Source: a virus (taxonomy: Duplodnaviria; Caudoviricetes). From it: 53,868 bases of DNA. Positions within the stretch are counted from its first letter, which is position 1; each line of letters opens with the position of its first letter. Below are positions 1 to 53,868 of this stretch, piece after piece. A program made the position numbers and the translations under genes. The notes beneath the pieces were generated by a model, which worked only from the letters and a program-made list of their open reading frames with translations, had not been told where the DNA came from and ran no database searches. The DNA is taken from positions 1 through 53,868 of IMG/VR virus record IMGVR_UViG_3300022200_008215. One strand, written 5' to 3'.

Positions 1-330
1 TTCATTTGCTGATGCAGATACGTGTGTAGAGGTAGCTGGGTCATAAGCACCTGATACAATCCTAGTAACTAGTACTGAGCCTCCTCCTTGTTGAAAGTAG
101 TTTTTTACTGCTAGCGAAGTCATGAATTCATAACTTGTAGAGGCTGATGTAAATGTAACTCCAAATTTTCTAACATAATCGTTATATGAAGTAACCAATG
201 TTGGAGTTTCTACCGGTCCTTTAACTGTCGGTCCAATAATTGCTGCACCTGCTACTACTGGAGCTGGTTGGATAAATGAAATGTCATTTTCTCTTGTGAA
301 TACACCTGGAGAGATAATTGATTCTGCCAT
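1..330 (-). CDS. Tail sheath protein, N-terminal part (truncated by window edge)
   Basis: Manual translation from ATG at 330: MAESIISPGVFTRENDISFIQPAPVVAGAAIIGPTVKGPVETPTLVTSYNDYVRKFG..., the typical SPGV..E.D / GP..KGP / FG sheath N-terminus; not in the ORF track. Confidence 0.9.
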   Translation of the reverse strand, partial: MAESIISPGVFTRENDISFIQPAPVVAGAAIIGPTVKGPVETPTLVTSYNDYVRKFGVTFTSASTSYEFMTSLAVKNYFQQGGGSVLVTRIVSGAYDPATSTHVSASANE

Positions 331-360
331 GTCTTGATAAGGTTTTTATTTAATGTCTTT

Positions 361-426
361 TATAAATATCTGATTATTTTGTAAACCTTCCTTTATGTTT
401 CTTAGGAAGGTGACTGTGTATAAATA
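361..426 (-). promoter_or_regulatory. Two tandem TATTTATA putative late promoters upstream of the tail sheath gene
   Basis: tataaata on + at 361-368 and 419-426; each has GAAGGTTT exactly 14 nt upstream on the minus strand. Confidence 0.65.
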
Positions 427-496
427 GGAAGAGAAGGGGCAAACCTTCTCCTTTTCCTTTAACTTTCTTCTCGACTGTCTTATACTTTCCTGTAAG

Positions 497-763
497 TTAC
501 TTTTTGGTATTAGTTATCTCAGGTATGAATTCTCCTTTTTGTAAATTAATAGAACCTTTCCCATAAGCCTCCTCTAAGGAGCTAACCAACTCTCTTTCTG
601 CTCTACGAGTATCTTCTAAATAGTTTATCGCATTATCCCGACGTTTTTTTAAATCTAATTTTACCAATTCAACTTGCCCTAGTTCAACCTGTACTGCTTG
701 TATTCTAGATTCGATGTTAACAATTTTATCAATTTCTTCTTTTTTTAACTTTTTGTTTGCCAT
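497..763 (-). CDS. Small coiled-coil hypothetical protein
   Basis: 88 aa ORF, heptad-like helix followed by YGKGSINLQKGEF. Confidence 0.7.
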   Translation of the reverse strand: MANKKLKKEEIDKIVNIESRIQAVQVELGQVELVKLDLKKRRDNAINYLEDTRRAERELVSSLEEAYGKGSINLQKGEFIPEITNTKK

Positions 764-788
764 TTTATAAATATGTTTAGTGTATATC

Positions 789-820
789 CTAATGTATGAA
801 ATTATTTTTTAAAATCCAAC
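789..820 (-). promoter_or_regulatory. Bacteroidota sigma70-type promoter
   Basis: minus strand GTTG-N20-TACATTAG, same spacing as five other copies. Confidence 0.5.
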
Positions 821-1992
821 TTCTCTAATTTAGGGAACGGGATAATGTACGGTATACCTAGGTGTTTTGTCTTCTCTATAATAATATCTGCAAAATTCCA
901 AGCAAATATAAGGATAGCTTCTGGTTTATCCTCTATGAGATGTTTTGGTGGTAATATTGGTATTTTACCATTTGCTGTCCATTTATTAAACCTCTCTGGT
1001 GATTCGTCTATAATATACTTTATTAGTGTTTGATCTAAATCTAGCAAGCTAGTCACTACATTAGCTCTACCTGAAGCTCCGTAACCTGCTATTTCTAAAT
1101 GTTTATTTTCTTGTAGGTAGTCGTATAACTGTTTTAGAGCTGTTGAGATACTTTTATTAAAATTAGAAAGATCTAGGTAGGGTTTCTCTTTTTTTATTTG
1201 GTTCAACACTTTCTGACTACTTTTTCCTGTTCCTATAACTACTCTTATCGACCCAGAATGAATAGGGATTCTTTCAAAATTTAAGATAGTTAATCCATGT
1301 GTTTTAAATAAGTTTTGAAGGCTTGTTAGGGTATAGTAGTATAGGTGTTCGTGATACATAAAGTCAAACTGAAATTTCTCTATTAGGTCAACTAAGTATT
1401 GTACTTCTATAATAAGTTTCCCTCTTGGTTTTAGTCCTATCTTTATCCCTTCTATTACCTCTTGAATATCTTCTATATGAGCAAAAGAATTACTAGAAAG
1501 TATATAGTCAAAGCAGTTATTCAGTGAGTTCTCTTTAATAAAATTACTATTAAAAAAATCATCTACGATAAGAAGATCTTTGTCTCTACCTAACTTTATA
1601 ATATTTGTTGCTGGGTCTACCCCTAGTGCTGTAATTCCTTTTTCTTTAAGAGCATAAAGCAAAGGCCCGTCATTACATCCAAATTCTAAAATAATATCCC
1701 TGGAGTCTATATTCTCTTTTTCTACTAACCAGTTTGCATACTGATTAAAATGTTTTTGCATACTGATAGAGGAAATATATCTGTAGTCTTTAAATAACTC
1801 TTCTGGGTTAATTAGGTAATTAGTTTGAACTAGTTTACAGTTTTCGCACATTATTACTGTAAGAGGGTACTTTGCTACTTTTCCTGGGGTTGTAGGGAAG
1901 CTACCGGCAAGAGGTACTTCTCCAAAATTATAAACTTGGCTGAAGTCTGTTCCGTTACAGCTTGCGCAGTTATCTCTCTTGTGGTTATGCAT
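802..1992 (-). CDS. SAM-dependent NDP-sugar C-methyltransferase-like protein
   Basis: N-terminal CxxC...CxxC Zn site, PLAGSF, EFGCNDG SAM motif, GVDPA, FAHI, YHEHLYYY, HSGSIR, GYGASGRA, FAWNFADII, IIPFP. Confidence 0.9.
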   Translation of the reverse strand: MHNHKRDNCASCNGTDFSQVYNFGEVPLAGSFPTTPGKVAKYPLTVIMCENCKLVQTNYLINPEELFKDYRYISSISMQKHFNQYANWLVEKENIDSRDIILEFGCNDGPLLYALKEKGITALGVDPATNIIKLGRDKDLLIVDDFFNSNFIKENSLNNCFDYILSSNSFAHIEDIQEVIEGIKIGLKPRGKLIIEVQYLVDLIEKFQFDFMYHEHLYYYTLTSLQNLFKTHGLTILNFERIPIHSGSIRVVIGTGKSSQKVLNQIKKEKPYLDLSNFNKSISTALKQLYDYLQENKHLEIAGYGASGRANVVTSLLDLDQTLIKYIIDESPERFNKWTANGKIPILPPKHLIEDKPEAILIFAWNFADIIIEKTKHLGIPYIIPFPKLEKLDFKK

Positions 1993-2941
1993 AGTTGATA
2001 GTGGTAAAAGTTTCTGTGGTGTAAGCTGTGGTTAAATCAAAATACTTGTTATTATAGGTATACCCTATAGAAGTTATTTCTGGGAGATTTTGTATTATAT
2101 CTGTTTCTATTAGGATTTCTTGATCATTTATATTTAAAGTTAGTCCCTGTGCTTTGTTATCATATATTACAATTCTGGGCGTAAAGGAGTTTGTATCTAT
2201 TCTCCTATGTGTGTTATTATTCTGTAAAAATATTTTAAATTCTGGATGTTCACTTTTATTGAAAAGTTTTGGATATTCAAAATTAGCTTTATCCTTGATA
2301 GGCTTTTCTATAATAAGATAATCAAAAATTGAAACCATATGCTCCCAATACTGTTCTACATCTCTATACTTTCCATTCTTGACGGACATATGTGTATCGC
2401 ATGTATATTCATCTTTTAGTAAGTTTGGTATAAGTCTCTGTAGAGAATGTTTAGAAAGTATATTAATCATAAGACTAGGAAACCTATATCCTTGAGGGTG
2501 TTCGTTATCCTGTACTTTACTACATACCAAATCTGCTGGCTCTCTTAACTCGTGTAAGATTTCTTTAGTAAACTCTATATCGTAGTTAATAAACGAATAG
2601 TGAGTGTAATCTAGAGGTAGAGTTAATTTTGAAGCATTTATAATTTGATTTATAACTGTCCATCCATAGTCAGGTGCGATATTTTGGAGTTTAATGCTTT
2701 GCCCTGCTACTTCTATATACTTCCAGTGTACCATTCCTCGAATCGGGAATGTAATTATAGGATTACTCTTATCGTATATAAAATAGTCTATTAGGTTTTG
2801 AATTTCTACATTAACCGGGATATGAGATACAACAAGTATATCGTGATTACTTTGCTTGAGAATAAGTATATTTTCTTTAAGAATCTCTTCTTTTTCAGGA
2901 GTATTGCAGTGACACAGTAGTATAATTAAGTTATTTCTCAT
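1985..2941 (-). CDS. Hypothetical protein, possibly glycosyltransferase-related
   Basis: 318 aa ORF overlapping both glyco-gene neighbours; VSHIPV, DYFIYDKSNP, INYD motifs; function uncertain. Confidence 0.5.
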   Translation of the reverse strand: MRNNLIILLCHCNTPEKEEILKENILILKQSNHDILVVSHIPVNVEIQNLIDYFIYDKSNPIITFPIRGMVHWKYIEVAGQSIKLQNIAPDYGWTVINQIINASKLTLPLDYTHYSFINYDIEFTKEILHELREPADLVCSKVQDNEHPQGYRFPSLMINILSKHSLQRLIPNLLKDEYTCDTHMSVKNGKYRDVEQYWEHMVSIFDYLIIEKPIKDKANFEYPKLFNKSEHPEFKIFLQNNNTHRRIDTNSFTPRIVIYDNKAQGLTLNINDQEILIETDIIQNLPEITSIGYTYNNKYFDLTTAYTTETFTTINYA

Positions 2942-5900
2942 AACAGGCTATAAATGGAGTAATATCTTTTGATTCTTGATATCTTTGGATATCTTCGTAT
3001 TCTATATAATTTGTATTAGTGTTGTTACTTTTAAACCAGTCTCCGTTATTATTAAGAAGCTGGTCTATAATTTTTTTCTCCGATCTATATAATTTAAGAA
3101 TTTCTTTTTTCTTATCCAAGATATCTTTTGTTAATTTTTTTTCCGATTTACCGAATACATGCAGTATATCGTCTAAGATACCTTTATTAATATACTGTTT
3201 AATAAAGTTAAATACCGATCTATGTTGTGGATGTCCGTATTCCCCTATAGGGTTATGAGTAACTATTTTTTCCCAGTTTCTGCTTAGCAGAGTACATTCA
3301 ATATTGTAGACTTCTTCAGTTGAATATATACTATCCTCATAATCGTATATCTCCCAAGCACCTACTTTAAGTTCTTTCATTACTTTTTTAAACTCCTTAC
3401 TCCTTATCTTATTCGACTTATTAGTTAGGCATATTACCTTGTATTCTGGTCCATGTTTGATTAATTCTCCTCCTCCAAATATCATTTCATCATCTGGGTG
3501 TGCAATTATCATTAGTTTGCTTATTTGATAGTTCTCAAATGCTTTTTGTAGTGTATTAGCGTCTTTTTTCTTTATGGAAGGATCTGGTCCGTGAATAAAG
3601 TAGGGTTCTAGTTCATACTCATCGTACATAACATCAAATCCTTGTTTTAAAAAGTAATCAGATACGTTCCTCTCTTCTTTACTACTATAAAAATTATTCC
3701 AAGTAACCGGTAAGTAGGCAGTCTTATTTTCTAACCATAAGATACTGTTTGCAACTCTTTCTTCAGAAAATGCATTATCATCTACATATATCTTTATGCT
3801 GTAGTTGTTTAATTCTTTATTCCACTCTAAACATTGTTCAAAAAACGGCTTACTCCTTTTATCATAAAAATAGAAGCCTGTAGCAATTATCCTTTCATTA
3901 GGATTACGTTCTATTTTTTTTATATCTGCCAGCTCTACTCCATACGCACCAGTTAACTTTAAGTTGCCGTGTTTTTTCCACTGATTTATATCCTTATGAT
4001 AGTATCTCATAAAGAGAGGATAATCTTGCAGGAGAGTTATATGTTTAAGAGATTTGTCTATGTGTTGAGTTACAAAGGCATCCCCGTCTAGCCATGCATA
4101 GGTACTATAACCTTCCTTTAGTGATTGTATACTCGCAATATACTTAGCAAAATAGATAGAAAAGTCCTTATTAAATAAATCCGGTTCTCCTTGTTGTATT
4201 GGAGTAGGCTTTTTTCTGTAGTCTATTCTCCTATTGATAACATTAGGAAGATCAATAGTAGAATCACAATTGAACCCATATACAATTAACTTGTGTTTCG
4301 AGTATTTTAAAAGACTTATTGCTAGAACCTCTATCATTTTTAAATACTCCTCATCTCCTCCTGTAATCCAGGTGAAGCTGTTCGACTCTATTTTATTTAA
4401 TATACTAAGTGTATTATTATAGACCTGCTCTACTGTGATTGATTTTTGACATATATGCTGCAGATCAGTTCCCCGATGTCTTGGACACCAGTTCCAGTCT
4501 CCTGCATCAAATACATACTTCTTATCTACCCAGCAGTTATTACATACTGATTTATTTTCTACCTTGGTCAAATTAGTAGCAAATTCATATCCAAACGGAA
4601 TGAAATTGTTAATCATTAAGGTGTGTTTTCCTAACGCCCAATTCATCCAGGATAGTCCAGAGCCTAGTCCAATGAACAGTTCTGCATGATGCAAATAGTT
4701 CCACGTTTCTTCCCAGTTTAATTTCTCTTTATTAATAATACAAGGTCCTTGAAATCCCTCATATGATAAGTTAACTACTTTATACCCGTCCTTATGTAAC
4801 TTTTTTGCAAGAGCTCTCCATGATTCATGTGTCCACTCTTTTAACCCGGCTGTAGATCTGGGACCGATACATATGTACTTTTGTTTAATAGGCCGTTCTT
4901 TAGGGGTAAAATTGATACCGTAGTTCACTTCCCTATAAGGGAGTCCTAGTATGTCAGTTGCTGTTTGGATTAATGGAACTGTATTTGCCTGATTAGGATT
5001 TTTACTTCCAGTATCCCATTTATTATCTGTCTTAAACCAACCTACCCTGTAGTGTGCATAAGCAGGGCAAGGGGTATTAGGTTCTATAAACGTTATATCC
5101 TTATATGCTTCTAGTCCTTCAAACCATTCGTTATGGAAAGTAGAAACTACAATATCGCAATTATTTTTCTTTTTGAATTCTGCAACCTGAGGCATCCAGG
5201 CAATAGTATCCCCCACTGATTTAGAATCAAAGGATACTTTTACTTTCCTATTTTCAAGAGCGAATTGATGTATTACCTCTCCATCTACCTTTATAGTCCA
5301 TGGAATATAAAATTCTTTCTTACATTTTGTCCACATTCCATTTTTTATGGTAGAGGAATGTACTATTTCATTATTTGTTGAATTTATAAACTCTACAAAG
5401 TACTCTCTGTTTCGTTCTCCTGTTATCTCTACCTTAGGTCCGTACTCGAAGGAGACTTCTATAGTATTGTTGGGCAATTCTCTATATAGTTTAGTTAGTT
5501 CTTTATTAGCAAGCTGTGCTGCATTATCCCATGTAAATTGTTCTCTAATTAATTCAGATTCTTGTAACGCTTTTTCTCTATACGTGCTGTAATTTGTATA
5601 GACTTCCCTCATGACCTTCTTTAAGTCTTCAAAGTCGGGTTCATAAAATTCTCCTTCCATAAGGTGTCGGTGGAATGAATTGTATTCTCCAAACTGTGCT
5701 GGTACAACTTCTTTAATTTTAACTGGGTGTCCTTTCCCTTGGGCAAATTCAAGTTGTCCACTGCAGTTCGAATAAATCGAAGGAGTGCCGCATGCCATAG
5801 CTTCTATGAGCGGCAAATTCCATCCTTCAGATCTAGCACAAGATAAAAATACATGACCTTTTTGTAGGTACTTAATATATTCTTCACTAGTAGGAAAGTG

Positions 5901-6677
5901 TTTTACTTTTACTCTCGAATCTTTCAGATTATAGTTTTCTAATCTCTCTTCTGTAGAAGTGAATCCATCTTTGGCAAAACTATTATCGACTGATACAATT
6001 AAATCAACTGGTTCCTCCTTGCTAAATTCCTGTAAAAATGATTCTATTATTTCTTTAGTTGCTTTTCTGTAATCCCATCTTCCGAATAAGATAAACTTAA
6101 ATCTACTATCTTCATATTCCGGTAGAGTAGAAGTACTATCTGGTTTAAATATCGAGCTATCTACTGCTTCAGGGATTACCTTTACTTTACTAGGATTAAT
6201 GCCTTGTTCGATAGTACATTCTCTCTGCCAATTCGAAGCAACCCATATTTGATTATATTCCTTTAGTTTCTCAAAAAACTGCTTTGGTTGACGGGTGGTC
6301 TCCCATACATTGTAAGCTACCTTAACTCCTGTATACTCTTGGTAGAAGTAGTGGTGGTCGGTTTCATTCAATACAATATTGATATCGTGATCAATACTAT
6401 TTTCGAAATCCGTATAGATGGGGAAGTGGTGTATTTGATTTTTATCATCCCATAGTGTTTGTTCATATAGGAGAGTTTTATCTAGGGTATCTATATAGTG
6501 TTCATTATCGTGGGGAGTATCGGTATACCCATTCCATTTCGATCCTATAGTAAAATTACGTACTTTTATTGGAAGGTATTTTGATAGTGCTCTGAAAAAG
6601 TTACGAGTATGGTTATTGTACCCTGTTGTTCCTATATAGCTACCGTGAGCAAAGATATTAGGCTTTTTGCTACCCAT
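2931..6677 (-). CDS. Multidomain glycosyltransferase: GT4 + Aah/TibC-like O-heptosyltransferase + GT-A-like domain + PIG-L/LmbE-like deacetylase
   Basis: GRWDYRK and SEGWNLPLIEAMACGTP (GT4); SKSVGDTIAWMP, FIGLGSGLSWMNWALGK, CNNCW..WCP..C (heptosyltransferase with 4-Cys finger); WLDGD; IIAHPDDE and HNPIGEYGHPQH (PIG-L). Confidence 0.88.
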   Translation of the reverse strand: MGSKKPNIFAHGSYIGTTGYNNHTRNFFRALSKYLPIKVRNFTIGSKWNGYTDTPHDNEHYIDTLDKTLLYEQTLWDDKNQIHHFPIYTDFENSIDHDINIVLNETDHHYFYQEYTGVKVAYNVWETTRQPKQFFEKLKEYNQIWVASNWQRECTIEQGINPSKVKVIPEAVDSSIFKPDSTSTLPEYEDSRFKFILFGRWDYRKATKEIIESFLQEFSKEEPVDLIVSVDNSFAKDGFTSTEERLENYNLKDSRVKVKHFPTSEEYIKYLQKGHVFLSCARSEGWNLPLIEAMACGTPSIYSNCSGQLEFAQGKGHPVKIKEVVPAQFGEYNSFHRHLMEGEFYEPDFEDLKKVMREVYTNYSTYREKALQESELIREQFTWDNAAQLANKELTKLYRELPNNTIEVSFEYGPKVEITGERNREYFVEFINSTNNEIVHSSTIKNGMWTKCKKEFYIPWTIKVDGEVIHQFALENRKVKVSFDSKSVGDTIAWMPQVAEFKKKNNCDIVVSTFHNEWFEGLEAYKDITFIEPNTPCPAYAHYRVGWFKTDNKWDTGSKNPNQANTVPLIQTATDILGLPYREVNYGINFTPKERPIKQKYICIGPRSTAGLKEWTHESWRALAKKLHKDGYKVVNLSYEGFQGPCIINKEKLNWEETWNYLHHAELFIGLGSGLSWMNWALGKHTLMINNFIPFGYEFATNLTKVENKSVCNNCWVDKKYVFDAGDWNWCPRHRGTDLQHICQKSITVEQVYNNTLSILNKIESNSFTWITGGDEEYLKMIEVLAISLLKYSKHKLIVYGFNCDSTIDLPNVINRRIDYRKKPTPIQQGEPDLFNKDFSIYFAKYIASIQSLKEGYSTYAWLDGDAFVTQHIDKSLKHITLLQDYPLFMRYYHKDINQWKKHGNLKLTGAYGVELADIKKIERNPNERIIATGFYFYDKRSKPFFEQCLEWNKELNNYSIKIYVDDNAFSEERVANSILWLENKTAYLPVTWNNFYSSKEERNVSDYFLKQGFDVMYDEYELEPYFIHGPDPSIKKKDANTLQKAFENYQISKLMIIAHPDDEMIFGGGELIKHGPEYKVICLTNKSNKIRSKEFKKVMKELKVGAWEIYDYEDSIYSTEEVYNIECTLLSRNWEKIVTHNPIGEYGHPQHRSVFNFIKQYINKGILDDILHVFGKSEKKLTKDILDKKKEILKLYRSEKKIIDQLLNNNGDWFKSNNTNTNYIEYEDIQRYQESKDITPFIACYEK

Positions 6678-6695
6678 TTTACTTTATTTTTACAA

Positions 6696-6727
6696 CCAAT
6701 ATATGAATTTATTCTGTATAATCCAAA
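6696..6727 (-). promoter_or_regulatory. Bacteroidota sigma70-type promoter for the glycosylation cassette
   Basis: minus strand TTTG-N20-TATATTGG just upstream of ATG 6677. Confidence 0.6.
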
Positions 6728-6757
6728 TATACTTTATAGTCCATACGGGAATTGCCT

Positions 6758-6786
6758 AAAAAAGAAAAGGCCCTAGTGGACCTTTT
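6758..6786 (-). terminator. Intrinsic terminator
   Basis: AAAAGGTCC-ACTA-GGGCCTTTT followed by CTTTTTT on the minus strand. Confidence 0.75.
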
Positions 6787-6788
6787 GC

Positions 6789-6962
6789 TTATTCGAGTGT
6801 TCTTATATGGTTTGATACTTTTTTGAATACTGTGTAGAATGTTTCGAATTCTTCTCCTTTGTATGTTGCTGATCTTAGTTTAACTAAGATAAATTCACAC
6901 TCTTTTTTCGTCAACCCTTCTTCTTCTACTTTCTTAGGTTTAATTTTATCTATTAATCCCAT
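6789..6962 (-). CDS. Small hypothetical protein (57 aa)
   Basis: Manual translation MGLIDKIKPKKVEEEGLTKKECEFILVKLRSATYKGEEFETFYTVFKKVSNHIRTLE; fills the gap before the terminator. Confidence 0.7.
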   Translation of the reverse strand: MGLIDKIKPKKVEEEGLTKKECEFILVKLRSATYKGEEFETFYTVFKKVSNHIRTLE

Positions 6963-6991
6963 ATTTTTTTATAACTGATTAATTTATATTC

Positions 6992-7843
6992 TTATACGTA
7001 GATAAAGATATCTCCACTCTCTACTCTAATGTTTCCTACGTGATCTGCTTTTGCTGTTGCTGCATTTACTTCTGTTCCTTCAAATACACCAGCGATATGG
7101 TAAGATGGAACTTGGTTTCCAATAGCGGTGGAAGCCATAGATCCAACTATCGCAAGACGTCCATCGTTCGAGTTATAGCTTGCATCCCAAATCATTGCTG
7201 ATCCTGATTGAGCTACACCTGTTGAACCACCAAATACAATTCCCGAATCTTGGGTTGCTGCTGATCCAGAACTTAGTAATACGAATTGATCTTCTATGTC
7301 AAGGTTTGTTGTGTTAATGGATGTTGTTGTCCCATTTACTGTTAGGTCTCCACCAATTGTTGTATCATTTGTAATAATAAGTCCACTAAAAGTAGGAGTA
7401 TCAGTTGTTTGCAGTCCTAAATCTACCGATGCTGCTGCTACGCCGTTTGTTGTAAGCCTTGCTTCCCCCTGATTCGGTGAATCTAATGATGATCCGGAAA
7501 CTACTAATGTTCCTAATAAGATAGTTGCAGCTGAAATTGAACCTCCAAGAGATGTTGATGTTCCTGCTATCGTTATTGCAGAATTAGCTAAACTAGCATT
7601 AGGAACTGCGGATAAACCGAAAGTAAGTGTATCGGTACCTGCATCTGCTGATATTGTTAATCCTTGTGCAGATGATGAAGCAAAGTTTAATACACCTTGA
7701 CTATCGTTTGCTATAATATTTACTCCGTTAAATGAAGCAGTTACGAATGCGTTGAGTGATGTTGCTGAGGTTAGATATCCTGCGTCGTTTACTAACTCGG
7801 ATACGTTAGATCCGGATACTATTATTTTTTTCCAAGTTGCCAT
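6992..7843 (-). CDS. Putative virion structural / fibre-like protein
   Basis: Ser/Thr/Gly/Ala-rich; GDLTVNGTTTSINTTNLDIEDQF fibre-type motif; MATWKKIIVSGS start resembles MPNWRKVITSGS of 41562-43913. Confidence 0.65.
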   Translation of the reverse strand: MATWKKIIVSGSNVSELVNDAGYLTSATSLNAFVTASFNGVNIIANDSQGVLNFASSSAQGLTISADAGTDTLTFGLSAVPNASLANSAITIAGTSTSLGGSISAATILLGTLVVSGSSLDSPNQGEARLTTNGVAAASVDLGLQTTDTPTFSGLIITNDTTIGGDLTVNGTTTSINTTNLDIEDQFVLLSSGSAATQDSGIVFGGSTGVAQSGSAMIWDASYNSNDGRLAIVGSMASTAIGNQVPSYHIAGVFEGTEVNAATAKADHVGNIRVESGDIFIYV

Positions 7844-7885
7844 GTTTCTTTACTTTATCTATTTCTTTATTTTTTATAAATAGGT

Positions 7886-8284
7886 TTAATTATTAAAACC
7901 GAGATAGAAATTATCATCATTACTAAGGTATAGTCCTCCTGTTATTGGTGTTGGCTCTCCCGACTGTGATACTATCTGTAGTATCCCCTGTGTATTTACT
8001 TTTAGTTTTTCAGAACCTCCTATACTTATTGTAAATTCATCTTCAATTCCATCTAATTCTATAAATAATGACCCTGTAATTTGTAAATCATTTGTAGTCG
8101 TCCAATATGACCCTGTTTCTTTAAATATTCCCGAGTGTTCTTCTATTATAGTGAGTATATCTATATTATCTAAAGTTAAGCCTCCCGAGATATTAAACGA
8201 GCCGGATAAATTAAGAGAACCTGTTAGGTGCTCTCCTAACTCTGGTAATGTATCTACTATTTGCTCCCAAAATACTTGTGCCAT
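7886..8284 (-). CDS. Hypothetical structural protein
   Basis: 132 aa with TGSLNLSGS / LQITGSL repeats like neighbouring fibre genes. Confidence 0.55.
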   Translation of the reverse strand: MAQVFWEQIVDTLPELGEHLTGSLNLSGSFNISGGLTLDNIDILTIIEEHSGIFKETGSYWTTTNDLQITGSLFIELDGIEDEFTISIGGSEKLKVNTQGILQIVSQSGEPTPITGGLYLSNDDNFYLGFNN

Positions 8285-9543
8285 TATACTATAAATTTAC
8301 CTGCTGCTACTATTTCCATCTGTTCTGTTATACTATATCCTAGTTCTGCATTAAATACTATTACAACATTCGATCCTACTTGAGATATAGATACTATGGC
8401 TGATGGTTCTGTCATTAATCCATTAATAAACACTTTAAAGTCATTAACTCCTAGTGCTGGGAATCCTGTTGGTGGTACTGCTATTGCGATATTAGTGAAT
8501 GTAATACTGTTATCTTCTGTATTTATCGTATTAGTTATTGTGTTGCTGTCTAGAAGTGCTGTTAGACTGATATAATCTCTCTCTTCTTCAGACATATTGC
8601 TTGTTACGTTTGTTATCTCTGTCTTTCCTGCTATTGCATCAAAGAATCTACCTTTTGGGTTTGCAGAAGCCTGTGTAGCTGCTTTTGCATTAAGTATCTC
8701 AGTTGTTCCAGCTAATTCTAATCCAAAGGTAATTGCTGATTTAGAATAAAATTTATTCATATTAGCTATCGATGTATTAATTGCATCTGGTACTATATGT
8801 CCCATCATAGTGATATTAAAAGAGGTCTTAACTGTTCTATCCTGTCCTTGGTTTAGTTCTGTTGAGGTAGTGTAGGTATCAATCATTGCTCGGAAACTAA
8901 ACCTCTCTGGATCACCCCAGTATGCATCTGAGGCGAAATTAATAGATTCTACAATTTTATTCATCTGTTCTACATACTCTGTAAAGATAATACATGAATA
9001 TGTTATGTTTACATAGTCAGGTATAATGACTCCGTATAGCTCTGTTACAGGAATCCTATTTGTAAGTGCTGCAAAGTTATCATATATGTTTTTTCTAGAG
9101 TACTTCTTTTGAAATATTGCAAAATTATTAGGGTTATTAGCGTCTAGCTTGTTTCCTAACGTTCTATTCTTTTCAATAGACTCTCTTTTAAACATAATAA
9201 GGGGAGTCTGTATTTTACCGTTTTTATCTCGGTAAAACCCGTCTTTTTGTACTGATGCCCACCTTTCTGGTGATCCGTACAGTATAGGTACAGCTATTCT
9301 CTTACCGTTCTGAGATACTGATGGTTTTATTACGTTATTAAAGTAGTATACAATGGTTTCGTCTATATCTTTTAATCCGATACTAAATTGCTTAACAGTA
9401 TCTCCTTTGACAGAGCGGTTATATGCACGATTCTTCTTAAGATCATCGGGTGTTGGCTGTTTTGCAGCATTATTATACGTATCTATGGAGTCTTGTGATA
9501 ATTCCGACTGTTTTTTAGGTACTATTTTACTACTATTTGCCAT
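8284..9543 (-). CDS. Tail terminator / sheath stabiliser-like protein (T4 gp15-like) with C-terminal extension
   Basis: VPILYGSPERW, PLIMFKR, QMNKIVE motifs; follows neck genes. Confidence 0.6.
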   Translation of the reverse strand: MANSSKIVPKKQSELSQDSIDTYNNAAKQPTPDDLKKNRAYNRSVKGDTVKQFSIGLKDIDETIVYYFNNVIKPSVSQNGKRIAVPILYGSPERWASVQKDGFYRDKNGKIQTPLIMFKRESIEKNRTLGNKLDANNPNNFAIFQKKYSRKNIYDNFAALTNRIPVTELYGVIIPDYVNITYSCIIFTEYVEQMNKIVESINFASDAYWGDPERFSFRAMIDTYTTSTELNQGQDRTVKTSFNITMMGHIVPDAINTSIANMNKFYSKSAITFGLELAGTTEILNAKAATQASANPKGRFFDAIAGKTEITNVTSNMSEEERDYISLTALLDSNTITNTINTEDNSITFTNIAIAVPPTGFPALGVNDFKVFINGLMTEPSAIVSISQVGSNVVIVFNAELGYSITEQMEIVAAGKFIV

Positions 9544-9544
9544 A

Positions 9545-10030
9545 TTATCGTACTTGTGTTACGCCTATCCTGTCTGCTCTTGTTAGATGGCAATCTACTA
9601 TTATAGATATTGATGATCCAAAGTTACTACCGTATTCAGTCAGGTTGTAGCTCTTGTCTCTACCTAGGAATAACTGGTTCTCTCTTACTGTATCTACCTC
9701 GTAGTAATCTTCTTGCCATAGTACTATGTCCCCTACTTCTGGTACGGTGTTTGCATCTACTAAATCTTCTCTTATGAAAGCAAATGATGCTTCTCTACCT
9801 AAATCCGGACCAAATTCACTTATATCTATTATTTGATCTCCCCTAGTTATTAAACAATTAAGTTTAACAGGGTTTAGGTATACTTTCTCTAGCGATTCCC
9901 CGTATATATTTGCTTGAGTATCGTCTAAAGACAGTTTATAATAGCCAATCTCTTGTTCTATTATATCTTTTAGTAACTCCCGGCTTATATTTACTAGGAG
10001 GTTAAAGTCTCTATTAGATCCAAACAGCAT
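9545..10030 (-). CDS. Neck / head-closure protein (T4 gp14-like)
   Basis: NIYGES, PEVGDIV, YYEV motifs; synteny after gp13-like gene. Confidence 0.6.
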   Translation of the reverse strand: MLFGSNRDFNLLVNISRELLKDIIEQEIGYYKLSLDDTQANIYGESLEKVYLNPVKLNCLITRGDQIIDISEFGPDLGREASFAFIREDLVDANTVPEVGDIVLWQEDYYEVDTVRENQLFLGRDKSYNLTEYGSNFGSSISIIVDCHLTRADRIGVTQVR

Positions 10031-10033
10031 ATT

Positions 10034-10339
10034 TTATTTTTTCTTTTCTATTGTCTTTTCTGCAACTTCTATTTTCTTTACTTCAGGTATTCTTTGAATA
10101 GAAGTAGCTTTAAATGATGCAAACGCTTCACTAGGTGTCTTGGTTGTTAGTAATTTTACTTTTATTATTGCTGTATTATTATCTCCATTATGTGATACCT
10201 GGTTAATTGTTAACACCCCTGGCATTGCTCTAAGCATTTCCCCTACATCTTGTACTGTTATCCCTTCTGAATGTCCTACTCTTACCATTGCTTGGTAAAT
10301 TGAGAATTGTATTTCTGATATTATATTTGTAAGTTTCAT
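10034..10339 (-). CDS. Hypothetical protein with MKLTNIISE leader
   Basis: 101 aa ORF, tightly packed between neighbours. Confidence 0.65.
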   Translation of the reverse strand: MKLTNIISEIQFSIYQAMVRVGHSEGITVQDVGEMLRAMPGVLTINQVSHNGDNNTAIIKVKLLTTKTPSEAFASFKATSIQRIPEVKKIEVAEKTIEKKK

Positions 10340-11481
10340 TATCCTATGTATATCGTCATTGGTACCCCATTTAATGTCTTGGTTAGATAGTCACTTTCGC
10401 TGGCTTTTCTCTCTAATTGAGATGTTCTTGATGTTTGGTCTAACATCTCTCTTAAGTTTAAAAGTAGTGCTTCTTTTTCAGTTCTTGCATCCGCTAGTAA
10501 GTCTGCTTGATTTAATGTAGCTTCAGATCCAGGAACTGGTACTGTTGTATACTTTCCTCGTATGTATGCTAATAACTCTTTAGCTAAAGCTAGCGTGTAT
10601 CTGAATATCCACTGTCTTCCGACACTGTTTACAGTCTCGTACCTTGGATTATCATAAGGTACTTCCCCTATATTTGTAATTAGATCTCCGCCTTCTAAAA
10701 AACTTGCTGCTTTTTTGTCTGTTATTTTATAAAATTCAAACTTAAGACTGCCATTTGCTTTCGGTACAGGGAATATCTTCAATTTGTTATTAACTACCTC
10801 AAAGGAATATGCAGACCTTCGTATTTGGTCGTTAAATTCTATTGCCTGTATTTTCAGTATATCAAAAGAAGCTGGCATTAGTAGAAAGTTTACTCCTGGG
10901 CTATATGATCCAAAATCAAAAGCATCCATTAGGGACTGTAGTCCTGTTCCTGTACCTGCGTAAGGATCAAAGTACCTTAGGATTGCTGGTGGTGCTTCGT
11001 AGAAGACTCTTCTAATTTCTATTCCTCCTTCTATCCCCTGATCTATTGCCCATGCATCTAGGTCATAATTTTGTTGATTTAAAATAAGTTCAATAGATCC
11101 TGTATTTCTGTTCACATATCCCCCTACTTCGGTCTCTGTTCCGTAGTTTTTACTTATGTTTATAATCCTATCTAAAGTTGGATTGAGTATTTTCTTGTTT
11201 ACTAAACTTCCTGTCGAAGATCCTTCAAGAGATAAGTAATTTTCTCGTATTTTGTATTGAAATAGTTCGTTTCCGTATGTTGAGACAGCTTCTTCAAAGC
11301 AGGCAAAGAGGGAGCCTGATTGTAGTTCTACATCCATGAGTGGAAATCCTAATCTCGTACCACAGAATTTTGCTGCTTTTACAGCATCTATTTGAAAATC
11401 GGGATCACTGTCATAGAATCCAAATGGAGTCATTCCGGCACTAAAGTTTGCTGTACCGTCCCAGATAGTTATATTAGCCAT
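10339..11481 (-). CDS. Neck / head-tail adaptor protein (T4 gp13-like)
   Basis: RLGFPLMDVEL, WIFRYTLALAKELL..IRGKY..VP...TLN motifs. Confidence 0.75.
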   Translation of the reverse strand: MANITIWDGTANFSAGMTPFGFYDSDPDFQIDAVKAAKFCGTRLGFPLMDVELQSGSLFACFEEAVSTYGNELFQYKIRENYLSLEGSSTGSLVNKKILNPTLDRIINISKNYGTETEVGGYVNRNTGSIELILNQQNYDLDAWAIDQGIEGGIEIRRVFYEAPPAILRYFDPYAGTGTGLQSLMDAFDFGSYSPGVNFLLMPASFDILKIQAIEFNDQIRRSAYSFEVVNNKLKIFPVPKANGSLKFEFYKITDKKAASFLEGGDLITNIGEVPYDNPRYETVNSVGRQWIFRYTLALAKELLAYIRGKYTTVPVPGSEATLNQADLLADARTEKEALLLNLREMLDQTSRTSQLERKASESDYLTKTLNGVPMTIYIG

Positions 11482-11508
11482 TTATATTAGTTTTCTTATA
11501 AATAGCAA

Positions 11509-12195
11509 TTAATCTCTGAAGGTTTGGTATACTTTAAGTATTGGAGCAACTATCTCATGTCTATGGTTATGTTCTAAGGCTATTGTTCTAAACCCGTCTA
11601 CTTGCTCCTCTATTCTCGAAAGAAAAGAGAATCCTGTTTCTCTTTTATCTTTTAAGTCTATTTGAGCCATATCTCCGCAAATGACCATTTTAGAGTGCTT
11701 CCCTAGGCGCCCTATGACAGTTTCCATTTGTGAATGCGTTACATTTTGCGCTTCATCTACAATAACAAAAGAGTTTAGGAATGTTCTCCCCCTCATAAAA
11801 GCAAATGGAACAATTTCTATAGTTCCGTTCTCTAATTCTTTTTTAATCTTCTCTTCAGTGTAGAGTAAGTATAAATTGTGGTAGATTGGTGCTAACCAAG
11901 GGTCCATTTTTGCTTGTAAGTCTCCTGGTAAGAATCCTATATCTTCTTTAGCAACAGTTGGACGTGTTATAACGATCTTTTTCACCTGTTTATTAAATAA
12001 CATATCTAAGGCTACTTGAGTTGCAACTAGAGTCTTACCTGATCCTGCCATTCCTTTTATAACAGTTATTGGAGATTCGAGTATTAAAGCTTTTGCAGTT
12101 TTCTGCTCTTCGTTAAGTTGGAGATTAAATTTAATTGGGTTTTTCGGTTTTCTTTTTTGGACGAATACATCATCAGTATGGTGGTTTGAAGCCAT
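11509..12195 (-). CDS. phoH: PhoH-family ATPase
   Basis: GMAGSGKT, ITRP, IGFLPG, FMRGRTF, DEAQN, GDMAQID, HRH. Confidence 0.95.
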   Translation of the reverse strand: MASNHHTDDVFVQKRKPKNPIKFNLQLNEEQKTAKALILESPITVIKGMAGSGKTLVATQVALDMLFNKQVKKIVITRPTVAKEDIGFLPGDLQAKMDPWLAPIYHNLYLLYTEEKIKKELENGTIEIVPFAFMRGRTFLNSFVIVDEAQNVTHSQMETVIGRLGKHSKMVICGDMAQIDLKDKRETGFSFLSRIEEQVDGFRTIALEHNHRHEIVAPILKVYQTFRD

Positions 12196-12251
12196 ATATT
12201 ATGAACGTTGAGTTTATACCTATACATATCAGAAAATAAAAGTATGTTCAT

Positions 12252-12275
12252 AAAAAAAGAGAGCCGAAGCTCTCT
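12252..12275 (-). terminator. Intrinsic terminator after the major capsid gene
   Basis: AGAGAGC-TTCG-GCTCTCT followed by a T run (UUCG tetraloop). Confidence 0.9.
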
Positions 12276-12300
12276 AATTTTAATGTATACAGTTTAAATA

Positions 12301-13878
12301 CTATACTGTTTCTAGATCTGATACGAAAATACGACCGTAAAATTCTGGTCTAAGCATTTTCTTCGCATATCTGGTCATAATTCCTTTGCGGGGAGTAAAA
12401 GTATCTGGATCGTATACTAGTGGTGTCATCATTAATGGCACGTAAGGAGCATACACAGCACCTGTTTCCAAGAATTGAGAACCTCTGTAACCCATAAGGA
12501 TTGTGTTTTCAGTCATGTAAGGGTTTTTGTATACTTTGTAACGTCCGTTTAATGCACCTACTTTTTGTACACCAAATGCAAAATCCATTTTGTCACCGTC
12601 AGTGTTTGCAGCATATCCAGGAATTGATTCTAGGATTGTAGCTACAGTTGGAGAACATACTAAGAAGTTAGCTCCGCCACGTAAAGTTTTTTGGTGGATT
12701 TTGTTAGATACTTTTTGGATTTTAGTTCCTAAAGTTTGGAACCATTGTCCTTGGGTATTATAGAAATCTGAACTAGCTGTTGACCATGTAGTCCCATTCC
12801 ATAATTTATTATTAAGGGCTGACCATCTTTCAGTTGTTACAGCATCTTGTATTAACATATCTAAGATCTCTAAGTCAATCTCCATAGAGATATATTCAGA
12901 TAAGATAGATGTTAATTCAGCTTCTGCATCAATAGAATGATAAGCGTTAAGATCCTGAGCAAATTCTGGGGTCCATTGTGCTTTTAATTTTCTTGTTTTA
13001 GCAACAATTGATTCAGAAGCAAGCTGTACATTAATTTCTGGTATCACGATTGAACCACCTGGATTATCTTCGAAGTCACCTCTTGTGTTATCAGTTGGCT
13101 GGTTGTGGTATAATACAGATCCTGTTATAGAGGCAACTACTGTCAAAGCACTTCCTGTTACTACGAAAGTAACTGTATCTCCTGATACTGTAGTAAGCTC
13201 TGGGTTTGAAGTTACATCTACAGATGATGAGTAAAGACGGAAAGCTCTAACTGCTTCGTGATCGAAAGAAGAGACAGATGCCATATTTACTGCTACTGTT
13301 TTGAATCCTGATAATAGTAAATCATCGTTGTATGCGATAGAGGCTGAGGTTGCAGCTGCTGTTACTTGTTGTACTGCGAGTGATCCTGAGTTGATTGAGT
13401 ATCCGAAAGCTCCTGCACCGTAAAGGCCGCCAGAAACTTCTTCATCAACAGTCATCTTATCATTAGCAGTAGATACGTTACCGTATAAATTACTGTTAAG
13501 ATCTTTGGTACGTCCTCCAGTACCATATTTAAAATCTAAATAGAATACTAGTCCTGAAGGTAGATTCATTGGCTGTACAGATACGAAATCTTTAGCAGCA
13601 ATTTGAGCGAATACCTTACGCACTAGTGGTAGAGCTACTCCTGCCCACTGCTCACCTTGACCAGCGGAAAAACTACCTCCTCCTACGTTAGTACTTGATT
13701 GTTCTGATACAATCTGTTTTGCTTGATTCTCAAGAATCATAGCCATGTTGTTTCTTTCATTCTCATTAGAGAGTCCCTCTAATAAGCCTGTTTTAGTCCA
13801 CTTCCCAGCAAGTCTAGCTGAATCAGCTTGTAGAGACTTGTAGTTATTTGCACCTTCCAATAATTGATTTAATTCCAT
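12301..13878 (-). CDS. Major capsid protein (T4 gp23-like)
   Basis: ILENQ, VQPMNLPSGLVFYL, AKTRKLKAQWTPEFAQDLNAYHSIDAEAEL, YAPYVPL, GIMTRY. Confidence 0.97.
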   Translation of the reverse strand: MELNQLLEGANNYKSLQADSARLAGKWTKTGLLEGLSNENERNNMAMILENQAKQIVSEQSSTNVGGGSFSAGQGEQWAGVALPLVRKVFAQIAAKDFVSVQPMNLPSGLVFYLDFKYGTGGRTKDLNSNLYGNVSTANDKMTVDEEVSGGLYGAGAFGYSINSGSLAVQQVTAAATSASIAYNDDLLLSGFKTVAVNMASVSSFDHEAVRAFRLYSSSVDVTSNPELTTVSGDTVTFVVTGSALTVVASITGSVLYHNQPTDNTRGDFEDNPGGSIVIPEINVQLASESIVAKTRKLKAQWTPEFAQDLNAYHSIDAEAELTSILSEYISMEIDLEILDMLIQDAVTTERWSALNNKLWNGTTWSTASSDFYNTQGQWFQTLGTKIQKVSNKIHQKTLRGGANFLVCSPTVATILESIPGYAANTDGDKMDFAFGVQKVGALNGRYKVYKNPYMTENTILMGYRGSQFLETGAVYAPYVPLMMTPLVYDPDTFTPRKGIMTRYAKKMLRPEFYGRIFVSDLETV

Positions 13879-13905
13879 AATTAATAGTGTGGTTTTTTTA
13901 GTTTT

Positions 13906-14973
13906 TTATTTTATAATTCCTGCTAACTTTTGCATTCTTAGTACAGTTTCATTAGCTTCTGTAATTATTTCTGGTCTTCTAGCAGTAATTCCAGTAGCTT
14001 TTGATGCCATACCTAATTTTGCTTCATTAACTTTTGATTTACTAGTTGTTCTAGCTATCACGTTTTCTGAAATTGTTTTGTAGACTAGTTTTGCTTCTTT
14101 AACAGTCTCTGCTTTGTCGAATGCAGTTATAATATTTACTTTTTGAGATTCTGTTAAGTTGTTTGCTTTAAATACTTTATTTAAGTAAAGTAATTTAGCA
14201 TTTAGCAAATTAGTTTCCTGAAGTTGTTTGCTAAGAGCTTTAATTGTTCTTAGTGCTTCGTTTAGTTCATAGATTTCTTCTTCATTACGCATTGCAGCAC
14301 CAGCACCAGCTCCTAAACTTTGCAAAGCAGCAAATGCTTGCTTAGCTATAGGACCTCCTTTTTTAGTTAATGCTCGTAGCCCGCTAATAATGTTATCTAA
14401 CCCTGCTGCTGCAGAATCAGATGGTTCACTCATTTTAGTAGATCCATACTCATCTACTTCATGAGACATTTCTCCAAGTTCTCTTAGAATTTCATCTAAA
14501 TCGATCTCTTCTTCACTATCCATTCCTACCATGTCGTCTGCTGGCATTTCTTCGCCGGGCATTTCTTCCCCAGCTTCGTCATTTCCAACTTCTTGAGCGA
14601 TGATATCGCGGATTAAGTTTTTAAGGTCTTCGACTTCCATGTCTTTTACCTCAATTTCTTCTGCTTCTTCCTCAGCTTCGTCTTCAGATTCTTCTGAATC
14701 ATTCTCAGCTTCTTCATCCTCTTCTTCGAAAGTGTATTCTTCCTCTAGTTGATCGAATGAGTTCTTTTCGTCAGCATCGATATTGCCTTGTGCTTCTGTT
14801 TTAACTACTCCTTCTTCTGATGCATCTTCCATCTCTTGAAGTTTAGCAGCTAACATATCTTTTAGATGAGGAGTTAAAGTCTCTTCCAAAGCTTGTTTAG
14901 CGTTTGCAATAGCGGCTTCACGAACAGATTTGGCTTCAGCAATAGCTTGCTTAAATAAATCTTTGTTTGCCAT
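13906..14973 (-). CDS. Prohead core scaffold protein (T4 gp22-like)
   Basis: Acidic coiled-coil directly upstream of capsid gene, ends RMQKLAGI. Confidence 0.8.
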   Translation of the reverse strand: MANKDLFKQAIAEAKSVREAAIANAKQALEETLTPHLKDMLAAKLQEMEDASEEGVVKTEAQGNIDADEKNSFDQLEEEYTFEEEDEEAENDSEESEDEAEEEAEEIEVKDMEVEDLKNLIRDIIAQEVGNDEAGEEMPGEEMPADDMVGMDSEEEIDLDEILRELGEMSHEVDEYGSTKMSEPSDSAAAGLDNIISGLRALTKKGGPIAKQAFAALQSLGAGAGAAMRNEEEIYELNEALRTIKALSKQLQETNLLNAKLLYLNKVFKANNLTESQKVNIITAFDKAETVKEAKLVYKTISENVIARTTSKSKVNEAKLGMASKATGITARRPEIITEANETVLRMQKLAGIIK

Positions 14974-15114
14974 TTTTAATAAAAATTTTTGTGTGTGTAC
15001 GATTATTTGAATCGTAATAGGAAAGTTTTTTTTTATAATGCGGTATAGTTGACCGTATATTTGTAATAATAAATATGCTGTTTAAATAAAAACAAGAAGT
15101 CCTTAGTTTTCTGC

Positions 15115-15157
15115 AAAAAAAAGACCCGTAAGCAGTTCTTATGTTATGCTTACAGGT
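15115..15157 (-). terminator. Intrinsic terminator
   Basis: ACCTGTAAGCA-12 nt loop-TGCTTACGGGT followed by C and a T run. Confidence 0.8.
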
Positions 15158-15219
15158 ACATCAATCCTGCGGTAGCGTCCGAGGAAATATTACTATGATT
15201 TTATCTTAATAGCTTTATT

Positions 15220-15879
15220 CTACTTTAAAGCTTTGAGAACTGCCTCTTTTACTACTCTTTCTCTCTTAGTTAGTCCTTCGTATAATGATTCGTAAGCTAA
15301 TTGGTGTATTTCATCACTCATCTCGTCATTGAGCTGATCTATCTCTTCATCTGTTAATGGGGTACCGTCTTCAAATTCGGCATACTCTATATAGGCATCA
15401 GAAAAGTCTGGGTAATCTGATGTATCTATGTTTGCTATGCTTATACTTCCTTTATCTACTCTAGAGCTTACCTTGTCTTCTTCCGATAAGTTATTTTTTG
15501 ATATATCAACTCCTTGAGTCATCTTGTTGAAATGTTCTGGTTCATGTTTTTTTAAAGCAGCAATATAGTGCTCCGTCTCACGTGGATTCATTTCTTCGAC
15601 TCCGTCTATATCATCGTAATCTGTTTCTCCGTAGGAACCTCCAGCATATCCCTTATATGCTTTTCCTGTACTTGGACTATATCCTAATAGCTCAACATCA
15701 TACCCTTCAAGATCATCTGAAGATTGGTCCATTTGGTTAAATGTACCCTGGCTAGCGGTTTGTTCGTCTTCATCTGTCCAAACTATATCGTTTGGAATAG
15801 TTTGTTCGTTTATTGTTCTTGAAGTAGAAGTCAACTTATTTTCTACTAAAAATTTTCTAAGGTCAAAATTGTTTTCCAT
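15220..15879 (-). CDS. Acidic hypothetical protein (FDLRKFLVENK leader), possible internal head protein
   Basis: 219 aa between protease and scaffold genes; short modules separated by INE/LSE/LYE. Confidence 0.6.
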   Translation of the reverse strand: MENNFDLRKFLVENKLTSTSRTINEQTIPNDIVWTDEDEQTASQGTFNQMDQSSDDLEGYDVELLGYSPSTGKAYKGYAGGSYGETDYDDIDGVEEMNPRETEHYIAALKKHEPEHFNKMTQGVDISKNNLSEEDKVSSRVDKGSISIANIDTSDYPDFSDAYIEYAEFEDGTPLTDEEIDQLNDEMSDEIHQLAYESLYEGLTKRERVVKEAVLKALK

Positions 15880-15881
15880 TT

Positions 15882-16460
15882 CTATGCTCTTAATATTTCG
15901 TTGATTATTGAATTGATTTTTGTGTACTTATTTTCAGGGAGTTTTCCTTCGTTTAAGGATACTGGGTTCATGAAAGCTCCCTGTGTGGAAGGATTGGAGA
16001 CGAAATCCCAGCAGACTAATTCAAAGTCTTGCTGTACCTCTAATGTTCCTTCGTTTGTTTGTTGTACTGATCCTGTACCCCTAGAAGAGATTCCTATAGT
16101 ATGTCCTGCTTTTATAATTTCTTTGACAATATTTCCTACAGGTGTATTGAGTAGTTCAATTCTTCCTTTTAGCTCATCACCATCCCACCACAGGTCTTTT
16201 ACTACGTGGGAAGCATTTTTTAAAGATACTACAGCTGATTCCGGATGATCTAATTCTCCAAAAGCATTTCCATTTTTTACGAACTCATTCATATACTTCT
16301 TACACTCTCTTTCAAGCAAGGTCTTGTCGTATACTCGTCCGTTTTGGTTTTTAGCTCCTGCTCTTTGTAAAACTCCTTCTACTTCGTATACCCCCGGCCT
16401 TTCTTTAGACTCCCTGAGTATTGATTTAAATGGTGTTATTTCTACTAATAGGTTGTTCAT
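15882..16460 (-). CDS. Prohead core protease (T4 gp21-like)
   Basis: KNQNGRVY, GELDHP, SH, GISSRGTGS, WDFVSNPS; start moved to MNNLLVE at 16460, next to the upstream stop. Confidence 0.95.
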   Translation of the reverse strand: MNNLLVEITPFKSILRESKERPGVYEVEGVLQRAGAKNQNGRVYDKTLLERECKKYMNEFVKNGNAFGELDHPESAVVSLKNASHVVKDLWWDGDELKGRIELLNTPVGNIVKEIIKAGHTIGISSRGTGSVQQTNEGTLEVQQDFELVCWDFVSNPSTQGAFMNPVSLNEGKLPENKYTKINSIINEILRA

Positions 16461-16461
16461 C

Positions 16462-17748
16462 TTAATTTTTTCTTTTAGTATATTTTGATTTCTTACCTTT
16501 ATTCTCATTAACCTTATACATAGAATTACCAGCTTGTGTAGGATCAATACCTAATTTTTCCAATTCTTCAGGAGATATTCTCTTAGACTTGGGAAGTTCT
16601 ATTGTCATATATTTACTTAATACTGGTTGTAAGTCTTTTTTAAATGCTACTGAAACGGCTGGAGCCATAAAGGAGCCAATATTTGCATAAATTGCTTCTA
16701 TTCCTTGTCTAGCATCTAAATGAGCTTTTTCTATTTTAGCAATATGTTCTGCTAATTCTGTAGCTCCTTTTCTAATACGTGCAGCTAAGTCTTCGTTATC
16801 TACGTTTTCGTAGTTAATAAACGATTCTAAGTTTTCTGCTTTAGCTTCTAGTAAGACTCTTTTTTCTTCTGTTAAAATTCCTCTGATTAATTTTTTAAAG
16901 CTCTCTTTTAAAGAGTTTTTAATTGCATTATCCCTAGCAGCTAGGTAATCGTTAGAGTCTATATCTCCGTCTTTATCTAAGTCTCTACCTTTCTTTTCTT
17001 CTAATCCCGCTTCGTCTAAGAAACTCTCATCTATTTCTTTTAGTTGATTTTTTAAGTAGTTAACTAGATCTGCTTTTGCAAAAGTAACCATTTCTGGTTC
17101 AGTCATAGGTCCGTTTTTCCATTCATTCCAAACTGCTTGGAGGTGTTTTACTACCTTATCAAGTTCGGGTCCCATAGATTCTACATACCCTCCTGTTTCG
17201 TAATCATTTTCTGTTACTACTTTACCACCTTTTATTTTAGCTCTTCTACCTTCTTGTAAAGCTTTTTTAACCAACTTATGGAGTGTTTCCCTTAATTCAG
17301 CTTTTTTCATTCCGTTAAAAGTATCTATTTCTTTTCCTTTTTTAGCTTCAACATACTTATCATGCTTATCAACATTTTTTGATTCTCCTGAAAGTAGGTT
17401 TAAGTAAAAGTTGAGATCTTTAGATAAGTTCTTAACTACTTTAGTTTTGGCTTTTTCTAATTCCTCATCGTTGGGCATCTCTAACGGTATGTTAATACCT
17501 TGTACTTGTAATTCGTAATCGACACCTCTCGATACTGCTTCTTCAGGAAATGAATCTTCAGATTTCATAGTCTCTTTTTTCTTAGTCTCATGAATCATTG
17601 ATCTATTCTTAAGAATAGTTACAGTATCCTCAAATCCATTGAAGTTACTTATTAGGTTAGGTAGCTCTAATCTAGCATCTCTAACAAACTGGGATTTAGA
17701 AAATTTGTTTTCTAAAATTGCGTTATATTTTTCTTGTAGTGTTCTCAT
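16462..17748 (-). CDS. Hypothetical prohead-associated protein
   Basis: 428 aa charged mosaic with DLDKDGDIDSNDYL (DxDxDG-type) motif. Confidence 0.6.
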   Translation of the reverse strand: MRTLQEKYNAILENKFSKSQFVRDARLELPNLISNFNGFEDTVTILKNRSMIHETKKKETMKSEDSFPEEAVSRGVDYELQVQGINIPLEMPNDEELEKAKTKVVKNLSKDLNFYLNLLSGESKNVDKHDKYVEAKKGKEIDTFNGMKKAELRETLHKLVKKALQEGRRAKIKGGKVVTENDYETGGYVESMGPELDKVVKHLQAVWNEWKNGPMTEPEMVTFAKADLVNYLKNQLKEIDESFLDEAGLEEKKGRDLDKDGDIDSNDYLAARDNAIKNSLKESFKKLIRGILTEEKRVLLEAKAENLESFINYENVDNEDLAARIRKGATELAEHIAKIEKAHLDARQGIEAIYANIGSFMAPAVSVAFKKDLQPVLSKYMTIELPKSKRISPEELEKLGIDPTQAGNSMYKVNENKGKKSKYTKRKN

Positions 17749-17986
17749 CTAAGTAATCAAACATTTTAGTATTGTATGGCCTTTTTTTTTGCTTTACTAC
17801 TTTATACCCTAATTTTTCTCCGTATTTTGTAGCAGCATTTTTTCCTTTATTTTTACTGAAAGCGTTAGGTGTTGCGTATTGGGCTCCTGTTCCGGGCGTA
17901 AAGCTAGCTCCTGTTCCGGTTGCGCTTATTTCATAAAGCTCTTGCATTACCTCCTTAATTATTTCTCTTAATTGACTTATCTTCAT
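17723..17986 (-). CDS. Small hypothetical protein
   Basis: MKISQLREIIKE leader, Gly/Thr-rich core GAQYATPNAF. Confidence 0.65.
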   Translation of the reverse strand: MKISQLREIIKEVMQELYEISATGTGASFTPGTGAQYATPNAFSKNKGKNAATKYGEKLGYKVVKQKKRPYNTKMFDYLDENTTRKI

Positions 17987-18837
17987 AGTCTTCTTAATTC
18001 TTCAACTAATTCGTAGTATTGCATTATACTTACAAGGTGGTTATCAGTTACTTTTTTTGTTTTAGCTACTGGTTCTATTCCTTTAAGTACCTCTTGTAAT
18101 TTAATATTTAATATATCGTCAGTGACTTTTGCCTTGTGTGCAAGCACTAATTGTCTTAATTTTTCAAACTCTTCGTTCACTATGTTACGTAGCCTGGCAG
18201 AAGAATCTACAGATGTAATAAATTCCCGTAGTATATTTTTCTGCTCTGGTAGAAGAGAAGTATATTTTGAGTTGAACTTCTCTAAAAGTATTTTAAAAAT
18301 TAATAGCTGTAGGTCTTTGTCGTATTTTGAGTATTCCTCTATTAACGTTTCTCTAACATTTTCCTTATCTTGTTGAGATTTTGTGAGATGTTCTAGTAGA
18401 GTTGTTTTATTATCGATTAAGAATGAAGGAGCTACTATATGGTCTTCTTTATGAGCTTCTAGCAAGCAGTATAGAGCTGCTAGAGGTTTGTAGTCTTTTA
18501 CAGAAATAGAAAAGAATTCTTCGATATTATAATTTTCTTTAATTTCTTTAATTAACTTATACTTTTGAACTTTGAGCAGGTCTTTATTAACAGTTCGTGC
18601 TACTTCTATGATAGTAGATACAGTTGCTTCTGCTCTAGATTGTGAGACTGATTTGCTTTTAAGAATAAATTCATATAATTTAAACTCTCTTACTAATGCA
18701 GTCTTCCCTGTGTAAAAATTTCTCAAAATTTTAACTGCAGGAGAATCTTTTTTATTTAAGATGTCAGCAGCTATTTGCTTAACTAACAGTTCAAATATTA
18801 AACCTGTATTTTTATACTTGCTGTGTTTGATTTGCAT
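17983..18837 (-). CDS. Hypothetical head-module protein
   Basis: 284 aa directly downstream of portal; KHSKYKNTGLIFELL start; preceded by TATTTATA. Confidence 0.7.
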   Translation of the reverse strand: MQIKHSKYKNTGLIFELLVKQIAADILNKKDSPAVKILRNFYTGKTALVREFKLYEFILKSKSVSQSRAEATVSTIIEVARTVNKDLLKVQKYKLIKEIKENYNIEEFFSISVKDYKPLAALYCLLEAHKEDHIVAPSFLIDNKTTLLEHLTKSQQDKENVRETLIEEYSKYDKDLQLLIFKILLEKFNSKYTSLLPEQKNILREFITSVDSSARLRNIVNEEFEKLRQLVLAHKAKVTDDILNIKLQEVLKGIEPVAKTKKVTDNHLVSIMQYYELVEELRRL

Positions 18838-18889
18838 TTCTATAGTGTTTTGGGGTATAGGTAATACACCTTACTTGTATAAATAGTGT

Positions 18890-20821
18890 TTAATTATCTA
18901 AATCTGTAATCTGGGATTCATTTAGTAAATTACTAGTGTCTTCTTCCTGTTTTTCGAAGATTATCTGCTTAGTATCTCTGAACATCTTTTGGTTTTGTAA
19001 AAACACTGTCTGTGCCATCGTATTATTTACCTCTCTCTCTTTCTGTATTTCATTTACATTTTCATTGTCAGAAGGATATCCTCCTTTCATTCCTTGTTTC
19101 CCTAGTGGATCCCTACCTCCCAGTCCGTCATTTGTTCCGTAATGTGATGCATGAGTTTTAGGTCTTCCTCCTTCAGGTCCGATCTCTCCTATTCGAGGCG
19201 GTGTAGGATGATCTTCATAGCCTGCAGGAACATCCCCGAAATATGTACCCTTATCTCCTTTTCCTGCTCTTCTACCGTATAGAGTAGCTAGATCATGAGG
19301 TGTACCGTATGACTTACCGGATTTAGCAGGATCGTTTCCTTCGTTTTCAATCTGACCCAGTCTAAATGTTCGCTTGTAGTCTTCAGTTACTAGGTTTCTC
19401 ATTTCCATGTACCTGTCTTCTGATAAGTTGAAAATATTATCATATATATAATCAGTAGGAAATAATTTAGTATTTAACATTTGTGCTGCTAAATCAACTT
19501 TCTCTTTCATTAATGCTACTTTCTCTTGTTCAAATATGATTGAAGGATTTGTAAGCTTAATTTCAAAGTTAGTTAACGATTCTCCTTTAAATCCTTGAGC
19601 ATATAAATGAACTAAAGCTATCTTAGTTAGCTCAGATTCCAGGATTTTCTGCAATCTCTCTACGGTTCTTGCAAACCTAATGTCTTCAGCTGCTAAAGTT
19701 GCTTTACCTGAAAGATCACCTTCGTATCCGAAATATGCTTTAGGTACCTTAAGTGCAGCAAACATCTTGTCTCTTAAGTACTCTACATCACTAATCCCGT
19801 CATACTGTAGTCCGGGGGTGCTTTCTATCTTAGTTTGCGTATCACCTCCTCTTACTGGAATATAAAAATCTTCCATCATATTCATCATATTGAAGCGTAG
19901 GTTGTACTCTCCTGTTTGAGGGTCAATATGCGGTGTTTTCTTCATAGTGTTGATAGTCTTCTGCATAAACTGCTCAACTTCATTTGGTGGAATTTGTCCT
20001 ACGTTTATATAGAAGGTTCTCTTATCTGGAGCTCTCATAACGCGGTGGATTAACATCGCATCTTCCATTAAGGTTAACTGTTTCCATACCTTTCTTGCAG
20101 GTTCGATATAAGAGCGTCCATAAGGTAGGTAGTTTGTATCTGATATTAGTCTAAAGTGTGCTATTTCGTAGTTGTCAAATTCTATAACTTTTCTATTATC
20201 TCTAGGAATGTAGTTCGGATCTTGTGAAGATGCTAATCCGTCAGGATCTAGTTGAAAAGTTACCTTAGCAGGTTCTGTTGGATCCATCCCCTCATGTCTT
20301 GTCATATGGTACACAGTGTACGGAAGTACATTATATACTCCAAATTCTTCAGCTATTTCTAATTTTAAGAAAAAGTCACCGTATTTGCACATATTCCTTG
20401 TCCAGGACCATAGGTTGAATTCTATATTTAAAATATCGTAGAATAAATTGTAAAGCACTCTTTGCATGTTTTCATCTGAGGACTTTATTGATAGAACTTC
20501 GTTTTGATCGTTCTTTAAAGTTGCTTCATCCGCTAAGATATCTAAAGTAGATGCAAGTAGGGGATCGGTGTCCATAGCTTCGTAATCAGAGTAGAGCTGT
20601 ATACGGAGTGTTTGATAGTTGAGATTTGGATTAAATACATTTTTATTATTGTAAATATATAATCTAGAAAATCTATCTATTAAAGAGTTTGTTTGATAGC
20701 GTCCTGTGGATTGTATTTGATTTACATCAGCTACCCTTAATTGGTCACCGCCTACGTTTCTTATTACTACGTCAGAAGAGAATAATCTCCCTAACCTTTT
20801 AAATAGTGAAGTATCTGCCAT
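18890..20821 (-). CDS. Portal protein (T4 gp20-like)
   Basis: LMEDAMLIHRVMRAPDKRTFYINVG, MMEDFYIPVR, ALKVPK, EDIRFARTV. Confidence 0.96.
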   Translation of the reverse strand: MADTSLFKRLGRLFSSDVVIRNVGGDQLRVADVNQIQSTGRYQTNSLIDRFSRLYIYNNKNVFNPNLNYQTLRIQLYSDYEAMDTDPLLASTLDILADEATLKNDQNEVLSIKSSDENMQRVLYNLFYDILNIEFNLWSWTRNMCKYGDFFLKLEIAEEFGVYNVLPYTVYHMTRHEGMDPTEPAKVTFQLDPDGLASSQDPNYIPRDNRKVIEFDNYEIAHFRLISDTNYLPYGRSYIEPARKVWKQLTLMEDAMLIHRVMRAPDKRTFYINVGQIPPNEVEQFMQKTINTMKKTPHIDPQTGEYNLRFNMMNMMEDFYIPVRGGDTQTKIESTPGLQYDGISDVEYLRDKMFAALKVPKAYFGYEGDLSGKATLAAEDIRFARTVERLQKILESELTKIALVHLYAQGFKGESLTNFEIKLTNPSIIFEQEKVALMKEKVDLAAQMLNTKLFPTDYIYDNIFNLSEDRYMEMRNLVTEDYKRTFRLGQIENEGNDPAKSGKSYGTPHDLATLYGRRAGKGDKGTYFGDVPAGYEDHPTPPRIGEIGPEGGRPKTHASHYGTNDGLGGRDPLGKQGMKGGYPSDNENVNEIQKEREVNNTMAQTVFLQNQKMFRDTKQIIFEKQEEDTSNLLNESQITDLDN

Positions 20822-20847
20822 TAATATGGTTTATTAATAAATATCGT

Positions 20848-22422
20848 TTATTTAAGTATCCACGACACATCTTCGTGTCCATATGGTGTCTTTACAATAT
20901 ACGGACTACTTTGCGAGTTATCAACTGAAAAGATTGCATTGTTTTTTGCATTTAAATTAGTGAAGGATGAGAGTTGGGCTCTAGCGAGGTCCATTCCTTG
21001 CTGTCTTAACCTTAAAGCTGTATCTCTCACGTATAGTGCAGTAGCACAAGACATTATTAGATCATCATTATAGTTTGTCTGTGCTTGAGCTCTTCCATTT
21101 TTCCAAACAAAAACTCTCATCTCTCCCATTGTTCGTTTTGATTGAATGATTACTGATTTTTCTCGCACATATTCCATCATTTTTGCTAGAACAAGAGGTC
21201 TTGTTTTCATAGACATTGTGAAGCCGGGTACTAGTTGGTCTCTTTCATACTTTGTCATATAAGATTCAACTGTGTCCATTTGACTCTTTGGACTATAGTA
21301 TAAGTTTCTATATTCTCTCTCCATTATCTGTTCGATAGTAGCCCACCCTATATTTGCATTTTCACAAACTAGAAGTGCATCATTATATTCAGAACTTATT
21401 CCTACAAGCACGTTCCCAAAATCTTTTGGAGATATTTTTCCTTTGTATTCCCCTACTTGTATAGCATCCTCTATGTTGAATATATGAAAAGCAGAGTAGT
21501 CGGCAGAATCCCCTCTAGCAACATCCGCTACAACCATATACGATTTCGTGTAGTCAGGTTGTTCCCATATCCATAGGTTACTGTCTACTCCTCTTTTTTC
21601 GATAGGGTCTCTTTGGTATGTTTGTTCGTAAAACATTAAGTCTTCTGGTTCGAATACTGTATCACCCGATGCTAGGAAATCACAGTCACATTCCTGTCCT
21701 GCCATTCTAGGTCCTAGGTCTTTATCTTGTTGCTCTCTCCAGGCCTGGTTTCTTTCTGGGTGTACTGTCCAGGGGAGTTTTATAGGGATAAAAGAGTTTT
21801 CTCCTGTTTCTGCTTTTTCCCAAGTCAGGTGGAACCAGTTACCAATACCGTTGGGAGTTGAGAGAGCCATACATTGACCTCCTGTAGCAAGTGTCTGCTG
21901 TGCAGCAGCGAAAGTTTCATCAATATTATCTATGAACGCTGCTTCATCTATAAGTAACAGGGAAACTGCTTCAGATCTAGCTGCATCCGAGTTGGATGAT
22001 TTAGCTTGTATTTTTGATCCGTTTTTGAGTCTCAGGGATAATTTATTTTTTTCTACTGATGGTAGTTTTAACCATTTAGGTAATTCATCATACATGAAAA
22101 TTACCTTTGTTACTAGGTTCCTTGCTGTAGCTTGGGTAGTTGCTAATGCTAGTACGTTTTTATCTTTATGGAAGAGCATTAGCCAAAGGGAGTATGCTGA
22201 TGCTAAGGTAGAGATTCCTAGTTGTCTAGATTTAAGAGTAATGAGGTATTGGTGATCTCTAAATAGATGTAGTACTTCTGCTTGGAATGGGTATAAATTA
22301 AATAAAATTCTACCCCTAGTTGGATGCTGTATATGGCAATACTTCTTCATGAAGTATGCAGGGTCTTTTGCACATTTAATATACTCTTGTGTGATTATTT
22401 TTTTGATATCACTATTCTGCAT
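20848..22422 (-). CDS. Terminase large subunit (T4 gp17-like)
   Basis: KSRQLGIST, LLIDEAAF, LSTPNG, ADVARG, DDLIMS. Confidence 0.97.
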   Translation of the reverse strand: MQNSDIKKIITQEYIKCAKDPAYFMKKYCHIQHPTRGRILFNLYPFQAEVLHLFRDHQYLITLKSRQLGISTLASAYSLWLMLFHKDKNVLALATTQATARNLVTKVIFMYDELPKWLKLPSVEKNKLSLRLKNGSKIQAKSSNSDAARSEAVSLLLIDEAAFIDNIDETFAAAQQTLATGGQCMALSTPNGIGNWFHLTWEKAETGENSFIPIKLPWTVHPERNQAWREQQDKDLGPRMAGQECDCDFLASGDTVFEPEDLMFYEQTYQRDPIEKRGVDSNLWIWEQPDYTKSYMVVADVARGDSADYSAFHIFNIEDAIQVGEYKGKISPKDFGNVLVGISSEYNDALLVCENANIGWATIEQIMEREYRNLYYSPKSQMDTVESYMTKYERDQLVPGFTMSMKTRPLVLAKMMEYVREKSVIIQSKRTMGEMRVFVWKNGRAQAQTNYNDDLIMSCATALYVRDTALRLRQQGMDLARAQLSSFTNLNAKNNAIFSVDNSQSSPYIVKTPYGHEDVSWILK

Positions 22423-22458
22423 AACTTATAGACTTATATCTTATAAATATATAGATAT

Positions 22459-22487
22459 AAAAAAACCCACCTTTGTAGGATGGGCTT
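22459..22487 (-). terminator. Intrinsic terminator
   Basis: AGCCCATC...GGTGGGTT stem followed by a T run. Confidence 0.65.
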
Positions 22488-22554
22488 GTTTGTTATACTA
22501 GTATTGCTACATAGTTTAATTTTTTGCAAAAGAGGCTAGTTAGGGAGGCTTACT

Positions 22555-23772
22555 TTAGTAGTTAAGTTTTAATGTAAGTATTCCGTTGGCAATCCTCTTT
22601 ACAGTCAACCTACTTCTATCCTCTTCTTTCCGCATATCTAATATGACCGTTTTTCCTCTATCGTATATCATAAGATAGTCTATACCTTGCAGCCCTTTAC
22701 TTTTTATTTCGTTAAGATTTTTCTTTAGTGCAGCTGATCCTCCTACTACCCATGGATGTTCCATTAACTTCCTTAGTTCAAACTCTTGCTTCTTTCCTAA
22801 TTCTGGTGAGGTTTCTGAGGATATTATCATTCCTTGCTGGTCAACTTTTAGTGTATATTCTTGATCTTTCTTCACTAGGTACTTCTTCCCTGCTATTTTC
22901 ACCTCTACGTACTCTTTACCTATACTTTTATCATCTAACGGGAAATTATCAAGGAGTCTGGTAAGTTCGTCTAAGTACATTTCAGGTATAGATGTAAGCT
23001 TCTCTACTCCCGGCAGTATGAACCTAAATTCAGGTACTTTGTTAAACGGTGCTACTTGGTTCCTAAATGTTTCGTAGTTTTTCAAGAAAATACTGCCTAG
23101 TGTACTGCCTCCAGTTGCAAGTGATATTTCGTTTCCTGATGAAAAGTCTTTTACTTCTAGTACTTTTCCGTTACTGTCTGTTATATCTTTCTCATTAGCT
23201 CCTCCGATACGTGCTCCTTTTATCGAAACTAACGGTAACAGTTCTCCCTTTCCCCCTTTTGGAATTTTATAATCATGTAAAAGTTCATAAAAAGCTTCCA
23301 TATATACCTTTATATCTTTTATAAACTCCTCAATATTGGATGCTCTCCTGTAATTATCATTTTGCTTTACCAAGTTAATCTCTCCATCACTTACTCCTGC
23401 TCTTGATAGAACTTTTTCAACTTCTTCTTCTTCTAGAACCTTCTTGTCTACTGCATTTATATTAACATACTTTGTAGCCGCCTTAGACTTACCTTTTCCG
23501 GAGCCAACTACTTTGTACAGTTCTACGGAAGGGTTAGGTTCACCTGTTTCTCTGTTTACGTCTTTCGCTCTAACGTACACGTTATCCTCACCTTCCACTC
23601 TTTCATAATCTCCATGGTCTTGTGAAATAACCTCTTCTTCTAACTTTACGCCAAACTCGGTATAAATCTCTTTAAGTATTTTTGAGTCTTCAGCGTTCAT
23701 TATATCCGGGTACCCTTTCTCGCACCTGTAAGCCCATTCCTGTACTATTTTATCGATTACGTCTGTTTTCAA
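22555..23772 (-). CDS. Hypothetical protein with possible PD-(D/E)xK nuclease domain
   Basis: N-terminal EWAYRCEKGYPD module; GKGEL...KDI...LEVK pattern; TTG start. Confidence 0.5.
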   Translation of the reverse strand: MKTDVIDKIVQEWAYRCEKGYPDIMNAEDSKILKEIYTEFGVKLEEEVISQDHGDYERVEGEDNVYVRAKDVNRETGEPNPSVELYKVVGSGKGKSKAATKYVNINAVDKKVLEEEEVEKVLSRAGVSDGEINLVKQNDNYRRASNIEEFIKDIKVYMEAFYELLHDYKIPKGGKGELLPLVSIKGARIGGANEKDITDSNGKVLEVKDFSSGNEISLATGGSTLGSIFLKNYETFRNQVAPFNKVPEFRFILPGVEKLTSIPEMYLDELTRLLDNFPLDDKSIGKEYVEVKIAGKKYLVKKDQEYTLKVDQQGMIISSETSPELGKKQEFELRKLMEHPWVVGGSAALKKNLNEIKSKGLQGIDYLMIYDRGKTVILDMRKEEDRSRLTVKRIANGILTLKLNY

Positions 23773-23795
23773 AGTTCTGTTATTTTAAATAGACC

Positions 23796-23827
23796 TAAAT
23801 ATACGAAATATATATTTAATAGCCAAC
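23796..23827 (-). promoter_or_regulatory. Bacteroidota sigma70-type promoter
   Basis: GTTG-N20-TATATTTA. Confidence 0.65.
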
Positions 23828-23846
23828 TATTCTATCTCTCCGTACT

Positions 23847-24080
23847 CTATTCTAAGTTTGTATTTAACTCGTCTGTAAATAGTTTATAAGTATGCCTACC
23901 GTACTCATCTCTTAGAACTATTGCTACTGCTTTTGCAAAGTCTCCGTAACTCATACTGTCGTCAATACTAACTATTGCGCTGTTTATTTTAGCTGCTAGT
24001 TCTAGTACTTTTCTTGCCTCTGATGGCTTGTTTCCAAAGGGTAATTCTTCTCCCTCGTTTAAAATATCTATAAGTTTCAT
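23847..24080 (-). CDS. Small hypothetical protein (MKLIDILNE leader)
   Basis: 77 aa ORF in operon. Confidence 0.65.
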   Translation of the reverse strand: MKLIDILNEGEELPFGNKPSEARKVLELAAKINSAIVSIDDSMSYGDFAKAVAIVLRDEYGRHTYKLFTDELNTNLE

Positions 24081-24085
24081 ATATA

Positions 24086-24703
24086 CTATGCTTCTGGTTC
24101 TTCTCCTGCTTCAAAATCTATTTCTTCTCCTCCTAAATCAGCTCCTCCTGCTTCTTCTCCACCCTCTGGTGCTTCTGCTCCTGGCTCTGCAAATGCTGCA
24201 TCTTCTCCTCCTGGAAAATCTCCTGCTCCTCCTCCGGCTCCGGAACCTGTCTCTCCTTCTGCTCCAGGCTCTCCCTCTAACCCTGCTCCCGTTAAGGGCG
24301 CTTCTTGATATAGAACTCCTAATCTATCTAGAGCTTGTTGAAATTCACTAATCTTCCCTAATGCATAATTCTTTCCTTGGATTTGTGCATCGAAAGTCTT
24401 TCCTGTCCACTTAAGAGAAAAATCCTGCCCATTAGAGAGGTTGATTCTAAATGAAGTTGGTCGTGGTGATATCCAATCAACAGACTTAACGAACTCCTTG
24501 AAATCCTGTGTCATTAATTTAACTAGAGTTGCTTTTAGCGTTGGAAATTTTTCTAACATCGTATCCGTAGCATCTTCTAAAACTGTCTCCGGACCTGCAG
24601 TATCATCTCCTGTAAGGTCTTCTGGTGCTGGTTCTTTATCCTGTTCTAAAAGAACTTCGATGTATGCTTGTTCTATTAGTCTTTTGAGTTCGTTTATTCT
24701 CAT
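24086..24703 (-). CDS. Hypothetical protein with acidic Gly/Glu-rich tail
   Basis: 205 aa; PRPTSFRINLSNGQDF core. Confidence 0.7.
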   Translation of the reverse strand: MRINELKRLIEQAYIEVLLEQDKEPAPEDLTGDDTAGPETVLEDATDTMLEKFPTLKATLVKLMTQDFKEFVKSVDWISPRPTSFRINLSNGQDFSLKWTGKTFDAQIQGKNYALGKISEFQQALDRLGVLYQEAPLTGAGLEGEPGAEGETGSGAGGGAGDFPGGEDAAFAEPGAEAPEGGEEAGGADLGGEEIDFEAGEEPEA

Positions 24704-24706
24704 CTT

Positions 24707-26863
24707 TTACTTATTTTTGCAATGCTTTGGGTTACTTTTAGAAAGGTAAGGTTTTTTACATTCCGTTGATTTCTTGTGAACTCTTCCACATCTTCCACAA
24801 CAGGTTGCTTTTTCCTCGTTTAACTTCTGTTCTTTTTTTGAATCTCCTTCTAATAATTCTCCTCCTTCATAGGAAACTACTGTATTATCTGAATCATACC
24901 AATCTTCGACTCTATACCCACCATTAGGTAGTTTATTTACATGCTGTACATATCCTTGTTCGCTCTCTTTCCTAGCTAATTCTTTCATTTTACTTAAACT
25001 GTCTGAACTCTCTTCCTTAATTTCTTTATTTCTTTCTAATTTAACATCACCACTTGTAGTTAAAATCATTGATGCAGAGGTAGCACCATTTCCTTTATCA
25101 TATGATACAGAAACAAAATTTTCTACTGTTTTTGTTTTTGATTGTTTATTTTCTGCAAATAAGTCAAGATTTGTATCTACTACCTCTATATCATTTCCAC
25201 CAAAATCTTCTAATGCATCGTAGGCTGTTTCTTCTGAACTAAAGTAATAACTATCTGACCCGTTGTATATTACTTCTTTATAATATTTGTCATCTAAGAT
25301 CATTATAGCTTTTCTAGCATCTCTTACAGCTACCTTAATATAGTATACTCCTTTAGGGGCTTCGTTAATATTTCCAAGGTCTAACTTTATTCCTATTTTC
25401 TTTGCTGCTTTAAGAACTCCTGGTCTCAACCTGTCTTGATCAGACCTAGAAGCTTTTTTATATATATCAAATAAGGTAAGGTATCTCTGTCTTGGAGTCT
25501 CTTCACCAATTTCTGCTTCATTTATTTTTTTAGGTTTTTTCTCGGCTTTCAACATAGCTGTCATTTTTTTAATTTTTAGCTGTTGGTCCATTGGAAGTTG
25601 AGCTAATCTATCTTCTTCTTTTGCTTTAGCCCATTCTTCTTCAGACATACCCTCAGACATTTCTCTTTGAAGTTGATTAATGTAAGCATTAGCATCTCCT
25701 TCACTACCTTTAATGGTTTTTACTTTTTTACCATTTTTAAAAATATCGTATACACCTTTACTTAGGTATTTTTTAGTGTAAGTAGGTTTTTCTGGTTTGC
25801 TTTTCTCATATCCTTTTGGATCGTGAAACATTCCAATTTCATCTAAACTTACTATAGAATCGATTTCAGGTTCTTTAAGTTCAAAATCAAGGTAATGTTT
25901 AGCACCTACTATTGCAGTTTTAGCATTAGTAATTTTAGCCTGCCACCAAGCCGGAAAATCTACTTCACCAACACCCTCAAACTGATCTACCATTTTATAA
26001 AGTTCCATAGCATATTTTCCAATACGATATAGGTCTGCTTTTAACATATGTGGTTCGTTGTCTTCGTGTCCTAAATCTAGATCTTCATTTAAACCATAAG
26101 AACTAGCATTATCTATGAATCCTTGAAAGAATCCTTTTCTATATGCTTGGTGGTCTGGTTTGTTTTTAAATCTACCTTTAATTTTTTCAAATGCTTCTTC
26201 ACCAGCTTCATACCCCATTTCTTCAATATCAGCTAAGCCAATATTTTCTTCATATTCATCAGCTCCTACTTCGATATCTTTCGAATATTCCTGTTCGTTT
26301 AAAGAATTAAAGTATTTAACAAGATTATTTTTTACTAAATCTTTGTGAACTAGCGGCTCTCCAGATGGCTTAATTCCTACTTCGCCAATTTCTTTATCAA
26401 ATGAATCATCAACTAGGTGTAGAATACCTCCAGTTATGTAAAATGAAAACTCATCTTCAAAGTTGTTTTTGTACTCTATATAAATAGTAAATGAGTTAGA
26501 CATTATATCTTTTACTGTACCTCTTGCTACTTCATCTCCGACTTCTCTCAAAGCACTTACTAGTGTCTTTGCAATTTCCAGGGCTATAACTCTTGTCTCT
26601 TCGACTGAATATTCAATTTCCTGTTGCTCGCTTTTTAGCTTAACAGTCACATCAGGATTGTCTTTAGAGAATTCAGCTGCTTTTTTTTCATCTTCAAATT
26701 CTACAGCTTCTAGCTTTCTTTCTAAAGATTCTTTAAGTAGTTCTAATTTTTTTTTAGATATTAGCATACTTTGTTGTGAAAGTTTTCCTAACCCTCTGTC
26801 TTTAATTATATTTAGTGCAATTTTGCATTTTGATACACGTTCTTGAATTTCTTGATAAGTCAT
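24707..26863 (-). CDS. Large mosaic hypothetical protein, putative internal head polyprotein
   Basis: 718 aa of short modules separated by LNE/INE/LKE/LLE; C-terminal CCGRCGRVH. Confidence 0.65.
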   Translation of the reverse strand: MTYQEIQERVSKCKIALNIIKDRGLGKLSQQSMLISKKKLELLKESLERKLEAVEFEDEKKAAEFSKDNPDVTVKLKSEQQEIEYSVEETRVIALEIAKTLVSALREVGDEVARGTVKDIMSNSFTIYIEYKNNFEDEFSFYITGGILHLVDDSFDKEIGEVGIKPSGEPLVHKDLVKNNLVKYFNSLNEQEYSKDIEVGADEYEENIGLADIEEMGYEAGEEAFEKIKGRFKNKPDHQAYRKGFFQGFIDNASSYGLNEDLDLGHEDNEPHMLKADLYRIGKYAMELYKMVDQFEGVGEVDFPAWWQAKITNAKTAIVGAKHYLDFELKEPEIDSIVSLDEIGMFHDPKGYEKSKPEKPTYTKKYLSKGVYDIFKNGKKVKTIKGSEGDANAYINQLQREMSEGMSEEEWAKAKEEDRLAQLPMDQQLKIKKMTAMLKAEKKPKKINEAEIGEETPRQRYLTLFDIYKKASRSDQDRLRPGVLKAAKKIGIKLDLGNINEAPKGVYYIKVAVRDARKAIMILDDKYYKEVIYNGSDSYYFSSEETAYDALEDFGGNDIEVVDTNLDLFAENKQSKTKTVENFVSVSYDKGNGATSASMILTTSGDVKLERNKEIKEESSDSLSKMKELARKESEQGYVQHVNKLPNGGYRVEDWYDSDNTVVSYEGGELLEGDSKKEQKLNEEKATCCGRCGRVHKKSTECKKPYLSKSNPKHCKNK

Positions 26864-26900
26864 TGGTTTTGATATTTAAAAGCTATAATTATAAATATAC

Positions 26901-27479
26901 CTATTTTATGTGTTCTGATAGGTGTGTTATATACTGCTTGATATTTTTTAATATTTTCTTTTTTTCTGAGTTGTTAGATTTCCAATCTTCTATATCCCCC
27001 TGTTCTGTAATAAAAGTATCTTGTGAATTAACTGTCTCTAGAGCCCACTGTTCTATATCTTTTACAAAGAGTTTCATACTGCCTTGCATCATTCTTTGTT
27101 CATACTGCTCAAATAGTCCTGCTTTCCTTAAGTCGGCTTCGTACTCTACAGTACATGGATCAAAACAAAACCCATGAATTTTGTACATTTTTTGAGCTAA
27201 GTGATGTTTCATCGGACCTCCGCAGTTAGGGCACCTTAGTGGTATACGAACAGCTTTTTTAGCTGCATCTAATTTTGTAACATTTTGTTTAATTCCGTTT
27301 TTAATTGTCCAATTTTTACCTGATTCTTCCCAAATATCACCCTCCTTGTATTTGCCTATTATTTTTTTGTAACCTGTTTGAGCTTTTGTTTTAGCTGTAT
27401 AGTCTTTATTAACTATATTCCTGACTCTCTGTACATCTCTTTGTTTAAATTCTTTCTTTAGTAACGATTCCTTACTCAT
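26901..27479 (-). CDS. Hypothetical Zn-ribbon protein
   Basis: EGDIWEESGKNWTIKNGIKQN, CPNC...CFDPC. Confidence 0.7.
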   Translation of the reverse strand: MSKESLLKKEFKQRDVQRVRNIVNKDYTAKTKAQTGYKKIIGKYKEGDIWEESGKNWTIKNGIKQNVTKLDAAKKAVRIPLRCPNCGGPMKHHLAQKMYKIHGFCFDPCTVEYEADLRKAGLFEQYEQRMMQGSMKLFVKDIEQWALETVNSQDTFITEQGDIEDWKSNNSEKKKILKNIKQYITHLSEHIK

Positions 27480-28005
27480 ACTTTAATTCTTTTAATTTTT
27501 CTATAACATAATCTACATTTCCGTCTTTACATCTTATAGCAATTCCGCCTTTCGATATCCATTCTTCAATATTTGATTTTTTATCATCTATTAGAATTGA
27601 ATTCTCGTTAGCATATCTCTGCTTATCTTTTGAGTAAGCAAATATCACTTTTGGAGATGAAGGTATATTTTGTCTAACCCATAGGTTTTTTCCTAGTCTT
27701 GAGTTATTATGTCTTGAAGGAGATGTCAAAATTTGCGGGCTGTAAGGTTCTATAAAATTCCACAGTCTCTGTCCTTGAGGCATCCAGGGCATTTCTGACC
27801 AGAATTTGATACCTACTTCTCCGTCTATGATATTCCAAAAAGCTGCGGATCCAAATTCATCTTCATACTCTTTTGGATTGCTGTATCCTGTGTAGTGCTC
27901 AAACCTTGTTTCGAAGTCAGTTAATACTCCGTCCATATCACAGTAGATATTATACGGAGGCATAGTTTCTGATTTTTCTAATAACAAATCTTTTAGTTTT
28001 CCCAT
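27472..28005 (-). CDS. HAD-superfamily 5'(3')-deoxyribonucleotidase-like protein
   Basis: IYCDMDGVLTDF, ILTSP, K, ILIDD, W..KGG. Confidence 0.88.
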   Translation of the reverse strand: MGKLKDLLLEKSETMPPYNIYCDMDGVLTDFETRFEHYTGYSNPKEYEDEFGSAAFWNIIDGEVGIKFWSEMPWMPQGQRLWNFIEPYSPQILTSPSRHNNSRLGKNLWVRQNIPSSPKVIFAYSKDKQRYANENSILIDDKKSNIEEWISKGGIAIRCKDGNVDYVIEKLKELKYE

Positions 28006-28013
28006 ACCTTTTT

Positions 28014-30659
28014 TTACAGCAGTTGTCTTATTCCTAATGCTGGTAGTCTTTTACGCCATAGGGTAAGTATTTTTTCTTTTTGACTTGGTGTTATATCTTG
28101 TGAGTCTATATACCTGTTCACTACATCAGCAAAGGGTTTCTTTTCTTTTTTAGCCCTTAAGAGTAGTCCTTGTAAATTTGCATCTACCTCTTTTTCAAGC
28201 TCTAAATATTGATTAGCTCTTGATTTTTTTGATTTTATCCAAGCTCTTCTTTCAAGATCGTCTGCCATTCCTTTATTGGGGTTAGCAGTATCGCTTCCTA
28301 TGTTATGTGTTAGGTGTTCTATTTCATGTCTAACAATATCCTTTAATGTCATAGAAATCTCTTCCCATATTTCTGGTAGGAGTTGTTCATCTACTTCTAC
28401 ATCTATTCTAATGAAATCTCCTTCGTTGTCTGTACCTGCTCCTGTTGTCTCAATAACATCCATTGTCCCCGTATCGAATGTTAATTCTATTGTAGCTTCT
28501 ACATCGAAATTTGCTCCTAAACCTTCATAGTTGTCTTTATATTGAAACCCGTCTTCTCCTTCATCTACGGCTTGTTTCCATGCTTTGAAGATATTTGAGG
28601 ATATTGTATTTGTAAGTTTATCGTATTTACCTTCTGCCATCACTTCTTTTTTTTTACCATTTTTAATCTCATCTTCCCAGTTCCTGAAAGTTATATTCCC
28701 TTCTAAGTATGCTTCTTTTTCTATCTCTATTAAGTTACTATCTTCATTTGTATTAGTAGTTCCTACGGAACCTAATCTACCTTCTAAATTCTGTTTATGA
28801 TGAATCATCTCATGTGTAAAAGATCTCATTACATCTTTAGGGTGTCTTCCTTCTACGTAGAGAACTACTTCTTTCTTATTAGGGTCGTAGAATGCTGTAC
28901 GTCCAAAGAAATCACTTGATTCTGCTATATCTCTCCTAATTTTGACTTCAGGTAAGGGAGTTACTTTCATCTTTTGATCTATCATATACTCTAAAATAGA
29001 GCCCATATATGGTGTGTAATCAAAGCCAACTCTTTCTCCTTCTTTTTTATTCCGAACTGTTATACTATCTCCATTGAATACTATATCGTAGTACTCGTCC
29101 CCGAGTAGGGTAAGTAGTTTCTTATATACGGTAACTAGCATTGCTCTATCTTTTGACGCAATAACGCTTTTTGGAGCTATTGCTGTTCCGGAAGAACCTT
29201 CTTTAACTAATTGATTAGTGTTAAAAAGTTCGTGTAGTGTTTTATCTAAAGCTTCTTGCATTTGTATCTCTTTTTCTGATGGTGCACGCATTGCTGCTAT
29301 GTTTATACTTCTTTCTTTATCTGAGTTGTTTATTTCCTGTGGTGTCCATTCCCCGCTTTTTAAGTACCTGACAGAATTTCTTATTGAGTTAGCAGAAAAT
29401 TTACTGTCCTCTTCTCCTTCTCTTGGTAACTCTAATATTTCAACTGTTGGATATTTTTCTTTATTTTTTATAAAATAGTCAAACCTTTTTGCTTCTTCGG
29501 GAAGAGTTCCTGTTATGATTTTAGAATAGCTATTTTGATTATCATCTACAAAAGTATAAATGTCTCTTATGGGGGTTACTTCTGATAGGATTATATCAAC
29601 CGGTATCGGAAGGTATTTGGCATAAATTTCCCAAATACTCTTAGATTGTTCAGCGCTAATTCTTACTCCTTCTCGTACTTTAGGTCCTATAAATATAACC
29701 AACCTGTCTACTTTATCTGCTAAAAATTTTGCATTATTAAAATGAGCTTTGTGAGGTGGTTTAAATCCTCCGGCGTATAGTCCTACTGTTTTACCTTGCT
29801 CATCCTCTAGTATAGTATTTACTGTCTGTAGTGCTTTTTCTTTCCCTGCTCCTTTAGGTGTCCCCACTTCCCCTGATTTTACTGATACCATACTATTAAA
29901 AACACCTTTAATTCTTTCTTTTGATCTTGGATTTTTTACTTTAGATTTAATATCTTGTAGTAAATCTTCGAATGTTCCGTCTATGTTATAGTTTTTAAAA
30001 AGTTCTCTTATTAGTCCCCAATTTGTTGTACTCCATAGATCTTCTCTAGCAACTGTTTTGAAATCTTTTAATTTTACTTTCCTTAAAGTTAGTTTATTTG
30101 AACTTAAATTGAACTCTAATTCTTCATCTGGTGTAAGCTGTGGTACATCATTTATGCTTAATCTCTTGAGCAGTTCAACTGGGTTTTCTTCTAGTAGAAT
30201 AACTTTTACTAGTCCTAATAACAGTCCTTGTTTTTCGGCTGGTAGATCTAAGAAGCTATTTTTAAATGCATGTTCTTCGTCTGATAGTGATATGATATTA
30301 TCTACTTGTATGTATTTATCTTGCTGACCTGTAATTGGAAAGAGGATAGTAATTATTTCTCCAGAGTTGTAGTATTTTTTACCTGAATATTTTTCACTCT
30401 TAAAAGGAACTATAACGCTATCAGGTTCCGAAGTTACTGTTTTAATTATTCTCTGTTTAACTTCTTTCTTATCTTCTCCTTCGAATTGAACAATTAAGTC
30501 GAGGTCTCCAAAATCCGGCTTACTTCCTGCTTTAACACTTCCAGATAGTGATGCTTTTTTGAATCCTGGTATCTTTTCTAGAACATCTTTTACGTACTTA
30601 TCGAAAGTACGTTTAACATCTTTCTTTTCTATTCTCTGACCTCCGGCTACACCTGACAT
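28014..30659 (-). CDS. Fusion: Pol-beta-type nucleotidyltransferase + HIGH-type (cytidylyltransferase-like) domain + two HExxH metallopeptidase-like domains
   Basis: SGSVKAGSKPDFGDLD and IQVD; GGFKPPHKAH; HEMIHH..E.EAY; HEIEH..EVDA. Confidence 0.75.
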   Translation of the reverse strand: MSGVAGGQRIEKKDVKRTFDKYVKDVLEKIPGFKKASLSGSVKAGSKPDFGDLDLIVQFEGEDKKEVKQRIIKTVTSEPDSVIVPFKSEKYSGKKYYNSGEIITILFPITGQQDKYIQVDNIISLSDEEHAFKNSFLDLPAEKQGLLLGLVKVILLEENPVELLKRLSINDVPQLTPDEELEFNLSSNKLTLRKVKLKDFKTVAREDLWSTTNWGLIRELFKNYNIDGTFEDLLQDIKSKVKNPRSKERIKGVFNSMVSVKSGEVGTPKGAGKEKALQTVNTILEDEQGKTVGLYAGGFKPPHKAHFNNAKFLADKVDRLVIFIGPKVREGVRISAEQSKSIWEIYAKYLPIPVDIILSEVTPIRDIYTFVDDNQNSYSKIITGTLPEEAKRFDYFIKNKEKYPTVEILELPREGEEDSKFSANSIRNSVRYLKSGEWTPQEINNSDKERSINIAAMRAPSEKEIQMQEALDKTLHELFNTNQLVKEGSSGTAIAPKSVIASKDRAMLVTVYKKLLTLLGDEYYDIVFNGDSITVRNKKEGERVGFDYTPYMGSILEYMIDQKMKVTPLPEVKIRRDIAESSDFFGRTAFYDPNKKEVVLYVEGRHPKDVMRSFTHEMIHHKQNLEGRLGSVGTTNTNEDSNLIEIEKEAYLEGNITFRNWEDEIKNGKKKEVMAEGKYDKLTNTISSNIFKAWKQAVDEGEDGFQYKDNYEGLGANFDVEATIELTFDTGTMDVIETTGAGTDNEGDFIRIDVEVDEQLLPEIWEEISMTLKDIVRHEIEHLTHNIGSDTANPNKGMADDLERRAWIKSKKSRANQYLELEKEVDANLQGLLLRAKKEKKPFADVVNRYIDSQDITPSQKEKILTLWRKRLPALGIRQLL

Positions 30660-30660
30660 T

Positions 30661-31572
30661 TTATACTGTTTTATATTTAGTTAAATTCGATTCATCCGGT
30701 AGGAATTTACCTTTAAGTGTTAATCTGTCTTGGTTTTCTATCCAATACGATTGTAAATCTTCGGGAATATCTGCTCTAGTACTGTCTAATATTTTTAAGT
30801 ACCTGTCGTATACACCATTCAAATCCTCTGTAGATAATCCCGCTTCTAATGTCTCTATTAATTTAAAGTAATCTCCAGCAGTCTCTTTATCTAACTTAAT
30901 ATTATATAACTTATTTAAAAGTTCTATAGCCTGTTGTGGACTATTAGCTACTATCTCTTGAGTTTCTTTATCTTTAACTCCATAATTGTGTGAAAAGGTA
31001 TATCCCTTATGTGAAAATAGAGCAACAATAAGTTGAGTTCTATGTAATCCTTTTACATTTCCTGAATAGGTAGTGGAGTGGTATGCAAAGGAAAGCCAGT
31101 CTACGTCTCCCACGTTTATATCTATCTGTACGTTATCACCTACTTCTTCTTTATTTTCATCAAACTGTGGAAATAAGAGGAATAATGCTCCTGCTCCTGA
31201 GCCTTTCACATCGGCTAAGATATCGGTATTACTTTCCTCAATTTTTTGAGCTACAGAAACTATAACAGCTCTCTTCATTAGTTGATCATCAGACGATGTT
31301 CTAGCTCGTTTTTTGAAACCATCGAATAGTTTATTAATATGGTCTTGATCTAATCCCCAATCGTTAATATCGTCAAAAGATTTTCCTGATAGGGCTAAGT
31401 CAATATCCCCTGAGTAGTCTTTTTTCCCTACAGATCCTAAAGTTTTCATCTCTCTAAAAAATGGTTCTGCTTTAGGAAAAATTGCTTTAAATTGCTTGAA
31501 AAATTCAAACAATGTAGGTTTTATATTCTCTTTTTTAATTGAAGCAGTATTATTAAAAACGTTACCTCCCAT
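30661..31572 (-). CDS. Pol-beta-superfamily nucleotidyltransferase
   Basis: LGSVGKKDYSGDIDL, VQID, KGLHR. Confidence 0.75.
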   Translation of the reverse strand: MGGNVFNNTASIKKENIKPTLFEFFKQFKAIFPKAEPFFREMKTLGSVGKKDYSGDIDLALSGKSFDDINDWGLDQDHINKLFDGFKKRARTSSDDQLMKRAVIVSVAQKIEESNTDILADVKGSGAGALFLLFPQFDENKEEVGDNVQIDINVGDVDWLSFAYHSTTYSGNVKGLHRTQLIVALFSHKGYTFSHNYGVKDKETQEIVANSPQQAIELLNKLYNIKLDKETAGDYFKLIETLEAGLSTEDLNGVYDRYLKILDSTRADIPEDLQSYWIENQDRLTLKGKFLPDESNLTKYKTV

Positions 31573-31592
31573 ACTAATTTATTTTATTGACC

Positions 31593-31641
31593 TAAATATA
31601 TGAATTTATTTTAGATCTACCAACTATTTTATTTATAAATA
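31593..31641 (-). promoter_or_regulatory. Dual promoter (TATTTATA plus Bacteroidota-type) for the nucleotidyltransferase operon
   Basis: TATTTATA at 31634-31641; GTTG-N20-TATATTTA at 31593-31624. Confidence 0.65.
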
Positions 31642-31644
31642 GTA

Positions 31645-32427
31645 TTAAAGTTTAATGGAAGTAGGGTAAGACTTATATTTAGGTTTAACAGATGGGTTTT
31701 CTAATAAGTATAGTTTCTGTATTAGCTTAAATAATTCAAAATTTTCTTCAATTTCATCTATTACTTTAATCTGCCATCCTGCCCCTTGTATAACTTCCTT
31801 TTGTTTTGAAGGTCCCCTAGTACTTGCTTTTAACCAAATAATTCCTGTCCTTTGTATTTTAATTCCTTTCATCTCTTCTAGTGCTCTTGCATAAGCGGAT
31901 AATTGAAGATCATAGGATTTATGTAAGCTGTTGGATGTTTTTATATCCAGCAACCAAACTTCGCCGTGCATTTTAACAACTAGATCCGCTGTTCCTGCAT
32001 ACTTATGGGTATCAGAGTATACGAAGTCTTCTGCTGATATTAATTCTGGTTTATTTTCTTTCCAGAATTCTGTAAATTTAAGGATCATGCTCCAGACTAA
32101 TTCGCTGTACTTAGCTTTGCCGTAATCATCCATCCAGTGTACTTCTTCTCCTAGTACTAACCTTTCGGCAGCTTCGTGTACCTGGGTCCCTTCTTTACCT
32201 GCTTTCTGCATAATAATATCAGAATTATGTCCTACATCTTTTAGCCAAGTTTCAAAGAATCTATTTTTTGGCATATACTGTAGTATCGTCGTAACTGATG
32301 GATAGTAAGTATCTTCTCTTCTTTTGTAAACTCTGTTATCTAAGAAGTTGATTTGTTGTAATTTCCCATCAAAAGTTAACCGGTCTTTGGCATGTTCTTT
32401 TAAAATGTCTGTACCTTGTTTGATCAT
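31645..32427 (-). CDS. PD-(D/E)xK exonuclease (Cas4-like phage exonuclease)
   Basis: YPSVTTIL, GTQVH, AGTADL, LDIKTS, QLSAY. Confidence 0.88.
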   Translation of the reverse strand: MIKQGTDILKEHAKDRLTFDGKLQQINFLDNRVYKRREDTYYPSVTTILQYMPKNRFFETWLKDVGHNSDIIMQKAGKEGTQVHEAAERLVLGEEVHWMDDYGKAKYSELVWSMILKFTEFWKENKPELISAEDFVYSDTHKYAGTADLVVKMHGEVWLLDIKTSNSLHKSYDLQLSAYARALEEMKGIKIQRTGIIWLKASTRGPSKQKEVIQGAGWQIKVIDEIEENFELFKLIQKLYLLENPSVKPKYKSYPTSIKL

Positions 32428-33350
32428 AGGGCATTAATTTTGTGCACCATTAGACCTGTAAAGTCTAATTCTTTTGCGGATTGAATAAGTTTAGTAAAAT
32501 TTCTAAACCCTACTTCACTTGGGTCTTTTTCTTTTAAGTCAATTAGAAAGACCCTTTTTCCTGAATTTAATAAATTTTCTGCTATCTCTAATGCATCTTT
32601 TTGTGCATCTTGATCCAGAGCTATATAAATGTCATCTACTTTTGACGTTATTATTCTTTTCATTAGAGAGTGGGAAAGACTTTTTCCTAGTATGGGAACA
32701 GCGTTTCTCCGTATTGCCATTGCATCAAATACACCTTCACATAGTATTATCGGTTTATCCCAATTGATCATGTTTTCGAAGAATACTATGTCTTTAGAAG
32801 TTTCTGGGTTTTTGTATTTAAAATACGCTCTTTCGTAAGTTCTTCCAATAAAATAATTGAGCCTACCCGACTCAGAATAACTTGGTATAATGATTCGACC
32901 TCCATAGTCTCCATCTGTCGTATATCCAATAGAGTATTTAATAAAATCATTGTCGGTAAGTCCTCGTTCATATAAGTACTTTCTTATCTTATTGGCAGTG
33001 ATAGATTTTGTTGTAGCTGAATGTAGAGGTTGGTATTCTTTAGGAAGCTCTGTGATTTCATCATTACTATATTCGTATTTTTTACCTTTCTTTATGTATT
33101 TGAGAACCTCCTGTGCTTCTCCTTTAGGTATTTTTAATTGCTTTAGTAGCGAGTATATAGTAGTTCCTCTGGATTTACATACCCAGCACTCCCAGTGGTT
33201 TTTACCTTCTTCATTAGTTGCTAGATTAATTTCTAACTTAGGTTTTCGGTGATTGCAGAAAGGACAATTAAAAGCGTAGTTATCTCTAGCTCTTTTATGA
33301 CTTTTTCCCAATACGTTTTCTATAGATCCTAATAAAAAAGTATACTCCAT
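32424..33350 (-). CDS. DNA primase (DnaG-type Zn finger + TOPRIM)
   Basis: CPFC..H..CWVC, YLYERG, RIIIP, KYKNP, CEGVFDA, LDQDA, KDP. Confidence 0.92.
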   Translation of the reverse strand: MEYTFLLGSIENVLGKSHKRARDNYAFNCPFCNHRKPKLEINLATNEEGKNHWECWVCKSRGTTIYSLLKQLKIPKGEAQEVLKYIKKGKKYEYSNDEITELPKEYQPLHSATTKSITANKIRKYLYERGLTDNDFIKYSIGYTTDGDYGGRIIIPSYSESGRLNYFIGRTYERAYFKYKNPETSKDIVFFENMINWDKPIILCEGVFDAMAIRRNAVPILGKSLSHSLMKRIITSKVDDIYIALDQDAQKDALEIAENLLNSGKRVFLIDLKEKDPSEVGFRNFTKLIQSAKELDFTGLMVHKINAL

Positions 33351-33367
33351 ACTTAACAGTTATTATC

Positions 33368-33399
33368 TTAATATAAGAAAAAAGTTGCAATTAAGCAAC
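33368..33399 (-). promoter_or_regulatory. Bacteroidota sigma70-type promoter for primase/exonuclease
   Basis: GTTG-N20-TATATTAA. Confidence 0.65.
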
Positions 33400-33831
33400 T
33401 TATACGTCTGTCATTTTTAATTTCCCAGATTTAGGGTTGATCATAAAATTATCCGGCCTTATATCTAATTCATCAGAAGGTATTCCTAATCTTTTTGCTT
33501 CCGCTTCTAAGGCATCTATAAAGTCTTCAGGAATTTCTCCTTTAAATTCCCCCATAACGTCCATTGTAATTACTCCTAACTTATCCCCTAACCTACTAAC
33601 ATCGTAAATGAAGACAAAATTATTTGTTTTTTTTCCTTTAAGCAGCTCAGCATGATCTAATTCAACTTCGTCAGTTGTTACCTTTACCGCTTTACCGTCA
33701 AGTAGATATACAGAACCGTAATCCCCTGAGCCTAAGTATTTTCCTCCTCTATCTTGTATTTTATCTATCTGTTTATTAAAAGCAGGATCATATTCTATCG
33801 GACCTTCTAATATTATTTGCGATAGTTTCAC
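33400..33831 (-). CDS. Minimal protein-kinase-like protein
   Basis: LGSGDYGSVY, AVKVT..E, DIRPDNFM, KMTDV then stop. Confidence 0.75.
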   Translation of the reverse strand: MKLSQIILEGPIEYDPAFNKQIDKIQDRGGKYLGSGDYGSVYLLDGKAVKVTTDEVELDHAELLKGKKTNNFVFIYDVSRLGDKLGVITMDVMGEFKGEIPEDFIDALEAEAKRLGIPSDELDIRPDNFMINPKSGKLKMTDV

Positions 33832-34175
33832 TACAGGTCTCTTAAATTAAAATTAAAACCAATTGACGGGTATATTCTCCTCTCTCCTGGTTCATTTTCA
33901 TAAGTACTAGTTGTACTTGTAATTGCAAAATGCTTATCTTCTAAGAATCTTGTTATTTCATTGAATAGCTCTTTCGGAAGGTCTTCCCGTACTATAAATT
34001 CTAGTTTTCCAAACCCTTTTCCAAGTAATTTATCTCCTTTTTCACGATCTTGTGAATACTGGTTCATTGTTAAGTTAGGTTTGTACTGTCCGTACCTTTT
34101 TGTTAGTTCGGCCTGCAGCATTTCTAAAGTATTGTCAGATTCCCCGTACTCTAGTATTATTTTTACTAATTTCAT
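33831..34175 (-). CDS. Hypothetical protein (MKLVKIILE leader)
   Basis: 114 aa ORF coupled to both neighbours. Confidence 0.65.
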   Translation of the reverse strand: MKLVKIILEYGESDNTLEMLQAELTKRYGQYKPNLTMNQYSQDREKGDKLLGKGFGKLEFIVREDLPKELFNEITRFLEDKHFAITSTTSTYENEPGERRIYPSIGFNFNLRDL

Positions 34176-34309
34176 GATCCTTGTCCTTTATAAAGCTTTT
34201 TATAATTCTTAGAATTTTTAAGCTTTGATGTTTTTGATTTTGCGTGAACTCCTGGTCTTTTTCTTTTGGTCTTTTCGTGAGCACCTCCAGTTACGTTATT
34301 TTTAGCCAA
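34172..34309 (-). CDS. Small very basic protein (45 aa)
   Basis: Manual translation from TTG: MAKNNVTGGAHEKTKRKRPGVHAKSKTSKLKNSKNYKKLYKGQGS; ATGA overlap with next gene. Confidence 0.65.
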   Translation of the reverse strand: MAKNNVTGGAHEKTKRKRPGVHAKSKTSKLKNSKNYKKLYKGQGS

Positions 34310-34568
34310 TTTTTATTACTCTTAATTTTAAATTACCGTTTCCTTTTATGAGACGATGGTAGGTCTCTTTAGGTATAAATAGATCTTTTTCTGATAATAC
34401 TTCAGGTGTCTGGTTGTCAAATTGAAATTTCCAATCTGTAGAGTGTAACGTTTGTAGGATCCTGTCTTCTTTATCTCTATGCCATACCAACTCTTCTTCA
34501 GATATATTCTGAGTAAAGGTTCTTACTTCTCCTTCTTCTATGTATGGCCTGTTTACAGTTTCTTCCAT
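34302..34568 (-). CDS. Small cupin-like protein
   Basis: LVWHRDKEDR, WKFQFDN, FIPKETYHRLIKG. Confidence 0.65.
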   Translation of the reverse strand: MEETVNRPYIEEGEVRTFTQNISEEELVWHRDKEDRILQTLHSTDWKFQFDNQTPEVLSEKDLFIPKETYHRLIKGNGNLKLRVIKIG

Positions 34569-34591
34569 ATACCCCCTTTTACTGTCAATAC

Positions 34592-35146
34592 CTACCAATA
34601 ACCTGAATAATTCTTTTTCATTCCTAAGGATTTGGCATATCTGGTCAATCTACAGCTCCAGTACCCTGGTTTACTTTTGTCTTTCTTTTGATCACAGTTA
34701 TGACGATCAGCAAATGCTTTTCTTCTTTTTGGATCATCCAACTTTACTGATAGATTCTGTCCTCCATCTACTGCTCCAAAGGATACTTTTACTACGTTTC
34801 CTTTTTTATTCTTTGTATAAACATAGAACTTTTTAGATCCTCCCCGTTTAGGTTTGTTTAGTGCTACTTCCCTACCTTGGTATTCTGCTTCATAAACCAT
34901 GGGTAGGTCTAAAGGTATTTTTTCACCTTCAAATATTCCATATTCACCGATATCTGTAGATTCCAATAACTCTAAATCCTGTTCGTTTAACTGTATATTA
35001 CCGTCCCTAAGAGCTTGTCTTGCTTCTGTAAATAGTTGTATAAAGCTTTCGCTGGAGTACCGGTAGACATTCTCATATAAGGAGAGTTTATTGTCTAGGT
35101 GGTACTGGAGTGATGGGCATCCTATTATGTCTCTAATTCTTATCAT
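34592..35146 (-). CDS. Hypothetical phage protein
   Basis: EAEYQGREVALNKP, KKFYVY, KVSFG, RHNC..YWSC basic C-terminal domain. Confidence 0.7.
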   Translation of the reverse strand: MIRIRDIIGCPSLQYHLDNKLSLYENVYRYSSESFIQLFTEARQALRDGNIQLNEQDLELLESTDIGEYGIFEGEKIPLDLPMVYEAEYQGREVALNKPKRGGSKKFYVYTKNKKGNVVKVSFGAVDGGQNLSVKLDDPKRRKAFADRHNCDQKKDKSKPGYWSCRLTRYAKSLGMKKNYSGYW

Positions 35147-35236
35147 TTGAAAATTATTATTAAGTACTCCTCTTATAAATAGTTATTTATATTGGAAGTA
35201 TACTACTCTTTTTAGTTATGTCCTACATTATTAAAA

Positions 35237-35932
35237 TTATACTCCTATAATATTACTAATATTAGCTGTTGCTACACCTATTACATTAGTAATACTATCT
35301 GGTATAACTTCTGTTACTATATTTCCGTACCCTGGTGGTGTGTAGGTAATGTCTAGGTATATTGGATATGTTACATTTTTAAACCATGCTCCTGCAGATC
35401 TAGATATAGCTGAAAGAGGTTCATTATTACTATAATCATAATCATTTCCTAAAACTACAACATTTAATACTCCATTAGTGTTTGCATCCGAAATAGCAGT
35501 ACTATTTAATGTTAGTGTATTATAGGTATCTATAGCCCAGGCTAGTGAAGAAGCCATGTATGCTGTAGGAGAGGAAGGGCTCCAATTATTAAAATCAGCA
35601 GATTGAAAATTGTTTCCATCATCTGAAAATGCTGTACTCTTACCTACCATTACATCGATGGAATCGTAATTAGTTCCGTAGATTTTTAAATCCATAGAAG
35701 TTATAGTTCCGCCTACCCCTGATACATCAAATAAGAAAAATCCTCTACTTACTTCATAGAGTCCTCCTCCTCTTCCCGTTGAATATACTTCCGAGGTAAG
35801 TCCGGTAGTTGTAGATGTAGTAAATTGTGTAAAGCTGTCTGCTGATGTAGCGTCTCTAGCGGCTGCCCAGGAAGTAGTAACTGCACTGTATGCTCTTACT
35901 TCTTTAGAGGCTGTTACTGTTGTTGTTGCCAT
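35237..35932 (-). CDS. Putative virion structural / carbohydrate-binding-like protein
   Basis: Ser/Thr-rich beta-type composition; RGFFLFDVS..ITSMDLKIY. Confidence 0.55.
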   Translation of the reverse strand: MATTTVTASKEVRAYSAVTTSWAAARDATSADSFTQFTTSTTTGLTSEVYSTGRGGGLYEVSRGFFLFDVSGVGGTITSMDLKIYGTNYDSIDVMVGKSTAFSDDGNNFQSADFNNWSPSSPTAYMASSLAWAIDTYNTLTLNSTAISDANTNGVLNVVVLGNDYDYSNNEPLSAISRSAGAWFKNVTYPIYLDITYTPPGYGNIVTEVIPDSITNVIGVATANISNIIGV

Positions 35933-35935
35933 ATC

Positions 35936-36499
35936 TTAAAACTGCTTTTTAGGTAAAAAATATTTACTATTATTATAGTATGAATTTTTAGGGGGTGTAA
36001 TATCGAATTCTTGATATTCTACATCTGGTATGTTGTGTAGATTAGAAGATGTTGTTAACATATTCCACCAGGTTGCTACCCCTCTAGGTTTTATAAGCTG
36101 TGTTAATGAGGAGGATAGGTACCTAAGGCTTTCATCACCATATGTATCGTGAAATATTCCATCATAGGTTGATAAAGTATTTAAATTATCATACCAACTT
36201 CCTTCTATTATAGTAACATTAGGTTTATCAGAGGCCCATTCTTTAGCACGTGGTATAATGTCAGGATGATTTTCAACTATTGTATGAGTGGAGATTTTGT
36301 TTGATTGAATATATCCTGCTGATATACCCATACCAAATCCTATCTCTAAGATATCTCCTCCATTTTGAGTAACATATGCGGCTGACCCAGACATTAATTC
36401 ATCCTCCCAATCCATCATCACTTCTCTTTCGAACCCATCATTACCCATAAAGTATATTCTATTAGATTCAAATGTAAGGCTTTGCGATAAGTAAGTCAT
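35936..36499 (-). CDS. Class I SAM methyltransferase, RMT2/guanidinoacetate-N-methyltransferase-like
   Basis: VMMDWE..LM, ILEIGFGMGI, HTIVENHP, YDGIFHDTY. Confidence 0.85.
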   Translation of the reverse strand: MTYLSQSLTFESNRIYFMGNDGFEREVMMDWEDELMSGSAAYVTQNGGDILEIGFGMGISAGYIQSNKISTHTIVENHPDIIPRAKEWASDKPNVTIIEGSWYDNLNTLSTYDGIFHDTYGDESLRYLSSSLTQLIKPRGVATWWNMLTTSSNLHNIPDVEYQEFDITPPKNSYYNNSKYFLPKKQF

Positions 36500-36513
36500 A
36501 TTGGTTTTTTATT

Positions 36514-38076
36514 TTATGTTATTTGTACCCAAGTACTGTCTGGATTAAAGTATATTATATTATTACCATCATCTATCATATTTCCTACAAGTCTAACTAT
36601 ATTACCACTCCCACTAGGAACAGCTGTTTGTAAATCACCAGCAGTAGTAGAAACATATAAATTATTTCCTTTTCCTGTTTGTGTAAATACAGAACTCTTA
36701 GCCCAACCTCTTAAAAGTATCCCATTACTAGATGCAGTGCCCATAGCAATACCTAACATTTTTGTTCCGTATGTTGCATTGTTTGCGGAAGCTCTAAACC
36801 ACCCAGAATTCAGTCCTGCTGTAGTAAATACAATTAAATCCCCTTCTGCTATTGTACCATTAGTAGTATAAAAAGTTCCATAAAATGTAACTTCACCAGA
36901 ATTATCGGGAGTACCAGTAATTCCTGAGTCATATACTAGATATGAACCTTCATCAAATTGTAAGTATTTTCCAGTAAATGTTAAGGCTGATTCTACTTGT
37001 AGATTATTAGTGGCGTTGATATAAGTTAAGACACCGTTAGCAGTTGTACCAGTAATGCTTCCTGCAAAAGAACTGCCTGAAGTGCCACTTGTACCAGATG
37101 TTCCTGATGATCCTGAAGTACCAGAGGAACCGGAAGTACCGTTTATTCCTGAAGTTCCTGATGAACCTGAGTTACCTGAAGTACCAGAGGAACCGGAAGT
37201 ACCGTTTATTCCTGATGTTCCTGATGAACCTGAGTTACCTGAAGAACCTGATGTTCCGTCTATACCTGAAGTACCAGAGGAACCGGAAGTACCGTTTATT
37301 CCTGAAGTTCCTGATGAACCTGAGTTACCTGAAGTTCCTGATGAACCTGAGTTACCTGAAGTTCCTGATGAACCTGAAGTTCCTGAAGTACCGTTTATAC
37401 CTGAAGTTCCTGATGAACCTGAGTTACCTGAAGTTCCTGATGAACCTGAAGTTCCTGAAGTACCGTTTATTCCTGAAGTTCCTGATGAACCTGAGTTACC
37501 TGAAGTTCCTGATGAACCTGAAGTTCCTGAAGTACCGTTTATTCCTGAAGTTCCTGATGAACCTGAGTTACCGGAAGAACCTGATGAACCTGAAGATCCC
37601 GAAGAACCGGAAGAGCCTGAAGTACCTGAAGAACCTGAAGAACCGGAAGAGCCTGAAGTTCCGGAAGTGCCTGAAGTAGCGGCTGCTTCTTTAGTTCCTA
37701 CTTTTCCGTTACTGTCTATGACTAGTACAGTATCATCAGCTATAGCAGTTAAGTTTGGTAGTTTTAAATCTGATCCGGATACAATTAGTGCTAGTGCACC
37801 AAAGGTTCCCATAGTTACAGTGTTGTCTGCAAATGCTTCTATTACCGGAAGTCCGGCTATGGTATTTACCGAGAATAAAGAATCAGATAAATCATCGTCT
37901 ATTGAAAATAATCTTCCGTTATTTCCATCTACTGCAAATATGTTGGTTCTTCCTTCTGATCCGGAACCCTGTAAAACGATTGATCCTGATACATCTTGTG
38001 TTATGGTCTCTACGTAGTTCAAAGAACTGGTAAAGGACATAATACTTGATCCTGGGGTTATTCTAATATCTGCCAT
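36514..38076 (-). CDS. Fibre-like virion protein with Gly-X-Y (Ser/Thr) repeat region
   Basis: About 200 aa of SGT/SGS/SGN/SGI/NGT triplets between globular domains. Confidence 0.75.
   Translation of the reverse strand: MADIRITPGSSIMSFTSSLNYVETITQDVSGSIVLQGSGSEGRTNIFAVDGNNGRLFSIDDDLSDSLFSVNTIAGLPVIEAFADNTVTMGTFGALALIVSGSDLKLPNLTAIADDTVLVIDSNGKVGTKEAAATSGTSGTSGSSGSSGSSGTSGSSGSSGSSGSSGSSGNSGSSGTSGINGTSGTSGSSGTSGNSGSSGTSGINGTSGTSGSSGTSGNSGSSGTSGINGTSGTSGSSGTSGNSGSSGTSGNSGSSGTSGINGTSGSSGTSGIDGTSGSSGNSGSSGTSGINGTSGSSGTSGNSGSSGTSGINGTSGSSGTSGSSGTSGTSGTSGSSFAGSITGTTANGVLTYINATNNLQVESALTFTGKYLQFDEGSYLVYDSGITGTPDNSGEVTFYGTFYTTNGTIAEGDLIVFTTAGLNSGWFRASANNATYGTKMLGIAMGTASSNGILLRGWAKSSVFTQTGKGNNLYVSTTAGDLQTAVPSGSGNIVRLVGNMIDDGNNIIYFNPDSTWVQIT
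37072..37678 (-). repeat. Coding low-complexity repeat (9-bp units with higher-order 72-bp unit)
   Basis: cctgaagtt/cctgatgaa units; 24-codon unit SGSSGTSGNSGSSGTSGINGTSGT repeated about three times. Confidence 0.9.
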
Positions 38077-38077
38077 A

Positions 38078-38419
38078 TTATTGTATTATTTCTTCTATTG
38101 GTATTGTCCACTCCTCTGTTGCAAGAAGTGTTAGTATTTCTTCATGATTATATTCCGGGTATTCTTCTGAGTATATTAAAGGTCTTCCGTAGATTCCTGC
38201 TAAAACAGTATTTGTTGTTTCTTCTTCAGTTTCAGGATTAATTACTGTGTATGTTTGATCCTCTAAAACTTCATTTATTTCATATTTGATAAATGTTTTA
38301 GAACCATCCACAGAAAGTCTTAAACTCTCTAAAGAGTTTTCATGTATATTATTGAAATCAATTGATCCTGTTGTACTTGTTGGGATTACCAACCATCTTC
38401 TATTTGGGAATGTGCTCAT
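38078..38419 (-). CDS. Hypothetical protein
   Basis: 113 aa; LRLSVDGSKTFIKY, YNHEEIL..L.TEEW. Confidence 0.7.
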   Translation of the reverse strand: MSTFPNRRWLVIPTSTTGSIDFNNIHENSLESLRLSVDGSKTFIKYEINEVLEDQTYTVINPETEEETTNTVLAGIYGRPLIYSEEYPEYNHEEILTLLATEEWTIPIEEIIQ

Positions 38420-38431
38420 ATGTTATAAATA

Positions 38432-39736
38432 TTAACTTAAATTGAATCTTGTTTTATACTGGTTAAAGTTTTGTTTTACTTCGGCTGCAGTGAGTGCTCT
38501 GGTATATACTTTAAATACATCAATACTGCCTCTATAATATGCGTTCAAATTTGTTGCCACACCAATCTTAAAATCTCCTAATGTTATATTCCCGTTTGTA
38601 GTTCTAGAATCTGATAAGATTCCATTTATGTAAACTAGTTTTTTATTATTAACATTGTCCCAAACTAAAACATAGTGATTCCATCCATATTTAAGATTAG
38701 TATTTGGGATTTCATTCCACGAGCCATTTACATTCCAGTGCATACCAACAGACCATCTTGTTCCAAAATGAATACGTGCACTTATCCAATCTCCGAATGC
38801 ACTTTCATTTCTTGTTTTTGTATTTAATGTAGGGTCATCAAAAAATCCCGTAAATTCAAATGTAATTTGAGAATAGGTTCCGGTTAGGTTTGTTTGTATA
38901 TAATCATTCGTACCATCAAAAGTCATTTGAGCATTTGAATCAAAAGATACATTTGATAAATCTATTGTTGAATTTCCTACCAATGGTAAAAGTCCTTGTG
39001 TTGCTGATCTTTCATAGCTTAGAGAGAATTGTGCAGGATGGCTTCCCCATGTAAATTGCACGTCTGCTATTTTTACAGTGGCTCTAACATTGTAGTATCC
39101 GTACATGTAGATAGATAGATATGTACTATTCAGGTCTCGGACTGTTGAGGTGGTGTAGGTTTGGTAGACTCTCTGCCAGGTATGTGTTTTTGTATTATAT
39201 GAGGATGAACTGTTTGCTTGACCGTCGTGAAACCCGTTGGCTCCTTCTGTAGTTTTACAGTATAGTCCTGCTTTGGCGTTTTTACTTAGGTTATCCACCC
39301 ACTGCAACCATGAAATTGTATAGGTGTCTCCGTATCCTTTCCCGTAGGAAGTCCAAGAACCCATCCCTGTGCCGAACCATTTTGCTTTCCACTGCCCGGA
39401 TACGTCGTTCATTACAACGACTGGTTTTTTTAAGACCGGGTCGTATTGCCAGTGAGCGTGGTATGTATTTGCTGCATCTCCGACTCCTCCATTATAGTAA
39501 CCTGTTATATCACCGCCTGCAGCATTGTATGCTCGGATAGCGTTAGGGTGTTTAGTGTTCCATGTTCCGCTAGAAGTAGCGGAGTATGTCGTATAACTAT
39601 CTTGGGCTACTGCGTTCTGGTGGTGTATATAGTTAATGGTAGGTTCTCCTTTAAAAGAATTTCTAGTATCTCCTATATCGTAAGCAAACACCGATCCTGA
39701 TGTTATTGTTCTTCCGTATCCTTGTGCTACTGCCAT
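38432..39736 (-). CDS. LamG/concanavalin-A-like virion protein with inserted domain
   Basis: FDGTNDY, WNHYV, YING, YTRALTAAEVKQNF. Confidence 0.8.
   Translation of the reverse strand: MAVAQGYGRTITSGSVFAYDIGDTRNSFKGEPTINYIHHQNAVAQDSYTTYSATSSGTWNTKHPNAIRAYNAAGGDITGYYNGGVGDAANTYHAHWQYDPVLKKPVVVMNDVSGQWKAKWFGTGMGSWTSYGKGYGDTYTISWLQWVDNLSKNAKAGLYCKTTEGANGFHDGQANSSSSYNTKTHTWQRVYQTYTTSTVRDLNSTYLSIYMYGYYNVRATVKIADVQFTWGSHPAQFSLSYERSATQGLLPLVGNSTIDLSNVSFDSNAQMTFDGTNDYIQTNLTGTYSQITFEFTGFFDDPTLNTKTRNESAFGDWISARIHFGTRWSVGMHWNVNGSWNEIPNTNLKYGWNHYVLVWDNVNNKKLVYINGILSDSRTTNGNITLGDFKIGVATNLNAYYRGSIDVFKVYTRALTAAEVKQNFNQYKTRFNLS
38898..39003. repeat. 106-bp exact direct repeat, copy A
   Basis: Identical to 40234-40339. 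Confidence 0.92.
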
Positions 39737-39737
39737 A

Positions 39738-40913
39738 TTAACTTAAATTAAAACGTGTTTTGTATTGTTGGTAGTTTTGTTGTACTTCCTGTGCTGTTAG
39801 TGCTTTGTTATAGAGTTTAGCTACTGGTATTTCTCCGGTAAAGTACCTGCTGTATCCTCCATTATGTTCATATCTTCCGATATATCTAGTTTTAAGAGCG
39901 CTGTAGGCTGCTGTCCAAACGTTCCCTACATGGTCCCCTCCTTCAGCAATACCGTTTACATAAAACCTCATGTTTGTTCCTCCAGCATCTTGTATGAAAG
40001 CTACATGATAGTATTGGTTTGAATTAAAAGCTGTACTTCCATACCTCCAATATCCAGGAGATACGTTCCAAACAGCTAACTTTCCGTTGAGTAAAGCTAA
40101 CCAGTTGGCGTTAAAGTCATCCGCTTCTGCTGAATTAAAATGCTGTAATGTTCCAGCAGAATTTGTTTTAAATACATATTCAGCAGTCCATCCTTGATTA
40201 GTTGGTGAAATTGTACTATCCGATCCTAAGTCAATATAATCATTCGTACCATCAAAAGTCATTTGAGCATTTGAATCAAAAGATACATTTGATAAATCTA
40301 TTGTTGAATTTCCTACCAATGGTAAAAGTCCTTGTGTTGATGATCGAGTACTGGTAAGGTCTATTGCAGGTGTCGGGTGGCCTTTTTTTTCTAATTGCCA
40401 TCCACTTAGATAGTATCTAGTATTTGCTACTAGGTTAGTAAATCCTACTAAACTAACATAATTAGCTGCTGTGGAGACAGTTCTAGAAACCCTATACCAA
40501 CCATCTCCTGCATCCTGTATAGTCCCTACTCCTGTATTACTTCCTATATTGTACATGTAGACGGTTATATTACTTATAGGAGCTCTGTCTTCTCTTCTAA
40601 GGTAACAAGAAAATGTCCATATGGTTGAGGTTTGATCATAATACAATGGACTTGGTCCGTTTAAGTAACAGTTTCTACTAGTTCCAGGTGCCCATAATAC
40701 TGTATGTAGCCCTTTATATTGTTCAGTTGGATCTGTTATAACGACTTTTCCTTTTGTAATTAATGTCTGGTTTGTACCATCTCCACCCCACAAGTCGTTT
40801 TTAATAAAAGTAGTAGTAGGTTCTCCAATATAGGAATTACTTACATCACCTGTATCGTAAGCGAATACTAAATTATCTTCTCCTGTTGTATTTGGTCCTG
40901 AATGTGATGGCAT
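39738..40913 (-). CDS. LamG/concanavalin-A-like virion protein with inserted domain
   Basis: Start moved to MPSHSGP at 40913; FDGTNDY, YHV, YVNG, YNKALTAQEVQQNY. Confidence 0.8.
   Translation of the reverse strand: MPSHSGPNTTGEDNLVFAYDTGDVSNSYIGEPTTTFIKNDLWGGDGTNQTLITKGKVVITDPTEQYKGLHTVLWAPGTSRNCYLNGPSPLYYDQTSTIWTFSCYLRREDRAPISNITVYMYNIGSNTGVGTIQDAGDGWYRVSRTVSTAANYVSLVGFTNLVANTRYYLSGWQLEKKGHPTPAIDLTSTRSSTQGLLPLVGNSTIDLSNVSFDSNAQMTFDGTNDYIDLGSDSTISPTNQGWTAEYVFKTNSAGTLQHFNSAEADDFNANWLALLNGKLAVWNVSPGYWRYGSTAFNSNQYYHVAFIQDAGGTNMRFYVNGIAEGGDHVGNVWTAAYSALKTRYIGRYEHNGGYSRYFTGEIPVAKLYNKALTAQEVQQNYQQYKTRFNLS
40234..40339. repeat. 106-bp exact direct repeat, copy B
   Basis: Identical to 38898-39003. 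Confidence 0.92.
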
Positions 40914-40914
40914 A

Positions 40915-41562
40915 TTATAGTCCGAATCTTGTTTTAGTTGCGTTATAGTTTTGGAGTATTTCTTGTGCTGATAATGTTCGGTTATATATTTGCACTGTTG
41001 ATATTTTCCCATCAAATAAGTTAGAAGAATCTGTATAAGCTGCTATTCTAACCGCAGTACCTCCTGTAAATGTTGCTGTACTTGAACTAGTATTTACTAA
41101 ATTTCCGTTTAGGTATAATTTCCAACCTGATGTTGTATTAAAAGTAACTGCACCGCACCACCATTTTCCTGTCATCACTCCTGCATTATAAGCAACTGTA
41201 CTCCAAGAACCATTATGTCCCGCTTGTAAAGTAGTGTTGGTTCCAGCCATCCAAAAAGCGTGTTGTCCGTCACCACCTCCACTAATAATATTATTAGTAT
41301 TACCGTCCGGGTTAAACCATGCTATTTTGGTGTAAGACGTTGTTGAGAGCGACACGCTACTTAATTGACACCAGTCGTTGCTTCCATCAAATACAATACT
41401 TCTGTCTGAGTAAGAAGGCCCATTTATTAAAGTTCCATTATTCCCATTCCCGCTTACATCATTCCAAACCGTCCCTGATCCTGGATATGAATTTCTATCA
41501 GCAGCATCTAGATTAAGTATCAATCCGTCCCTAACTATTTTTGGTCCATGAATTTCAGCCAT
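40915..41562 (-). CDS. LamG/concanavalin-A-like virion protein
   Basis: GLILNLDAA..SYPGSGTVWNDVSGNGNNGTL, FDGSND, YNRTLSAQEILQNY. Confidence 0.85.
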   Translation of the reverse strand: MAEIHGPKIVRDGLILNLDAADRNSYPGSGTVWNDVSGNGNNGTLINGPSYSDRSIVFDGSNDWCQLSSVSLSTTSYTKIAWFNPDGNTNNIISGGGDGQHAFWMAGTNTTLQAGHNGSWSTVAYNAGVMTGKWWCGAVTFNTTSGWKLYLNGNLVNTSSSTATFTGGTAVRIAAYTDSSNLFDGKISTVQIYNRTLSAQEILQNYNATKTRFGL

Positions 41563-43913
41563 TACTTATCAAATTCTGTAACTAGTTTTTCTATATCTTT
41601 TCTTTCAGCAAATACTGAGTAGTAGCAGTCTATTGATGTTTTAGATCCTACTATAATACCGTTTGAGGTTACTTTTTCAACCCATAAATCTTGTTTCTTC
41701 CCTATTGAAGTTAAGTTTACAGTAGTTGTATTCTGGTCTACTAGAGCATGCCAGTGATCTGGTAATACAATGGTATTCTCATTGGTTAACCTTCCTCTTA
41801 CGTATACTGAATGTTCTGGTCCCTCTAATACTCCGTATTGAAGTTTTTTACCTTGTTTGGTTGGGTGATCAATAATAAATGATTTTACAGTTGCTGTAAG
41901 TGTTCCTGTTACATTTAAAATTGAACCGTCAAATGTTAAGTTTGATTCTACCGTACCTGTTCCATCACCATCATAGGTTATAACTCCATTTGTAGTTGTT
42001 CCTGTTAATGGAAGTATCCCACTGGTACCTGATGATCCGGAAGAACCTGATGAGCCTGAAGTTCCTGAAGAACCTGATGAGCCTGAAGATCCGGAAGTAC
42101 CGTCTATACCTGAAGTTCCTGAAGAACCTGAGTTACCGGAAGAACCTGATGAACCGGAAGATCCGGAAGTACCGTTTATACCTGAAGTTCCTGAAGAACC
42201 TGAGTTACCGGAAGAACCTGATGATCCGGAAGATCCGGAAGTACCGTCTATACCTGAAGTTCCTGAAGAACCTGAGGTACCTGAAGAACCTGATGAACCG
42301 GAAGAACCTGATGTTCCATCTATACCTGAAGTTCCTGAAGAACCTGAGTTACCGGAAGAACCTGATGAACCGGAAGATCCGGAAGTACCGTTTATACCTG
42401 AAGTTCCTGAAGAACCTGAGCTACCTGAAGAACCGGATGAACCGGAAGAACCTGATGTTCCATCTATACCTGAAGTTCCTGAAGAACCTGAGTTACCGGA
42501 AGAACCTGATGATCCGGAAGATCCGGAAGTACCGTCTATACCTGAAGTTCCTGAAGAACCGGAGGAACCGGAAGAACCGGAGGAACCGGAAGAACCTGAT
42601 GTTCCATCTATACCTGAAGTTCCTGAAGAACCTGATGTTCCATCTATACCTGAAGTTCCTGAAGAACCTGATGAACCGGAAGAACCAGAGGAGCCGGAAG
42701 AACCGGAGGAACCGGAAGAACCTGATGTTCCATCTATACCTGAAGTTCCTGAAGAACCTGAGGAACCGGAAGAACCTGATGAACCGGAAGAGCCTGATGA
42801 TCCGGAAGAACCTGATGTTCCTGAAGAACCTGATGTTCCATCTATACCTGAAGTTCCTGAAGAACCTGAGGTACCTGAAGAACCTGATGAGCCTGAAGTA
42901 CCGTCAGTACCACTTGATCCTGAAGAGCCTGAAGTTCCAGATGTACCGGCAATTTGTCCAACAGACGTTATGACGTAAGAATAATTTGAACTACCTTCAG
43001 TATAAAATATAACATCACGTGATGGTGCATCTAAATTAGTTAAATAAATTCTACAAATCATTCTATTCGTAGGGTCTATTGAAATTGTTGTTAATACAAT
43101 ATCAACGTCTACTTGCCCTGGATTAACTGCATCTACATAAGGTATTTTAAAAATATTTGAAGATATTGAAGAACCTATCGGAGTACCTGAAGAATCTGTC
43201 AATTGTATTTCAACGTAAGCTTCAACATCCGCATTTGCTGCTGGTAATAAACAATATACAATAAAATTTTGAAAACCAGCTGGTATAATTGAATAACCAA
43301 GCTCTGGTGATAAAAATGATTCAACCAAAACATCAGATGCACTACCACTTAAAGATGTTAATTTTGTTACTTCACCAGTTGTTGTTGGTACCAAACTTAA
43401 TTCTTTATAACCAGAAATATCTGAATTTATACTTTCATTAAAATAATATATTTGACCTCTAGATATACCGTCAACTCCGCTAGAACCTGATGAGCCAGAG
43501 CTTCCGCTTGTACCATCTGTACCGGATGTTCCATCTGTCCCGCTAGTACCATTAGTTCCTGAACTACCTGAAGTACCGTTGGTTCCACTAGTTCCGTTTG
43601 TGCCTGATGTTCCTGAAGAACCGGAAGTACCTGACGACCCCGAAGTTCCACTTGATCCTGAAGAGCCGGAAGTACCGTCTATACCTGAAGTGCCAGAGGT
43701 AGCTGCTGCTTCTTTAGTTCCTATATTACCGCTTGCATCTACTACCAGGACTGTATCATCAGCTATGGCCGGTAGATTTGTAAGTTGTAAGTTTGAGCCA
43801 GTTATACTATTTGTTATATTGATTGAACCTGTTAGTTCAATATAATCTGTTATACGGAGAGAATTTAACACAGCGTCAGATCCGCTGGTTATAACTTTAC
43901 GCCAATTAGGCAT
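41562..43913 (-). CDS. Fibre-like virion protein with two Gly-X-Y (Ser/Thr) repeat regions
   Basis: SGS/SGT/GID triplet tracts; C-terminal KSFIIDHP...LEGPE..VYVRG...AERKD fibre-type domain. Confidence 0.78.
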   Translation of the reverse strand: MPNWRKVITSGSDAVLNSLRITDYIELTGSINITNSITGSNLQLTNLPAIADDTVLVVDASGNIGTKEAAATSGTSGIDGTSGSSGSSGTSGSSGTSGSSGTSGTNGTSGTNGTSGSSGTNGTSGTDGTSGTDGTSGSSGSSGSSGVDGISRGQIYYFNESINSDISGYKELSLVPTTTGEVTKLTSLSGSASDVLVESFLSPELGYSIIPAGFQNFIVYCLLPAANADVEAYVEIQLTDSSGTPIGSSISSNIFKIPYVDAVNPGQVDVDIVLTTISIDPTNRMICRIYLTNLDAPSRDVIFYTEGSSNYSYVITSVGQIAGTSGTSGSSGSSGTDGTSGSSGSSGTSGSSGTSGIDGTSGSSGTSGSSGSSGSSGSSGSSGSSGSSGTSGIDGTSGSSGSSGSSGSSGSSGSSGSSGTSGIDGTSGSSGTSGIDGTSGSSGSSGSSGSSGSSGTSGIDGTSGSSGSSGSSGNSGSSGTSGIDGTSGSSGSSGSSGSSGSSGTSGINGTSGSSGSSGSSGNSGSSGTSGIDGTSGSSGSSGSSGTSGSSGTSGIDGTSGSSGSSGSSGNSGSSGTSGINGTSGSSGSSGSSGNSGSSGTSGIDGTSGSSGSSGSSGTSGSSGSSGSSGTSGILPLTGTTTNGVITYDGDGTGTVESNLTFDGSILNVTGTLTATVKSFIIDHPTKQGKKLQYGVLEGPEHSVYVRGRLTNENTIVLPDHWHALVDQNTTTVNLTSIGKKQDLWVEKVTSNGIIVGSKTSIDCYYSVFAERKDIEKLVTEFDK
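42020..42945 (-). repeat. Coding low-complexity repeat (SGS/SGT/GID triplets)
   Basis: About 300 codons of 9-bp units; second shorter tract at about 43470-43700. Confidence 0.9.
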
Positions 43914-44280
43914 TTGCTACCTCCTTTCTTACTTTACAGTTATTAAAGTGCCATCTTAACATAGCATTTTTTTGCCCTTCTTCTAAACAGTGGGGGCATT
44001 TTGCCCGTAAGTGATTGCCTGTAAAGTTATCACCTCTGTTTAATGCTGATTTTCTCATTTTTTCTCTAGATTCTTCACTTCTAGGTGGGGCAGCTAATCT
44101 AGCTCGTCTAATGGCTTGTTTATGTTTAGCTGTAAGTAAAACGAGATTGAAGGTGTCGTCGGAGCCTCCTAGACTTTTTGGGATAATGTGATGACTCTCA
44201 TAATATGTAGAATCATTTCTGTGTCTTCTAAGAGATTGTCTTCCAGAGCAGAGCGCTCTGCAGTGTTCCATGTAGTTCAT
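43906..44280 (-). pseudogene. HNH homing endonuclease remnant, apparently internally deleted, with NUMOD3-like tail
   Basis: YYESHHIIPKSLGGSDDTFNLVLLTA runs straight into KHKQAIR..SEESREKMR..CPHC; expected REHxxxH segment absent. Confidence 0.6.
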
Positions 44281-44291
44281 ATTTATTTAAA

Positions 44292-44344
44292 TTATGGTTG
44301 GATACACCGAATGTGCGGTGCCCACTTCCCTTGAGGACCTATAA
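44292..44344 (-). ncRNA. Candidate structured cis-regulatory RNA
   Basis: GC-rich island in an AT-rich gap just downstream of TATTTATT; foldable by eye as a three-way junction. Confidence 0.45.
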
Positions 44345-44395
44345 TACTTTAATAAATATTAGCTTTTTTATATTTCTCTAATTTAACCAGTCTTT

Positions 44396-44872
44396 TTACT
44401 CAAAAAAATCTTTTCTATAAAATTTACCTAGGATGTTATCATTGATGTAGTTGTCTCTATTTTCTAATACCTCTTTTGTAAACAGGTACTTACATTCGAA
44501 GTATGTCAATCTTTTCTTATCTTGAACGTATTTTAATATTTCTCTTTTAAAGTCTTCTTTTTTACCTTCTTTTACTAATTCTAAGATTTCTTTTTGAGAT
44601 CCGTGATAAGTTTTCCAATCCGACTCTGTTATTACTTTCTTTTTTAAAGGTGTTCTCCCCCCTACTCCTTTGCTTTTTCTCTCCTCTTTGAGAGTTTCTA
44701 ACTCTTTTTTACCTAACCTCTTACTTCTTTCAAAATAAAGTACTTTTTTACCTATGTACTTTTTCCCTGTCGGTATGTGAGTTACTTCGTAAATAAACCC
44801 GTAAGTATCTTCTGGTATACTTTCTATGTTAGTTACAGGATTTCCTTGGTATATCCATAATTTTTCTGTCAT
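44396..44872 (-). CDS. GIY-YIG-like nuclease-domain protein
   Basis: YGFIYEVT..TGKKYIGKK, WKTYHGS, FKREIL, YFE, YINDNI. Confidence 0.75.
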   Translation of the reverse strand: MTEKLWIYQGNPVTNIESIPEDTYGFIYEVTHIPTGKKYIGKKVLYFERSKRLGKKELETLKEERKSKGVGGRTPLKKKVITESDWKTYHGSQKEILELVKEGKKEDFKREILKYVQDKKRLTYFECKYLFTKEVLENRDNYINDNILGKFYRKDFFE

Positions 44873-45747
44873 GATTTTAGTGATTTTATAATTTGATCAT
44901 CGTCAAAGACATCTTCTTGTTTGAAATACGCGCATGAGGAGATATCTTGAGATAGTGCAAATGGTTGATATAAGTTTTTTTGAAAATCAACCTGTAGTGT
45001 AAATTGATTTGCTTTAATATTTTTATGTAAAGTATATCCGTATATTTCTGGTTTAGTGGTGATCCAGCAAACTGTTGATGGTAGAGCAAAGGATGCTGCT
45101 AAGTGTTGGGAGAAAGAATCAATAAGAAGCCTTTTTTCTGCAAGTTGGAGAAGGATTGCTATGCTTCTAAATCCGTCTAGTGCCTGTAAAGTGTTTGGGT
45201 ATATTTTTTGATCTTTTCTTTTTATATGTACTATCGAGTAATCATCTTTAAACTCCTCTATAACTCTCAATACAGTTGATTCTGGTATATCTCTTGTCCA
45301 AGAGTAATTATATTCTTGACCTACTGGACCTCCGTTTGGTTGGATTGCTAGTATTGGTTTTTCTGTTTTATAGAAAGGTCTAAAGTAATCTATTTCTGCT
45401 TGTGTAAGGTATATTTGAGGAGCTTCTCCATTATATTTTAACTCCCACTGCTTGCACCATATATTTAATAAATGATCTTGTTCTAAGATAAAATCCGTAT
45501 GTGTGTAAGGATCTGTAAAATATAGCTTACAATCTGCTTCTCTGTTGTAGATATATGTTTTATAGAAAGGTCCATGTTCTCCGTTTTGATGAACGTAGTC
45601 TACTGCTGGGTTGTGTTTAAATACATCTGGGTAGTTGCATACTACATGTATTATATCTTTAGGATGTGCTTTCCTAATTACTTTTAAAATAGCTGTTGCT
45701 AGTATATGCTTACCTAATCCTCCATCTATGTGAAATACTACTGTCAT
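44869..45747 (-). CDS. Glycosyltransferase family 9-like (heptosyltransferase fold)
   Basis: GGLGKHIL, VFKHNP, LLIDSFSQHLAA, TVCW, YGY. Confidence 0.75.
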   Translation of the reverse strand: MTVVFHIDGGLGKHILATAILKVIRKAHPKDIIHVVCNYPDVFKHNPAVDYVHQNGEHGPFYKTYIYNREADCKLYFTDPYTHTDFILEQDHLLNIWCKQWELKYNGEAPQIYLTQAEIDYFRPFYKTEKPILAIQPNGGPVGQEYNYSWTRDIPESTVLRVIEEFKDDYSIVHIKRKDQKIYPNTLQALDGFRSIAILLQLAEKRLLIDSFSQHLAASFALPSTVCWITTKPEIYGYTLHKNIKANQFTLQVDFQKNLYQPFALSQDISSCAYFKQEDVFDDDQIIKSLKS

Positions 45748-45762
45748 AAGTTCATTGAATCA

Positions 45763-45794
45763 GAAAGATAGTAAAAATATAGATAGTAAACTAC
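45763..45794 (-). promoter_or_regulatory. Bacteroidota sigma70-type promoter (variant)
   Basis: GTAG-N20-TATCTTTC upstream of ATG 45747. Confidence 0.45.
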
Positions 45795-45800
45795 TATATA

Positions 45801-47159
45801 CTATGGATTAATCTTAACCCAACCTCCGTCTGTATAGAAATACAAGTTAGGAGCACTATCAGATCCGGATACCATTAGCATTCCAGCTTCAGAACCGGAA
45901 GGAGTTGAATCTCTATTTACAAGCTGTATAATACCTGTGTAATTTCCAGTGATGTCTCCTGTATTTCCTGTTACTGTTAAGCTTTGAACAACTGCTTGGT
46001 AGTCTCTACTTGAGCTTATATTAGTTCCTCCTAGTACTACTGATCCTGTGTGTGCTGTATAATTACTAATACCCCCCACTATTGCGCTATCTCTTCCAGA
46101 TATTATGTTACTTTCTCCTCCAATAATAGCTGAGCTTATTCCTGTTGCTGTTATTATATTCTCTCCTCCTCCAATAATAGCTGCTGTGCTTCCAGATACT
46201 ATGCTTCCTTTTCCCCCGAGTAAGATTGAGCAATTCCCTAATGTCGTGCCCCCTGATCCTCCAATAGTAACTGAGTTATCCCCTGATGTGGTATTACATA
46301 TGCCGAGAGCTATAGCTCCTACTCCTGTAGCTGTGCTTCGCTGTCCGCCGGCGAGAGCATAGGTTTGTGTAGCTTTATTACATGATCCTCCTAATACTGT
46401 TGCATAATCTGCTGAAGCAGTTGCATTATTTCCCCCTATAACTGTTGAATACTGTCCTGATGATATAGAATTAAAATTAAGATTATTTGGTTTAATAGCA
46501 CCTGTGTTTGAACCTGTTTGAAAAATCTCTCCTGTTGCTGTTGCTGTTACTCCTGTTAACCCTGATCCGTCTCCTGTAAAAGATCCTGTGAAAGATCCTG
46601 TAAATGGGTTTGCTAGGGATATAAACTGTGCTGAAGATGAAATAATATTGGCAGGAATATTTGTAATTCCTGTATATGAAATTTGTCCTGATCCTGATAC
46701 TAGGTTAGATGGTAAAGTAAGACTTGTTAACCCTGATCCGTCTCCTACAAAAGATCCTGTGAAAGATCCTGTGAAAGGGTTTGTTAGAGTTATAAACTGT
46801 GCTGAGGAAGAAACGATATTAGCAGGAATATCGGTAATTCCTGTATATGAAATTTGTCCTGATCCTGATACTATATTAGGTGGTAAAGAGAAAGAAAGAT
46901 TAGTAAGTTCTGAACCATCACCTGAAAATGATCCACTAAATGAACCGCTAACTCCTGTAGTATTTATAAAATCAACATTAACGCTTGACCCGCTTATAAT
47001 TAAAGAGCCCGTAATAGATGCATCACCGTTTCTAGATCCATCCCACTCAGCTACTGCTGTTATACCTGTTAGACCTGTTCCATCTCCATAAAAACCAGCT
47101 GATGCTGATACACTACCAGTGATTATTAAGGAGTTATTTAATACGTGTTGATTAGCCAT
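45801..47159 (-). CDS. Tail-fibre-like protein with beta-helical repeats
   Basis: GSFxGDGSGLT repeats and S.IIGG..N beta-roll repeats. Confidence 0.7.
   Translation of the reverse strand: MANQHVLNNSLIITGSVSASAGFYGDGTGLTGITAVAEWDGSRNGDASITGSLIISGSSVNVDFINTTGVSGSFSGSFSGDGSELTNLSFSLPPNIVSGSGQISYTGITDIPANIVSSSAQFITLTNPFTGSFTGSFVGDGSGLTSLTLPSNLVSGSGQISYTGITNIPANIISSSAQFISLANPFTGSFTGSFTGDGSGLTGVTATATGEIFQTGSNTGAIKPNNLNFNSISSGQYSTVIGGNNATASADYATVLGGSCNKATQTYALAGGQRSTATGVGAIALGICNTTSGDNSVTIGGSGGTTLGNCSILLGGKGSIVSGSTAAIIGGGENIITATGISSAIIGGESNIISGRDSAIVGGISNYTAHTGSVVLGGTNISSSRDYQAVVQSLTVTGNTGDITGNYTGIIQLVNRDSTPSGSEAGMLMVSGSDSAPNLYFYTDGGWVKINP
46545..46886 (-). repeat. Tandem 171-bp (57 aa) internal duplication
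   Basis: LPPNIVSGSGQISYTGITDIPAN...GDGSGLTSLT followed by LPSNLVSGSGQISYTGITNIPAN...GDGSGLTGVT. Confidence 0.88.
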
Positions 47160-47171
47160 GTTTTGATTTAT

Positions 47172-49598
47172 TTATACTTGTCGTTTAAATGCTGTGATTA
47201 ACATATTTACTTCGTAAGTACCGCTGGCAGCGTCTAACTGCAAGGTTGCAGTTGAACCATCAGAAGTGATATTAAATGATGTGAGGTTAATACCATCGGT
47301 TGTTTCGGTATGAGAATCGTTAATTGTAGTTCCTCCTGATTGATCCCAAGCTCCTAATAGAGTTCCAATTTTCTTTTCATCTTCACCGGTATTAGTTAAA
47401 GAATAATCTGCTTTAAATCCTGTATACCCGGTACCTGATATTGAAAATTGTTTTATATTGTGAGTTCCTGATAAGGAGCTTGAATGAAAGTGAATTAATT
47501 CTACTCCTGGAGCTCCTGGAAATCCTGTTGAACTTACTGTAATTGTATTAGAAACATCTAATGCTCCCGATACTATCAAGGATCCTGTAATAGATGCATC
47601 ACCATCTCTAGATCCATCCCATTCTGAGGTTATTCCTGTTAGCCCTGTTCCGTCTCCTACAAAAGATCCTGAAAATATAGAGCCTGATATAGAGGCTACT
47701 TTTGTAAAGTCAACTATATTATTAGAACCTGATACTATAAAGGAGCCGGTAATGTTTGCATTTCCATTATGAGTTCCATCCCATTCAACCCCTGTTAAGT
47801 TAGATCCATCCCCGTAATAAGATGTAGCTACTACTGACTGACTTACTAATAACGAACCGCTTATAGTTACGGTATTTATAGAGAAGTCACCACCGATTAG
47901 AGGATTACCTGATCCGGATGCTATATAAAGTCGGTTGTTTTCAGTTGTGTTTGGCGTTGATGGGCCTGCTGTATTACCTATGTATATATTGCTTTGTCCG
48001 CTTTTAAGATTGAGTCCTGCACAAGTTCCTATTGCAGTATTAAAGTTACCACCAACTGTACTTACATTGAAAAGGTTAGTAAGTGTGCGATAACCTACTC
48101 CTGTATTGTATCCGTTTCCTGCTACGCTTTTCAAAGAATCATAACCCAAACTAGTGTTCCCAGTACCTGTTGTTAATACACAGAGTGTACTAAACCCAAT
48201 ACCAGTATTTCCAGATCCATCTCCTATAGCTGATGCCATAGCGCAAGATCCTATTACAGTGTTAGCATTTCCAGTATGGGTTTGTGCTGCTTTGAACCCT
48301 ACTGCTGTAGTGTCTCCTCCTATACATTTTCCTGCACAGGAACCTATTGCAATATGTCTGTACGATACTGTAGGGGTATTTGCTGCTGCGCAGTATCCTA
48401 TAGCTATACTATCTGTTGGGGTCCCTATAGAACTACTATAATTCTGATAACCTAGTGAAAGGGTAGATGTAGCTTTATTAAAAATACTTATATTTGTATC
48501 TACGGTTACTCTTCCATTAAGGTCAGATTCTCCATATACTGTAAGTGATCCGGTTACTGTAGAAGATCCTGATACTATTATTGGACCTACTAGAGTAAGG
48601 CTTCCTGTAATGCCAGCTGAGCCTGTATATGGGAATGTGTCTGCAGATACTCCGGTTAAACCAGAGCCATCTCCTACAAAAGAGCCACTAAATATAGATC
48701 CTGATATAGCTGTTACGTTTGTAAAATCTATATTAATATCCGATCCACTTATAATAAGGGATCCTGTAATAGATGCATCACCATCTCTAGATCCATCCCA
48801 TTCTTGTGTTACGGTTAGTCCTGTTAAGTTAGTTCCATCTCCATGAAATGAACCTGAAAAGATAGAGGCTGATACCTGACTGCTAAAGGTAATCTGACCT
48901 GTTCCAAAATCCCCGTACATTAACGGTGTGTCCGATCCTGTATTATGAATGTAAAGTTTATTTGATTGAGCTGTATTTATTTCAGGACCTGCCTGGTATC
49001 CAATGTATATATTATCATCTCCAGAGGTGAGGGTAATCCCAGCTTCTTTCCCGATTGCAATATTGTTATTACCGCTGGCTGCACCACCTAACGCTCCATA
49101 ACCTATTACTGTAGATCCAGATGCATCGGTTGCGTTATCTAGGGATTGGTATCCAATTGCTATGTTATCTACTCCTATTAAATTTTCTCCTGATTGGTAT
49201 CCTATTAATATGTTTTTATTAGCTCCTGAAATATTTCCTCCAGCCTGTTCTCCTATAAGTATATTTTCATTCGTATCATCTAAGTATAAACTCCCTGATA
49301 GTCTAAGAACTGTCCCGTCAAAATTAAAATTAGGCTCCCCCTGTAGAGACCCACTTAATCCAGTAGCAGTCAGCATGTACCCGCTTACATTATTTGTTAT
49401 AGAAACTGAGCCTGTTGATCCAGCACCAATAGGTATAGTGTAGAAGTCCCCTGCAGTTGTATCGAAATGGAGTCTTAGTGTAGCTCCATCATCATGAATC
49501 GAACTTGAATAAAATACAGAGCGGAAGTTATCATCCATCTGTTGATGTGAAAGAGAGGTACCTAATTCTAACCTATATGTAATTCCCGGGATTGCCAT
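47172..49598 (-). CDS. Tail-fibre-like protein with YadA-head-like N.AIG repeats
   Basis: Two blocks of NIAIG/NTGVG repeats, three EWDG...ITGS modules. Confidence 0.72.
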   Translation of the reverse strand: MAIPGITYRLELGTSLSHQQMDDNFRSVFYSSSIHDDGATLRLHFDTTAGDFYTIPIGAGSTGSVSITNNVSGYMLTATGLSGSLQGEPNFNFDGTVLRLSGSLYLDDTNENILIGEQAGGNISGANKNILIGYQSGENLIGVDNIAIGYQSLDNATDASGSTVIGYGALGGAASGNNNIAIGKEAGITLTSGDDNIYIGYQAGPEINTAQSNKLYIHNTGSDTPLMYGDFGTGQITFSSQVSASIFSGSFHGDGTNLTGLTVTQEWDGSRDGDASITGSLIISGSDINIDFTNVTAISGSIFSGSFVGDGSGLTGVSADTFPYTGSAGITGSLTLVGPIIVSGSSTVTGSLTVYGESDLNGRVTVDTNISIFNKATSTLSLGYQNYSSSIGTPTDSIAIGYCAAANTPTVSYRHIAIGSCAGKCIGGDTTAVGFKAAQTHTGNANTVIGSCAMASAIGDGSGNTGIGFSTLCVLTTGTGNTSLGYDSLKSVAGNGYNTGVGYRTLTNLFNVSTVGGNFNTAIGTCAGLNLKSGQSNIYIGNTAGPSTPNTTENNRLYIASGSGNPLIGGDFSINTVTISGSLLVSQSVVATSYYGDGSNLTGVEWDGTHNGNANITGSFIVSGSNNIVDFTKVASISGSIFSGSFVGDGTGLTGITSEWDGSRDGDASITGSLIVSGALDVSNTITVSSTGFPGAPGVELIHFHSSSLSGTHNIKQFSISGTGYTGFKADYSLTNTGEDEKKIGTLLGAWDQSGGTTINDSHTETTDGINLTSFNITSDGSTATLQLDAASGTYEVNMLITAFKRQV

Positions 49599-49639
49599 GT
49601 TATGTCTTTATTATAAATATCTTTATATTAATTACTTTT

Positions 49640-50926
49640 CTAACCTAGATAAGTTGTTCTACTAGTTTCATACCAGTAGTTTCCATCAGATACAAAACTA
49701 ATTGTATATGTTTTACTTTTTGCCACTGTTAAGTTTCCTTGTACTTTAAAATTAGTATCAAATGATACCGTATTTGTAGATAATATGTTAGGTTCTATAA
49801 TCACTGTTGCCTCTATCCCTGATATTATTTCTCCTGAAGTAAATGTAATATCTCCAGTGATTGGAGCTTTTACAATTTTGCTTGTGGCAATACCCAGGTC
49901 TTGTGTGTCTACAGGGTTTATGGTATACTTTCCTCTCATCTGTCCGTTAACATCTAAGGTTACGGAAGGGGCATTTGTTGCAATACCGACTCTTTGGTTT
50001 GATTTAAATGTTGCAATAGAAGTTGCACTAGCGTAGGTTTCGTCAGTAGATGATATAATTGAAAAAGAATTCTCCCCTGTGGTTGGGGTTCTGCTACTGT
50101 ATTCTGATAAGCTAATTACTACGTGTCCTCCTTTAGAGTTTGTGCTTGTAAGAGGGCCAGAGAGCATTACTCCATATTCGTTAATATTACTGCCTAGTAC
50201 ATTACTTTGGTAAACTGTAGATGGAATAGGTCTTATAATAGACTGTGTACCCCTATCTCCTGTTTTCTGAACACCTATTCCTTCAGCTCCTAGAACGGAT
50301 AGTTGTCTATTTGTGTTACTATCAAATATACCTAAACCTATTGAGGTAAGTGTTGAAATAGTGTTACTATTAATTTGTAAATTGAGCTTATTTACAGCCT
50401 CTAGGTATATGTTACTTCCTTGGGTATCGGTTGTATCGGTTTTTCCTATCTGTCCAAGTCTAGTTGTCCCATTATAGAATACTATTTGAGCTTTGTTGGT
50501 TGGAGTACTTACTCCTGATGTTGCAAGTCTTATCGTTGCTGTGTTATTAATATCACTAACTATATGAAGTCTGTCGTTCACTAAGTCTGTTCCTATACCT
50601 ACACGGAAACGAGTATTATCGTAATACAGCCTAGAGCTTCCTCCGAAGACTCCGTTATTATTATATTGAATAGCTCCGTTAGGTCCGTCAGGATTGCTTC
50701 CTGATATAACTGTAGTGGTTGTTCCTCCGTTAATACTCACTGATTGATACCGGTCAGGTCCGTAATCTTCTGTTCCTGTATCTAAGGAATCACTTCCGGT
50801 ATAGTGAAGTCTGAGTTCTGATCCGCTATTGTGAATAGAGCTTGAATAGAAGAGTTGGGACATGTTTCTGTCCATTTCTTCATACGTTAATGCTGATCCT
50901 TTAAGTGTTCTTAAAATAATACTCAT
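49640..50926 (-). CDS. Tail-fibre-like protein
   Basis: KGSALTYEEMDRN anchor motif, GAIQYNNNGVFGG, RVGIGT / VGIATNAP..TLDVNG. Confidence 0.72.
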   Translation of the reverse strand: MSIILRTLKGSALTYEEMDRNMSQLFYSSSIHNSGSELRLHYTGSDSLDTGTEDYGPDRYQSVSINGGTTTTVISGSNPDGPNGAIQYNNNGVFGGSSRLYYDNTRFRVGIGTDLVNDRLHIVSDINNTATIRLATSGVSTPTNKAQIVFYNGTTRLGQIGKTDTTDTQGSNIYLEAVNKLNLQINSNTISTLTSIGLGIFDSNTNRQLSVLGAEGIGVQKTGDRGTQSIIRPIPSTVYQSNVLGSNINEYGVMLSGPLTSTNSKGGHVVISLSEYSSRTPTTGENSFSIISSTDETYASATSIATFKSNQRVGIATNAPSVTLDVNGQMRGKYTINPVDTQDLGIATSKIVKAPITGDITFTSGEIISGIEATVIIEPNILSTNTVSFDTNFKVQGNLTVAKSKTYTISFVSDGNYWYETSRTTYLG

Positions 50927-50940
50927 TTTTTATATCTTTA

Positions 50941-52059
50941 TTAGGTATAGTCTTCTAATTGTTTAAATCTATTTACTCCAAAGTTCATATCTAACTTTAC
51001 AATAATTGACATATCTGTATCTGCTGATGTAGGTAAGGGTTGTCCCATCTTTGCTACAGCTACTAGTTCGTGTACATCATTGTAAAGCCCGACAGTAGTT
51101 ATATACGGTTGGAAGTATGAACCTGATATATTTGCTTTTTTCTCACCTGTTGTAGTATCTAAAGCTGTTTTGTTTAATGTATGGTTAAATTCTGCAGTTT
51201 TAATCTTACAGTGGTAGTTGTGAGTATAAATAGGTTGATTTGATTTCCAGCTTATAATTGCGTTAACGTAATAGTTGTAGTACATTGCAATTTCATCATC
51301 GGTGATTATTATTTGACCGTGAGAGTATATTACATTTCCTACTACCCTGTTTCGGAAGTTTTGTACAGGTTCTTGATCTAGGTACTGTCCTGGTATTGGT
51401 TCTGTTTCTATTACGTACTCTGATTCGTTTTCAATATAGTCAAATTCGTTTTCATTATATTGTAGGTAGAGGTTACCTTCTCCATCATCTACTATTACTC
51501 CTAAGGTGGATAAAATAGAGTCGTATATGTTTTCTATATATAAGTTATCTTCCGGGTCAGATGAGGTTCCGTTTGGATCAGTTTCAGCGTCTGTTACGTA
51601 ATTATTTAGAATATAGTTGCTTCCTGTCCCTGGTAGGAGATCAGGTCTTATTGATACAGATCCTGGTTCAATGTGAGTACCGTACATCTCTTTGGGTAGA
51701 GAAAGTACTGCAATTCTTTCATTCAAATATCTTGATCCACTTATGTTGTATGAGGATTGAAGGTAGTTTTCATAGGAGCTGCTTGTGAGTATTTCTGAGT
51801 TATTAAATAGGCTGTAGTAGAGGTGGTGGGTGCTATGGAATGTTAACCTTCTGTTGAAGGAGGATGTTACTATACTGTTTACACCTCCACCGTAAACTAT
51901 ATCTTGAAGTTCAGAGTAGTACGGACGAGAGCCAGATAAACCAACTATGTTAAGTATTCCTAAATCTCCGTACTGGCTTCCGCTAGCAATCCATGATTTG
52001 CGAGCGGTATACGTCGTAATAAAAGCATCTTGTTGATTTAGTTTTTTGTAAGCGCTCAT
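50941..52059 (-). CDS. Putative baseplate/virion structural protein
   Basis: DDGEGNL, GNVIYSHG, EFNHTLN, PYITTVGLYND..ELVAVAK; paralogous C-terminus with the adjacent gene. Confidence 0.65.
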   Translation of the reverse strand: MSAYKKLNQQDAFITTYTARKSWIASGSQYGDLGILNIVGLSGSRPYYSELQDIVYGGGVNSIVTSSFNRRLTFHSTHHLYYSLFNNSEILTSSSYENYLQSSYNISGSRYLNERIAVLSLPKEMYGTHIEPGSVSIRPDLLPGTGSNYILNNYVTDAETDPNGTSSDPEDNLYIENIYDSILSTLGVIVDDGEGNLYLQYNENEFDYIENESEYVIETEPIPGQYLDQEPVQNFRNRVVGNVIYSHGQIIITDDEIAMYYNYYVNAIISWKSNQPIYTHNYHCKIKTAEFNHTLNKTALDTTTGEKKANISGSYFQPYITTVGLYNDVHELVAVAKMGQPLPTSADTDMSIIVKLDMNFGVNRFKQLEDYT

Positions 52060-52062
52060 TCA

Positions 52063-53085
52063 TTAATAGTCAAGTTTGATTCTAATTAAAGCTTCTTTTG
52101 TAAAATCTTTAAGTAACGGTCTTGATAATTTTGCTACTGCTACTAGGTCATTATTATCATTATACAGTCCAACTGTTGTAATATAAGCCTGTGGTGAATT
52201 AATCATTACATCATGAGTAATTTCTCCTGAACCGGTAATATTAGAGGGATTAGTAGAATAGTTAAATTCACTATTTCTTACTCGAACAAATACGTAATTA
52301 GAACTAATCGTTTCTTCAGACTGTAGACTAAAAGATTCTCCTTGTTTAATTGAGTTATAAATTTTAGCTGGATTGTTTACAGTACCTGTTACTCCATCTA
52401 CATTTACAGTACTTATTATATTTTCTGCTTCTATAGCTAATCTATTTAAAATAATTACCCCTACGTCTGGTAGAAATTTTCCGTAACTTCCATTAGCGGC
52501 TGAATATCCATCTCCTCCTTCGTCTACATTATAGGCGCTTCCTGCTGAGCCGCTTATAATTTCGTAGACTCGGCCTGCATCTACATAAGATATGGTTGTA
52601 GTATCGTTGCTGTTATCTGTTAAGTGAAGTATATTTGAACCGCTAGCTAGTATGAGTTCAAATGTACCGGGGAAAAGTTTTTCTTTATACCTACTTCTAT
52701 TAATGTTAATGAAGTAGAATGAGTCTGATGTTGTTGTTCCGAAAGTAAAAGCTGAATCTTCGTCTCCAAATACAAGGTTTCTGTATTGTCCGTATAGAGT
52801 AGTGGTGGGAGAAACTCCTGGTACGTTAGTATTATAGGGTGCTTCTCCTCTTCCTAACCTATCTCCATACCCTACAGCCATTTGACTTCTTGCAGTACTG
52901 TTGAACTGTACTGTATTAATATCTTGATCGTATATTGAATAGTAGTAATTTCCTGTGTTACTAGCTATTTGGGCAGAAGAAGTAAAAAAGGTGGTAAGTT
53001 CGATAGCATTTGTCGACCACAGGGGTGCTACAATTGAATCTGCACTTATTGAAATATCTTCTTGGTCTAATCTTTTAAATGACAT
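52063..53085 (-). CDS. Putative baseplate/virion structural protein
   Basis: EFNYSTNP, YITTVGLYNDNNDLVAVAKLSRP, IKLDY. Confidence 0.65.
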   Translation of the reverse strand: MSFKRLDQEDISISADSIVAPLWSTNAIELTTFFTSSAQIASNTGNYYYSIYDQDINTVQFNSTARSQMAVGYGDRLGRGEAPYNTNVPGVSPTTTLYGQYRNLVFGDEDSAFTFGTTTSDSFYFININRSRYKEKLFPGTFELILASGSNILHLTDNSNDTTTISYVDAGRVYEIISGSAGSAYNVDEGGDGYSAANGSYGKFLPDVGVIILNRLAIEAENIISTVNVDGVTGTVNNPAKIYNSIKQGESFSLQSEETISSNYVFVRVRNSEFNYSTNPSNITGSGEITHDVMINSPQAYITTVGLYNDNNDLVAVAKLSRPLLKDFTKEALIRIKLDY

Positions 53086-53091
53086 ATCTTA

Positions 53092-53754
53092 TTAGTTGTT
53101 TACTTTTACGATTGTGATTGGAATGGTAACTCTTGCTCCTGAGTCTCTTCCTATTACTGTAATGGTTGTTTGAAGAGTAGTTCTATCGGTTCCAAAGAGA
53201 GTGTTAACTGTAGTTGCAGCTAGGTTAATTGAGGTTCCAATAACTGTTTTAGATACATTTGTACCTAAGGTTGTTGTTGAATTTAATTGTTCTGCTGCTG
53301 GTGTGTTTACTCCTACTCCGTTATATGTTTGCATTGTTCTAGCGTCAGCGATAGTAGCTACATATCCTCCTGCTTCGAAAGTTTGAGAAGATCCTAAATA
53401 ATTTAAAGTTTGTGGAGTGATAGCTAAAGATGCTCCTTGCTTTAATCTTATTGCTGTATATCCTAAATCTAATATAGGAAGCTTAGCTGTTCCTCTTGGG
53501 AGAGTTGTAATCTTATATTTCATTATCTGGGTTTCGTCTGGAAAAGCTTCAAGTAGAGGAAGGTTTTCTATAGCCTGCCCGTAATAAGCAGAACCTAAAG
53601 GATGTAAAGGATTATATAGTGTATAGTCTATTTCATCATCCCCTAAGGCAAATTGTGTAATACTGAAGGAGCCATCTCCTCTAGCTAAAAGCTCTCTTCC
53701 TTTTTTAGTCAATATAGCATCGACTGTTACGATTGAATTATCTAAATATCCCAT
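53092..53754 (-). CDS. Putative baseplate/virion structural protein
   Basis: DAILTKKGRELLA, ITQFALGDDEIDY; preceded by TATTTATA at 53775-53782. Confidence 0.65.
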   Translation of the reverse strand: MGYLDNSIVTVDAILTKKGRELLARGDGSFSITQFALGDDEIDYTLYNPLHPLGSAYYGQAIENLPLLEAFPDETQIMKYKITTLPRGTAKLPILDLGYTAIRLKQGASLAITPQTLNYLGSSQTFEAGGYVATIADARTMQTYNGVGVNTPAAEQLNSTTTLGTNVSKTVIGTSINLAATTVNTLFGTDRTTLQTTITVIGRDSGARVTIPITIVKVNN

Positions 53755-53868
53755 GTTTGTTTTATTCTATATAGTATAAATATCTTATTTTTATGTTTTA
53801 CTTTTAATTTTATGGCTCTACTCCTGTGAAGTATAGAACCTGTGGGCAAAGTGAGCTTGAATATACTG

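Follow-up and report, generated by a model that had tools for sequence, protein, structure and literature searches.

The closest described relatives of the enzyme considered here belong to the TibC–TibA and Aah–AIDA-I systems of E. coli (BAHT; TIGR04414; PDB 4RAP and 4RB4; PMC4358343), in which Ser residues of a fibrous, repeat-containing protein are hyper-glycosylated by a soluble enzyme ahead of its export or assembly. In the part of PMC4358343 drawn on here, Asp110 of TibC is the catalytic base, Thr226 and Lys230 contact the beta-phosphate, Trp305 contacts the sugar and four Cys residues hold 1Fe-0S; Arg286, which contacts adenine N1, is essential in TibC, and a beta-hairpin thumb (Phe265/Val266) builds the dodecamer. 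A second family of interest comprises the TylC3, TcaB9 and D-mycarose 3-C-methyltransferases (PDB 4rv9, 3ndi), whose known members serve actinomycete antibiotic deoxysugar pathways.

Glycosylated collagen-like proteins include BclA of the Bacillus exosporium, the Thr-galactosylated worm cuticle collagen and Mimivirus collagen. Their Gly-X-Y repeats have little or no hydroxyproline; O-glycans are attached to Ser/Thr or hydroxylysine, and for some of these proteins they add to helix stability. To our knowledge, all three are glycosylated by other transferase families, none of them TibC-like. A064R of chlorovirus PBCV-1, which acts on the capsid protein, is a viral glycosyltransferase of several domains, among them a methyltransferase, and pairs of a GT4 enzyme with a deacetylase occur in mycothiol, bacillithiol and GPI synthesis. 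In mycobacteriophages, phage glycosyltransferases near structural genes decorate virion proteins, with glycans on the C-termini of capsid and tail-tube subunits (Freeman et al. 2023, as described in the part of PMC12619734 used here).

A full-text literature search returned no paper on a phage TibC-like fibre glycosylation cassette. Here we describe such a candidate cassette in the window, a stretch of 53,868 nucleotides from an uncultured, marine, Flavobacterium-phage-like myovirus (IMG/VR record, completeness 33%).

Gene order and borders of the cassette

As the preliminary description of this DNA had it, the cassette (802–6677) consists of three overlapping genes and lies inside the tail module. 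All three are on the minus strand, with overlaps of 11 nt (2931–6677/1985–2941) and 8 nt (1985–2941/802–1992). Head and neck genes precede it, and the gene for an 88-aa protein, then that for the tail sheath, follow directly downstream; the cassette enzymes lie inside the structural gene block (Table 1). Two terminator-like hairpins (6786–6765 and 452–429) bracket the cassette together with the 88-aa gene, the number of such hairpins in the region being at chance (4 versus 3.4 expected). The promoter of its own that had been attributed to the cassette was not borne out: sigma-70-like sites are at chance level (33 seen, 33.5 expected), and TAnnTTTG, which we take to be a Bacteroidetes-type promoter motif, is found 47 nt upstream of the cassette ATG and occurs in the window without enrichment (79 versus 65 ± 7). 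No membrane segment was detected in the cassette enzymes (maximum 19-residue Kyte-Doolittle hydropathy 1.03), and the 54 kb hold no sign of lysogeny, the cassette lying in the late structural block.

Table 1. Positions of the cassette, its borders and the candidate acceptors in the window.
Feature	Coordinates	Strand	Basis
Tail sheath N-terminus, cut by window end; downstream border of cassette	1..330	-	phrog_23 E 9.2e-9
Terminator-like hairpin between 88-aa gene and tail sheath gene	429..452	-	hairpin scan
88-aa protein, between cassette and tail sheath, conserved	497..763	-	tblastn match in relatives
NDP-sugar 3-C-methyltransferase (TylC3/TcaB9 type), 396 aa	802..1992	-	Pfam and PDB matches
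318-aa GT-A fold protein, beta-rich C-terminal part; putative fourth glycosyltransferase	1985..2941	-	model and Foldseek
1248-aa four-domain glycosylation enzyme (GT4, TibC-like, GT-A, PIG-L)	2931..6677	-	ORF and domain matches
Domain 4, aa 1053-1248, PIG-L/LmbE-type de-N-acetylase	2934..3521	-	PF02585
Domain 3, aa 758-1052, GT-A fold glycosyltransferase, DxD at D864/D866	3522..4406	-	model and Foldseek
Domain 2, aa 404-757, TibC/Aah-like (BAHT-like) predicted protein O-glycosyltransferase, four-Cys iron-finger	4407..5468	-	TIGR04414
Domain 1, aa 1-400, GT4, GT-B fold glycosyltransferase	5478..6677	-	Pfam, PHROG
Terminator-like hairpin upstream of cassette	6765..6786	-	9-bp stem, then T-run
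Fibre-like 283-aa structural protein just upstream of cassette	6992..7843
520-aa collagen-like tail fibre, proposed acceptor	36514..38076	-	PF01391 E 7.6e-29
783-aa collagen-like tail fibre, proposed acceptor	41562..43913	-	PF01391 E 9.1e-55, PHROG tail-fibre families
292-aa candidate GT9-fold glycosyltransferase, upstream of 783-aa fibre gene	44869..45747	-	viral clusters with PF01075
Ser/Thr/Gly-rich beta-structured fibres	45801..49598

The four-domain fusion and its companion proteins

The first gene had been read as a four-domain enzyme with GT4, TibC-like, GT-A-like ("WLDGD") and PIG-L parts; these calls were right, and every checkable catalytic motif is intact. Its length and architecture are repeated in 30 other protein clusters (90% identity clusters) at 61–77% identity, and 1883 proteins of 686–2184 aa match the fusion at E ≤ 1e-20. 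The GT4 domain is matched within aa 182–388 by PF00534 (43.1 bits, cut-off 26.4) and PF20706 (43.9, cut-off 26), with PF13692 also over its cut-off, and by the phrog_2170 glycosyltransferase family (E 7.9e-28), whose PHROG class is "moron, auxiliary metabolic gene and host takeover". An E-x7-E stretch, presumably the GT4 motif, starts at aa 284, and the domain shares 51% identity with the N-terminus of the fusion of Microcystis phage Mel-JY01. Domain 3 is predicted to adopt a GT-A fold (pLDDT 93.9). Its best Foldseek matches are retaining GT8/GT6 enzymes (glycogenin, E 1.5e-7; ABO GTA/GTB; TM 0.40–0.48), and D864 and D866 (D107/D109 in domain numbering) are invariant among 20 relatives; the 80 matches found among 1.84 billion representatives lie in many cases within multidomain proteins of 1000–1900 aa. 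The PIG-L domain scores 48.3 bits with PF02585 (cut-off 28.2; aa 1055–1162) and contains AHPDDE at aa 1059 and HPQH (HxxH) at aa 1149, which we take to be the metal and catalytic motifs of PIG-L/LmbE de-N-acetylases.

The second gene, previously listed as an unknown ORF, still matches no Pfam, NCBIfam or PHROG family, but a fold can now be proposed for its 318-aa product: a predicted GT-A domain with a beta-rich part C-terminal to it (pLDDT 92.8). Foldseek matched glycogenin, the LH3 GT domain, BoGT6a and GlcAT-P (E 3e-5 to 1e-4; TM 0.31–0.42 over the whole protein). The protein has 86 environmental homologues. N119, Y120 and D121 are invariant, while a classical DxD was not identified. The N-terminal part of the protein aligns inside the Mel-JY01 fusion, between the GT4 and TibC-like parts.

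The third gene was correctly named an NDP-sugar C-methyltransferase. All three domains of the TylC3/TcaB9 family are present, namely the N-terminal zinc-binding (PF08421, 50.5 bits, cut-off 31.3), SAM-binding (PF13489, 68.8, cut-off 27) and C-terminal C-methyltransferase (PF08484, 87.2, cut-off 23.5) domains, and the protein gives full-length matches to the D-mycarose 3-C-methyltransferase 4rv9 (E 6.8e-56, aa 8–376) and to TcaB9 (E 7.6e-46). Unlike the known members, the phage gene lies in a virion-gene block, and neither a 4,6-dehydratase nor another deoxysugar pathway partner was found in the 54 kb.

Relation of domain 2 to TibC

Domain 2 matches TIGR04414 at E 2.1e-63 with 214.5 bits (216 in a repeat search), above the cut-off of 200 bits that is the curated equivalog threshold. 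The match covers aa 404–755 and model positions 10–370 of 374, including the N-terminal barrel region, and the PDB entry for TibC, 4rap, is matched at E 3.3e-34, so that the HMM comparison with TibC proposed in the preliminary description gave a whole-model match. Residues D490, T609, K613 and W677 align to Asp110, Thr226, Lys230 and Trp305 of TibC. The CNNC..C..C finger noted earlier is likewise real, its cysteines C712, C715, C731 and C743 aligning to the iron-binding Cys339/342/358/370. The catalytic Asp, the Thr/Lys and Trp donor contacts and the four iron Cys are kept in the window and in all 20 sequences of a viral comparison set (17 from Ser-collagen records, among the matches listed, plus Mel-JY01 and two syntenic relatives). 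Judged by its sequence, the domain is a true relative of TibC.

Several differences accompany this likeness. The phage domain is 28–30% identical to the two bacterial members fetched, and it is phage-encoded and fused to three other enzyme domains. TibC Arg286 is replaced by Thr658; the position is non-Arg in 118/118 close homologues and in 16 of the 20 viral comparison sequences, and Arg in both bacterial members. Pro300/Ser294 is replaced by Gly (G672 for Pro300), and the equivalents of Lys230 and Arg286 delimit a stretch, with the thumb inside it, of 45 residues versus 56 in the two bacterial members (11 shorter). Because the adenine-reading Arg of TibC is absent from the phage domain, the first sugar need not be heptose. 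ADP-heptose pathway genes over cut-off were found in none of the 23 TibC-positive viral records; below cut-off, a GmhA-like gene was seen in 1/23 and rfaE-domain-II-like genes in 4/23. The earlier term "heptosyltransferase" holds for TibC/Aah family membership, supported by TIGR04414 and 4rap; as a donor, heptose is at most a candidate, given Thr658 in place of Arg286. An E. coli plasmid locus (L331) has an AIDA-repeat protein following its TibC-type enzyme, whereas no autotransporter domain is encoded among the window ORFs.

Related cassettes and candidate acceptors

We compared 73 IMG/VR loci that contain a relative of the 318-aa protein. The order GT4, TibC-like, GT-A, PIG-L, 318-aa protein, methyltransferase, 88-aa gene, sheath is kept across them. 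Single domains were detected in 57–63 of the 73, the misses falling at contig ends, and the methyltransferase is present in 20/73. The tail sheath lies downstream of the cassette in 70/73, and the 88-aa gene has a tblastn match in 58/73, always between cassette and sheath, and in 6/15 of a separate locus set. In 13/73 loci a same-strand Ser-collagen run lies directly upstream of the fusion.

The window encodes two such collagen-like fibres, 30–37 kb from the cassette. The 783-aa fibre has 130 Gly-X-Y triplets, with Ser at Y in 110 and Ser (65) or Thr (46) at X, and the 520-aa fibre has 67, with Ser at Y in 60. Neither repeat contains Pro, and together they make up 197 Pro-free triplets with 259 Ser in the pattern (Gly-Ser/Thr-Ser)n; almost pure Gly-Ser/Thr-Ser repeats from which Pro is absent set them apart from the BclA, worm cuticle and Mimivirus collagens. 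Outside the repeats, the cassette-adjacent fibre of locus L360 is homologous to both window fibres (E 2e-37 and 1e-13), its match to the C-terminal domain of the 520-aa fibre being 40% identical. Upstream of the 783-aa fibre gene, and separated from it by two homing-endonuclease genes, lies the gene for the 292-aa candidate glycosyltransferase. This protein has no Pfam match at E ≤ 5 and no PDB sequence match; it falls in viral clusters with PF01075 in 32–46% of members and has a structural TM of 0.80. The 283-aa protein next to the cassette is rich in Ser (13%) and Thr (12%) and has SG[ST] motifs.

In Mel-JY01, a fusion of GT4, 318-aa-like and TibC-like parts is flanked by two Ser-collagen ORFs, and all 17 repeat-pattern matches of its 190 kb fall within 1–9670. 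Judged by the capsid protein (73% identity), the nearest isolate is Flavobacterium phage immuto, which has neither a TibC-like gene nor a Ser-collagen repeat. The syntenic relatives G001–G003 (23–34% complete), searched whole, hold no Ser-collagen run, the single pattern match in G001 being a low-complexity stretch of another protein; and LR756504, a huge phage, carries a TibC-like gene and no repeat-pattern match.

The co-occurrence of such enzymes with Ser/Gly repeat genes, a check suggested in the preliminary description, came out positive. A scan for at least 8 consecutive Gly-[ST]-[ST]-type triplets (80 loci among the matches listed, of at least 157 stretches) gave 59 IMG/VR records; 45 records with eight Gly-Pro-X triplets served as control, with a median length of 21.6 kb versus 40.7 kb for the Ser set. 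TIGR04414 matched in 18/59 Ser-repeat records, among the matches listed, versus 1/45 controls (Fisher p = 1.8e-4, the records not being phylogenetically independent), and the sole positive control record also carries a Ser repeat. Also among the matches listed, 16/59 are over cut-off, records of at least 30 kb give 14/34 versus 1/17 (p = 0.01), and records at least 90% complete give 5/8. The TibC-like gene went unseen in 41/59 of the listed Ser-collagen records, most of which are fragments. Seventeen enzymes from the listed Ser-repeat records have a median identity of 39%, none above 63%. In the 18 listed records the distance between the TibC-like gene and the Ser repeat is at most 5 kb in 7, at most 10 kb in 10 and at most 17 kb in 15, a set that includes records of 249, 299 and 548 kb.

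Discussion

The genomic evidence, namely a gene order that is conserved and a linkage to Ser-collagen genes that is both statistical and physical, suggests a functional link between cassette and fibres. We favour, with moderate confidence, the reading that the cassette O-glycosylates Ser in the collagen-like fibres with Pro-free (Gly-Ser/Thr-Ser)n repeats that the phage itself encodes, a likely acceptor that differs from the beta-helix of the TibC/Aah systems. Acceptor, sugars, step order and biological role are inferred in the following scheme. The cassette would be a late-expressed, soluble glycosylation assembly line. In the host cytoplasm the TibC-like domain would put the first sugar on fibre Ser hydroxyls, much as autotransporter passengers are modified by TibC and Aah, and, as with those soluble enzymes, before assembly of the fibrous protein. 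The fused GT4 and GT-A domains and the separate 318-aa GT-A protein would extend the glycan; the PIG-L domain, which may pair with the GT4 domain, would de-N-acetylate an N-acetyl-hexosamine; and the 3-C-methyltransferase would supply a branched C-methyl NDP-sugar donor to one of the transferases. The resulting coat may stabilise or protect the proline-free triple helix, or tune host recognition. The multi-step assembly line on virion proteins envisaged earlier gains comparative support from the co-occurrence; its heptosyl part is put in doubt by the missing Arg286. As in PBCV-1 A064R, a single viral polypeptide would join several glycan-building activities for a structural protein, although that virus is eukaryotic and its domains are unrelated to those of the phage fusion. 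Relative to mycobacteriophages, as far as the cited part of PMC12619734 describes them, virion decoration is there shown and here proposed from genomic data, with a BAHT-like family, a collagen-like fibre as proposed acceptor and another host group.

Other virion proteins could be the target instead. The sheath follows the cassette in nearly all related loci, and also in those of the separate set that reach that far, but this adjacency is ordinary synteny too and carries no specific link. A relative of the C-terminus of the 283-aa protein precedes the Mel-JY01 fusion; yet the protein has a homologue in the enzyme-free immuto, and across the 73 loci tblastn found no match to it beside the cassette. 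In nature TibC acts on beta-helical repeats whose Ser residues lie in loops (PMC4358343, in the part cited above), which also speaks for another virion target, while the statistical link points to the Ser-collagen repeats. We regard glycosylation of the sheath, the 283-aa protein or those fibres as unlikely. An action on host envelope proteins or glycans during infection, for example as a superinfection block or an altered cell surface, had been raised in the preliminary description; serotype-changing phage glycosyltransferases are known (PMC12619734, in the part used here), and the PHROG class of the GT4 family would fit. The lack of membrane segments, the absence of an autotransporter or other host-type acceptor gene, and the late structural location in a myovirus free of lysogeny signs over 54 kb speak against a host target, which would also leave the Ser-collagen linkage unexplained, and make it very unlikely.

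Two non-protein targets were weighed. Phages do have multi-glycosyltransferase sets that decorate DNA (Pyle et al. 2024, as cited in the part of PMC12619734 used here), and base-modification genes could lie outside a record that is 33% complete. Hypermodification of phage DNA with a glycan is nevertheless highly improbable: structurally, the core enzyme is closely related to a protein Ser-O-glycosyltransferase and keeps an intact iron-finger of the kind that binds protein, the window has no hydroxymethylase or similar gene, and the fibre gene linkage would remain unaccounted for. Least probable of all is the production of a soluble glycoside or unusual NDP-sugar, such as a GlcN small molecule of the kind made by the GT4 and PIG-L pairs of thiol cofactor synthesis. 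The GT4 domain does weakly match BshA (E 1.8e-4) and MshA (E 0.048), and its fusion to a PIG-L deacetylase recalls such pairs. Both matches score far below cut-off, however; a pathway of this type would leave the TibC-like domain and the two other GT-A modules without a role, and the structural-module location and fibre linkage also argue against it.

A broader, tentative extension of the favoured reading, which we hold to be possible rather than probable, is that "glyco-collagen" fibres are made by many phages of aquatic habitats, ranging from T4-like phages seen as 50-kb fragments to huge phages of 500–700 kb. Such fibres would be triple helices of Gly-Ser/Thr-Ser, free of proline, that need dense Ser O-glycosylation to fold or stay stable, the first sugar coming from a viral TibC branch in which ADP-specific recognition has been lost and a different nucleotide sugar serves as donor, followed in the present lineage by an amino sugar and a C-methyl branched sugar. 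On this extended reading, a new class of post-translational modification would be at work in virions, and collagen would have a new route to stability that does not need hydroxyproline.

Public annotation pipelines label such genes "autotransporter strand-loop-strand O-heptosyltransferase"; on the favoured reading, this label is probably wrong on the substrate and perhaps on the sugar. If fibre glycosylation holds true, a well-studied, virulence-associated bacterial enzyme family would include a viral branch that is large, has gone unrecognised and acts on another class of substrate. Glycosylation of virions, for which mycobacteriophages are the documented case so far, would then be common among phages of marine and fresh waters, on their receptor-binding apparatus, and glycan-stabilised proline-free collagen helices would be of interest to protein chemists and materials scientists.

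Organization of the record and of the cassette

The window spans the entire viral record (53,868 bases, completeness estimate 33%), with no sequence beyond it, and every one of its long ORFs is on the (-) strand. In the order of transcription it starts with terminase, portal, protease, capsid, PhoH, head-tail adaptor and several neck-region genes, followed by a 283-aa fibre-like structural protein, the cassette, an 88-aa gene and the tail sheath. Identity of the major capsid protein is 73% with Flavobacterium phage vB_FspM_immuto and 55% with Microcystis phage Mel-JY01. The PhoH-like gene (11509-12195, (-) strand) has the major capsid gene on one side and the adaptor gene on the other, an arrangement shared with immuto (79% identity). 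At about 6790-6961 on the (-) strand, a putative ORF of about 57 codons, seen by eye, takes up much of the space from the 283-aa gene to the terminator-like hairpin preceding the cassette.

Cassette genes and collagen-like fibre genes of the window
Feature	Position	Strand	Basis or remark
1248-aa four-domain protein	2931-6677	(-)	ORF and domain searches
318-aa protein	1985-2941	(-)	ORF; overlaps the 1248-aa ORF by 11 nt
TylC3/TcaB9-type NDP-sugar 3-C-methyltransferase	802-1992	(-)	overlaps the 318-aa ORF by 8 nt
Collagen-like tail fibre	41562-43913	(-)	proposed acceptor
Collagen-like tail fibre	36514-38076	(-)	proposed acceptor

The three cassette ORFs and their overlaps are exactly as given in the preliminary description, and its domain calls hold as well. 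The GT4 domain of the 1248-aa protein matches PF00534 and PF20706 above cut-offs. The TibC/Aah-like domain passes the equivalog TIGR04414 (214.5 bits for a cut-off of 200) and aligns with the sequence of the TibC crystal structure (E 3.3e-34). The middle domain has no Pfam match; modelled from 20 relatives (pLDDT 93.9), it is predicted to adopt a GT-A fold nearest to retaining GT8/GT6 enzymes; its D-x-D motif (D864/D866) is invariant. The PIG-L de-N-acetylase domain bears AHPDDE and HPQH motifs. The 318-aa protein, without family match, has 86 environmental homologues, and its model (pLDDT 92.8) consists of a GT-A domain and a beta-rich C-terminal part. The cassette is real as first described, but it contains four transferase modules rather than three, the putative fourth being the 318-aa "unknown" with its predicted GT-A fold. 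A membrane-like segment is absent from all three proteins, and PADLOC gave no defence-system match to the cassette, except for a weak generic methyltransferase match. When the cassette was compared by megablast with 50,697 phage records, nothing matched. At the protein level the family is abundant (1883 proteins match the fusion at E <= 1e-20), and the exact four-domain form was found in 30 other clusters.

The cassette had also been credited with its own promoter. This claim had to be abandoned: sigma-70-like sites are at chance level and TAnnTTTG is not enriched (79 copies in the window versus 65 +/- 7 expected, a count reached by 4 of 100 shuffles).

The central domain is a relative of TibC

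According to PMC4358343, Asp110 of TibC is catalytic, Thr226/Lys230, Trp305 and the four iron-finger Cys have structure-based roles, and Arg286, which contacts adenine N1, underlies ADP specificity. We aligned 141 sequences: the window enzyme, two plasmid-borne bacterial members, 118 close environmental homologues and, as a viral comparison set, 20 further sequences (17 from viral records bearing Ser-collagen, a Pro-free Gly-Ser/Thr-Ser repeat, together with Mel-JY01 and two syntenic relatives). The equivalents of Asp110, Thr226/Lys230, Trp305 and the four Cys are conserved. The Arg286 equivalent, kept in both bacterial members, is Thr in the window and is non-Arg in 118/118 close homologues and 16/20 of the viral comparison set; the thumb region has 11 residues fewer than that of the two bacterial members. 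On this combination of kept residues, lost Arg286 and shorter thumb, we call the domain a TibC relative that probably works like TibC as a Ser O-glycosyltransferase. The initial designation as an Aah/TibC-like heptosyltransferase thus stands for the TibC relationship (TIGR04414, four Cys), but the enzyme differs from the TibC/Aah family in being without two defining features, Arg286 and an autotransporter partner. In a quick tree, which is thin evidence because it is rooted on only two bacterial outgroups, the Arg-bearing viral sequences are on deep branches and the window is in a derived crown group.

Almost no ADP-heptose genes were found in 23 TibC-positive viral records, and we draw no inference on the donor from this result. 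TIGR00441 (GmhA) matched in 1/23 and TIGR02199 (rfaE domain II) in 4/23, without visible link to the enzymes keeping Arg286; all these matches are sub-cut-off, and an ADP-heptose pathway of the phage's own has no support in these records. A cytidylyltransferase-family ORF with a weak rfaE domain II match (58-60 bits) and one in-frame TAA is present in two syntenic relatives (G001:9192-9557 and G002:31155-31520).

Public pipelines name the family "autotransporter heptosyltransferase". On the Gluconobacter plasmid NZ_CP068421.1 (5869-9583), the gene after that of a bacterial enzyme annotated with TIGR04414 encodes a Hint-domain protein and no autotransporter; the family may thus have partners of other kinds among bacteria too.

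The cassette recurs in other viruses

Using the 318-aa protein we found 73 IMG/VR loci, several of which look like one contig repeated from different samples. Gene order is kept over these loci (four domains, 318-aa protein, methyltransferase in 20, 88-aa gene, sheath), and the neck-to-sheath position of this cassette type is conserved. Directly upstream of the fusion, 13/73 have a same-strand Ser-collagen run; a neck gene is upstream in 25/73, as in the window. The fibre of one cassette-bearing locus (L360) is homologous to the window fibres outside the repeats. A GT4 and TibC-like combination as one conserved gene pair was considered and rejected: the GT4 partner gene of the syntenic relatives (at 6926-8002 in L003) and domain 1 are both GT4 by Pfam but not detectably homologous (BLASTP E 0.62), and the combination is therefore a recurring pairing.

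The TibC-like domain occurs in only 4 of 50,697 phage records. Mel-JY01 encodes a GT4 / 318-aa-like / TibC-like fusion between two Ser-collagen ORFs, and its 190 kb contain 17 repeat matches, all of them in 1-9670; in contrast, both the TibC-like enzyme and the repeat are missing from immuto, the isolate closest in capsid protein. LR756501 and its same-length twin LR756503 have 1,447 repeat matches, some about 6 kb or less from the enzyme gene, and LR756504, which also has a TibC-like gene, has 0. From about 103,500-105,000 and beyond, the 735-kb huge phage LR756501.1 has 1,440 (-) strand matches to four consecutive Gly-Ser/Thr-Ser/Thr-type triplets, which points to very long Ser/Thr collagen-like arrays.

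In Mel-JY01 (PP395634.1), the plus strand of 1-3052 and 9152-9986 can be read as long collagen-like ORFs of Gly-Ser/Thr-Ser type whose ends are ordinary, non-repeat sequence; ORF 2-3052 continues past the start of the record, and the second fibre (9152-9986) is split across two frames. GenBank annotates (-) strand "hypothetical proteins" there (1-651, 739-2298, 9361-9513 and 9491-9898), and the deposited annotation of these regions is probably on the wrong strand.

TibC-like genes co-occur with Ser-collagen repeats

Scanning IMG/VR for eight consecutive Gly-[Ser/Thr-type]-[Ser/Thr-type] codon triplets gave at least 80 loci; these lie on 66 contigs, and 59 of the contigs were searchable. Co-occurrence with Ser/Gly repeat genes, a check proposed in the preliminary description, gave a positive result: among the matches listed, TIGR04414 matched in 18/59 Ser-repeat records (over cut-off in 16/59) and in 1/45 control records with eight Gly-Pro-X triplets, that one also bearing a Ser repeat (Fisher p = 1.8e-4; 14/34 versus 1/17 for records of at least 30 kb, p = 0.01), with control records shorter than test records and counts inflated by shared ancestry. 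Again among the matches listed, the median identity of the 17 enzymes from Ser-repeat records is 39%, so they are not one clone; a GT4 domain is in the same ORF in 14/17, and the enzyme-to-repeat distance is at most 10 kb in 10/18 records and at most 17 kb in 15/18, including genomes of 249-548 kb.

The fibres and their neighbourhood

The two fibres of the window together contain 197 Gly-X-Y triplets, with Ser at Y in 170, Ser/Thr at X in 164 and Pro in none. Between their genes, three consecutive genes (38432-41562, (-) strand) each encode a concanavalin-A-like lectin domain (Laminin_G_3, E 6e-11 to 8e-22), and their products are possible carbohydrate-binding fibre tips. Directly 3' of the fibre gene 36514-38076, a 187-aa ORF (35936-36499, (-) strand) has a weak match to the SAM-methyltransferase family PF13649 (19.4 bits, cut-off 27). 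ORF 44869-45747, GT9-like by eye, matches nothing in Pfam (E <= 5) or in a PDB sequence search, and its GT9-like assignment is a lead from Atlas support only. A back-to-back pair of homing endonucleases, HNH and SegE-like GIY-YIG (43906-44280 and 44396-44872, (-) strand), separates this candidate from the collagen-like fibre gene.

Proposed function of the cassette

Judging from sequence, we lean towards the view that the cassette glycosylates Ser residues of the phage's own collagen-like fibre chains, by soluble enzymes made late in infection. Several observations count against the fibres as acceptors: cassette and fibres are 30-37 kb apart in the window, the natural substrate of TibC is a beta-helix (PMC4358343), and three syntenic fragments, 23-34% complete, contain no Ser-collagen repeat, the sole repeat-pattern match in G001 having been rejected as a low-complexity stretch. 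Action on other virion acceptors is unlikely in our estimation, and action on host targets less likely still. We regard DNA modification as very improbable, and the synthesis of small molecules as the least plausible activity for the cassette.

A full-text literature search returned no paper connecting phages or collagen-like fibres to TibC-like enzymes, and none on Mel-JY01; in PMC9146016 the mention is of YadA-like structural proteins only.

If the fibres are the acceptors, the TibC-like domain would add the first sugar to fibre Ser, the GT4 and two GT-A modules would lengthen the glycan, the PIG-L domain would convert an N-acetyl sugar to an amino sugar and the C-methyltransferase would provide a branched donor. 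By analogy with glycosylated collagens, the resulting dense glycan could replace proline/hydroxyproline as helix stabiliser, or could shield the fibre or modulate how it binds.

What the first reader, a model, noticed from the sequence alone, without database searches (positions are those of the whole stretch)
27472..31572. Operon with two Pol-beta-type nucleotidyltransferases, a HIGH-motif transferase, two HExxH domains and a HAD phosphatase
Seen: adjacent related NTase domains (GS..K...GD.D and Q.D), the second fused to a GGFKPPHKAH domain and two zincin-like motifs, with ILE, VKE and MAE linkers between domains, followed by a HAD nucleotidase; both promoter types lie upstream. Known: such domains act in tRNA/RNA repair, NAD or CoA-type adenylylation, nucleotide signalling and protein NMPylation. 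Inference: an uncharacterised nucleotide-modifying counter-defence or host take-over module, possibly virion-delivered.
Basis: partly seen in the sequence, partly recalled or inferred. Interest (0 to 1): 0.72.

Follow-up and report, generated by a model that had tools for sequence, protein, structure and literature searches.

The report
Phage enzyme cargo with protease-cut junctions
A Flavobacterium-type phage carries genes for two small polymerase-like enzymes, an adenylyl-transferase, two zinc-protease-like domains and a nucleotidase whose boundaries look like capsid-protease cutting sites, so they are probably packed into the virus head and injected with the DNA.

Summary
Window 27472-31572 (minus strand) has three tightly packed genes. 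ORF1 (303 aa) has a family-X (Pol beta/ASFV PolX-like) palm-thumb fold. ORF2 (881 aa) has four domains: D1, a distant paralogue of ORF1; D2, a HIGH-motif NMNAT/PPAT-like transferase; D3, a Wss1/SprT-like zincin; and D4, a second HExxH domain whose fold is unresolved. The third gene is an NT5C-type HAD nucleotidase. The catalytic residues are invariant in relatives.

The operon lies in the late structural region, about 5 kb upstream of terminase, portal, a T4-type prohead protease (Peptidase_S77) and the capsid protein.

The main new result concerns the domain boundaries. In relatives, every boundary sits directly after [LIVM]-x-Glu, the T4 gp21 cleavage motif: 106 of 107 internal ORF1-like starts, 46 of 47 D1 starts and 69 of 70 D4 starts. 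Many relatives also carry 9-25-residue N-terminal leaders ending in that motif, like T4 capsid-targeting sequences.

Best reading (about 0.55): a capsid-packaged, protease-processed, injected enzyme set, which would be a new variant of T4 internal or "polyvalent" proteins. Substrates are unknown, and packaging of this phage's leaderless ORF1 and ORF2 is inferred, not shown.

The parts
31573..31644 (-). Intergenic spacer upstream of ORF1 with promoter-like AT-rich motifs (TATAAATA at 31630-31637; sigma-70-like 9/12 match at 31623-31595)
   Evidence: Sequence read; scans. The same 8-mer or its complement lies in many intergenic spacers of the structural genes. Function as a promoter is inferred only.
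30661..31572 (-). ORF1, 303 aa: minimal family-X-polymerase-like nucleotidyltransferase (palm + thumb + C-terminal helical extension). Starts M-GGNVF.
   Evidence: AF2 model pLDDT 90.8, pTM 0.85. Foldseek pdb: 189 hits at E<=1e-3, and the 50 rows listed are all Pol beta/lambda/mu. VIA: ASFV PolX Z 9.1 (164 aligned of 176, rmsd 3.9), Pol beta Z 9.1, then a drop to TUTases at Z<=6.9. Invariant G46 S47 K51 D56 D58 D151. No Pfam or PHROG hit.
29805..30659 (-). ORF2 domain D1 (aa 1-285): second Pol-beta/PolX-palm-like nucleotidyltransferase. Starts M-SGVAGG and ends at ILE285.
   Evidence: Invariant G40 D52 D54 Q118 D120. Homologues hit Pfam DNA_pol_B_palm in 5 of 22 (best 3.3e-6), NTP_transf_2 in 4 of 22 and Polbeta in 2 of 22. 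Distant paralogue of ORF1. Not folded here.
29199..29804 (-). ORF2 domain D2 (aa 286-487): HIGH-signature (GGFKPPHKAH; FSANSIR) adenylyl/cytidylyl-transferase-like Rossmann domain. Ends at VKE487.
   Evidence: Profile A8 against PDB: archaeal NMNAT MJ0541 8.3e-6, NadD 7.4e-5, PPAT 2.7e-4. Invariant G, F, K, P and the last His of the motif. Homologue P0262 hits Pfam CTP_transf_like at 29.3 bits.
28632..29198 (-). ORF2 domain D3 (aa 488-676): zincin-like (gluzincin-type) HExxH domain with HEMIH 616-620 and candidate third ligand E647/E649. Ends at MAE676.
   Evidence: AF2 model pLDDT 86.9. VIA wide: Wss1 Z 8.5 (103 aligned, rmsd 3.0), ERAP1 8.1, lugdulysin 8.1, SPRTN 7.5, ArdC 6.7, minigluzincins. 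The listed rows all span model 57-186 and the great majority are zincin-type metalloenzymes. Invariant H, E, H, E, E.
28017..28631 (-). ORF2 domain D4 (aa 677-881): second HExxH domain (HEIEH 778-782, invariant E824). Alpha/beta with the motif helix after a sheet. Present or absent among relatives.
   Evidence: Model secondary structure. Invariant R777 H778 E779 H782 E824. Similar to D3 only over the 16-column motif stretch. No fold-search rows cover it. Atlas leads only: LPD23 0.87, SprT-like 0.87.
27472..28005 (-). HAD-superfamily NT5C-like 5'(3')-(deoxy)nucleotidase, 177 aa, with a 10-residue N-terminal leader MGKLKDLLLE
   Evidence: phrog_2643 2.3e-26. Pfam NT5C 17.3 bits, below its 24.8 cut-off. 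D23 D25 K106 D140 D141 conserved. Adjacent to the core gene in 67 and fused in 2 of 72 assessable loci. A leader containing h-x-E is present in 68 of 68 homologues.
15882..16547 (-). T4-type prohead (head maturation) protease, the candidate enzyme that cuts the junctions
   Evidence: Pfam Peptidase_S77 E 1.2e-36, over cut-off, at 15948-16403. phrog_207 4.5e-55. Also present in 5 of 5 near-complete related genomes.
22555..27479 (-). Four further ORFs between HAD and terminase (p192 26901-27479, p718 24707-26863, p205 24086-24703, p405 22555-23772): possible additional head-internal proteins
   Evidence: No family hits. Syntenic in relatives. p718, p205 and p405 start with short leaders containing h-x-E. 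Their membership of the cargo set is inferred only.

Best explanation
ORF1, ORF2 and probably the HAD nucleotidase are late-expressed capsid cargo.

Proposed course of events:
1. The proteins are made with the head proteins and incorporated into the prohead.
2. ORF2 is cut by the phage's T4-type prohead protease after Glu285, Glu487 and Glu676. This gives four separate enzymes: a PolX-like NTase, a HIGH-type adenylyltransferase and two zincin-like domains.
3. The products are ejected into the cell with the DNA, like T4 Alt and the internal proteins, and like the 'polyvalent proteins' of other phages.
4. Once inside, the two PolX-like enzymes most likely add nucleotides to nucleic-acid 3'-OH ends (gap filling or tailing). 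D2 adenylylates a phosphorylated small molecule of the NMN or phosphopantetheine class. The zincins cut proteins. The HAD enzyme dephosphorylates (d)NMPs.

Shown here: the domain identities, the conserved catalytic residues, the presence of the protease gene, the junction motif rule, the leaders in relatives, the synteny and the fusions.

Inferred: packaging, cleavage, ejection and all substrates.
For: 1. Position. All genes in the window are on one strand. The operon lies between tail-fibre genes and terminase, portal, protease and MCP. That order is kept in IMG/VR relatives.
2. Protease. A T4-type prohead protease is encoded in the window and in 5 of 5 related near-complete genomes. T4 gp21 cuts after L/I-x-E, and a 10-residue N-terminal CTS suffices for packaging (PMC9026906, passages read).
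3. Junction rule.
- Of 121 longer proteins holding an ORF1-like domain, the domain starts right after Met in 13 and internally in 107. Of the 107, 106 are directly preceded by [LIVM]-x-E, with a variable middle residue.
- D1-like starts: 55 after Met and 47 internal, 46 of these after [LIVM]-x-E.
- D4 starts: 70 of 70 after Glu, 69 with [LIVM] at P3.
- The background frequency of the tripeptide is 0.018 per position.
- Standalone D1 proteins end at or near this site.
4. Leaders.
- 48 of the 121 have 9-25-residue N-terminal leaders ending in h-x-E directly before GGNVF.
- 39 of 60 D2-first representatives have an N-terminal stretch of 18 or more residues before GGFKPP (about a 14-residue leader), and all 39 contain h-x-E. 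Its Glu lies mostly 10-12 residues before GGFKPP, the same spacing as ILE285 in ORF2. Leaderless forms start 6-9 residues before GGFKPP.
- HAD homologues: 68 of 68 have such a leader.
5. Domain shuffling. Representatives show combinatorial shuffling of these domains, with ORF1-D1, ORF1-D2-D3 and D2-D3-D4-HAD fusions. This fits the polyvalent-protein pattern, in which zincin domains are the hub (PMC5512222, passages read).
6. MCP. The capsid protein has LLE-G at residues 6-9 and 32-35, as expected for a phage using this protease specificity.
Against: - The window's own ORF1 and ORF2 have no N-terminal leader (M-GGNVF, M-SGVAGG), so their route into the prohead is unexplained.
- No virion proteome exists for this phage or for its only cultured relatives, the immuto phages (paper search listed none).
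- ORF2 contains 23 [LIVM]-x-E tripeptides, so three at linkers in this one protein alone would not be significant.
- The conserved Glu before D4 could be part of the fold.
- The sequences counted are related, so the counts are not independent events.
- The junctions could instead be cut by the protein's own zincin domains, or not be cut at all.
- The flanking primase and exonuclease genes suggest a replication or repair setting.
Confidence: 0.55

Rival explanations
1. These are cytoplasmic DNA-repair or nucleotide-metabolism enzymes of the replication module and are not packaged. The PolX-like enzymes fill gaps in the (hypermodified) phage DNA. D2 and the HAD nucleotidase adjust nucleotide or cofactor pools. 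The h-x-E junctions are linkers that are either uncut or cut by the protein's own zincin domains.
For: - The operon directly follows a DnaG-type primase and a PD-(D/E)XK exonuclease, and this adjacency holds in 46 of 49 loci.
- ORF1's nearest folds are gap-filling family-X polymerases.
- The nearest cultured relative replaces all G by fdPreQ1 (PMC10516641, passages read), which could call for dedicated repair or pool enzymes.
- In relatives lacking ORF1 and D1, the same slot holds a Zeta/AAA_33-type P-loop kinase, a typical nucleotide-metabolism fold.
- Zincin self-processing is the explanation favoured for polyvalent proteins in PMC5512222.
Against: - This reading does not explain why internal domain starts are preceded by the prohead-protease motif in 106 of 107 and 46 of 47 cases.
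- It does not explain why many relatives carry short removable-looking N-terminal leaders.
- It does not explain why the genes sit in the late structural block rather than with the DNA polymerase.
- No ligase, AP endonuclease or lyase domain was seen next to the operon.
Confidence: 0.25
2. This is an NAD+ salvage or regeneration module, as the GenBank annotation of the immuto homologue implies ('NMN adenylyltransferase, NadR'). D2 makes NAD+ from NMN to counter NAD-depleting defence systems, and the HAD enzyme and neighbouring kinases feed the pathway.
For: - D2's best solved relatives are NMNAT and NaMNAT.
- Sources name homologues NMNAT.
- A P-loop kinase sits next to the D2 gene in many relatives, which recalls the kinase-plus-NMNAT arrangement of NadR (recalled, not tested).
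Against: - The match to NMNAT covers mainly the generic HxGH motif region, and PPAT scores nearly as well.
- No Nampt-type (PF04095) gene and no NAD-dependent ligase (PF01653) was found in 5 of 5 related near-complete genomes.
- The kinase hits Zeta_toxin and AAA_33, which are general P-loop kinase families and not specific to NadR's riboside kinase.
- This reading gives no role to the two PolX-like enzymes or the two zincins.
Confidence: 0.1
3. This is an RNA/tRNA repair kit. The Pol-beta-type enzymes rebuild tRNA 3' ends (CCA-type addition). The HAD enzyme, together with the P-loop kinase of relatives, heals ends as T4 polynucleotide kinase-phosphatase does.
For: - The HAD N-terminus weakly hits the PHROG 'polynucleotide kinase' (7.6e-5).
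- Relatives have an AAA_33/KTI12-like kinase in the slot.
- Terminal RNA nucleotidyltransferases share the palm (Z 5-7).
Against: - The top nine structural neighbours of ORF1 are all DNA polymerases X with palm plus thumb aligned. RNA-specific NTases align over the palm only, about 100 residues.
- The HAD's best family is the deoxyribonucleotidase one, at 2.3e-26.
- No RNA ligase was seen in the window.
Confidence: 0.07

Closest known systems
T4 internal head proteins and Alt (capsid-targeting sequence plus gp21 processing)
   Same: The window holds a T4-type prohead protease. The L/I-x-E motif lies at junctions. Relatives have 9-25-residue N-terminal leaders ending in that motif. Enzymes as cargo has a precedent, since Alt is an ADP-ribosyltransferase (PMC9026906).
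   Different: The cargo here is a multi-enzyme polyprotein with internal sites rather than single proteins with terminal propeptides. This phage's ORF1 and ORF2 lack a leader. There is no sequence similarity to Alt or the IPs. The enzymatic domains are different.
Polyvalent proteins of phages and conjugative elements (Iyer et al. 2017, PMC5512222)
   Same: Several unrelated enzymatic domains lie in one polypeptide, zincin-like HExxH domains act as a recurrent hub, the domains are shuffled combinatorially, and the phage versions lie near packaging genes and are predicted to be injected.
   Different: That paper's Pol-beta NTases are minimal MNT-like domains of firmicute elements. The words cytidylyltransferase and NMNAT do not occur in its main text. 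It proposes zincin self-processing, whereas here the junctions match the prohead-protease motif. No Pfam LPD or other polyvalent hallmark family hits ORF2.
Minimal family-X DNA polymerases (ASFV Pol X; Pol beta palm-thumb)
   Same: ORF1 aligns to ASFV PolX over 164 of its 176 residues (Z 9.1) and to the Pol beta, lambda, mu, TdT and Thermus PolX palm plus thumb. It has the DxD...D triad and a GS-plus-Lys motif. Like ASFV PolX, it has no 8-kDa or fingers domains.
   Different: There is no sequence-level family hit. Identity is 12-16%. ORF1 has an extra C-terminal helical domain (about 240-303) and a strictly conserved free N-terminus, GG. Polymerase activity is untested. A phage polymerase review names no phage example of family X in the three passages that mention the family (PMC8775771).
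NMNAT/PPAT (HIGH-signature nucleotidylyltransferases)
   Same: D2 has the (H/T)xxH and SxxxR motifs, and its profile matches MJ0541 NMNAT, NadD and PPAT.
   Different: The match is largely confined to the motif-bearing N-terminal third. Substrate-specific residues were not assessed. No salvage partners were found.
Wss1/SPRTN/ArdC-type minimal zincins
   Same: The D3 fold matches them (Z 8.5, 7.5 and 6.7), and HExxH plus a downstream Glu is conserved.
   Different: Z values are near the background ceiling for this tool. No DNA-binding module was identified. D4 is not placed.

Membership tests
Family X DNA polymerase (ORF1) | Palm + thumb fold of Pol beta / ASFV PolX | tested here: met
   Foldseek: 189 hits at E<=1e-3, best 1.8e-5, prob 1.00, and the 50 rows listed are all PolX. 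VIA: ASFV PolX Z 9.1, rmsd 3.9, 164 aligned. The top 9 rows are all family X.
Family X DNA polymerase (ORF1) | Three catalytic carboxylates (DxD + D) and a GS/basic triphosphate-binding motif | tested here: met
   D56, D58, D151, G46, S47 and K51 are invariant in 25 sequences.
Family X DNA polymerase (ORF1) | Match to the curated sequence models (Pfam DNA_pol_B_palm / thumb) | tested here: not met
   No Pfam family at E<=0.01 for ORF1. Only D1 homologues hit DNA_pol_B_palm, 5 of 22.
Family X DNA polymerase (ORF1) | 8-kDa lyase and HhH fingers domains (full-length cellular PolX) | tested here: not met
   The alignments start at Pol beta residue 142 and cover only palm-thumb. ORF1 begins directly with the palm. 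ASFV PolX lacks these domains too.
Family X DNA polymerase (ORF1) | Template-directed DNA synthesis | not testable with these tools
   Needs an enzyme assay.
HIGH-signature nucleotidylyltransferase, NMNAT/PPAT class (D2) | (H/T)xGH-type motif and ISxTxxR-type motif | tested here: met
   GGFKPPHKAH at 297-306, with the last His invariant and the first H or T. FSANSIR at 421-427, with Arg nearly invariant.
HIGH-signature nucleotidylyltransferase, NMNAT/PPAT class (D2) | Significant similarity to solved members | tested here: met
   Profile A8: MJ0541 NMNAT 8.3e-6, NadD 7.4e-5, PPAT 2.7e-4. The single sequence gives only E 0.46.
HIGH-signature nucleotidylyltransferase, NMNAT/PPAT class (D2) | NMN specificity, or genomic context of NAD salvage | tested here: not met
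   No PF04095 (Nampt/NAPRTase) and no PF01653 in 5 of 5 related genomes. Specificity residues were not analysed.
Zincin-like metallopeptidase (D3) | HExxH on a helix after a small sheet, plus a downstream Glu ligand | tested here: met
   H616, E617, H620, E647 and E649 are invariant. The fold matches Wss1 (Z 8.5), ERAP1 (8.1), SPRTN (7.5), ArdC (6.7) and minigluzincins.
Zincin-like metallopeptidase (D4) | Zincin fold | tested here: inconclusive
   HEIEH and E824 are invariant, and the model has sheet-helix order. No fold-search row covers D4. hhalign to D3 matches only 16 columns.
NT5C-type HAD 5'(3')-deoxyribonucleotidase | HAD motifs I-IV (DxDxV, Lys, DD) | tested here: met
   D23, D25, K106, D140 and D141 are conserved at 95% or more in 68 sequences.
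NT5C-type HAD 5'(3')-deoxyribonucleotidase | Curated family threshold | tested here: inconclusive
   phrog_2643 at 2.3e-26, but Pfam NT5C scores 17.3 bits against a 24.8 cut-off. No PDB sequence hit.
T4-type capsid-targeted, gp21-processed internal proteins | Phage encodes a Peptidase_S77 prohead protease | tested here: met
   (E 1.2e-36), (5 of 5 relatives).
T4-type capsid-targeted, gp21-processed internal proteins | L/I-x-E sites at the points where mature chains begin | tested here: met
   106 of 107, 46 of 47 and 69 of 70 internal domain starts. ORF2 has ILE285, VKE487 and MAE676.
T4-type capsid-targeted, gp21-processed internal proteins | N-terminal capsid-targeting leader on the protein itself | tested here: not met
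   ORF1 and ORF2 of the window start M-GG and M-SG. Leaders occur in relatives (48 of 121; 39 of 60) and on the HAD protein.
T4-type capsid-targeted, gp21-processed internal proteins | Presence in virions and ejection | not testable with these tools
   No proteome was found (listing).
Polyvalent proteins (PMC5512222) | Two or more disparate catalytic domains in one polypeptide, with a zincin hub, in a phage next to packaging genes | tested here: met
Polyvalent proteins (PMC5512222) | Hit to the family's described domains (LPD, MuF, ArdC-N etc.) | tested here: not met
   No Pfam hit for ORF2. LPD23 appears only as an Atlas lead at 0.87.

The most novel reading that the evidence does not exclude
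The two PolX-like enzymes are injected, capsid-borne repair polymerases whose strictly conserved free N-terminus acts as a catalytic amine. That N-terminus is Gly-Gly in ORF1 and Ser-Gly in D1, and it is exposed either by Met removal or by prohead-protease cleavage. The amine would serve as an AP/dRP-lyase nucleophile, replacing the missing 8-kDa lyase domain of cellular PolX. Together with D2, the zincins and the nucleotidase, they would form a minimal 'first-minute' kit that repairs or finishes the hypermodified (7-deazaguanine) genome on entry. This would be the first virion-delivered DNA polymerase X system in phages.
Probability: 0.1. Interest if true: 0.85.

Novelty: new variant of a known kind. 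Interest (0 to 1): 0.68.

Why it matters
If correct, a very large and almost wholly uncultivated clade of T4-like aquatic phages loads its capsids with a shuffled set of enzymes, using the T4 capsid-targeting and prohead-protease system. The clade is represented by at least 579 IMG/VR stretches and by thousands of metagenomic proteins.

This would extend the idea of injected effectors to family-X-type polymerases and HIGH-type adenylyltransferases. It would give a sequence rule, [LIVM]-x-E before each domain, for finding such cargo in metagenomes. It would also explain why these genes have escaped all family libraries.

The hypothesis is directly testable, because one relative, Flavobacterium phage immuto, is in culture.

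Tried and rejected
- Direct Pfam and PHROG scans of ORF1 and ORF2 gave nothing.
- Single-sequence searches of solved structures gave only E 0.46 to MJ0541 NMNAT, and noise.
- BLASTP of ORF1 against ORF2 was not significant.
- My first profile comparison was an artefact, because alignment A3 contained ORF1-D1 fusion proteins. I discarded it and repeated without them.
- Profile A2 against PDB reported the HIGH domain carried by some D1 homologues, not D1 itself. D1 alone reached only E 0.71 to a putative NTase.
- Foldseek against PDB found nothing at E<=1e-3 for the D3-D4 model.
- The NAD-salvage context search was negative.
- HMMs of ORF1 and D1-D4 found nothing in the ORFs that fill the slot in relatives lacking ORF1 and D1. 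Of 9 slot ORFs scanned, 6 proved to be Zeta/AAA_33-type kinases and 3 had no hit.
- The HAD protein had no PDB sequence hit.
- tblastn of ORF1, ORF2 and D2-D4 against 50,697 phage records found only the four immuto records.
- CD-NTase, OAS and TUTase readings of ORF1 were considered. These align at Z<=6.9 over the palm only. CCA-adding enzymes were not among the 50 rows, which does not exclude them.
- I did not run complex prediction, because I make no binding claim.
- I did not search sequencing runs.
- Supplements of the papers were not seen. Supplementary Data S1 of PMC10516641 might list these genes.


Full report
**What is there.** The window is a fragment of a T4-like myophage (IMG/VR record, CheckV completeness 33%). 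Its only cultured relatives are the Flavobacterium phages vB_FspM_immuto, with ORF1 at 82% and ORF2 at 57% identity and gene order conserved. All ORFs of the window lie on the minus strand.

The finding covers three genes:
- ORF1, 30661-31572, 303 aa.
- ORF2, 28014-30659, 881 aa.
- A HAD protein, 27472-28005, 177 aa.

Neither ORF1 nor ORF2 hits any Pfam or PHROG family. The HAD protein hits the PHROG 5'-3' deoxyribonucleotidase family (2.3e-26) and, below threshold, Pfam NT5C.

**Size of the families.**
- ORF2 has 1117 relatives at E<=1e-3 among 8000 scored candidates.
- ORF1 has 1813 among 2971. The 119 listed relatives are about 80% identical to ORF1, so it is much more conserved than ORF2, whose listed relatives are about 60% identical.
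- An exhaustive search of 1.84 billion cluster representatives with ORF2 gave 2927 hits, 506 of them at 1e-30 or better.
- None carries an informative name apart from occasional 'NMN adenylyltransferase' or 'predicted nucleotidyltransferase'.

**Domain anatomy.** Mapping four ORF2 segments and ORF1 onto the 150 best representatives shows free recombination of the parts:
- D2-D3-D4 cores with variable inserts.
- D1 alone.
- D1-D2(-D3)(-D4).
- ORF1-D1 fusions.
- ORF1-D2-D3.
- The order D2-D4-D3.
- D4-less forms.

A fusion with an NT5C domain occurs in P0291, and D2-D3-D4-HAD fusions occur in loci L090 and L113.

**ORF1.** An AlphaFold model built on 25 sequences (pLDDT 90.8, pTM 0.85) matches family-X DNA polymerases.
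- Foldseek gave 189 PDB hits at E<=1e-3. The 50 rows listed are all Pol beta, lambda or mu (best 1.8e-5, prob 1.00).
- VIA-align ranked ASFV PolX first (Z 9.1, rmsd 3.9, 164 of 176 residues aligned). Next came Pol beta (9.1), Pol lambda (8.9), TdT (8.8), Thermus PolX (8.7) and Leishmania Pol beta (8.5).
- After these there is a step down to RNA uridylyltransferases, which align over the palm only (Z<=6.9, about 100 residues).
- G46, S47, K51, D56, D58, Q149, D151 and a KGLHRTQL stretch in the thumb are invariant or nearly so.
- In BFVD the fold recurs in uncultured Caudovirales, in Agrobacterium phage Atu_ph07, and in giant-virus proteins named family-X or DNA-directed DNA polymerases.

ORF1 is therefore a minimal PolX-like nucleotidyltransferase with an extra C-terminal helical part. 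It fails the curated sequence models, and polymerase activity is untested.

**D1 (ORF2 1-285).** The carboxylates D52, D54 and D120 and the GS motif are invariant. Of 22 homologues, 5 hit Pfam DNA_pol_B_palm, 4 hit NTP_transf_2 and 2 hit Polbeta. Profile-profile comparison links D1 to ORF1 over the catalytic core (E 2.3e-5, prob 76%, 142 columns; unrelated-domain controls prob 0.3 and 1.7). The tool's smaller alignments gave E 5e-4. I did not fold D1.

**D2 (286-487).** The profile matches archaeal NMNAT MJ0541 (8.3e-6), NadD (7.4e-5) and PPAT (2.7e-4), mostly over the HxGH region. The Gly, Phe, Lys, Pro and last His of GGFKPPHKAH are invariant, and the first His alternates with Thr. D2 is a HIGH-signature adenylyl/cytidylyl-transferase, but its substrate cannot be read off. 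Five related near-complete genomes have neither a Nampt-type gene nor an NAD-dependent ligase, so the 'NadR/NMNAT' label is unsupported by context.

**D3 and D4.** The model of residues 485-881 (pLDDT 86.9) gave no Foldseek hit at E<=1e-3. The exhaustive VIA search placed model residues 57-186 (D3) among zincins: Wss1 Z 8.5, ERAP1 8.1, lugdulysin 8.1, SPRTN 7.5, ArdC 6.7 and the minigluzincins. Most of the 50 rows are zinc metallopeptidases or other zincin-fold proteins such as YbeY. These Z values are close to the tool's background ceiling. The argument therefore rests on the uniformity of the list together with the invariant HExxH and downstream Glu residues.

D4 has its own invariant RHEIEH and E824 and a sheet-then-helix layout. 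No row covers it, and it resembles D3 only over 16 motif columns. Atlas leads (LPD23, SprT-like; 0.87) are below the level to be trusted. D4 exists as a standalone protein of about 208 aa elsewhere and is absent from many relatives.

**Context.** Reading in the direction of transcription, the order is:
- tail fibres and spikes;
- small ORFs;
- DnaG-type primase and PD-(D/E)XK exonuclease;
- ORF1, ORF2, HAD;
- four unknown ORFs;
- terminase large subunit and portal;
- a T4-type prohead protease (Peptidase_S77, E 1.2e-36);
- scaffold-like acidic proteins and the major capsid protein.

The operon thus sits inside the late structural block.

Synteny in the 49 IMG/VR loci found with ORF1:
- ORF1 is followed by a D1-bearing ORF in 42, and the contig ends in the other 7.
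- The exonuclease precedes ORF1 in 46.
- HAD follows ORF2 in 32 of 33 assessable loci.

Synteny in the 77 loci found with D3-D4:
- HAD follows the core gene in 67 and is fused to it in 2.
- HAD is missing in 3, and 5 are too short to assess.

In most of these more distant loci ORF1 and D1 are absent. Their place between the exonuclease and the D2 gene holds other ORFs. Of 9 such ORFs scanned, 6 are P-loop kinases of the Zeta_toxin/AAA_33 type and 3 gave no hit.

**The junction rule.** T4 gp21 cuts after L/I-x-E. The first 10 residues of T4 IPIII are a capsid-targeting sequence whose residues 4 and 7 serve targeting and whose residues 8 and 10 serve processing (PMC9026906, passages read).

In ORF2 the three linkers are ILE285|D, VKE487|G and MAE676|G. 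Alone this means little, because ORF2 holds 23 [LIVM]-x-E tripeptides. The family-wide pattern is different:
- **ORF1-like domain.** In 121 longer proteins it begins with GG(N/H)hF directly after Met in 13 and internally in 107. One protein lacks the motif. Of the 107 internal starts, 106 are directly preceded by [LIVM]-x-E, with about 30 different tripeptides.
- **D1.** It begins SGxxG after Met in 55 proteins and internally in 47, of which 46 follow [LIVM]-x-E.
- **D4.** It begins G(K/R)YD after Glu in 70 of 70, with [LIVM] at P3 in 69.
- **End of D1.** Standalone D1 proteins end at or next to the L-x-E that closes D1 in fusions.
- **Background.** The tripeptide occurs at 0.018 per position.

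The mature N-terminus of each domain is therefore the same whether it is produced by Met removal or lies behind an h-x-E.

**Leaders.**
- Of the 121 proteins, 48 have only a short N-terminal peptide of 9-25 residues before GGNVF. It always ends in h-x-E and is often 9-10 residues long with an aromatic or aliphatic residue at position 4.
- Of 60 D2-first representatives, 39 have 18 or more residues before GGFKPP (about a 14-residue leader of the form M-N-x-L-x-K-x-L-x-x-x-h-L-x-E). All 39 contain h-x-E, with the Glu mostly 10-12 residues before GGFKPP. Leaderless forms begin 6-9 residues before GGFKPP. ILE285 of ORF2 lies 11 residues before it.
- In some D1-D2 fusions the same leader-like peptide persists between the domains, bracketed by two sites.
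- All 68 HAD homologues have an N-terminal extension with a conserved h-x-(D/E)-L-L-E element.
- The capsid protein has LLE-G at residues 6-9 and 32-35.
- The prohead protease is present in 5 of 5 further near-complete genomes of the clade, including genomes whose D2 proteins carry leaders.

**Interpretation.** The most economical reading is that this clade uses the T4 mechanism, a leader plus prohead-protease trimming, to load and release a variable set of enzymes. ORF1, ORF2 and HAD would be this phage's version of that set.

This fits the 'polyvalent protein' concept: disparate enzymes in one chain, zincin domains as the hub, injection with the DNA (PMC5512222, passages read). It differs in three ways:
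- the domain content, since PolX-like and HIGH-type transferases are not described there;
- the likely processing enzyme;
- the taxon.

What the enzymes do after entry is open. By fold, the PolX-like pair should act on nucleic-acid 3' ends. The cultured relative has all G replaced by fdPreQ1 (PMC10516641, passages read), which makes a role in finishing or repairing the incoming genome conceivable. Counter-defence roles are equally possible.

**Weak points.**
- ORF1 and ORF2 of this phage have no leader.
- No virion proteome exists.
- The counted sequences are related, so the counts overstate independent evidence.
- The Glu before D4 may be structural.
- Self-cleavage by the zincins, or no cleavage at all, cannot be excluded.

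I therefore put 0.55 on packaging and processing, 0.25 on a purely cytoplasmic repair or nucleotide role, 0.10 on NAD salvage and 0.07 on RNA repair.

**Novelty.** The genes are annotated in GenBank only as hypothetical protein, 'NMN adenylyltransferase' and 5' nucleotidase.
- My searches for the phage names listed 10 of 16 papers. I read passages of two of them. One deals with DNA modification (PMC10516641) and one with DNA polymerases (PMC11348598), and no passage I read concerns these genes.
- A phage-polymerase review names no phage example of family X in the three passages that mention the family (PMC8775771, passages read).
- I did not find the junction rule or the PolX-like cargo in print in the searches. 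These searches cover only open-access text.

I rate the finding a new variant of a known kind.

Noticed in passing
window 22555-27479 (p192, p718, p205, p405): The four unknown ORFs between HAD and terminase are syntenic across the clade. Three of them begin with short leaders containing h-x-E: p718 M-T-Y-Q-E-I-Q-E, p205 with LIE at 9-11 and LLE at 18-20, and p405 homologues M-N-h-h-D-K-h-h-x-E-W. They may be further head-internal proteins. p718 is very variable in length (about 170 to 1300 aa in relatives).
   Followed up: partly
L062-L128, between the exonuclease and the D2 gene (e.g. L063:5465-6247, L113:5803-6603): In relatives that lack ORF1 and D1, the same slot holds other ORFs of about 250-330 aa. 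Of 9 scanned, 6 hit Pfam Zeta_toxin/AAA_33 P-loop kinases (best 5.8e-17) and 3 gave no hit. The slot is sometimes shared with a second unknown ORF of about 290-320 aa.
   Followed up: partly
window-wide, e.g. 7875, 11497, 18878, 22442, 26890, 31634, 38424, 49612, 53775 (+ strand): TATAAATA (read as TATTTATA on the coding strand) occurs 23 times against 11.4 expected. Most copies lie in the short spacers just upstream of minus-strand genes, including portal-side, terminase, p718 and ORF1. It is possibly part of the phage's late promoter or a start-region signal.
   Followed up: partly
P0022, P0039 (about 1080 aa) and P0096 (1083 aa), relatives of ORF2: Extra domains of about 170 aa are inserted exactly at the D2|D3 linker (P0022, P0039) or at the D1|D2 and D3|D4 linkers (P0096). 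This shows that the linkers are the recombination points for new modules. The inserts were not identified.
   Followed up: no
P0436 (900 aa); BFVD A0A6J5TD12 (1096 aa): ORF1-like domains also occur fused to ankyrin repeats (precomputed Pfam) and in a protein named ParB/Sulfiredoxin, a domain typical of polyvalent proteins.
   Followed up: no
window 15882-16547: The prohead protease ORF as listed starts at a TTG with about 29 odd N-terminal residues. The family match begins near residue 20-30, so the true start is probably the ATG at residue 30 (MNNLLVE...), which would itself give a short LVE-containing N-terminus.
   Followed up: no
window 43906-44872: A homing-endonuclease-like ORF (phrog_655) lies next to a 158-aa ORF that hits the PHROG 'NAD synthetase' (phrog_447, 3.5e-34). 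The latter name looks doubtful for so small a protein.
   Followed up: no
L051 (253,664-bp contig with terminal repeats): A much larger phage carries ORF1 plus a D1-D2 protein without the primase, exonuclease or HAD neighbours, so the pair can move independently of the rest of the block.
   Followed up: no

Follow-up and report, generated by a model that had tools for sequence, protein, structure and literature searches.

Introduction

The put RNAs of phage HK022, which consist of two stem-loops and act on RNA polymerase, are promoter-proximal antiterminators, and the sites of ribosomal protein S15 are protein-binding operators built as three-way junctions with a G.U/G-C motif. The c-di-GMP-II riboswitch (RF01786), some family members of which occur in phages, is a short GC-rich structured 5' element that contains a kink-turn and a pseudoknot.

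The element analysed here lies on the minus strand of a complete IMG/VR record of 53,868 bases (the whole stretch of DNA analysed, hereafter the window), which is estimated to represent about one third of a genome and whose sole similarity to cultured phages is a weak one to Flavobacterium phage vB_FspM_immuto (hereafter immuto). Like the put RNAs, it is phage-encoded, appears to act in cis and to fold right after a promoter, and heads a long operon; it differs from them in being a three-way junction at a fixed short distance from a start codon, with no terminators seen downstream. With the S15-type operators it shares the three-way junction, the invariant junction-proximal pairs, a G.U beside G-C/C-G pairs and a location near a start codon, but it matches no Rfam ribosomal-leader family. 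It is also a short GC-rich structured 5' element, as is the c-di-GMP-II riboswitch, from which it differs in being a plain three-way junction followed by a tail-fibre gene. The homing-endonuclease gene that follows it in the window is comparable to the free-standing seg and mob endonucleases of T4-like phages, which are likewise intergenic, lie beside a highly conserved target, and show presence/absence polymorphism and a decay series at one site; here, however, the target is the junction between a structured 5' leader and the first codons of a fibre gene, and the endonuclease ORF takes over the leader-proximal start.

Candidate cis-regulatory RNAs that precede structural and replication genes of phages (leaders of gp20 and gp32) are presented, as far as the main text goes, in an IMG/VR-wide screen that lists 8,495 unnamed IMG/VR candidates (Fremin, Bhatt and Kyrpides 2023, PMC10690425). 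As characterised there, these candidates are the same kind of object as the present element, namely covarying folds within 25 nt of a start codon on IMG/VR contigs; the words tail and fiber are absent from that main text, and its supplementary lists may include the motif as an unnamed candidate. No published description of the motif was found in the literature; PMC9004378, as far as its text bears on the motif, concerns a glutamine riboswitch and was set aside as unrelated.

Results and discussion

Genomic context of the element

The GC-rich island singled out in an initial annotation of the window, made from the sequence alone, was present on the minus strand at positions 44292-44344, with the sequence quoted there. 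It is contained in a 115-nt spacer of that strand, between an upstream SegE-type gene with a GIY-YIG domain (44396-44872, minus strand; Pfam PF19835, E = 5.3e-29) and a short downstream HNH gene. The latter (43906-44280, minus strand) is a shortened form of a homing-endonuclease gene, whose 124-aa product matched Pfam HNH PF01844 above the cut-off (E = 8.9e-6) and the homing-endonuclease family phrog_655 (E = 2.3e-18). It stands between the element and a collagen-repeat tail-fibre gene (41562-43913, minus strand) that codes for 783 aa starting with MPNWRKV and matches PHROG tail-fibre families as well as Pfam Collagen (E = 9.1e-55); its start is overlapped by the end of the HNH gene. The element heads a fibre module of about 9.2 kb (35147-44395, minus strand), which is missing at this site in the closest syntenic relatives: in L080 and L082 the SegE-like gene is followed by about 330 nt and then by a homologue of window positions 34592-35146, with no fibre module. 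No tRNA or tmRNA gene was found in the window with ARAGORN, and no second copy of the element was present within it.

Fold of the leader RNA in the window

The whole leader RNA (44291-44345, minus strand) was delimited by a covariance-model match, covariation and RNAalifold, and is predicted to form a three-way junction in the order P1-P2-AAG-P3-A-P1'. The 5' strand of the closing helix P1 (44338-44345) comprises five nucleotides in A-U pairs (44341-44345 with 44291-44295), a bulged A (A44340) and GG (44338-44339, paired with 44296-44297); its 3' strand, CC plus AUAAU, occupies 44291-44297. P2 is a hairpin (44328-44337) of one U.G and two C-G pairs (44335-44337 with 44328-44330), closed by the loop UCAA (44331-44334), and is followed by the junction strand J2/3, AAG (44325-44327). 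The P3 arm (44299-44324) has a UGG/CCA base (44322-44324 with 44299-44301), a 2-nt bulge, AU, on its 3' side (44302-44303), then a G.U pair, a C-G pair and a variable hairpin (44316-44321 with 44304-44309; loop CACAUU, 44310-44315). A single A (J3/1, position 44298) leads back into P1, and an A/U-rich spacer (44281-44290) separates P1 from the first start codon, all on the minus strand.

A compact structured RNA candidate, comprising a UGG-...-CCA arm, a small hairpin and the stem that closes them, had been recognised by eye in the single sequence, and the same three helices were recovered by the comparison described below. Single-sequence folding of the leader was no better than chance (minimum free energy -12.2 kcal/mol vs -10.8 +/- 2.5 for shuffles, z = -0.56), with 58 of 200 shuffles folding at least as well as the window sequence; its 131-nt context gave z = -0.55. 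In relatives from runs X2 and X3, a change at position 44337 converts the unusual U.G pair in P2 of the window to C-G.

Covariation and conservation of the three-way junction

Loci coding for relatives of the fibre N-terminus were fetched, and their upstream regions showed the same element, made up, in order, of a TATTTAT box, the closing stem, a bulged nucleotide, GG, a CC-loop-GG hairpin, AAG, a URG-hairpin-2-nt bulge-CYA arm, A, CC, the second strand of the closing stem, an A/U-rich spacer and the fibre ATG. A degenerate core pattern retrieved at least 120 IMG/VR stretches, from which GC-rich chance matches and duplicates were removed, leaving 95 distinct instances (the pattern set), the window included; a false regex match (L136:5046-5103) is excluded from this number. 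With the copy in immuto added, 96 distinct instances were available. Since the pattern held some positions constant, a protein-only set was built as an ascertainment control: 40 fibre N-termini were aligned and used as a query against IMG/VR, which gave at least 530 matching stretches, and the best 80 of these were kept, each with 700 nt upstream.

In the pattern-set alignment (A1), for which the structure was written by hand, 96.6% of the 1,686 pair-cells held standard pairs vs 84.6% in shuffles, a level reached by none of 500; when the partners were slid by 1-3 columns, only 31-46% were paired, and 227 cells had changed on both sides against 69 expected. RNAalifold, run without the hand structure, predicted 17 of the same 18 pairs. 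The protein-only alignment (60 distinct sequences) was fitted to the covariance model, which favours pairing, and the sequences themselves were not RNA-selected; 97.1% of its cells were paired vs 85.9% in shuffles (0/500), slid controls were 31-47% paired, and 12 of the 18 pairs had changed on both sides (0/500). Collecting the regions upstream of MPNWRKV-type homologues, a comparison that the initial annotation had put forward, brought to light a conserved and covarying fold, as judged by the shuffles, the slid controls and RNAalifold. A covariance model built from the 95 distinct homologues (R1; 63 positions, 18 pairs) and run on the window with filters off found a single site, 44286-44349 on the minus strand, at 62.7 bits (E = 9e-19), the next best match scoring 10.3 bits.

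Of the eight P1 pairs in alignment A1 (5-88 to 13-81), six had both partners changed, and the GG/CC pairs were invariant. In the protein-only set the top two P1 pairs were G-C in 60/60 sequences and G-C in 59/60 plus one A-U; the bulge was A in 30, U in 27 and C in 3 of 60 (U 61, A 30, C 3 and a dinucleotide in 2 of the 96 instances), and the first position after CC in the 3' strand was A in 32 and G in 24 sequences, giving U-A or U.G. The lower part of P1 had 3-9 pairs, mostly A-U or G.U, with a mode of 6 in the 96 instances, and in immuto a compensatory GA/UC replaces GG/CC. In P2, both C-G pairs were found in 60/60 sequences of the protein-only set and the third pair covaried; among the 96 instances its loops were mostly of the GNRA type, GAAA being the commonest, and UUCG-type loops also occurred. 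The junction strands were nearly constant in the protein-only set, with A in 59/60, A in 60/60 and G in 60/60 for J2/3, and A in 60/60 for J3/1. At the base of P3 the same set had U-A in 60, G-C in 44 or A-U in 16, and G-C in 60 of 60 sequences; the next pair was G.U in 50/60 and A-U in 8/60, and the inner pairs had changed on both sides in 20/60 and 38/60. The 3' bulge of P3 was AA in 45, AU in 30 and UA in 12 of the 96 instances. P3 tips were free in one subclass, and a second subclass had a near-constant GGCAUAA loop on a longer stem (24 and more). Beyond the three helices, no further conserved complementary segments were seen in the protein-only set.

The U.G pair of P1 (23/60) and the G.U pair of P3 are strand-specific; because they would be mismatches on the opposite strand, the fold is assigned to the sense-strand RNA. 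Taken together, the alignments indicate that the three-armed fold is real and strongly conserved, and that its junction nucleotides are invariant. Since the junction is invariant, the arms are variable and the RNA measures only about 55 nt, it is small enough to be amenable to direct biochemistry and structure work.

Comparison with known RNA families

An Infernal search against Rfam 15 (4227 models, including self-cleaving ribozymes and ribosomal leaders), which had been proposed along with the initial annotation, matched no family: nothing reached the gathering score in the whole window, and at E <= 10 the region 44100-44550 gave four weak, irrelevant matches, all of 15.8 bits or less, with RF01786 not among them. 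Ten canonical homologous loci gave no Rfam match at E <= 1. The partial resemblance to the c-di-GMP-II riboswitch core that had been remarked on thus found no counterpart in the RF01786 model at the gathering score, at E <= 10 or, for the homologues, at E <= 1. It had also been remarked that neither a kink-turn nor a pseudoknot was evident, and this part agrees with the plain three-way junction, which has neither; lacking a model match and both of these features, the assignment to c-di-GMP-II was rejected. By these searches the leader is apparently an uncatalogued family of a known kind of element, the structured mRNA leader.

Hammerhead-type ribozymes are likewise three-way junctions with invariant cores, and the element could be a small self-cleaving ribozyme by which the fibre mRNA is trimmed at its 5' end. 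This is nevertheless an exceedingly improbable explanation, given that no hammerhead, twister, twister-sister, pistol, hatchet or other ribozyme model matched and that self-cleaving ribozyme classes have many more conserved unpaired nucleotides in their cores than the leader, in which they are far fewer.

The same searches bear on the reading of the junction as a small-molecule aptamer (for a cyclic dinucleotide or some other signal of the state of infection, for example), in which a ligand would stabilise P1 and so change initiation 6-21 nt downstream. The closed P1, the invariant junction nucleotides, the conserved G.U and the short, fixed distance to the start codon are all in keeping with a riboswitch, which, with no known family matched, would form an orphan class; expression platforms are, moreover, hard to see in hosts without Shine-Dalgarno-led initiation, and many Bacteroidota hosts of such phages probably lack it. 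Against this, the conserved unpaired nucleotides are very few (AAG, A and two A/U bulges, the unpaired core amounting to only about 7 nucleotides), neither an alternative pairing nor a terminator follows the motif, the downstream gene codes for a structural protein and not for an enzyme or transporter, and no c-di-GMP-II or other riboswitch model was matched. We regard a riboswitch as distinctly unlikely. A covarying alternative pairing that could serve as an expression platform was looked for and none was found. Two pairings between the leader and the fibre start were considered and rejected: that of UUGGC in the leader with GCCAA at the fibre start, as immuto changes the leader side without a matching change, and that of GGCA at the P3 base with AUGCC, as 10 of the 60 sequences have A at that position and an unchanged start.

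Distribution and association with the fibre gene

When R1 was run on the first 100 pattern loci, 75 matches at 49-74 bits were obtained, one per locus, and the remaining 20 pattern loci gave 16 matches, for a total of 91 of the 120 IMG/VR loci listed. One extra match of 21 bits among the first 100 loci was judged false. Among the at least 530 relatives of the fibre N-terminus, the best 80 protein-anchored loci all carried the motif (80/80, at 44-74 bits), and 79 of these 80 matches ended 3-17 nt before the matched start codon, the match in L305 ending 112 nt before it; in an earlier protein-anchored set the motif was present in 21 of 23 loci. The cultured phage immuto has one copy of the motif in 160 kb (53.3 bits), located between a hypothetical gene and gp052, annotated as 'putative tail fiber-like protein'.

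The motif occurs as one copy per genome and always on the sense strand. The fibre ORF lies directly 3' of the leader in 90 of the 96 distinct instances, in agreement with the initial proposal that the element is the leader of the fibre gene, and of the 88 MP.W starts that were called automatically, 85 are located 12-24 nt beyond the conserved ACC; the downstream fibre proteins begin with MP(N/S)W(K/R)K. L097 contains a fibre-like paralogue (start MAEWKKVI) with the TATTTAT box and no leader fold, so the fold is not needed by every such fibre-like gene.

No exact match to a 24-mer of the element was found in IMG/VR. Searches of GenBank phages with the fibre N-terminus (tblastn) gave no match at E = 1e-3, and a second leader query gave nothing, immuto phages being the only ones found there by DNA. 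A strict pattern applied to prokaryotes (one genome per species) gave three matches, none of which passed R1; within the limits of that strict pattern, the motif looks restricted to viruses.

These data add to phage biology a well-supported RNA family with hundreds of members in public viral contigs, one of them in a cultivable phage-host pair, and tie the family to a gene that determines host recognition.

The TATTTAT box as a putative promoter of the fibre module

The island had been described as starting a few nucleotides downstream of a TATTTAT element. This description was accurate, as the promoter-like box, TATTTATT, occupies positions 44351-44358 (minus strand) and the leader starts at 44345. 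Of 21 sense-strand TATTTATW boxes in the window, 16 lie wholly within the intergenic 3.8% of its bases, 2-94 nt upstream of start codons. In 87 of the 96 instances, the 70 nt that precede the motif contain an exact TATTTAT, and a hairpin with a T-run directly upstream of the box was observed in 11 of 86 loci. We infer that the box is the promoter of this phage group, in which case the fold would form the extreme 5' end of the fibre mRNA; some TATTTATA boxes are so near a start codon (2-4 nt) that they fit poorly with a promoter of the -10 type. In one metatranscriptome (X1), for which contigs were available, these covered the HNH and SegE-like genes and not the leader.

Because the element starts 4-11 nt after the TATTTAT box (the distance to the first P1 pair in 74 of the 87 instances with an exact box) and the start codon follows 6-21 nt beyond its end in 92 of the 96 instances, it is taken, on the strength of these comparisons, to be the 5' leader of a putative fibre transcription unit in a large group of Flavobacterium-type (immuto-like) phages, an RNA of about 55-70 nt.

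A leader placed immediately downstream of a promoter-like box and heading a same-strand module of about 9 kb could act as a promoter-proximal antitermination RNA comparable to HK022 put, allowing RNA polymerase to read through the long fibre module, and its retention upstream of inserted endonuclease genes would be in line with such a role. We consider this very unlikely, however, since terminator-like sites in 34000-50000 are not enriched (10 vs 8.1 expected) and include none that is convincing on the coding strand, and since antitermination leaves the tight spacing to the start codon unexplained. No intrinsic terminator was found at the leader site.

The same position raises the possibility that the fold is a passive 5' stabiliser, which has no specific partner and does no more than sequester the 5' end of a long late mRNA. 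As the promoter-like box and P1 are 4-11 nt apart, the 5' terminus would lie within a helix; the P2 caps are of thermodynamically stable types (GNRA or UUCG), and the leader is kept where an endonuclease gene separates it from the fibre ORF. A stable stem would suffice for this purpose, though, and the invariant AAG, A, G.U and junction pair identities would not be needed; nor would the junction features be expected to stay constant while P1 and P3 diverged freely. Purely passive stabilisation therefore seems unlikely to us.

Proposed mode of action of the leader

The reading that we favour, and whose prospects we consider about even, is that of a cis-acting leader in which a protein or the 30S subunit bound at the junction sets initiation and the paired 5' end protects the mRNA. 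The TATTTAT box would be a phage promoter, so that the fold would form at the very 5' end of the mRNA, and the invariant junction would be a docking site for a macromolecule, which could be a phage or host protein or the 30S subunit. As P1 would end inside the ribosome footprint, occupancy of the junction could set the frequency of initiation at the first ORF, and initiation there would in turn fix the dosage or timing of the fibre; the base-paired 5' end would also shield the long fibre mRNA from 5'-end-dependent decay.

A small molecule is regarded as a less likely partner of the junction than a macromolecule because the conserved part consists of the junction and its flanking pairs, and not of loops or long single strands, because the capping loops are interchangeable stable types, and because the regulated product is a virion protein in fixed stoichiometry. 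Several points count against the leader with a junction-bound macromolecule: P1 excludes the start codon, no covarying alternative pairing was found, an insert or remnant separates leader and fibre ORF in eight loci, the L097 paralogue has the box and not the fold, and some boxes lie very close to a start codon; moreover, if the fold served only to tune translation, there would be no evident need for the junction to be invariant.

A more far-reaching version, which we hold to be unlikely, is that the leader represents a new class of sensing or ribosome-docking RNA that gates tail-fibre synthesis in phages of hosts without Shine-Dalgarno-led initiation. Such an RNA could be either an orphan riboswitch that responds to a metabolite or second messenger reflecting the state of infection, or a fold that stands in for the Shine-Dalgarno helix and contacts the 30S platform directly; taken as a pair, these two forms are given the same low credence. 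Under the favoured reading, the leader would offer a handle on late-gene dosage in Bacteroidota phages, whose translation-initiation signals are poorly understood.

The leader/fibre junction as an endonuclease hot spot

In six of the 96 instances, an ORF other than the fibre ORF occupied the leader-proximal position (the window, L094, L095, L115, L122 and L187). The ORF in L095 codes for a 174-aa HNH_3 protein, that in L094 for a 178-aa protein with a GIY-YIG-like start and no Pfam match, and that in L187 for a 241-aa NUMOD1 protein with a weak GIY-YIG match; L122 and L115 carry shortened HNH forms of 81 aa and 67 aa, respectively, and L098 a 16-codon remnant. The HNH ORF of the window aligned with longer and shorter versions at the junction in L095, L094, L122, L115 and L098. 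Most junction ORFs share a C-terminal CPHC...WHF-x-NCK...EV-x-HA module, on which HNH and GIY-YIG nuclease heads swap, and the stop of this module overlaps the fibre ATG, behind GGAGG. A contig from run X3 joins position 44286 to 43816 via 67 other letters, without the HNH gene.

The site is polymorphic for presence or absence of the insert, 90 of the 96 instances being without one, with full-length and decayed copies found at the same place. The homologous inserts and remnants at this junction, together with the HNH-less X3 allele, mean that the insertion of the HNH gene between the leader and the fibre gene, already suggested in the initial annotation, is well supported on sequence grounds. 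A homing-endonuclease hot spot at a leader/ORF junction is thereby documented, where HNH and GIY-YIG heads sit on a common C-terminal module and the copies form a complete series of decay stages. The element was found not to move along with the HNH gene, as 78 loci with HNH relatives showed neither nhmmer similarity nor an R1 match to it; no similar element was found with nhmmer or R1 in 13 loci syntenic for the two upstream genes.

An insert or remnant lies between the leader and the fibre ORF in eight loci, and because an endonuclease gene or its remnant intervenes, any effect of the leader on fibre translation would be indirect in these. The leader itself is kept where an endonuclease gene separates it from the fibre ORF. 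In the window, the HNH ORF uses the leader-proximal start position and the fibre ORF has a GGAGG overlapping the end of the HNH ORF, from which it is predicted to be translated.

The leader and about 20 first codons of the fibre gene are conserved, and the remainder of the fibre diverges completely. This extreme conservation probably makes the junction a homing site for endonuclease genes. It could also be taken to mean that the element acts at the DNA level only, as a homing or recombination handle for exchange of fibre genes, with an RNA fold that has no function; the clustering of endonuclease genes at the junction and the absence of the fibre module from the site in close relatives point the same way. 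Selection on double-stranded DNA, on the other hand, does not account for the compensatory changes seen in 12 of 18 pairs or for G.U pairs that fit one strand only, and a DNA-only role is in our view highly improbable.

Codon usage at the start of the fibre gene differed between alleles with and without inserts. Codon 5 was CGT in six of eight insert-linked alleles vs none of 85 insert-free ones, and codon 2 was CCT or CCC in all eight insert-linked alleles vs nine of the 85 insert-free ones, a pattern that cleavage of the insert-free junction by the endonucleases, with protection of their own alleles, would be expected to leave, and that may be taken as a hint of such cutting.

The leader at the edge of an additional fibre-gene block

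Compared with its closest syntenic contigs (for instance the IMG/VR locus L080, 6347-6672), the window has an additional run of fibre-like genes, some 9.2 kb long (35147-44395, minus strand; 783, 215, 425, 434, 113, 520, 187 and 231 aa), where those contigs have one 107-aa ORF, and the three-way-junction leader lies at the upstream edge of this block. Among the fibre proteins of 81 loci, conservation is confined to approximately the first 20 residues, MP(N/S)WKK(V/L)I.SGS.A, with complete divergence beyond, a pattern that would suit an adaptor to the baseplate that stays constant while the distal portions are swapped. Locus L097 has two fibre-like genes in tandem (2501 and 3757) with similar N-termini, the first of which (MAEWKKVI) is preceded by the promoter-like TATTTAT box alone, and the second (MPNWRKVI) by the complete leader. 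On the strand opposite the collagen repeats of the window's fibre gene lies a 325-aa ORF (41996-42973, plus strand), which is a product of the repeats and no real gene.

Homing-endonuclease genes next to the leader

At six loci, homing-endonuclease genes form a decay series at a single junction, that between leader and fibre start (L094, 1207-1743; L095, 1984-2508; L187, 10522-11247; L122, 1550-1795; L115, 1443-1646; L098, 2458-2508). Their nuclease heads differ (HNH, HNH_3 or GIY-YIG-like), and most have in common a C-terminal module, CPHC...WHF-x-NCK, whose end coincides with the fibre start codon. Several of these endonucleases begin with MPNY, which resembles the MPNW of the fibre.

The SegE-type GIY-YIG-domain gene upstream of the leader (44396-44872, minus strand; 158 aa) consists of the nuclease-like domain alone. 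In all 13 related loci a 292-aa gene is followed by this gene, with identities of 53-78%; it is not a mobile insert at this site. Its relatives in PHROG 447 and in the record of the cultured Flavobacterium phage immuto are labelled 'NAD synthetase'.

Leader subclasses and translation starts

In the subclass of leaders with a long P3 (e.g. L189, 824-892, and L104, 2420-2488) the stem is variable and the P3 loop is almost invariably GGCAUAA; leaders with a short P3, that of the window included, are without a constant loop of this type. The GGCAUAA loop is complementary to (U)AUGCC, i.e. the start codon and the initial bases of the proline codon, about 40 nt downstream, and its CAUAA end resembles the anticodon loop of initiator tRNA. 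About 11 of the 96 motif instances (e.g. L097, L141, L161, L166, L209 and L214) have a Shine-Dalgarno sequence of the GGAG type after P1, whereas in the majority the spacer after the motif is only A/U-rich, so that hosts or modes of initiation may differ within the leader family.

A promoter-like box across the window

The box (A/C)TATTTATA occurs at 21 sites on the coding strand (e.g. 53775-53782, 49612-49619, 22442-22449 and 11497-11504) versus seven on the opposite strand. Sixteen of the 21 lie entirely in intergenic sequence, which makes up 3.8% of the window, and two sites are only 2-4 nt from a start codon. This box probably serves as the promoter in phages of this group. The T4 late-promoter consensus is TATAAATA, of which, in that form, the box is the reverse complement.
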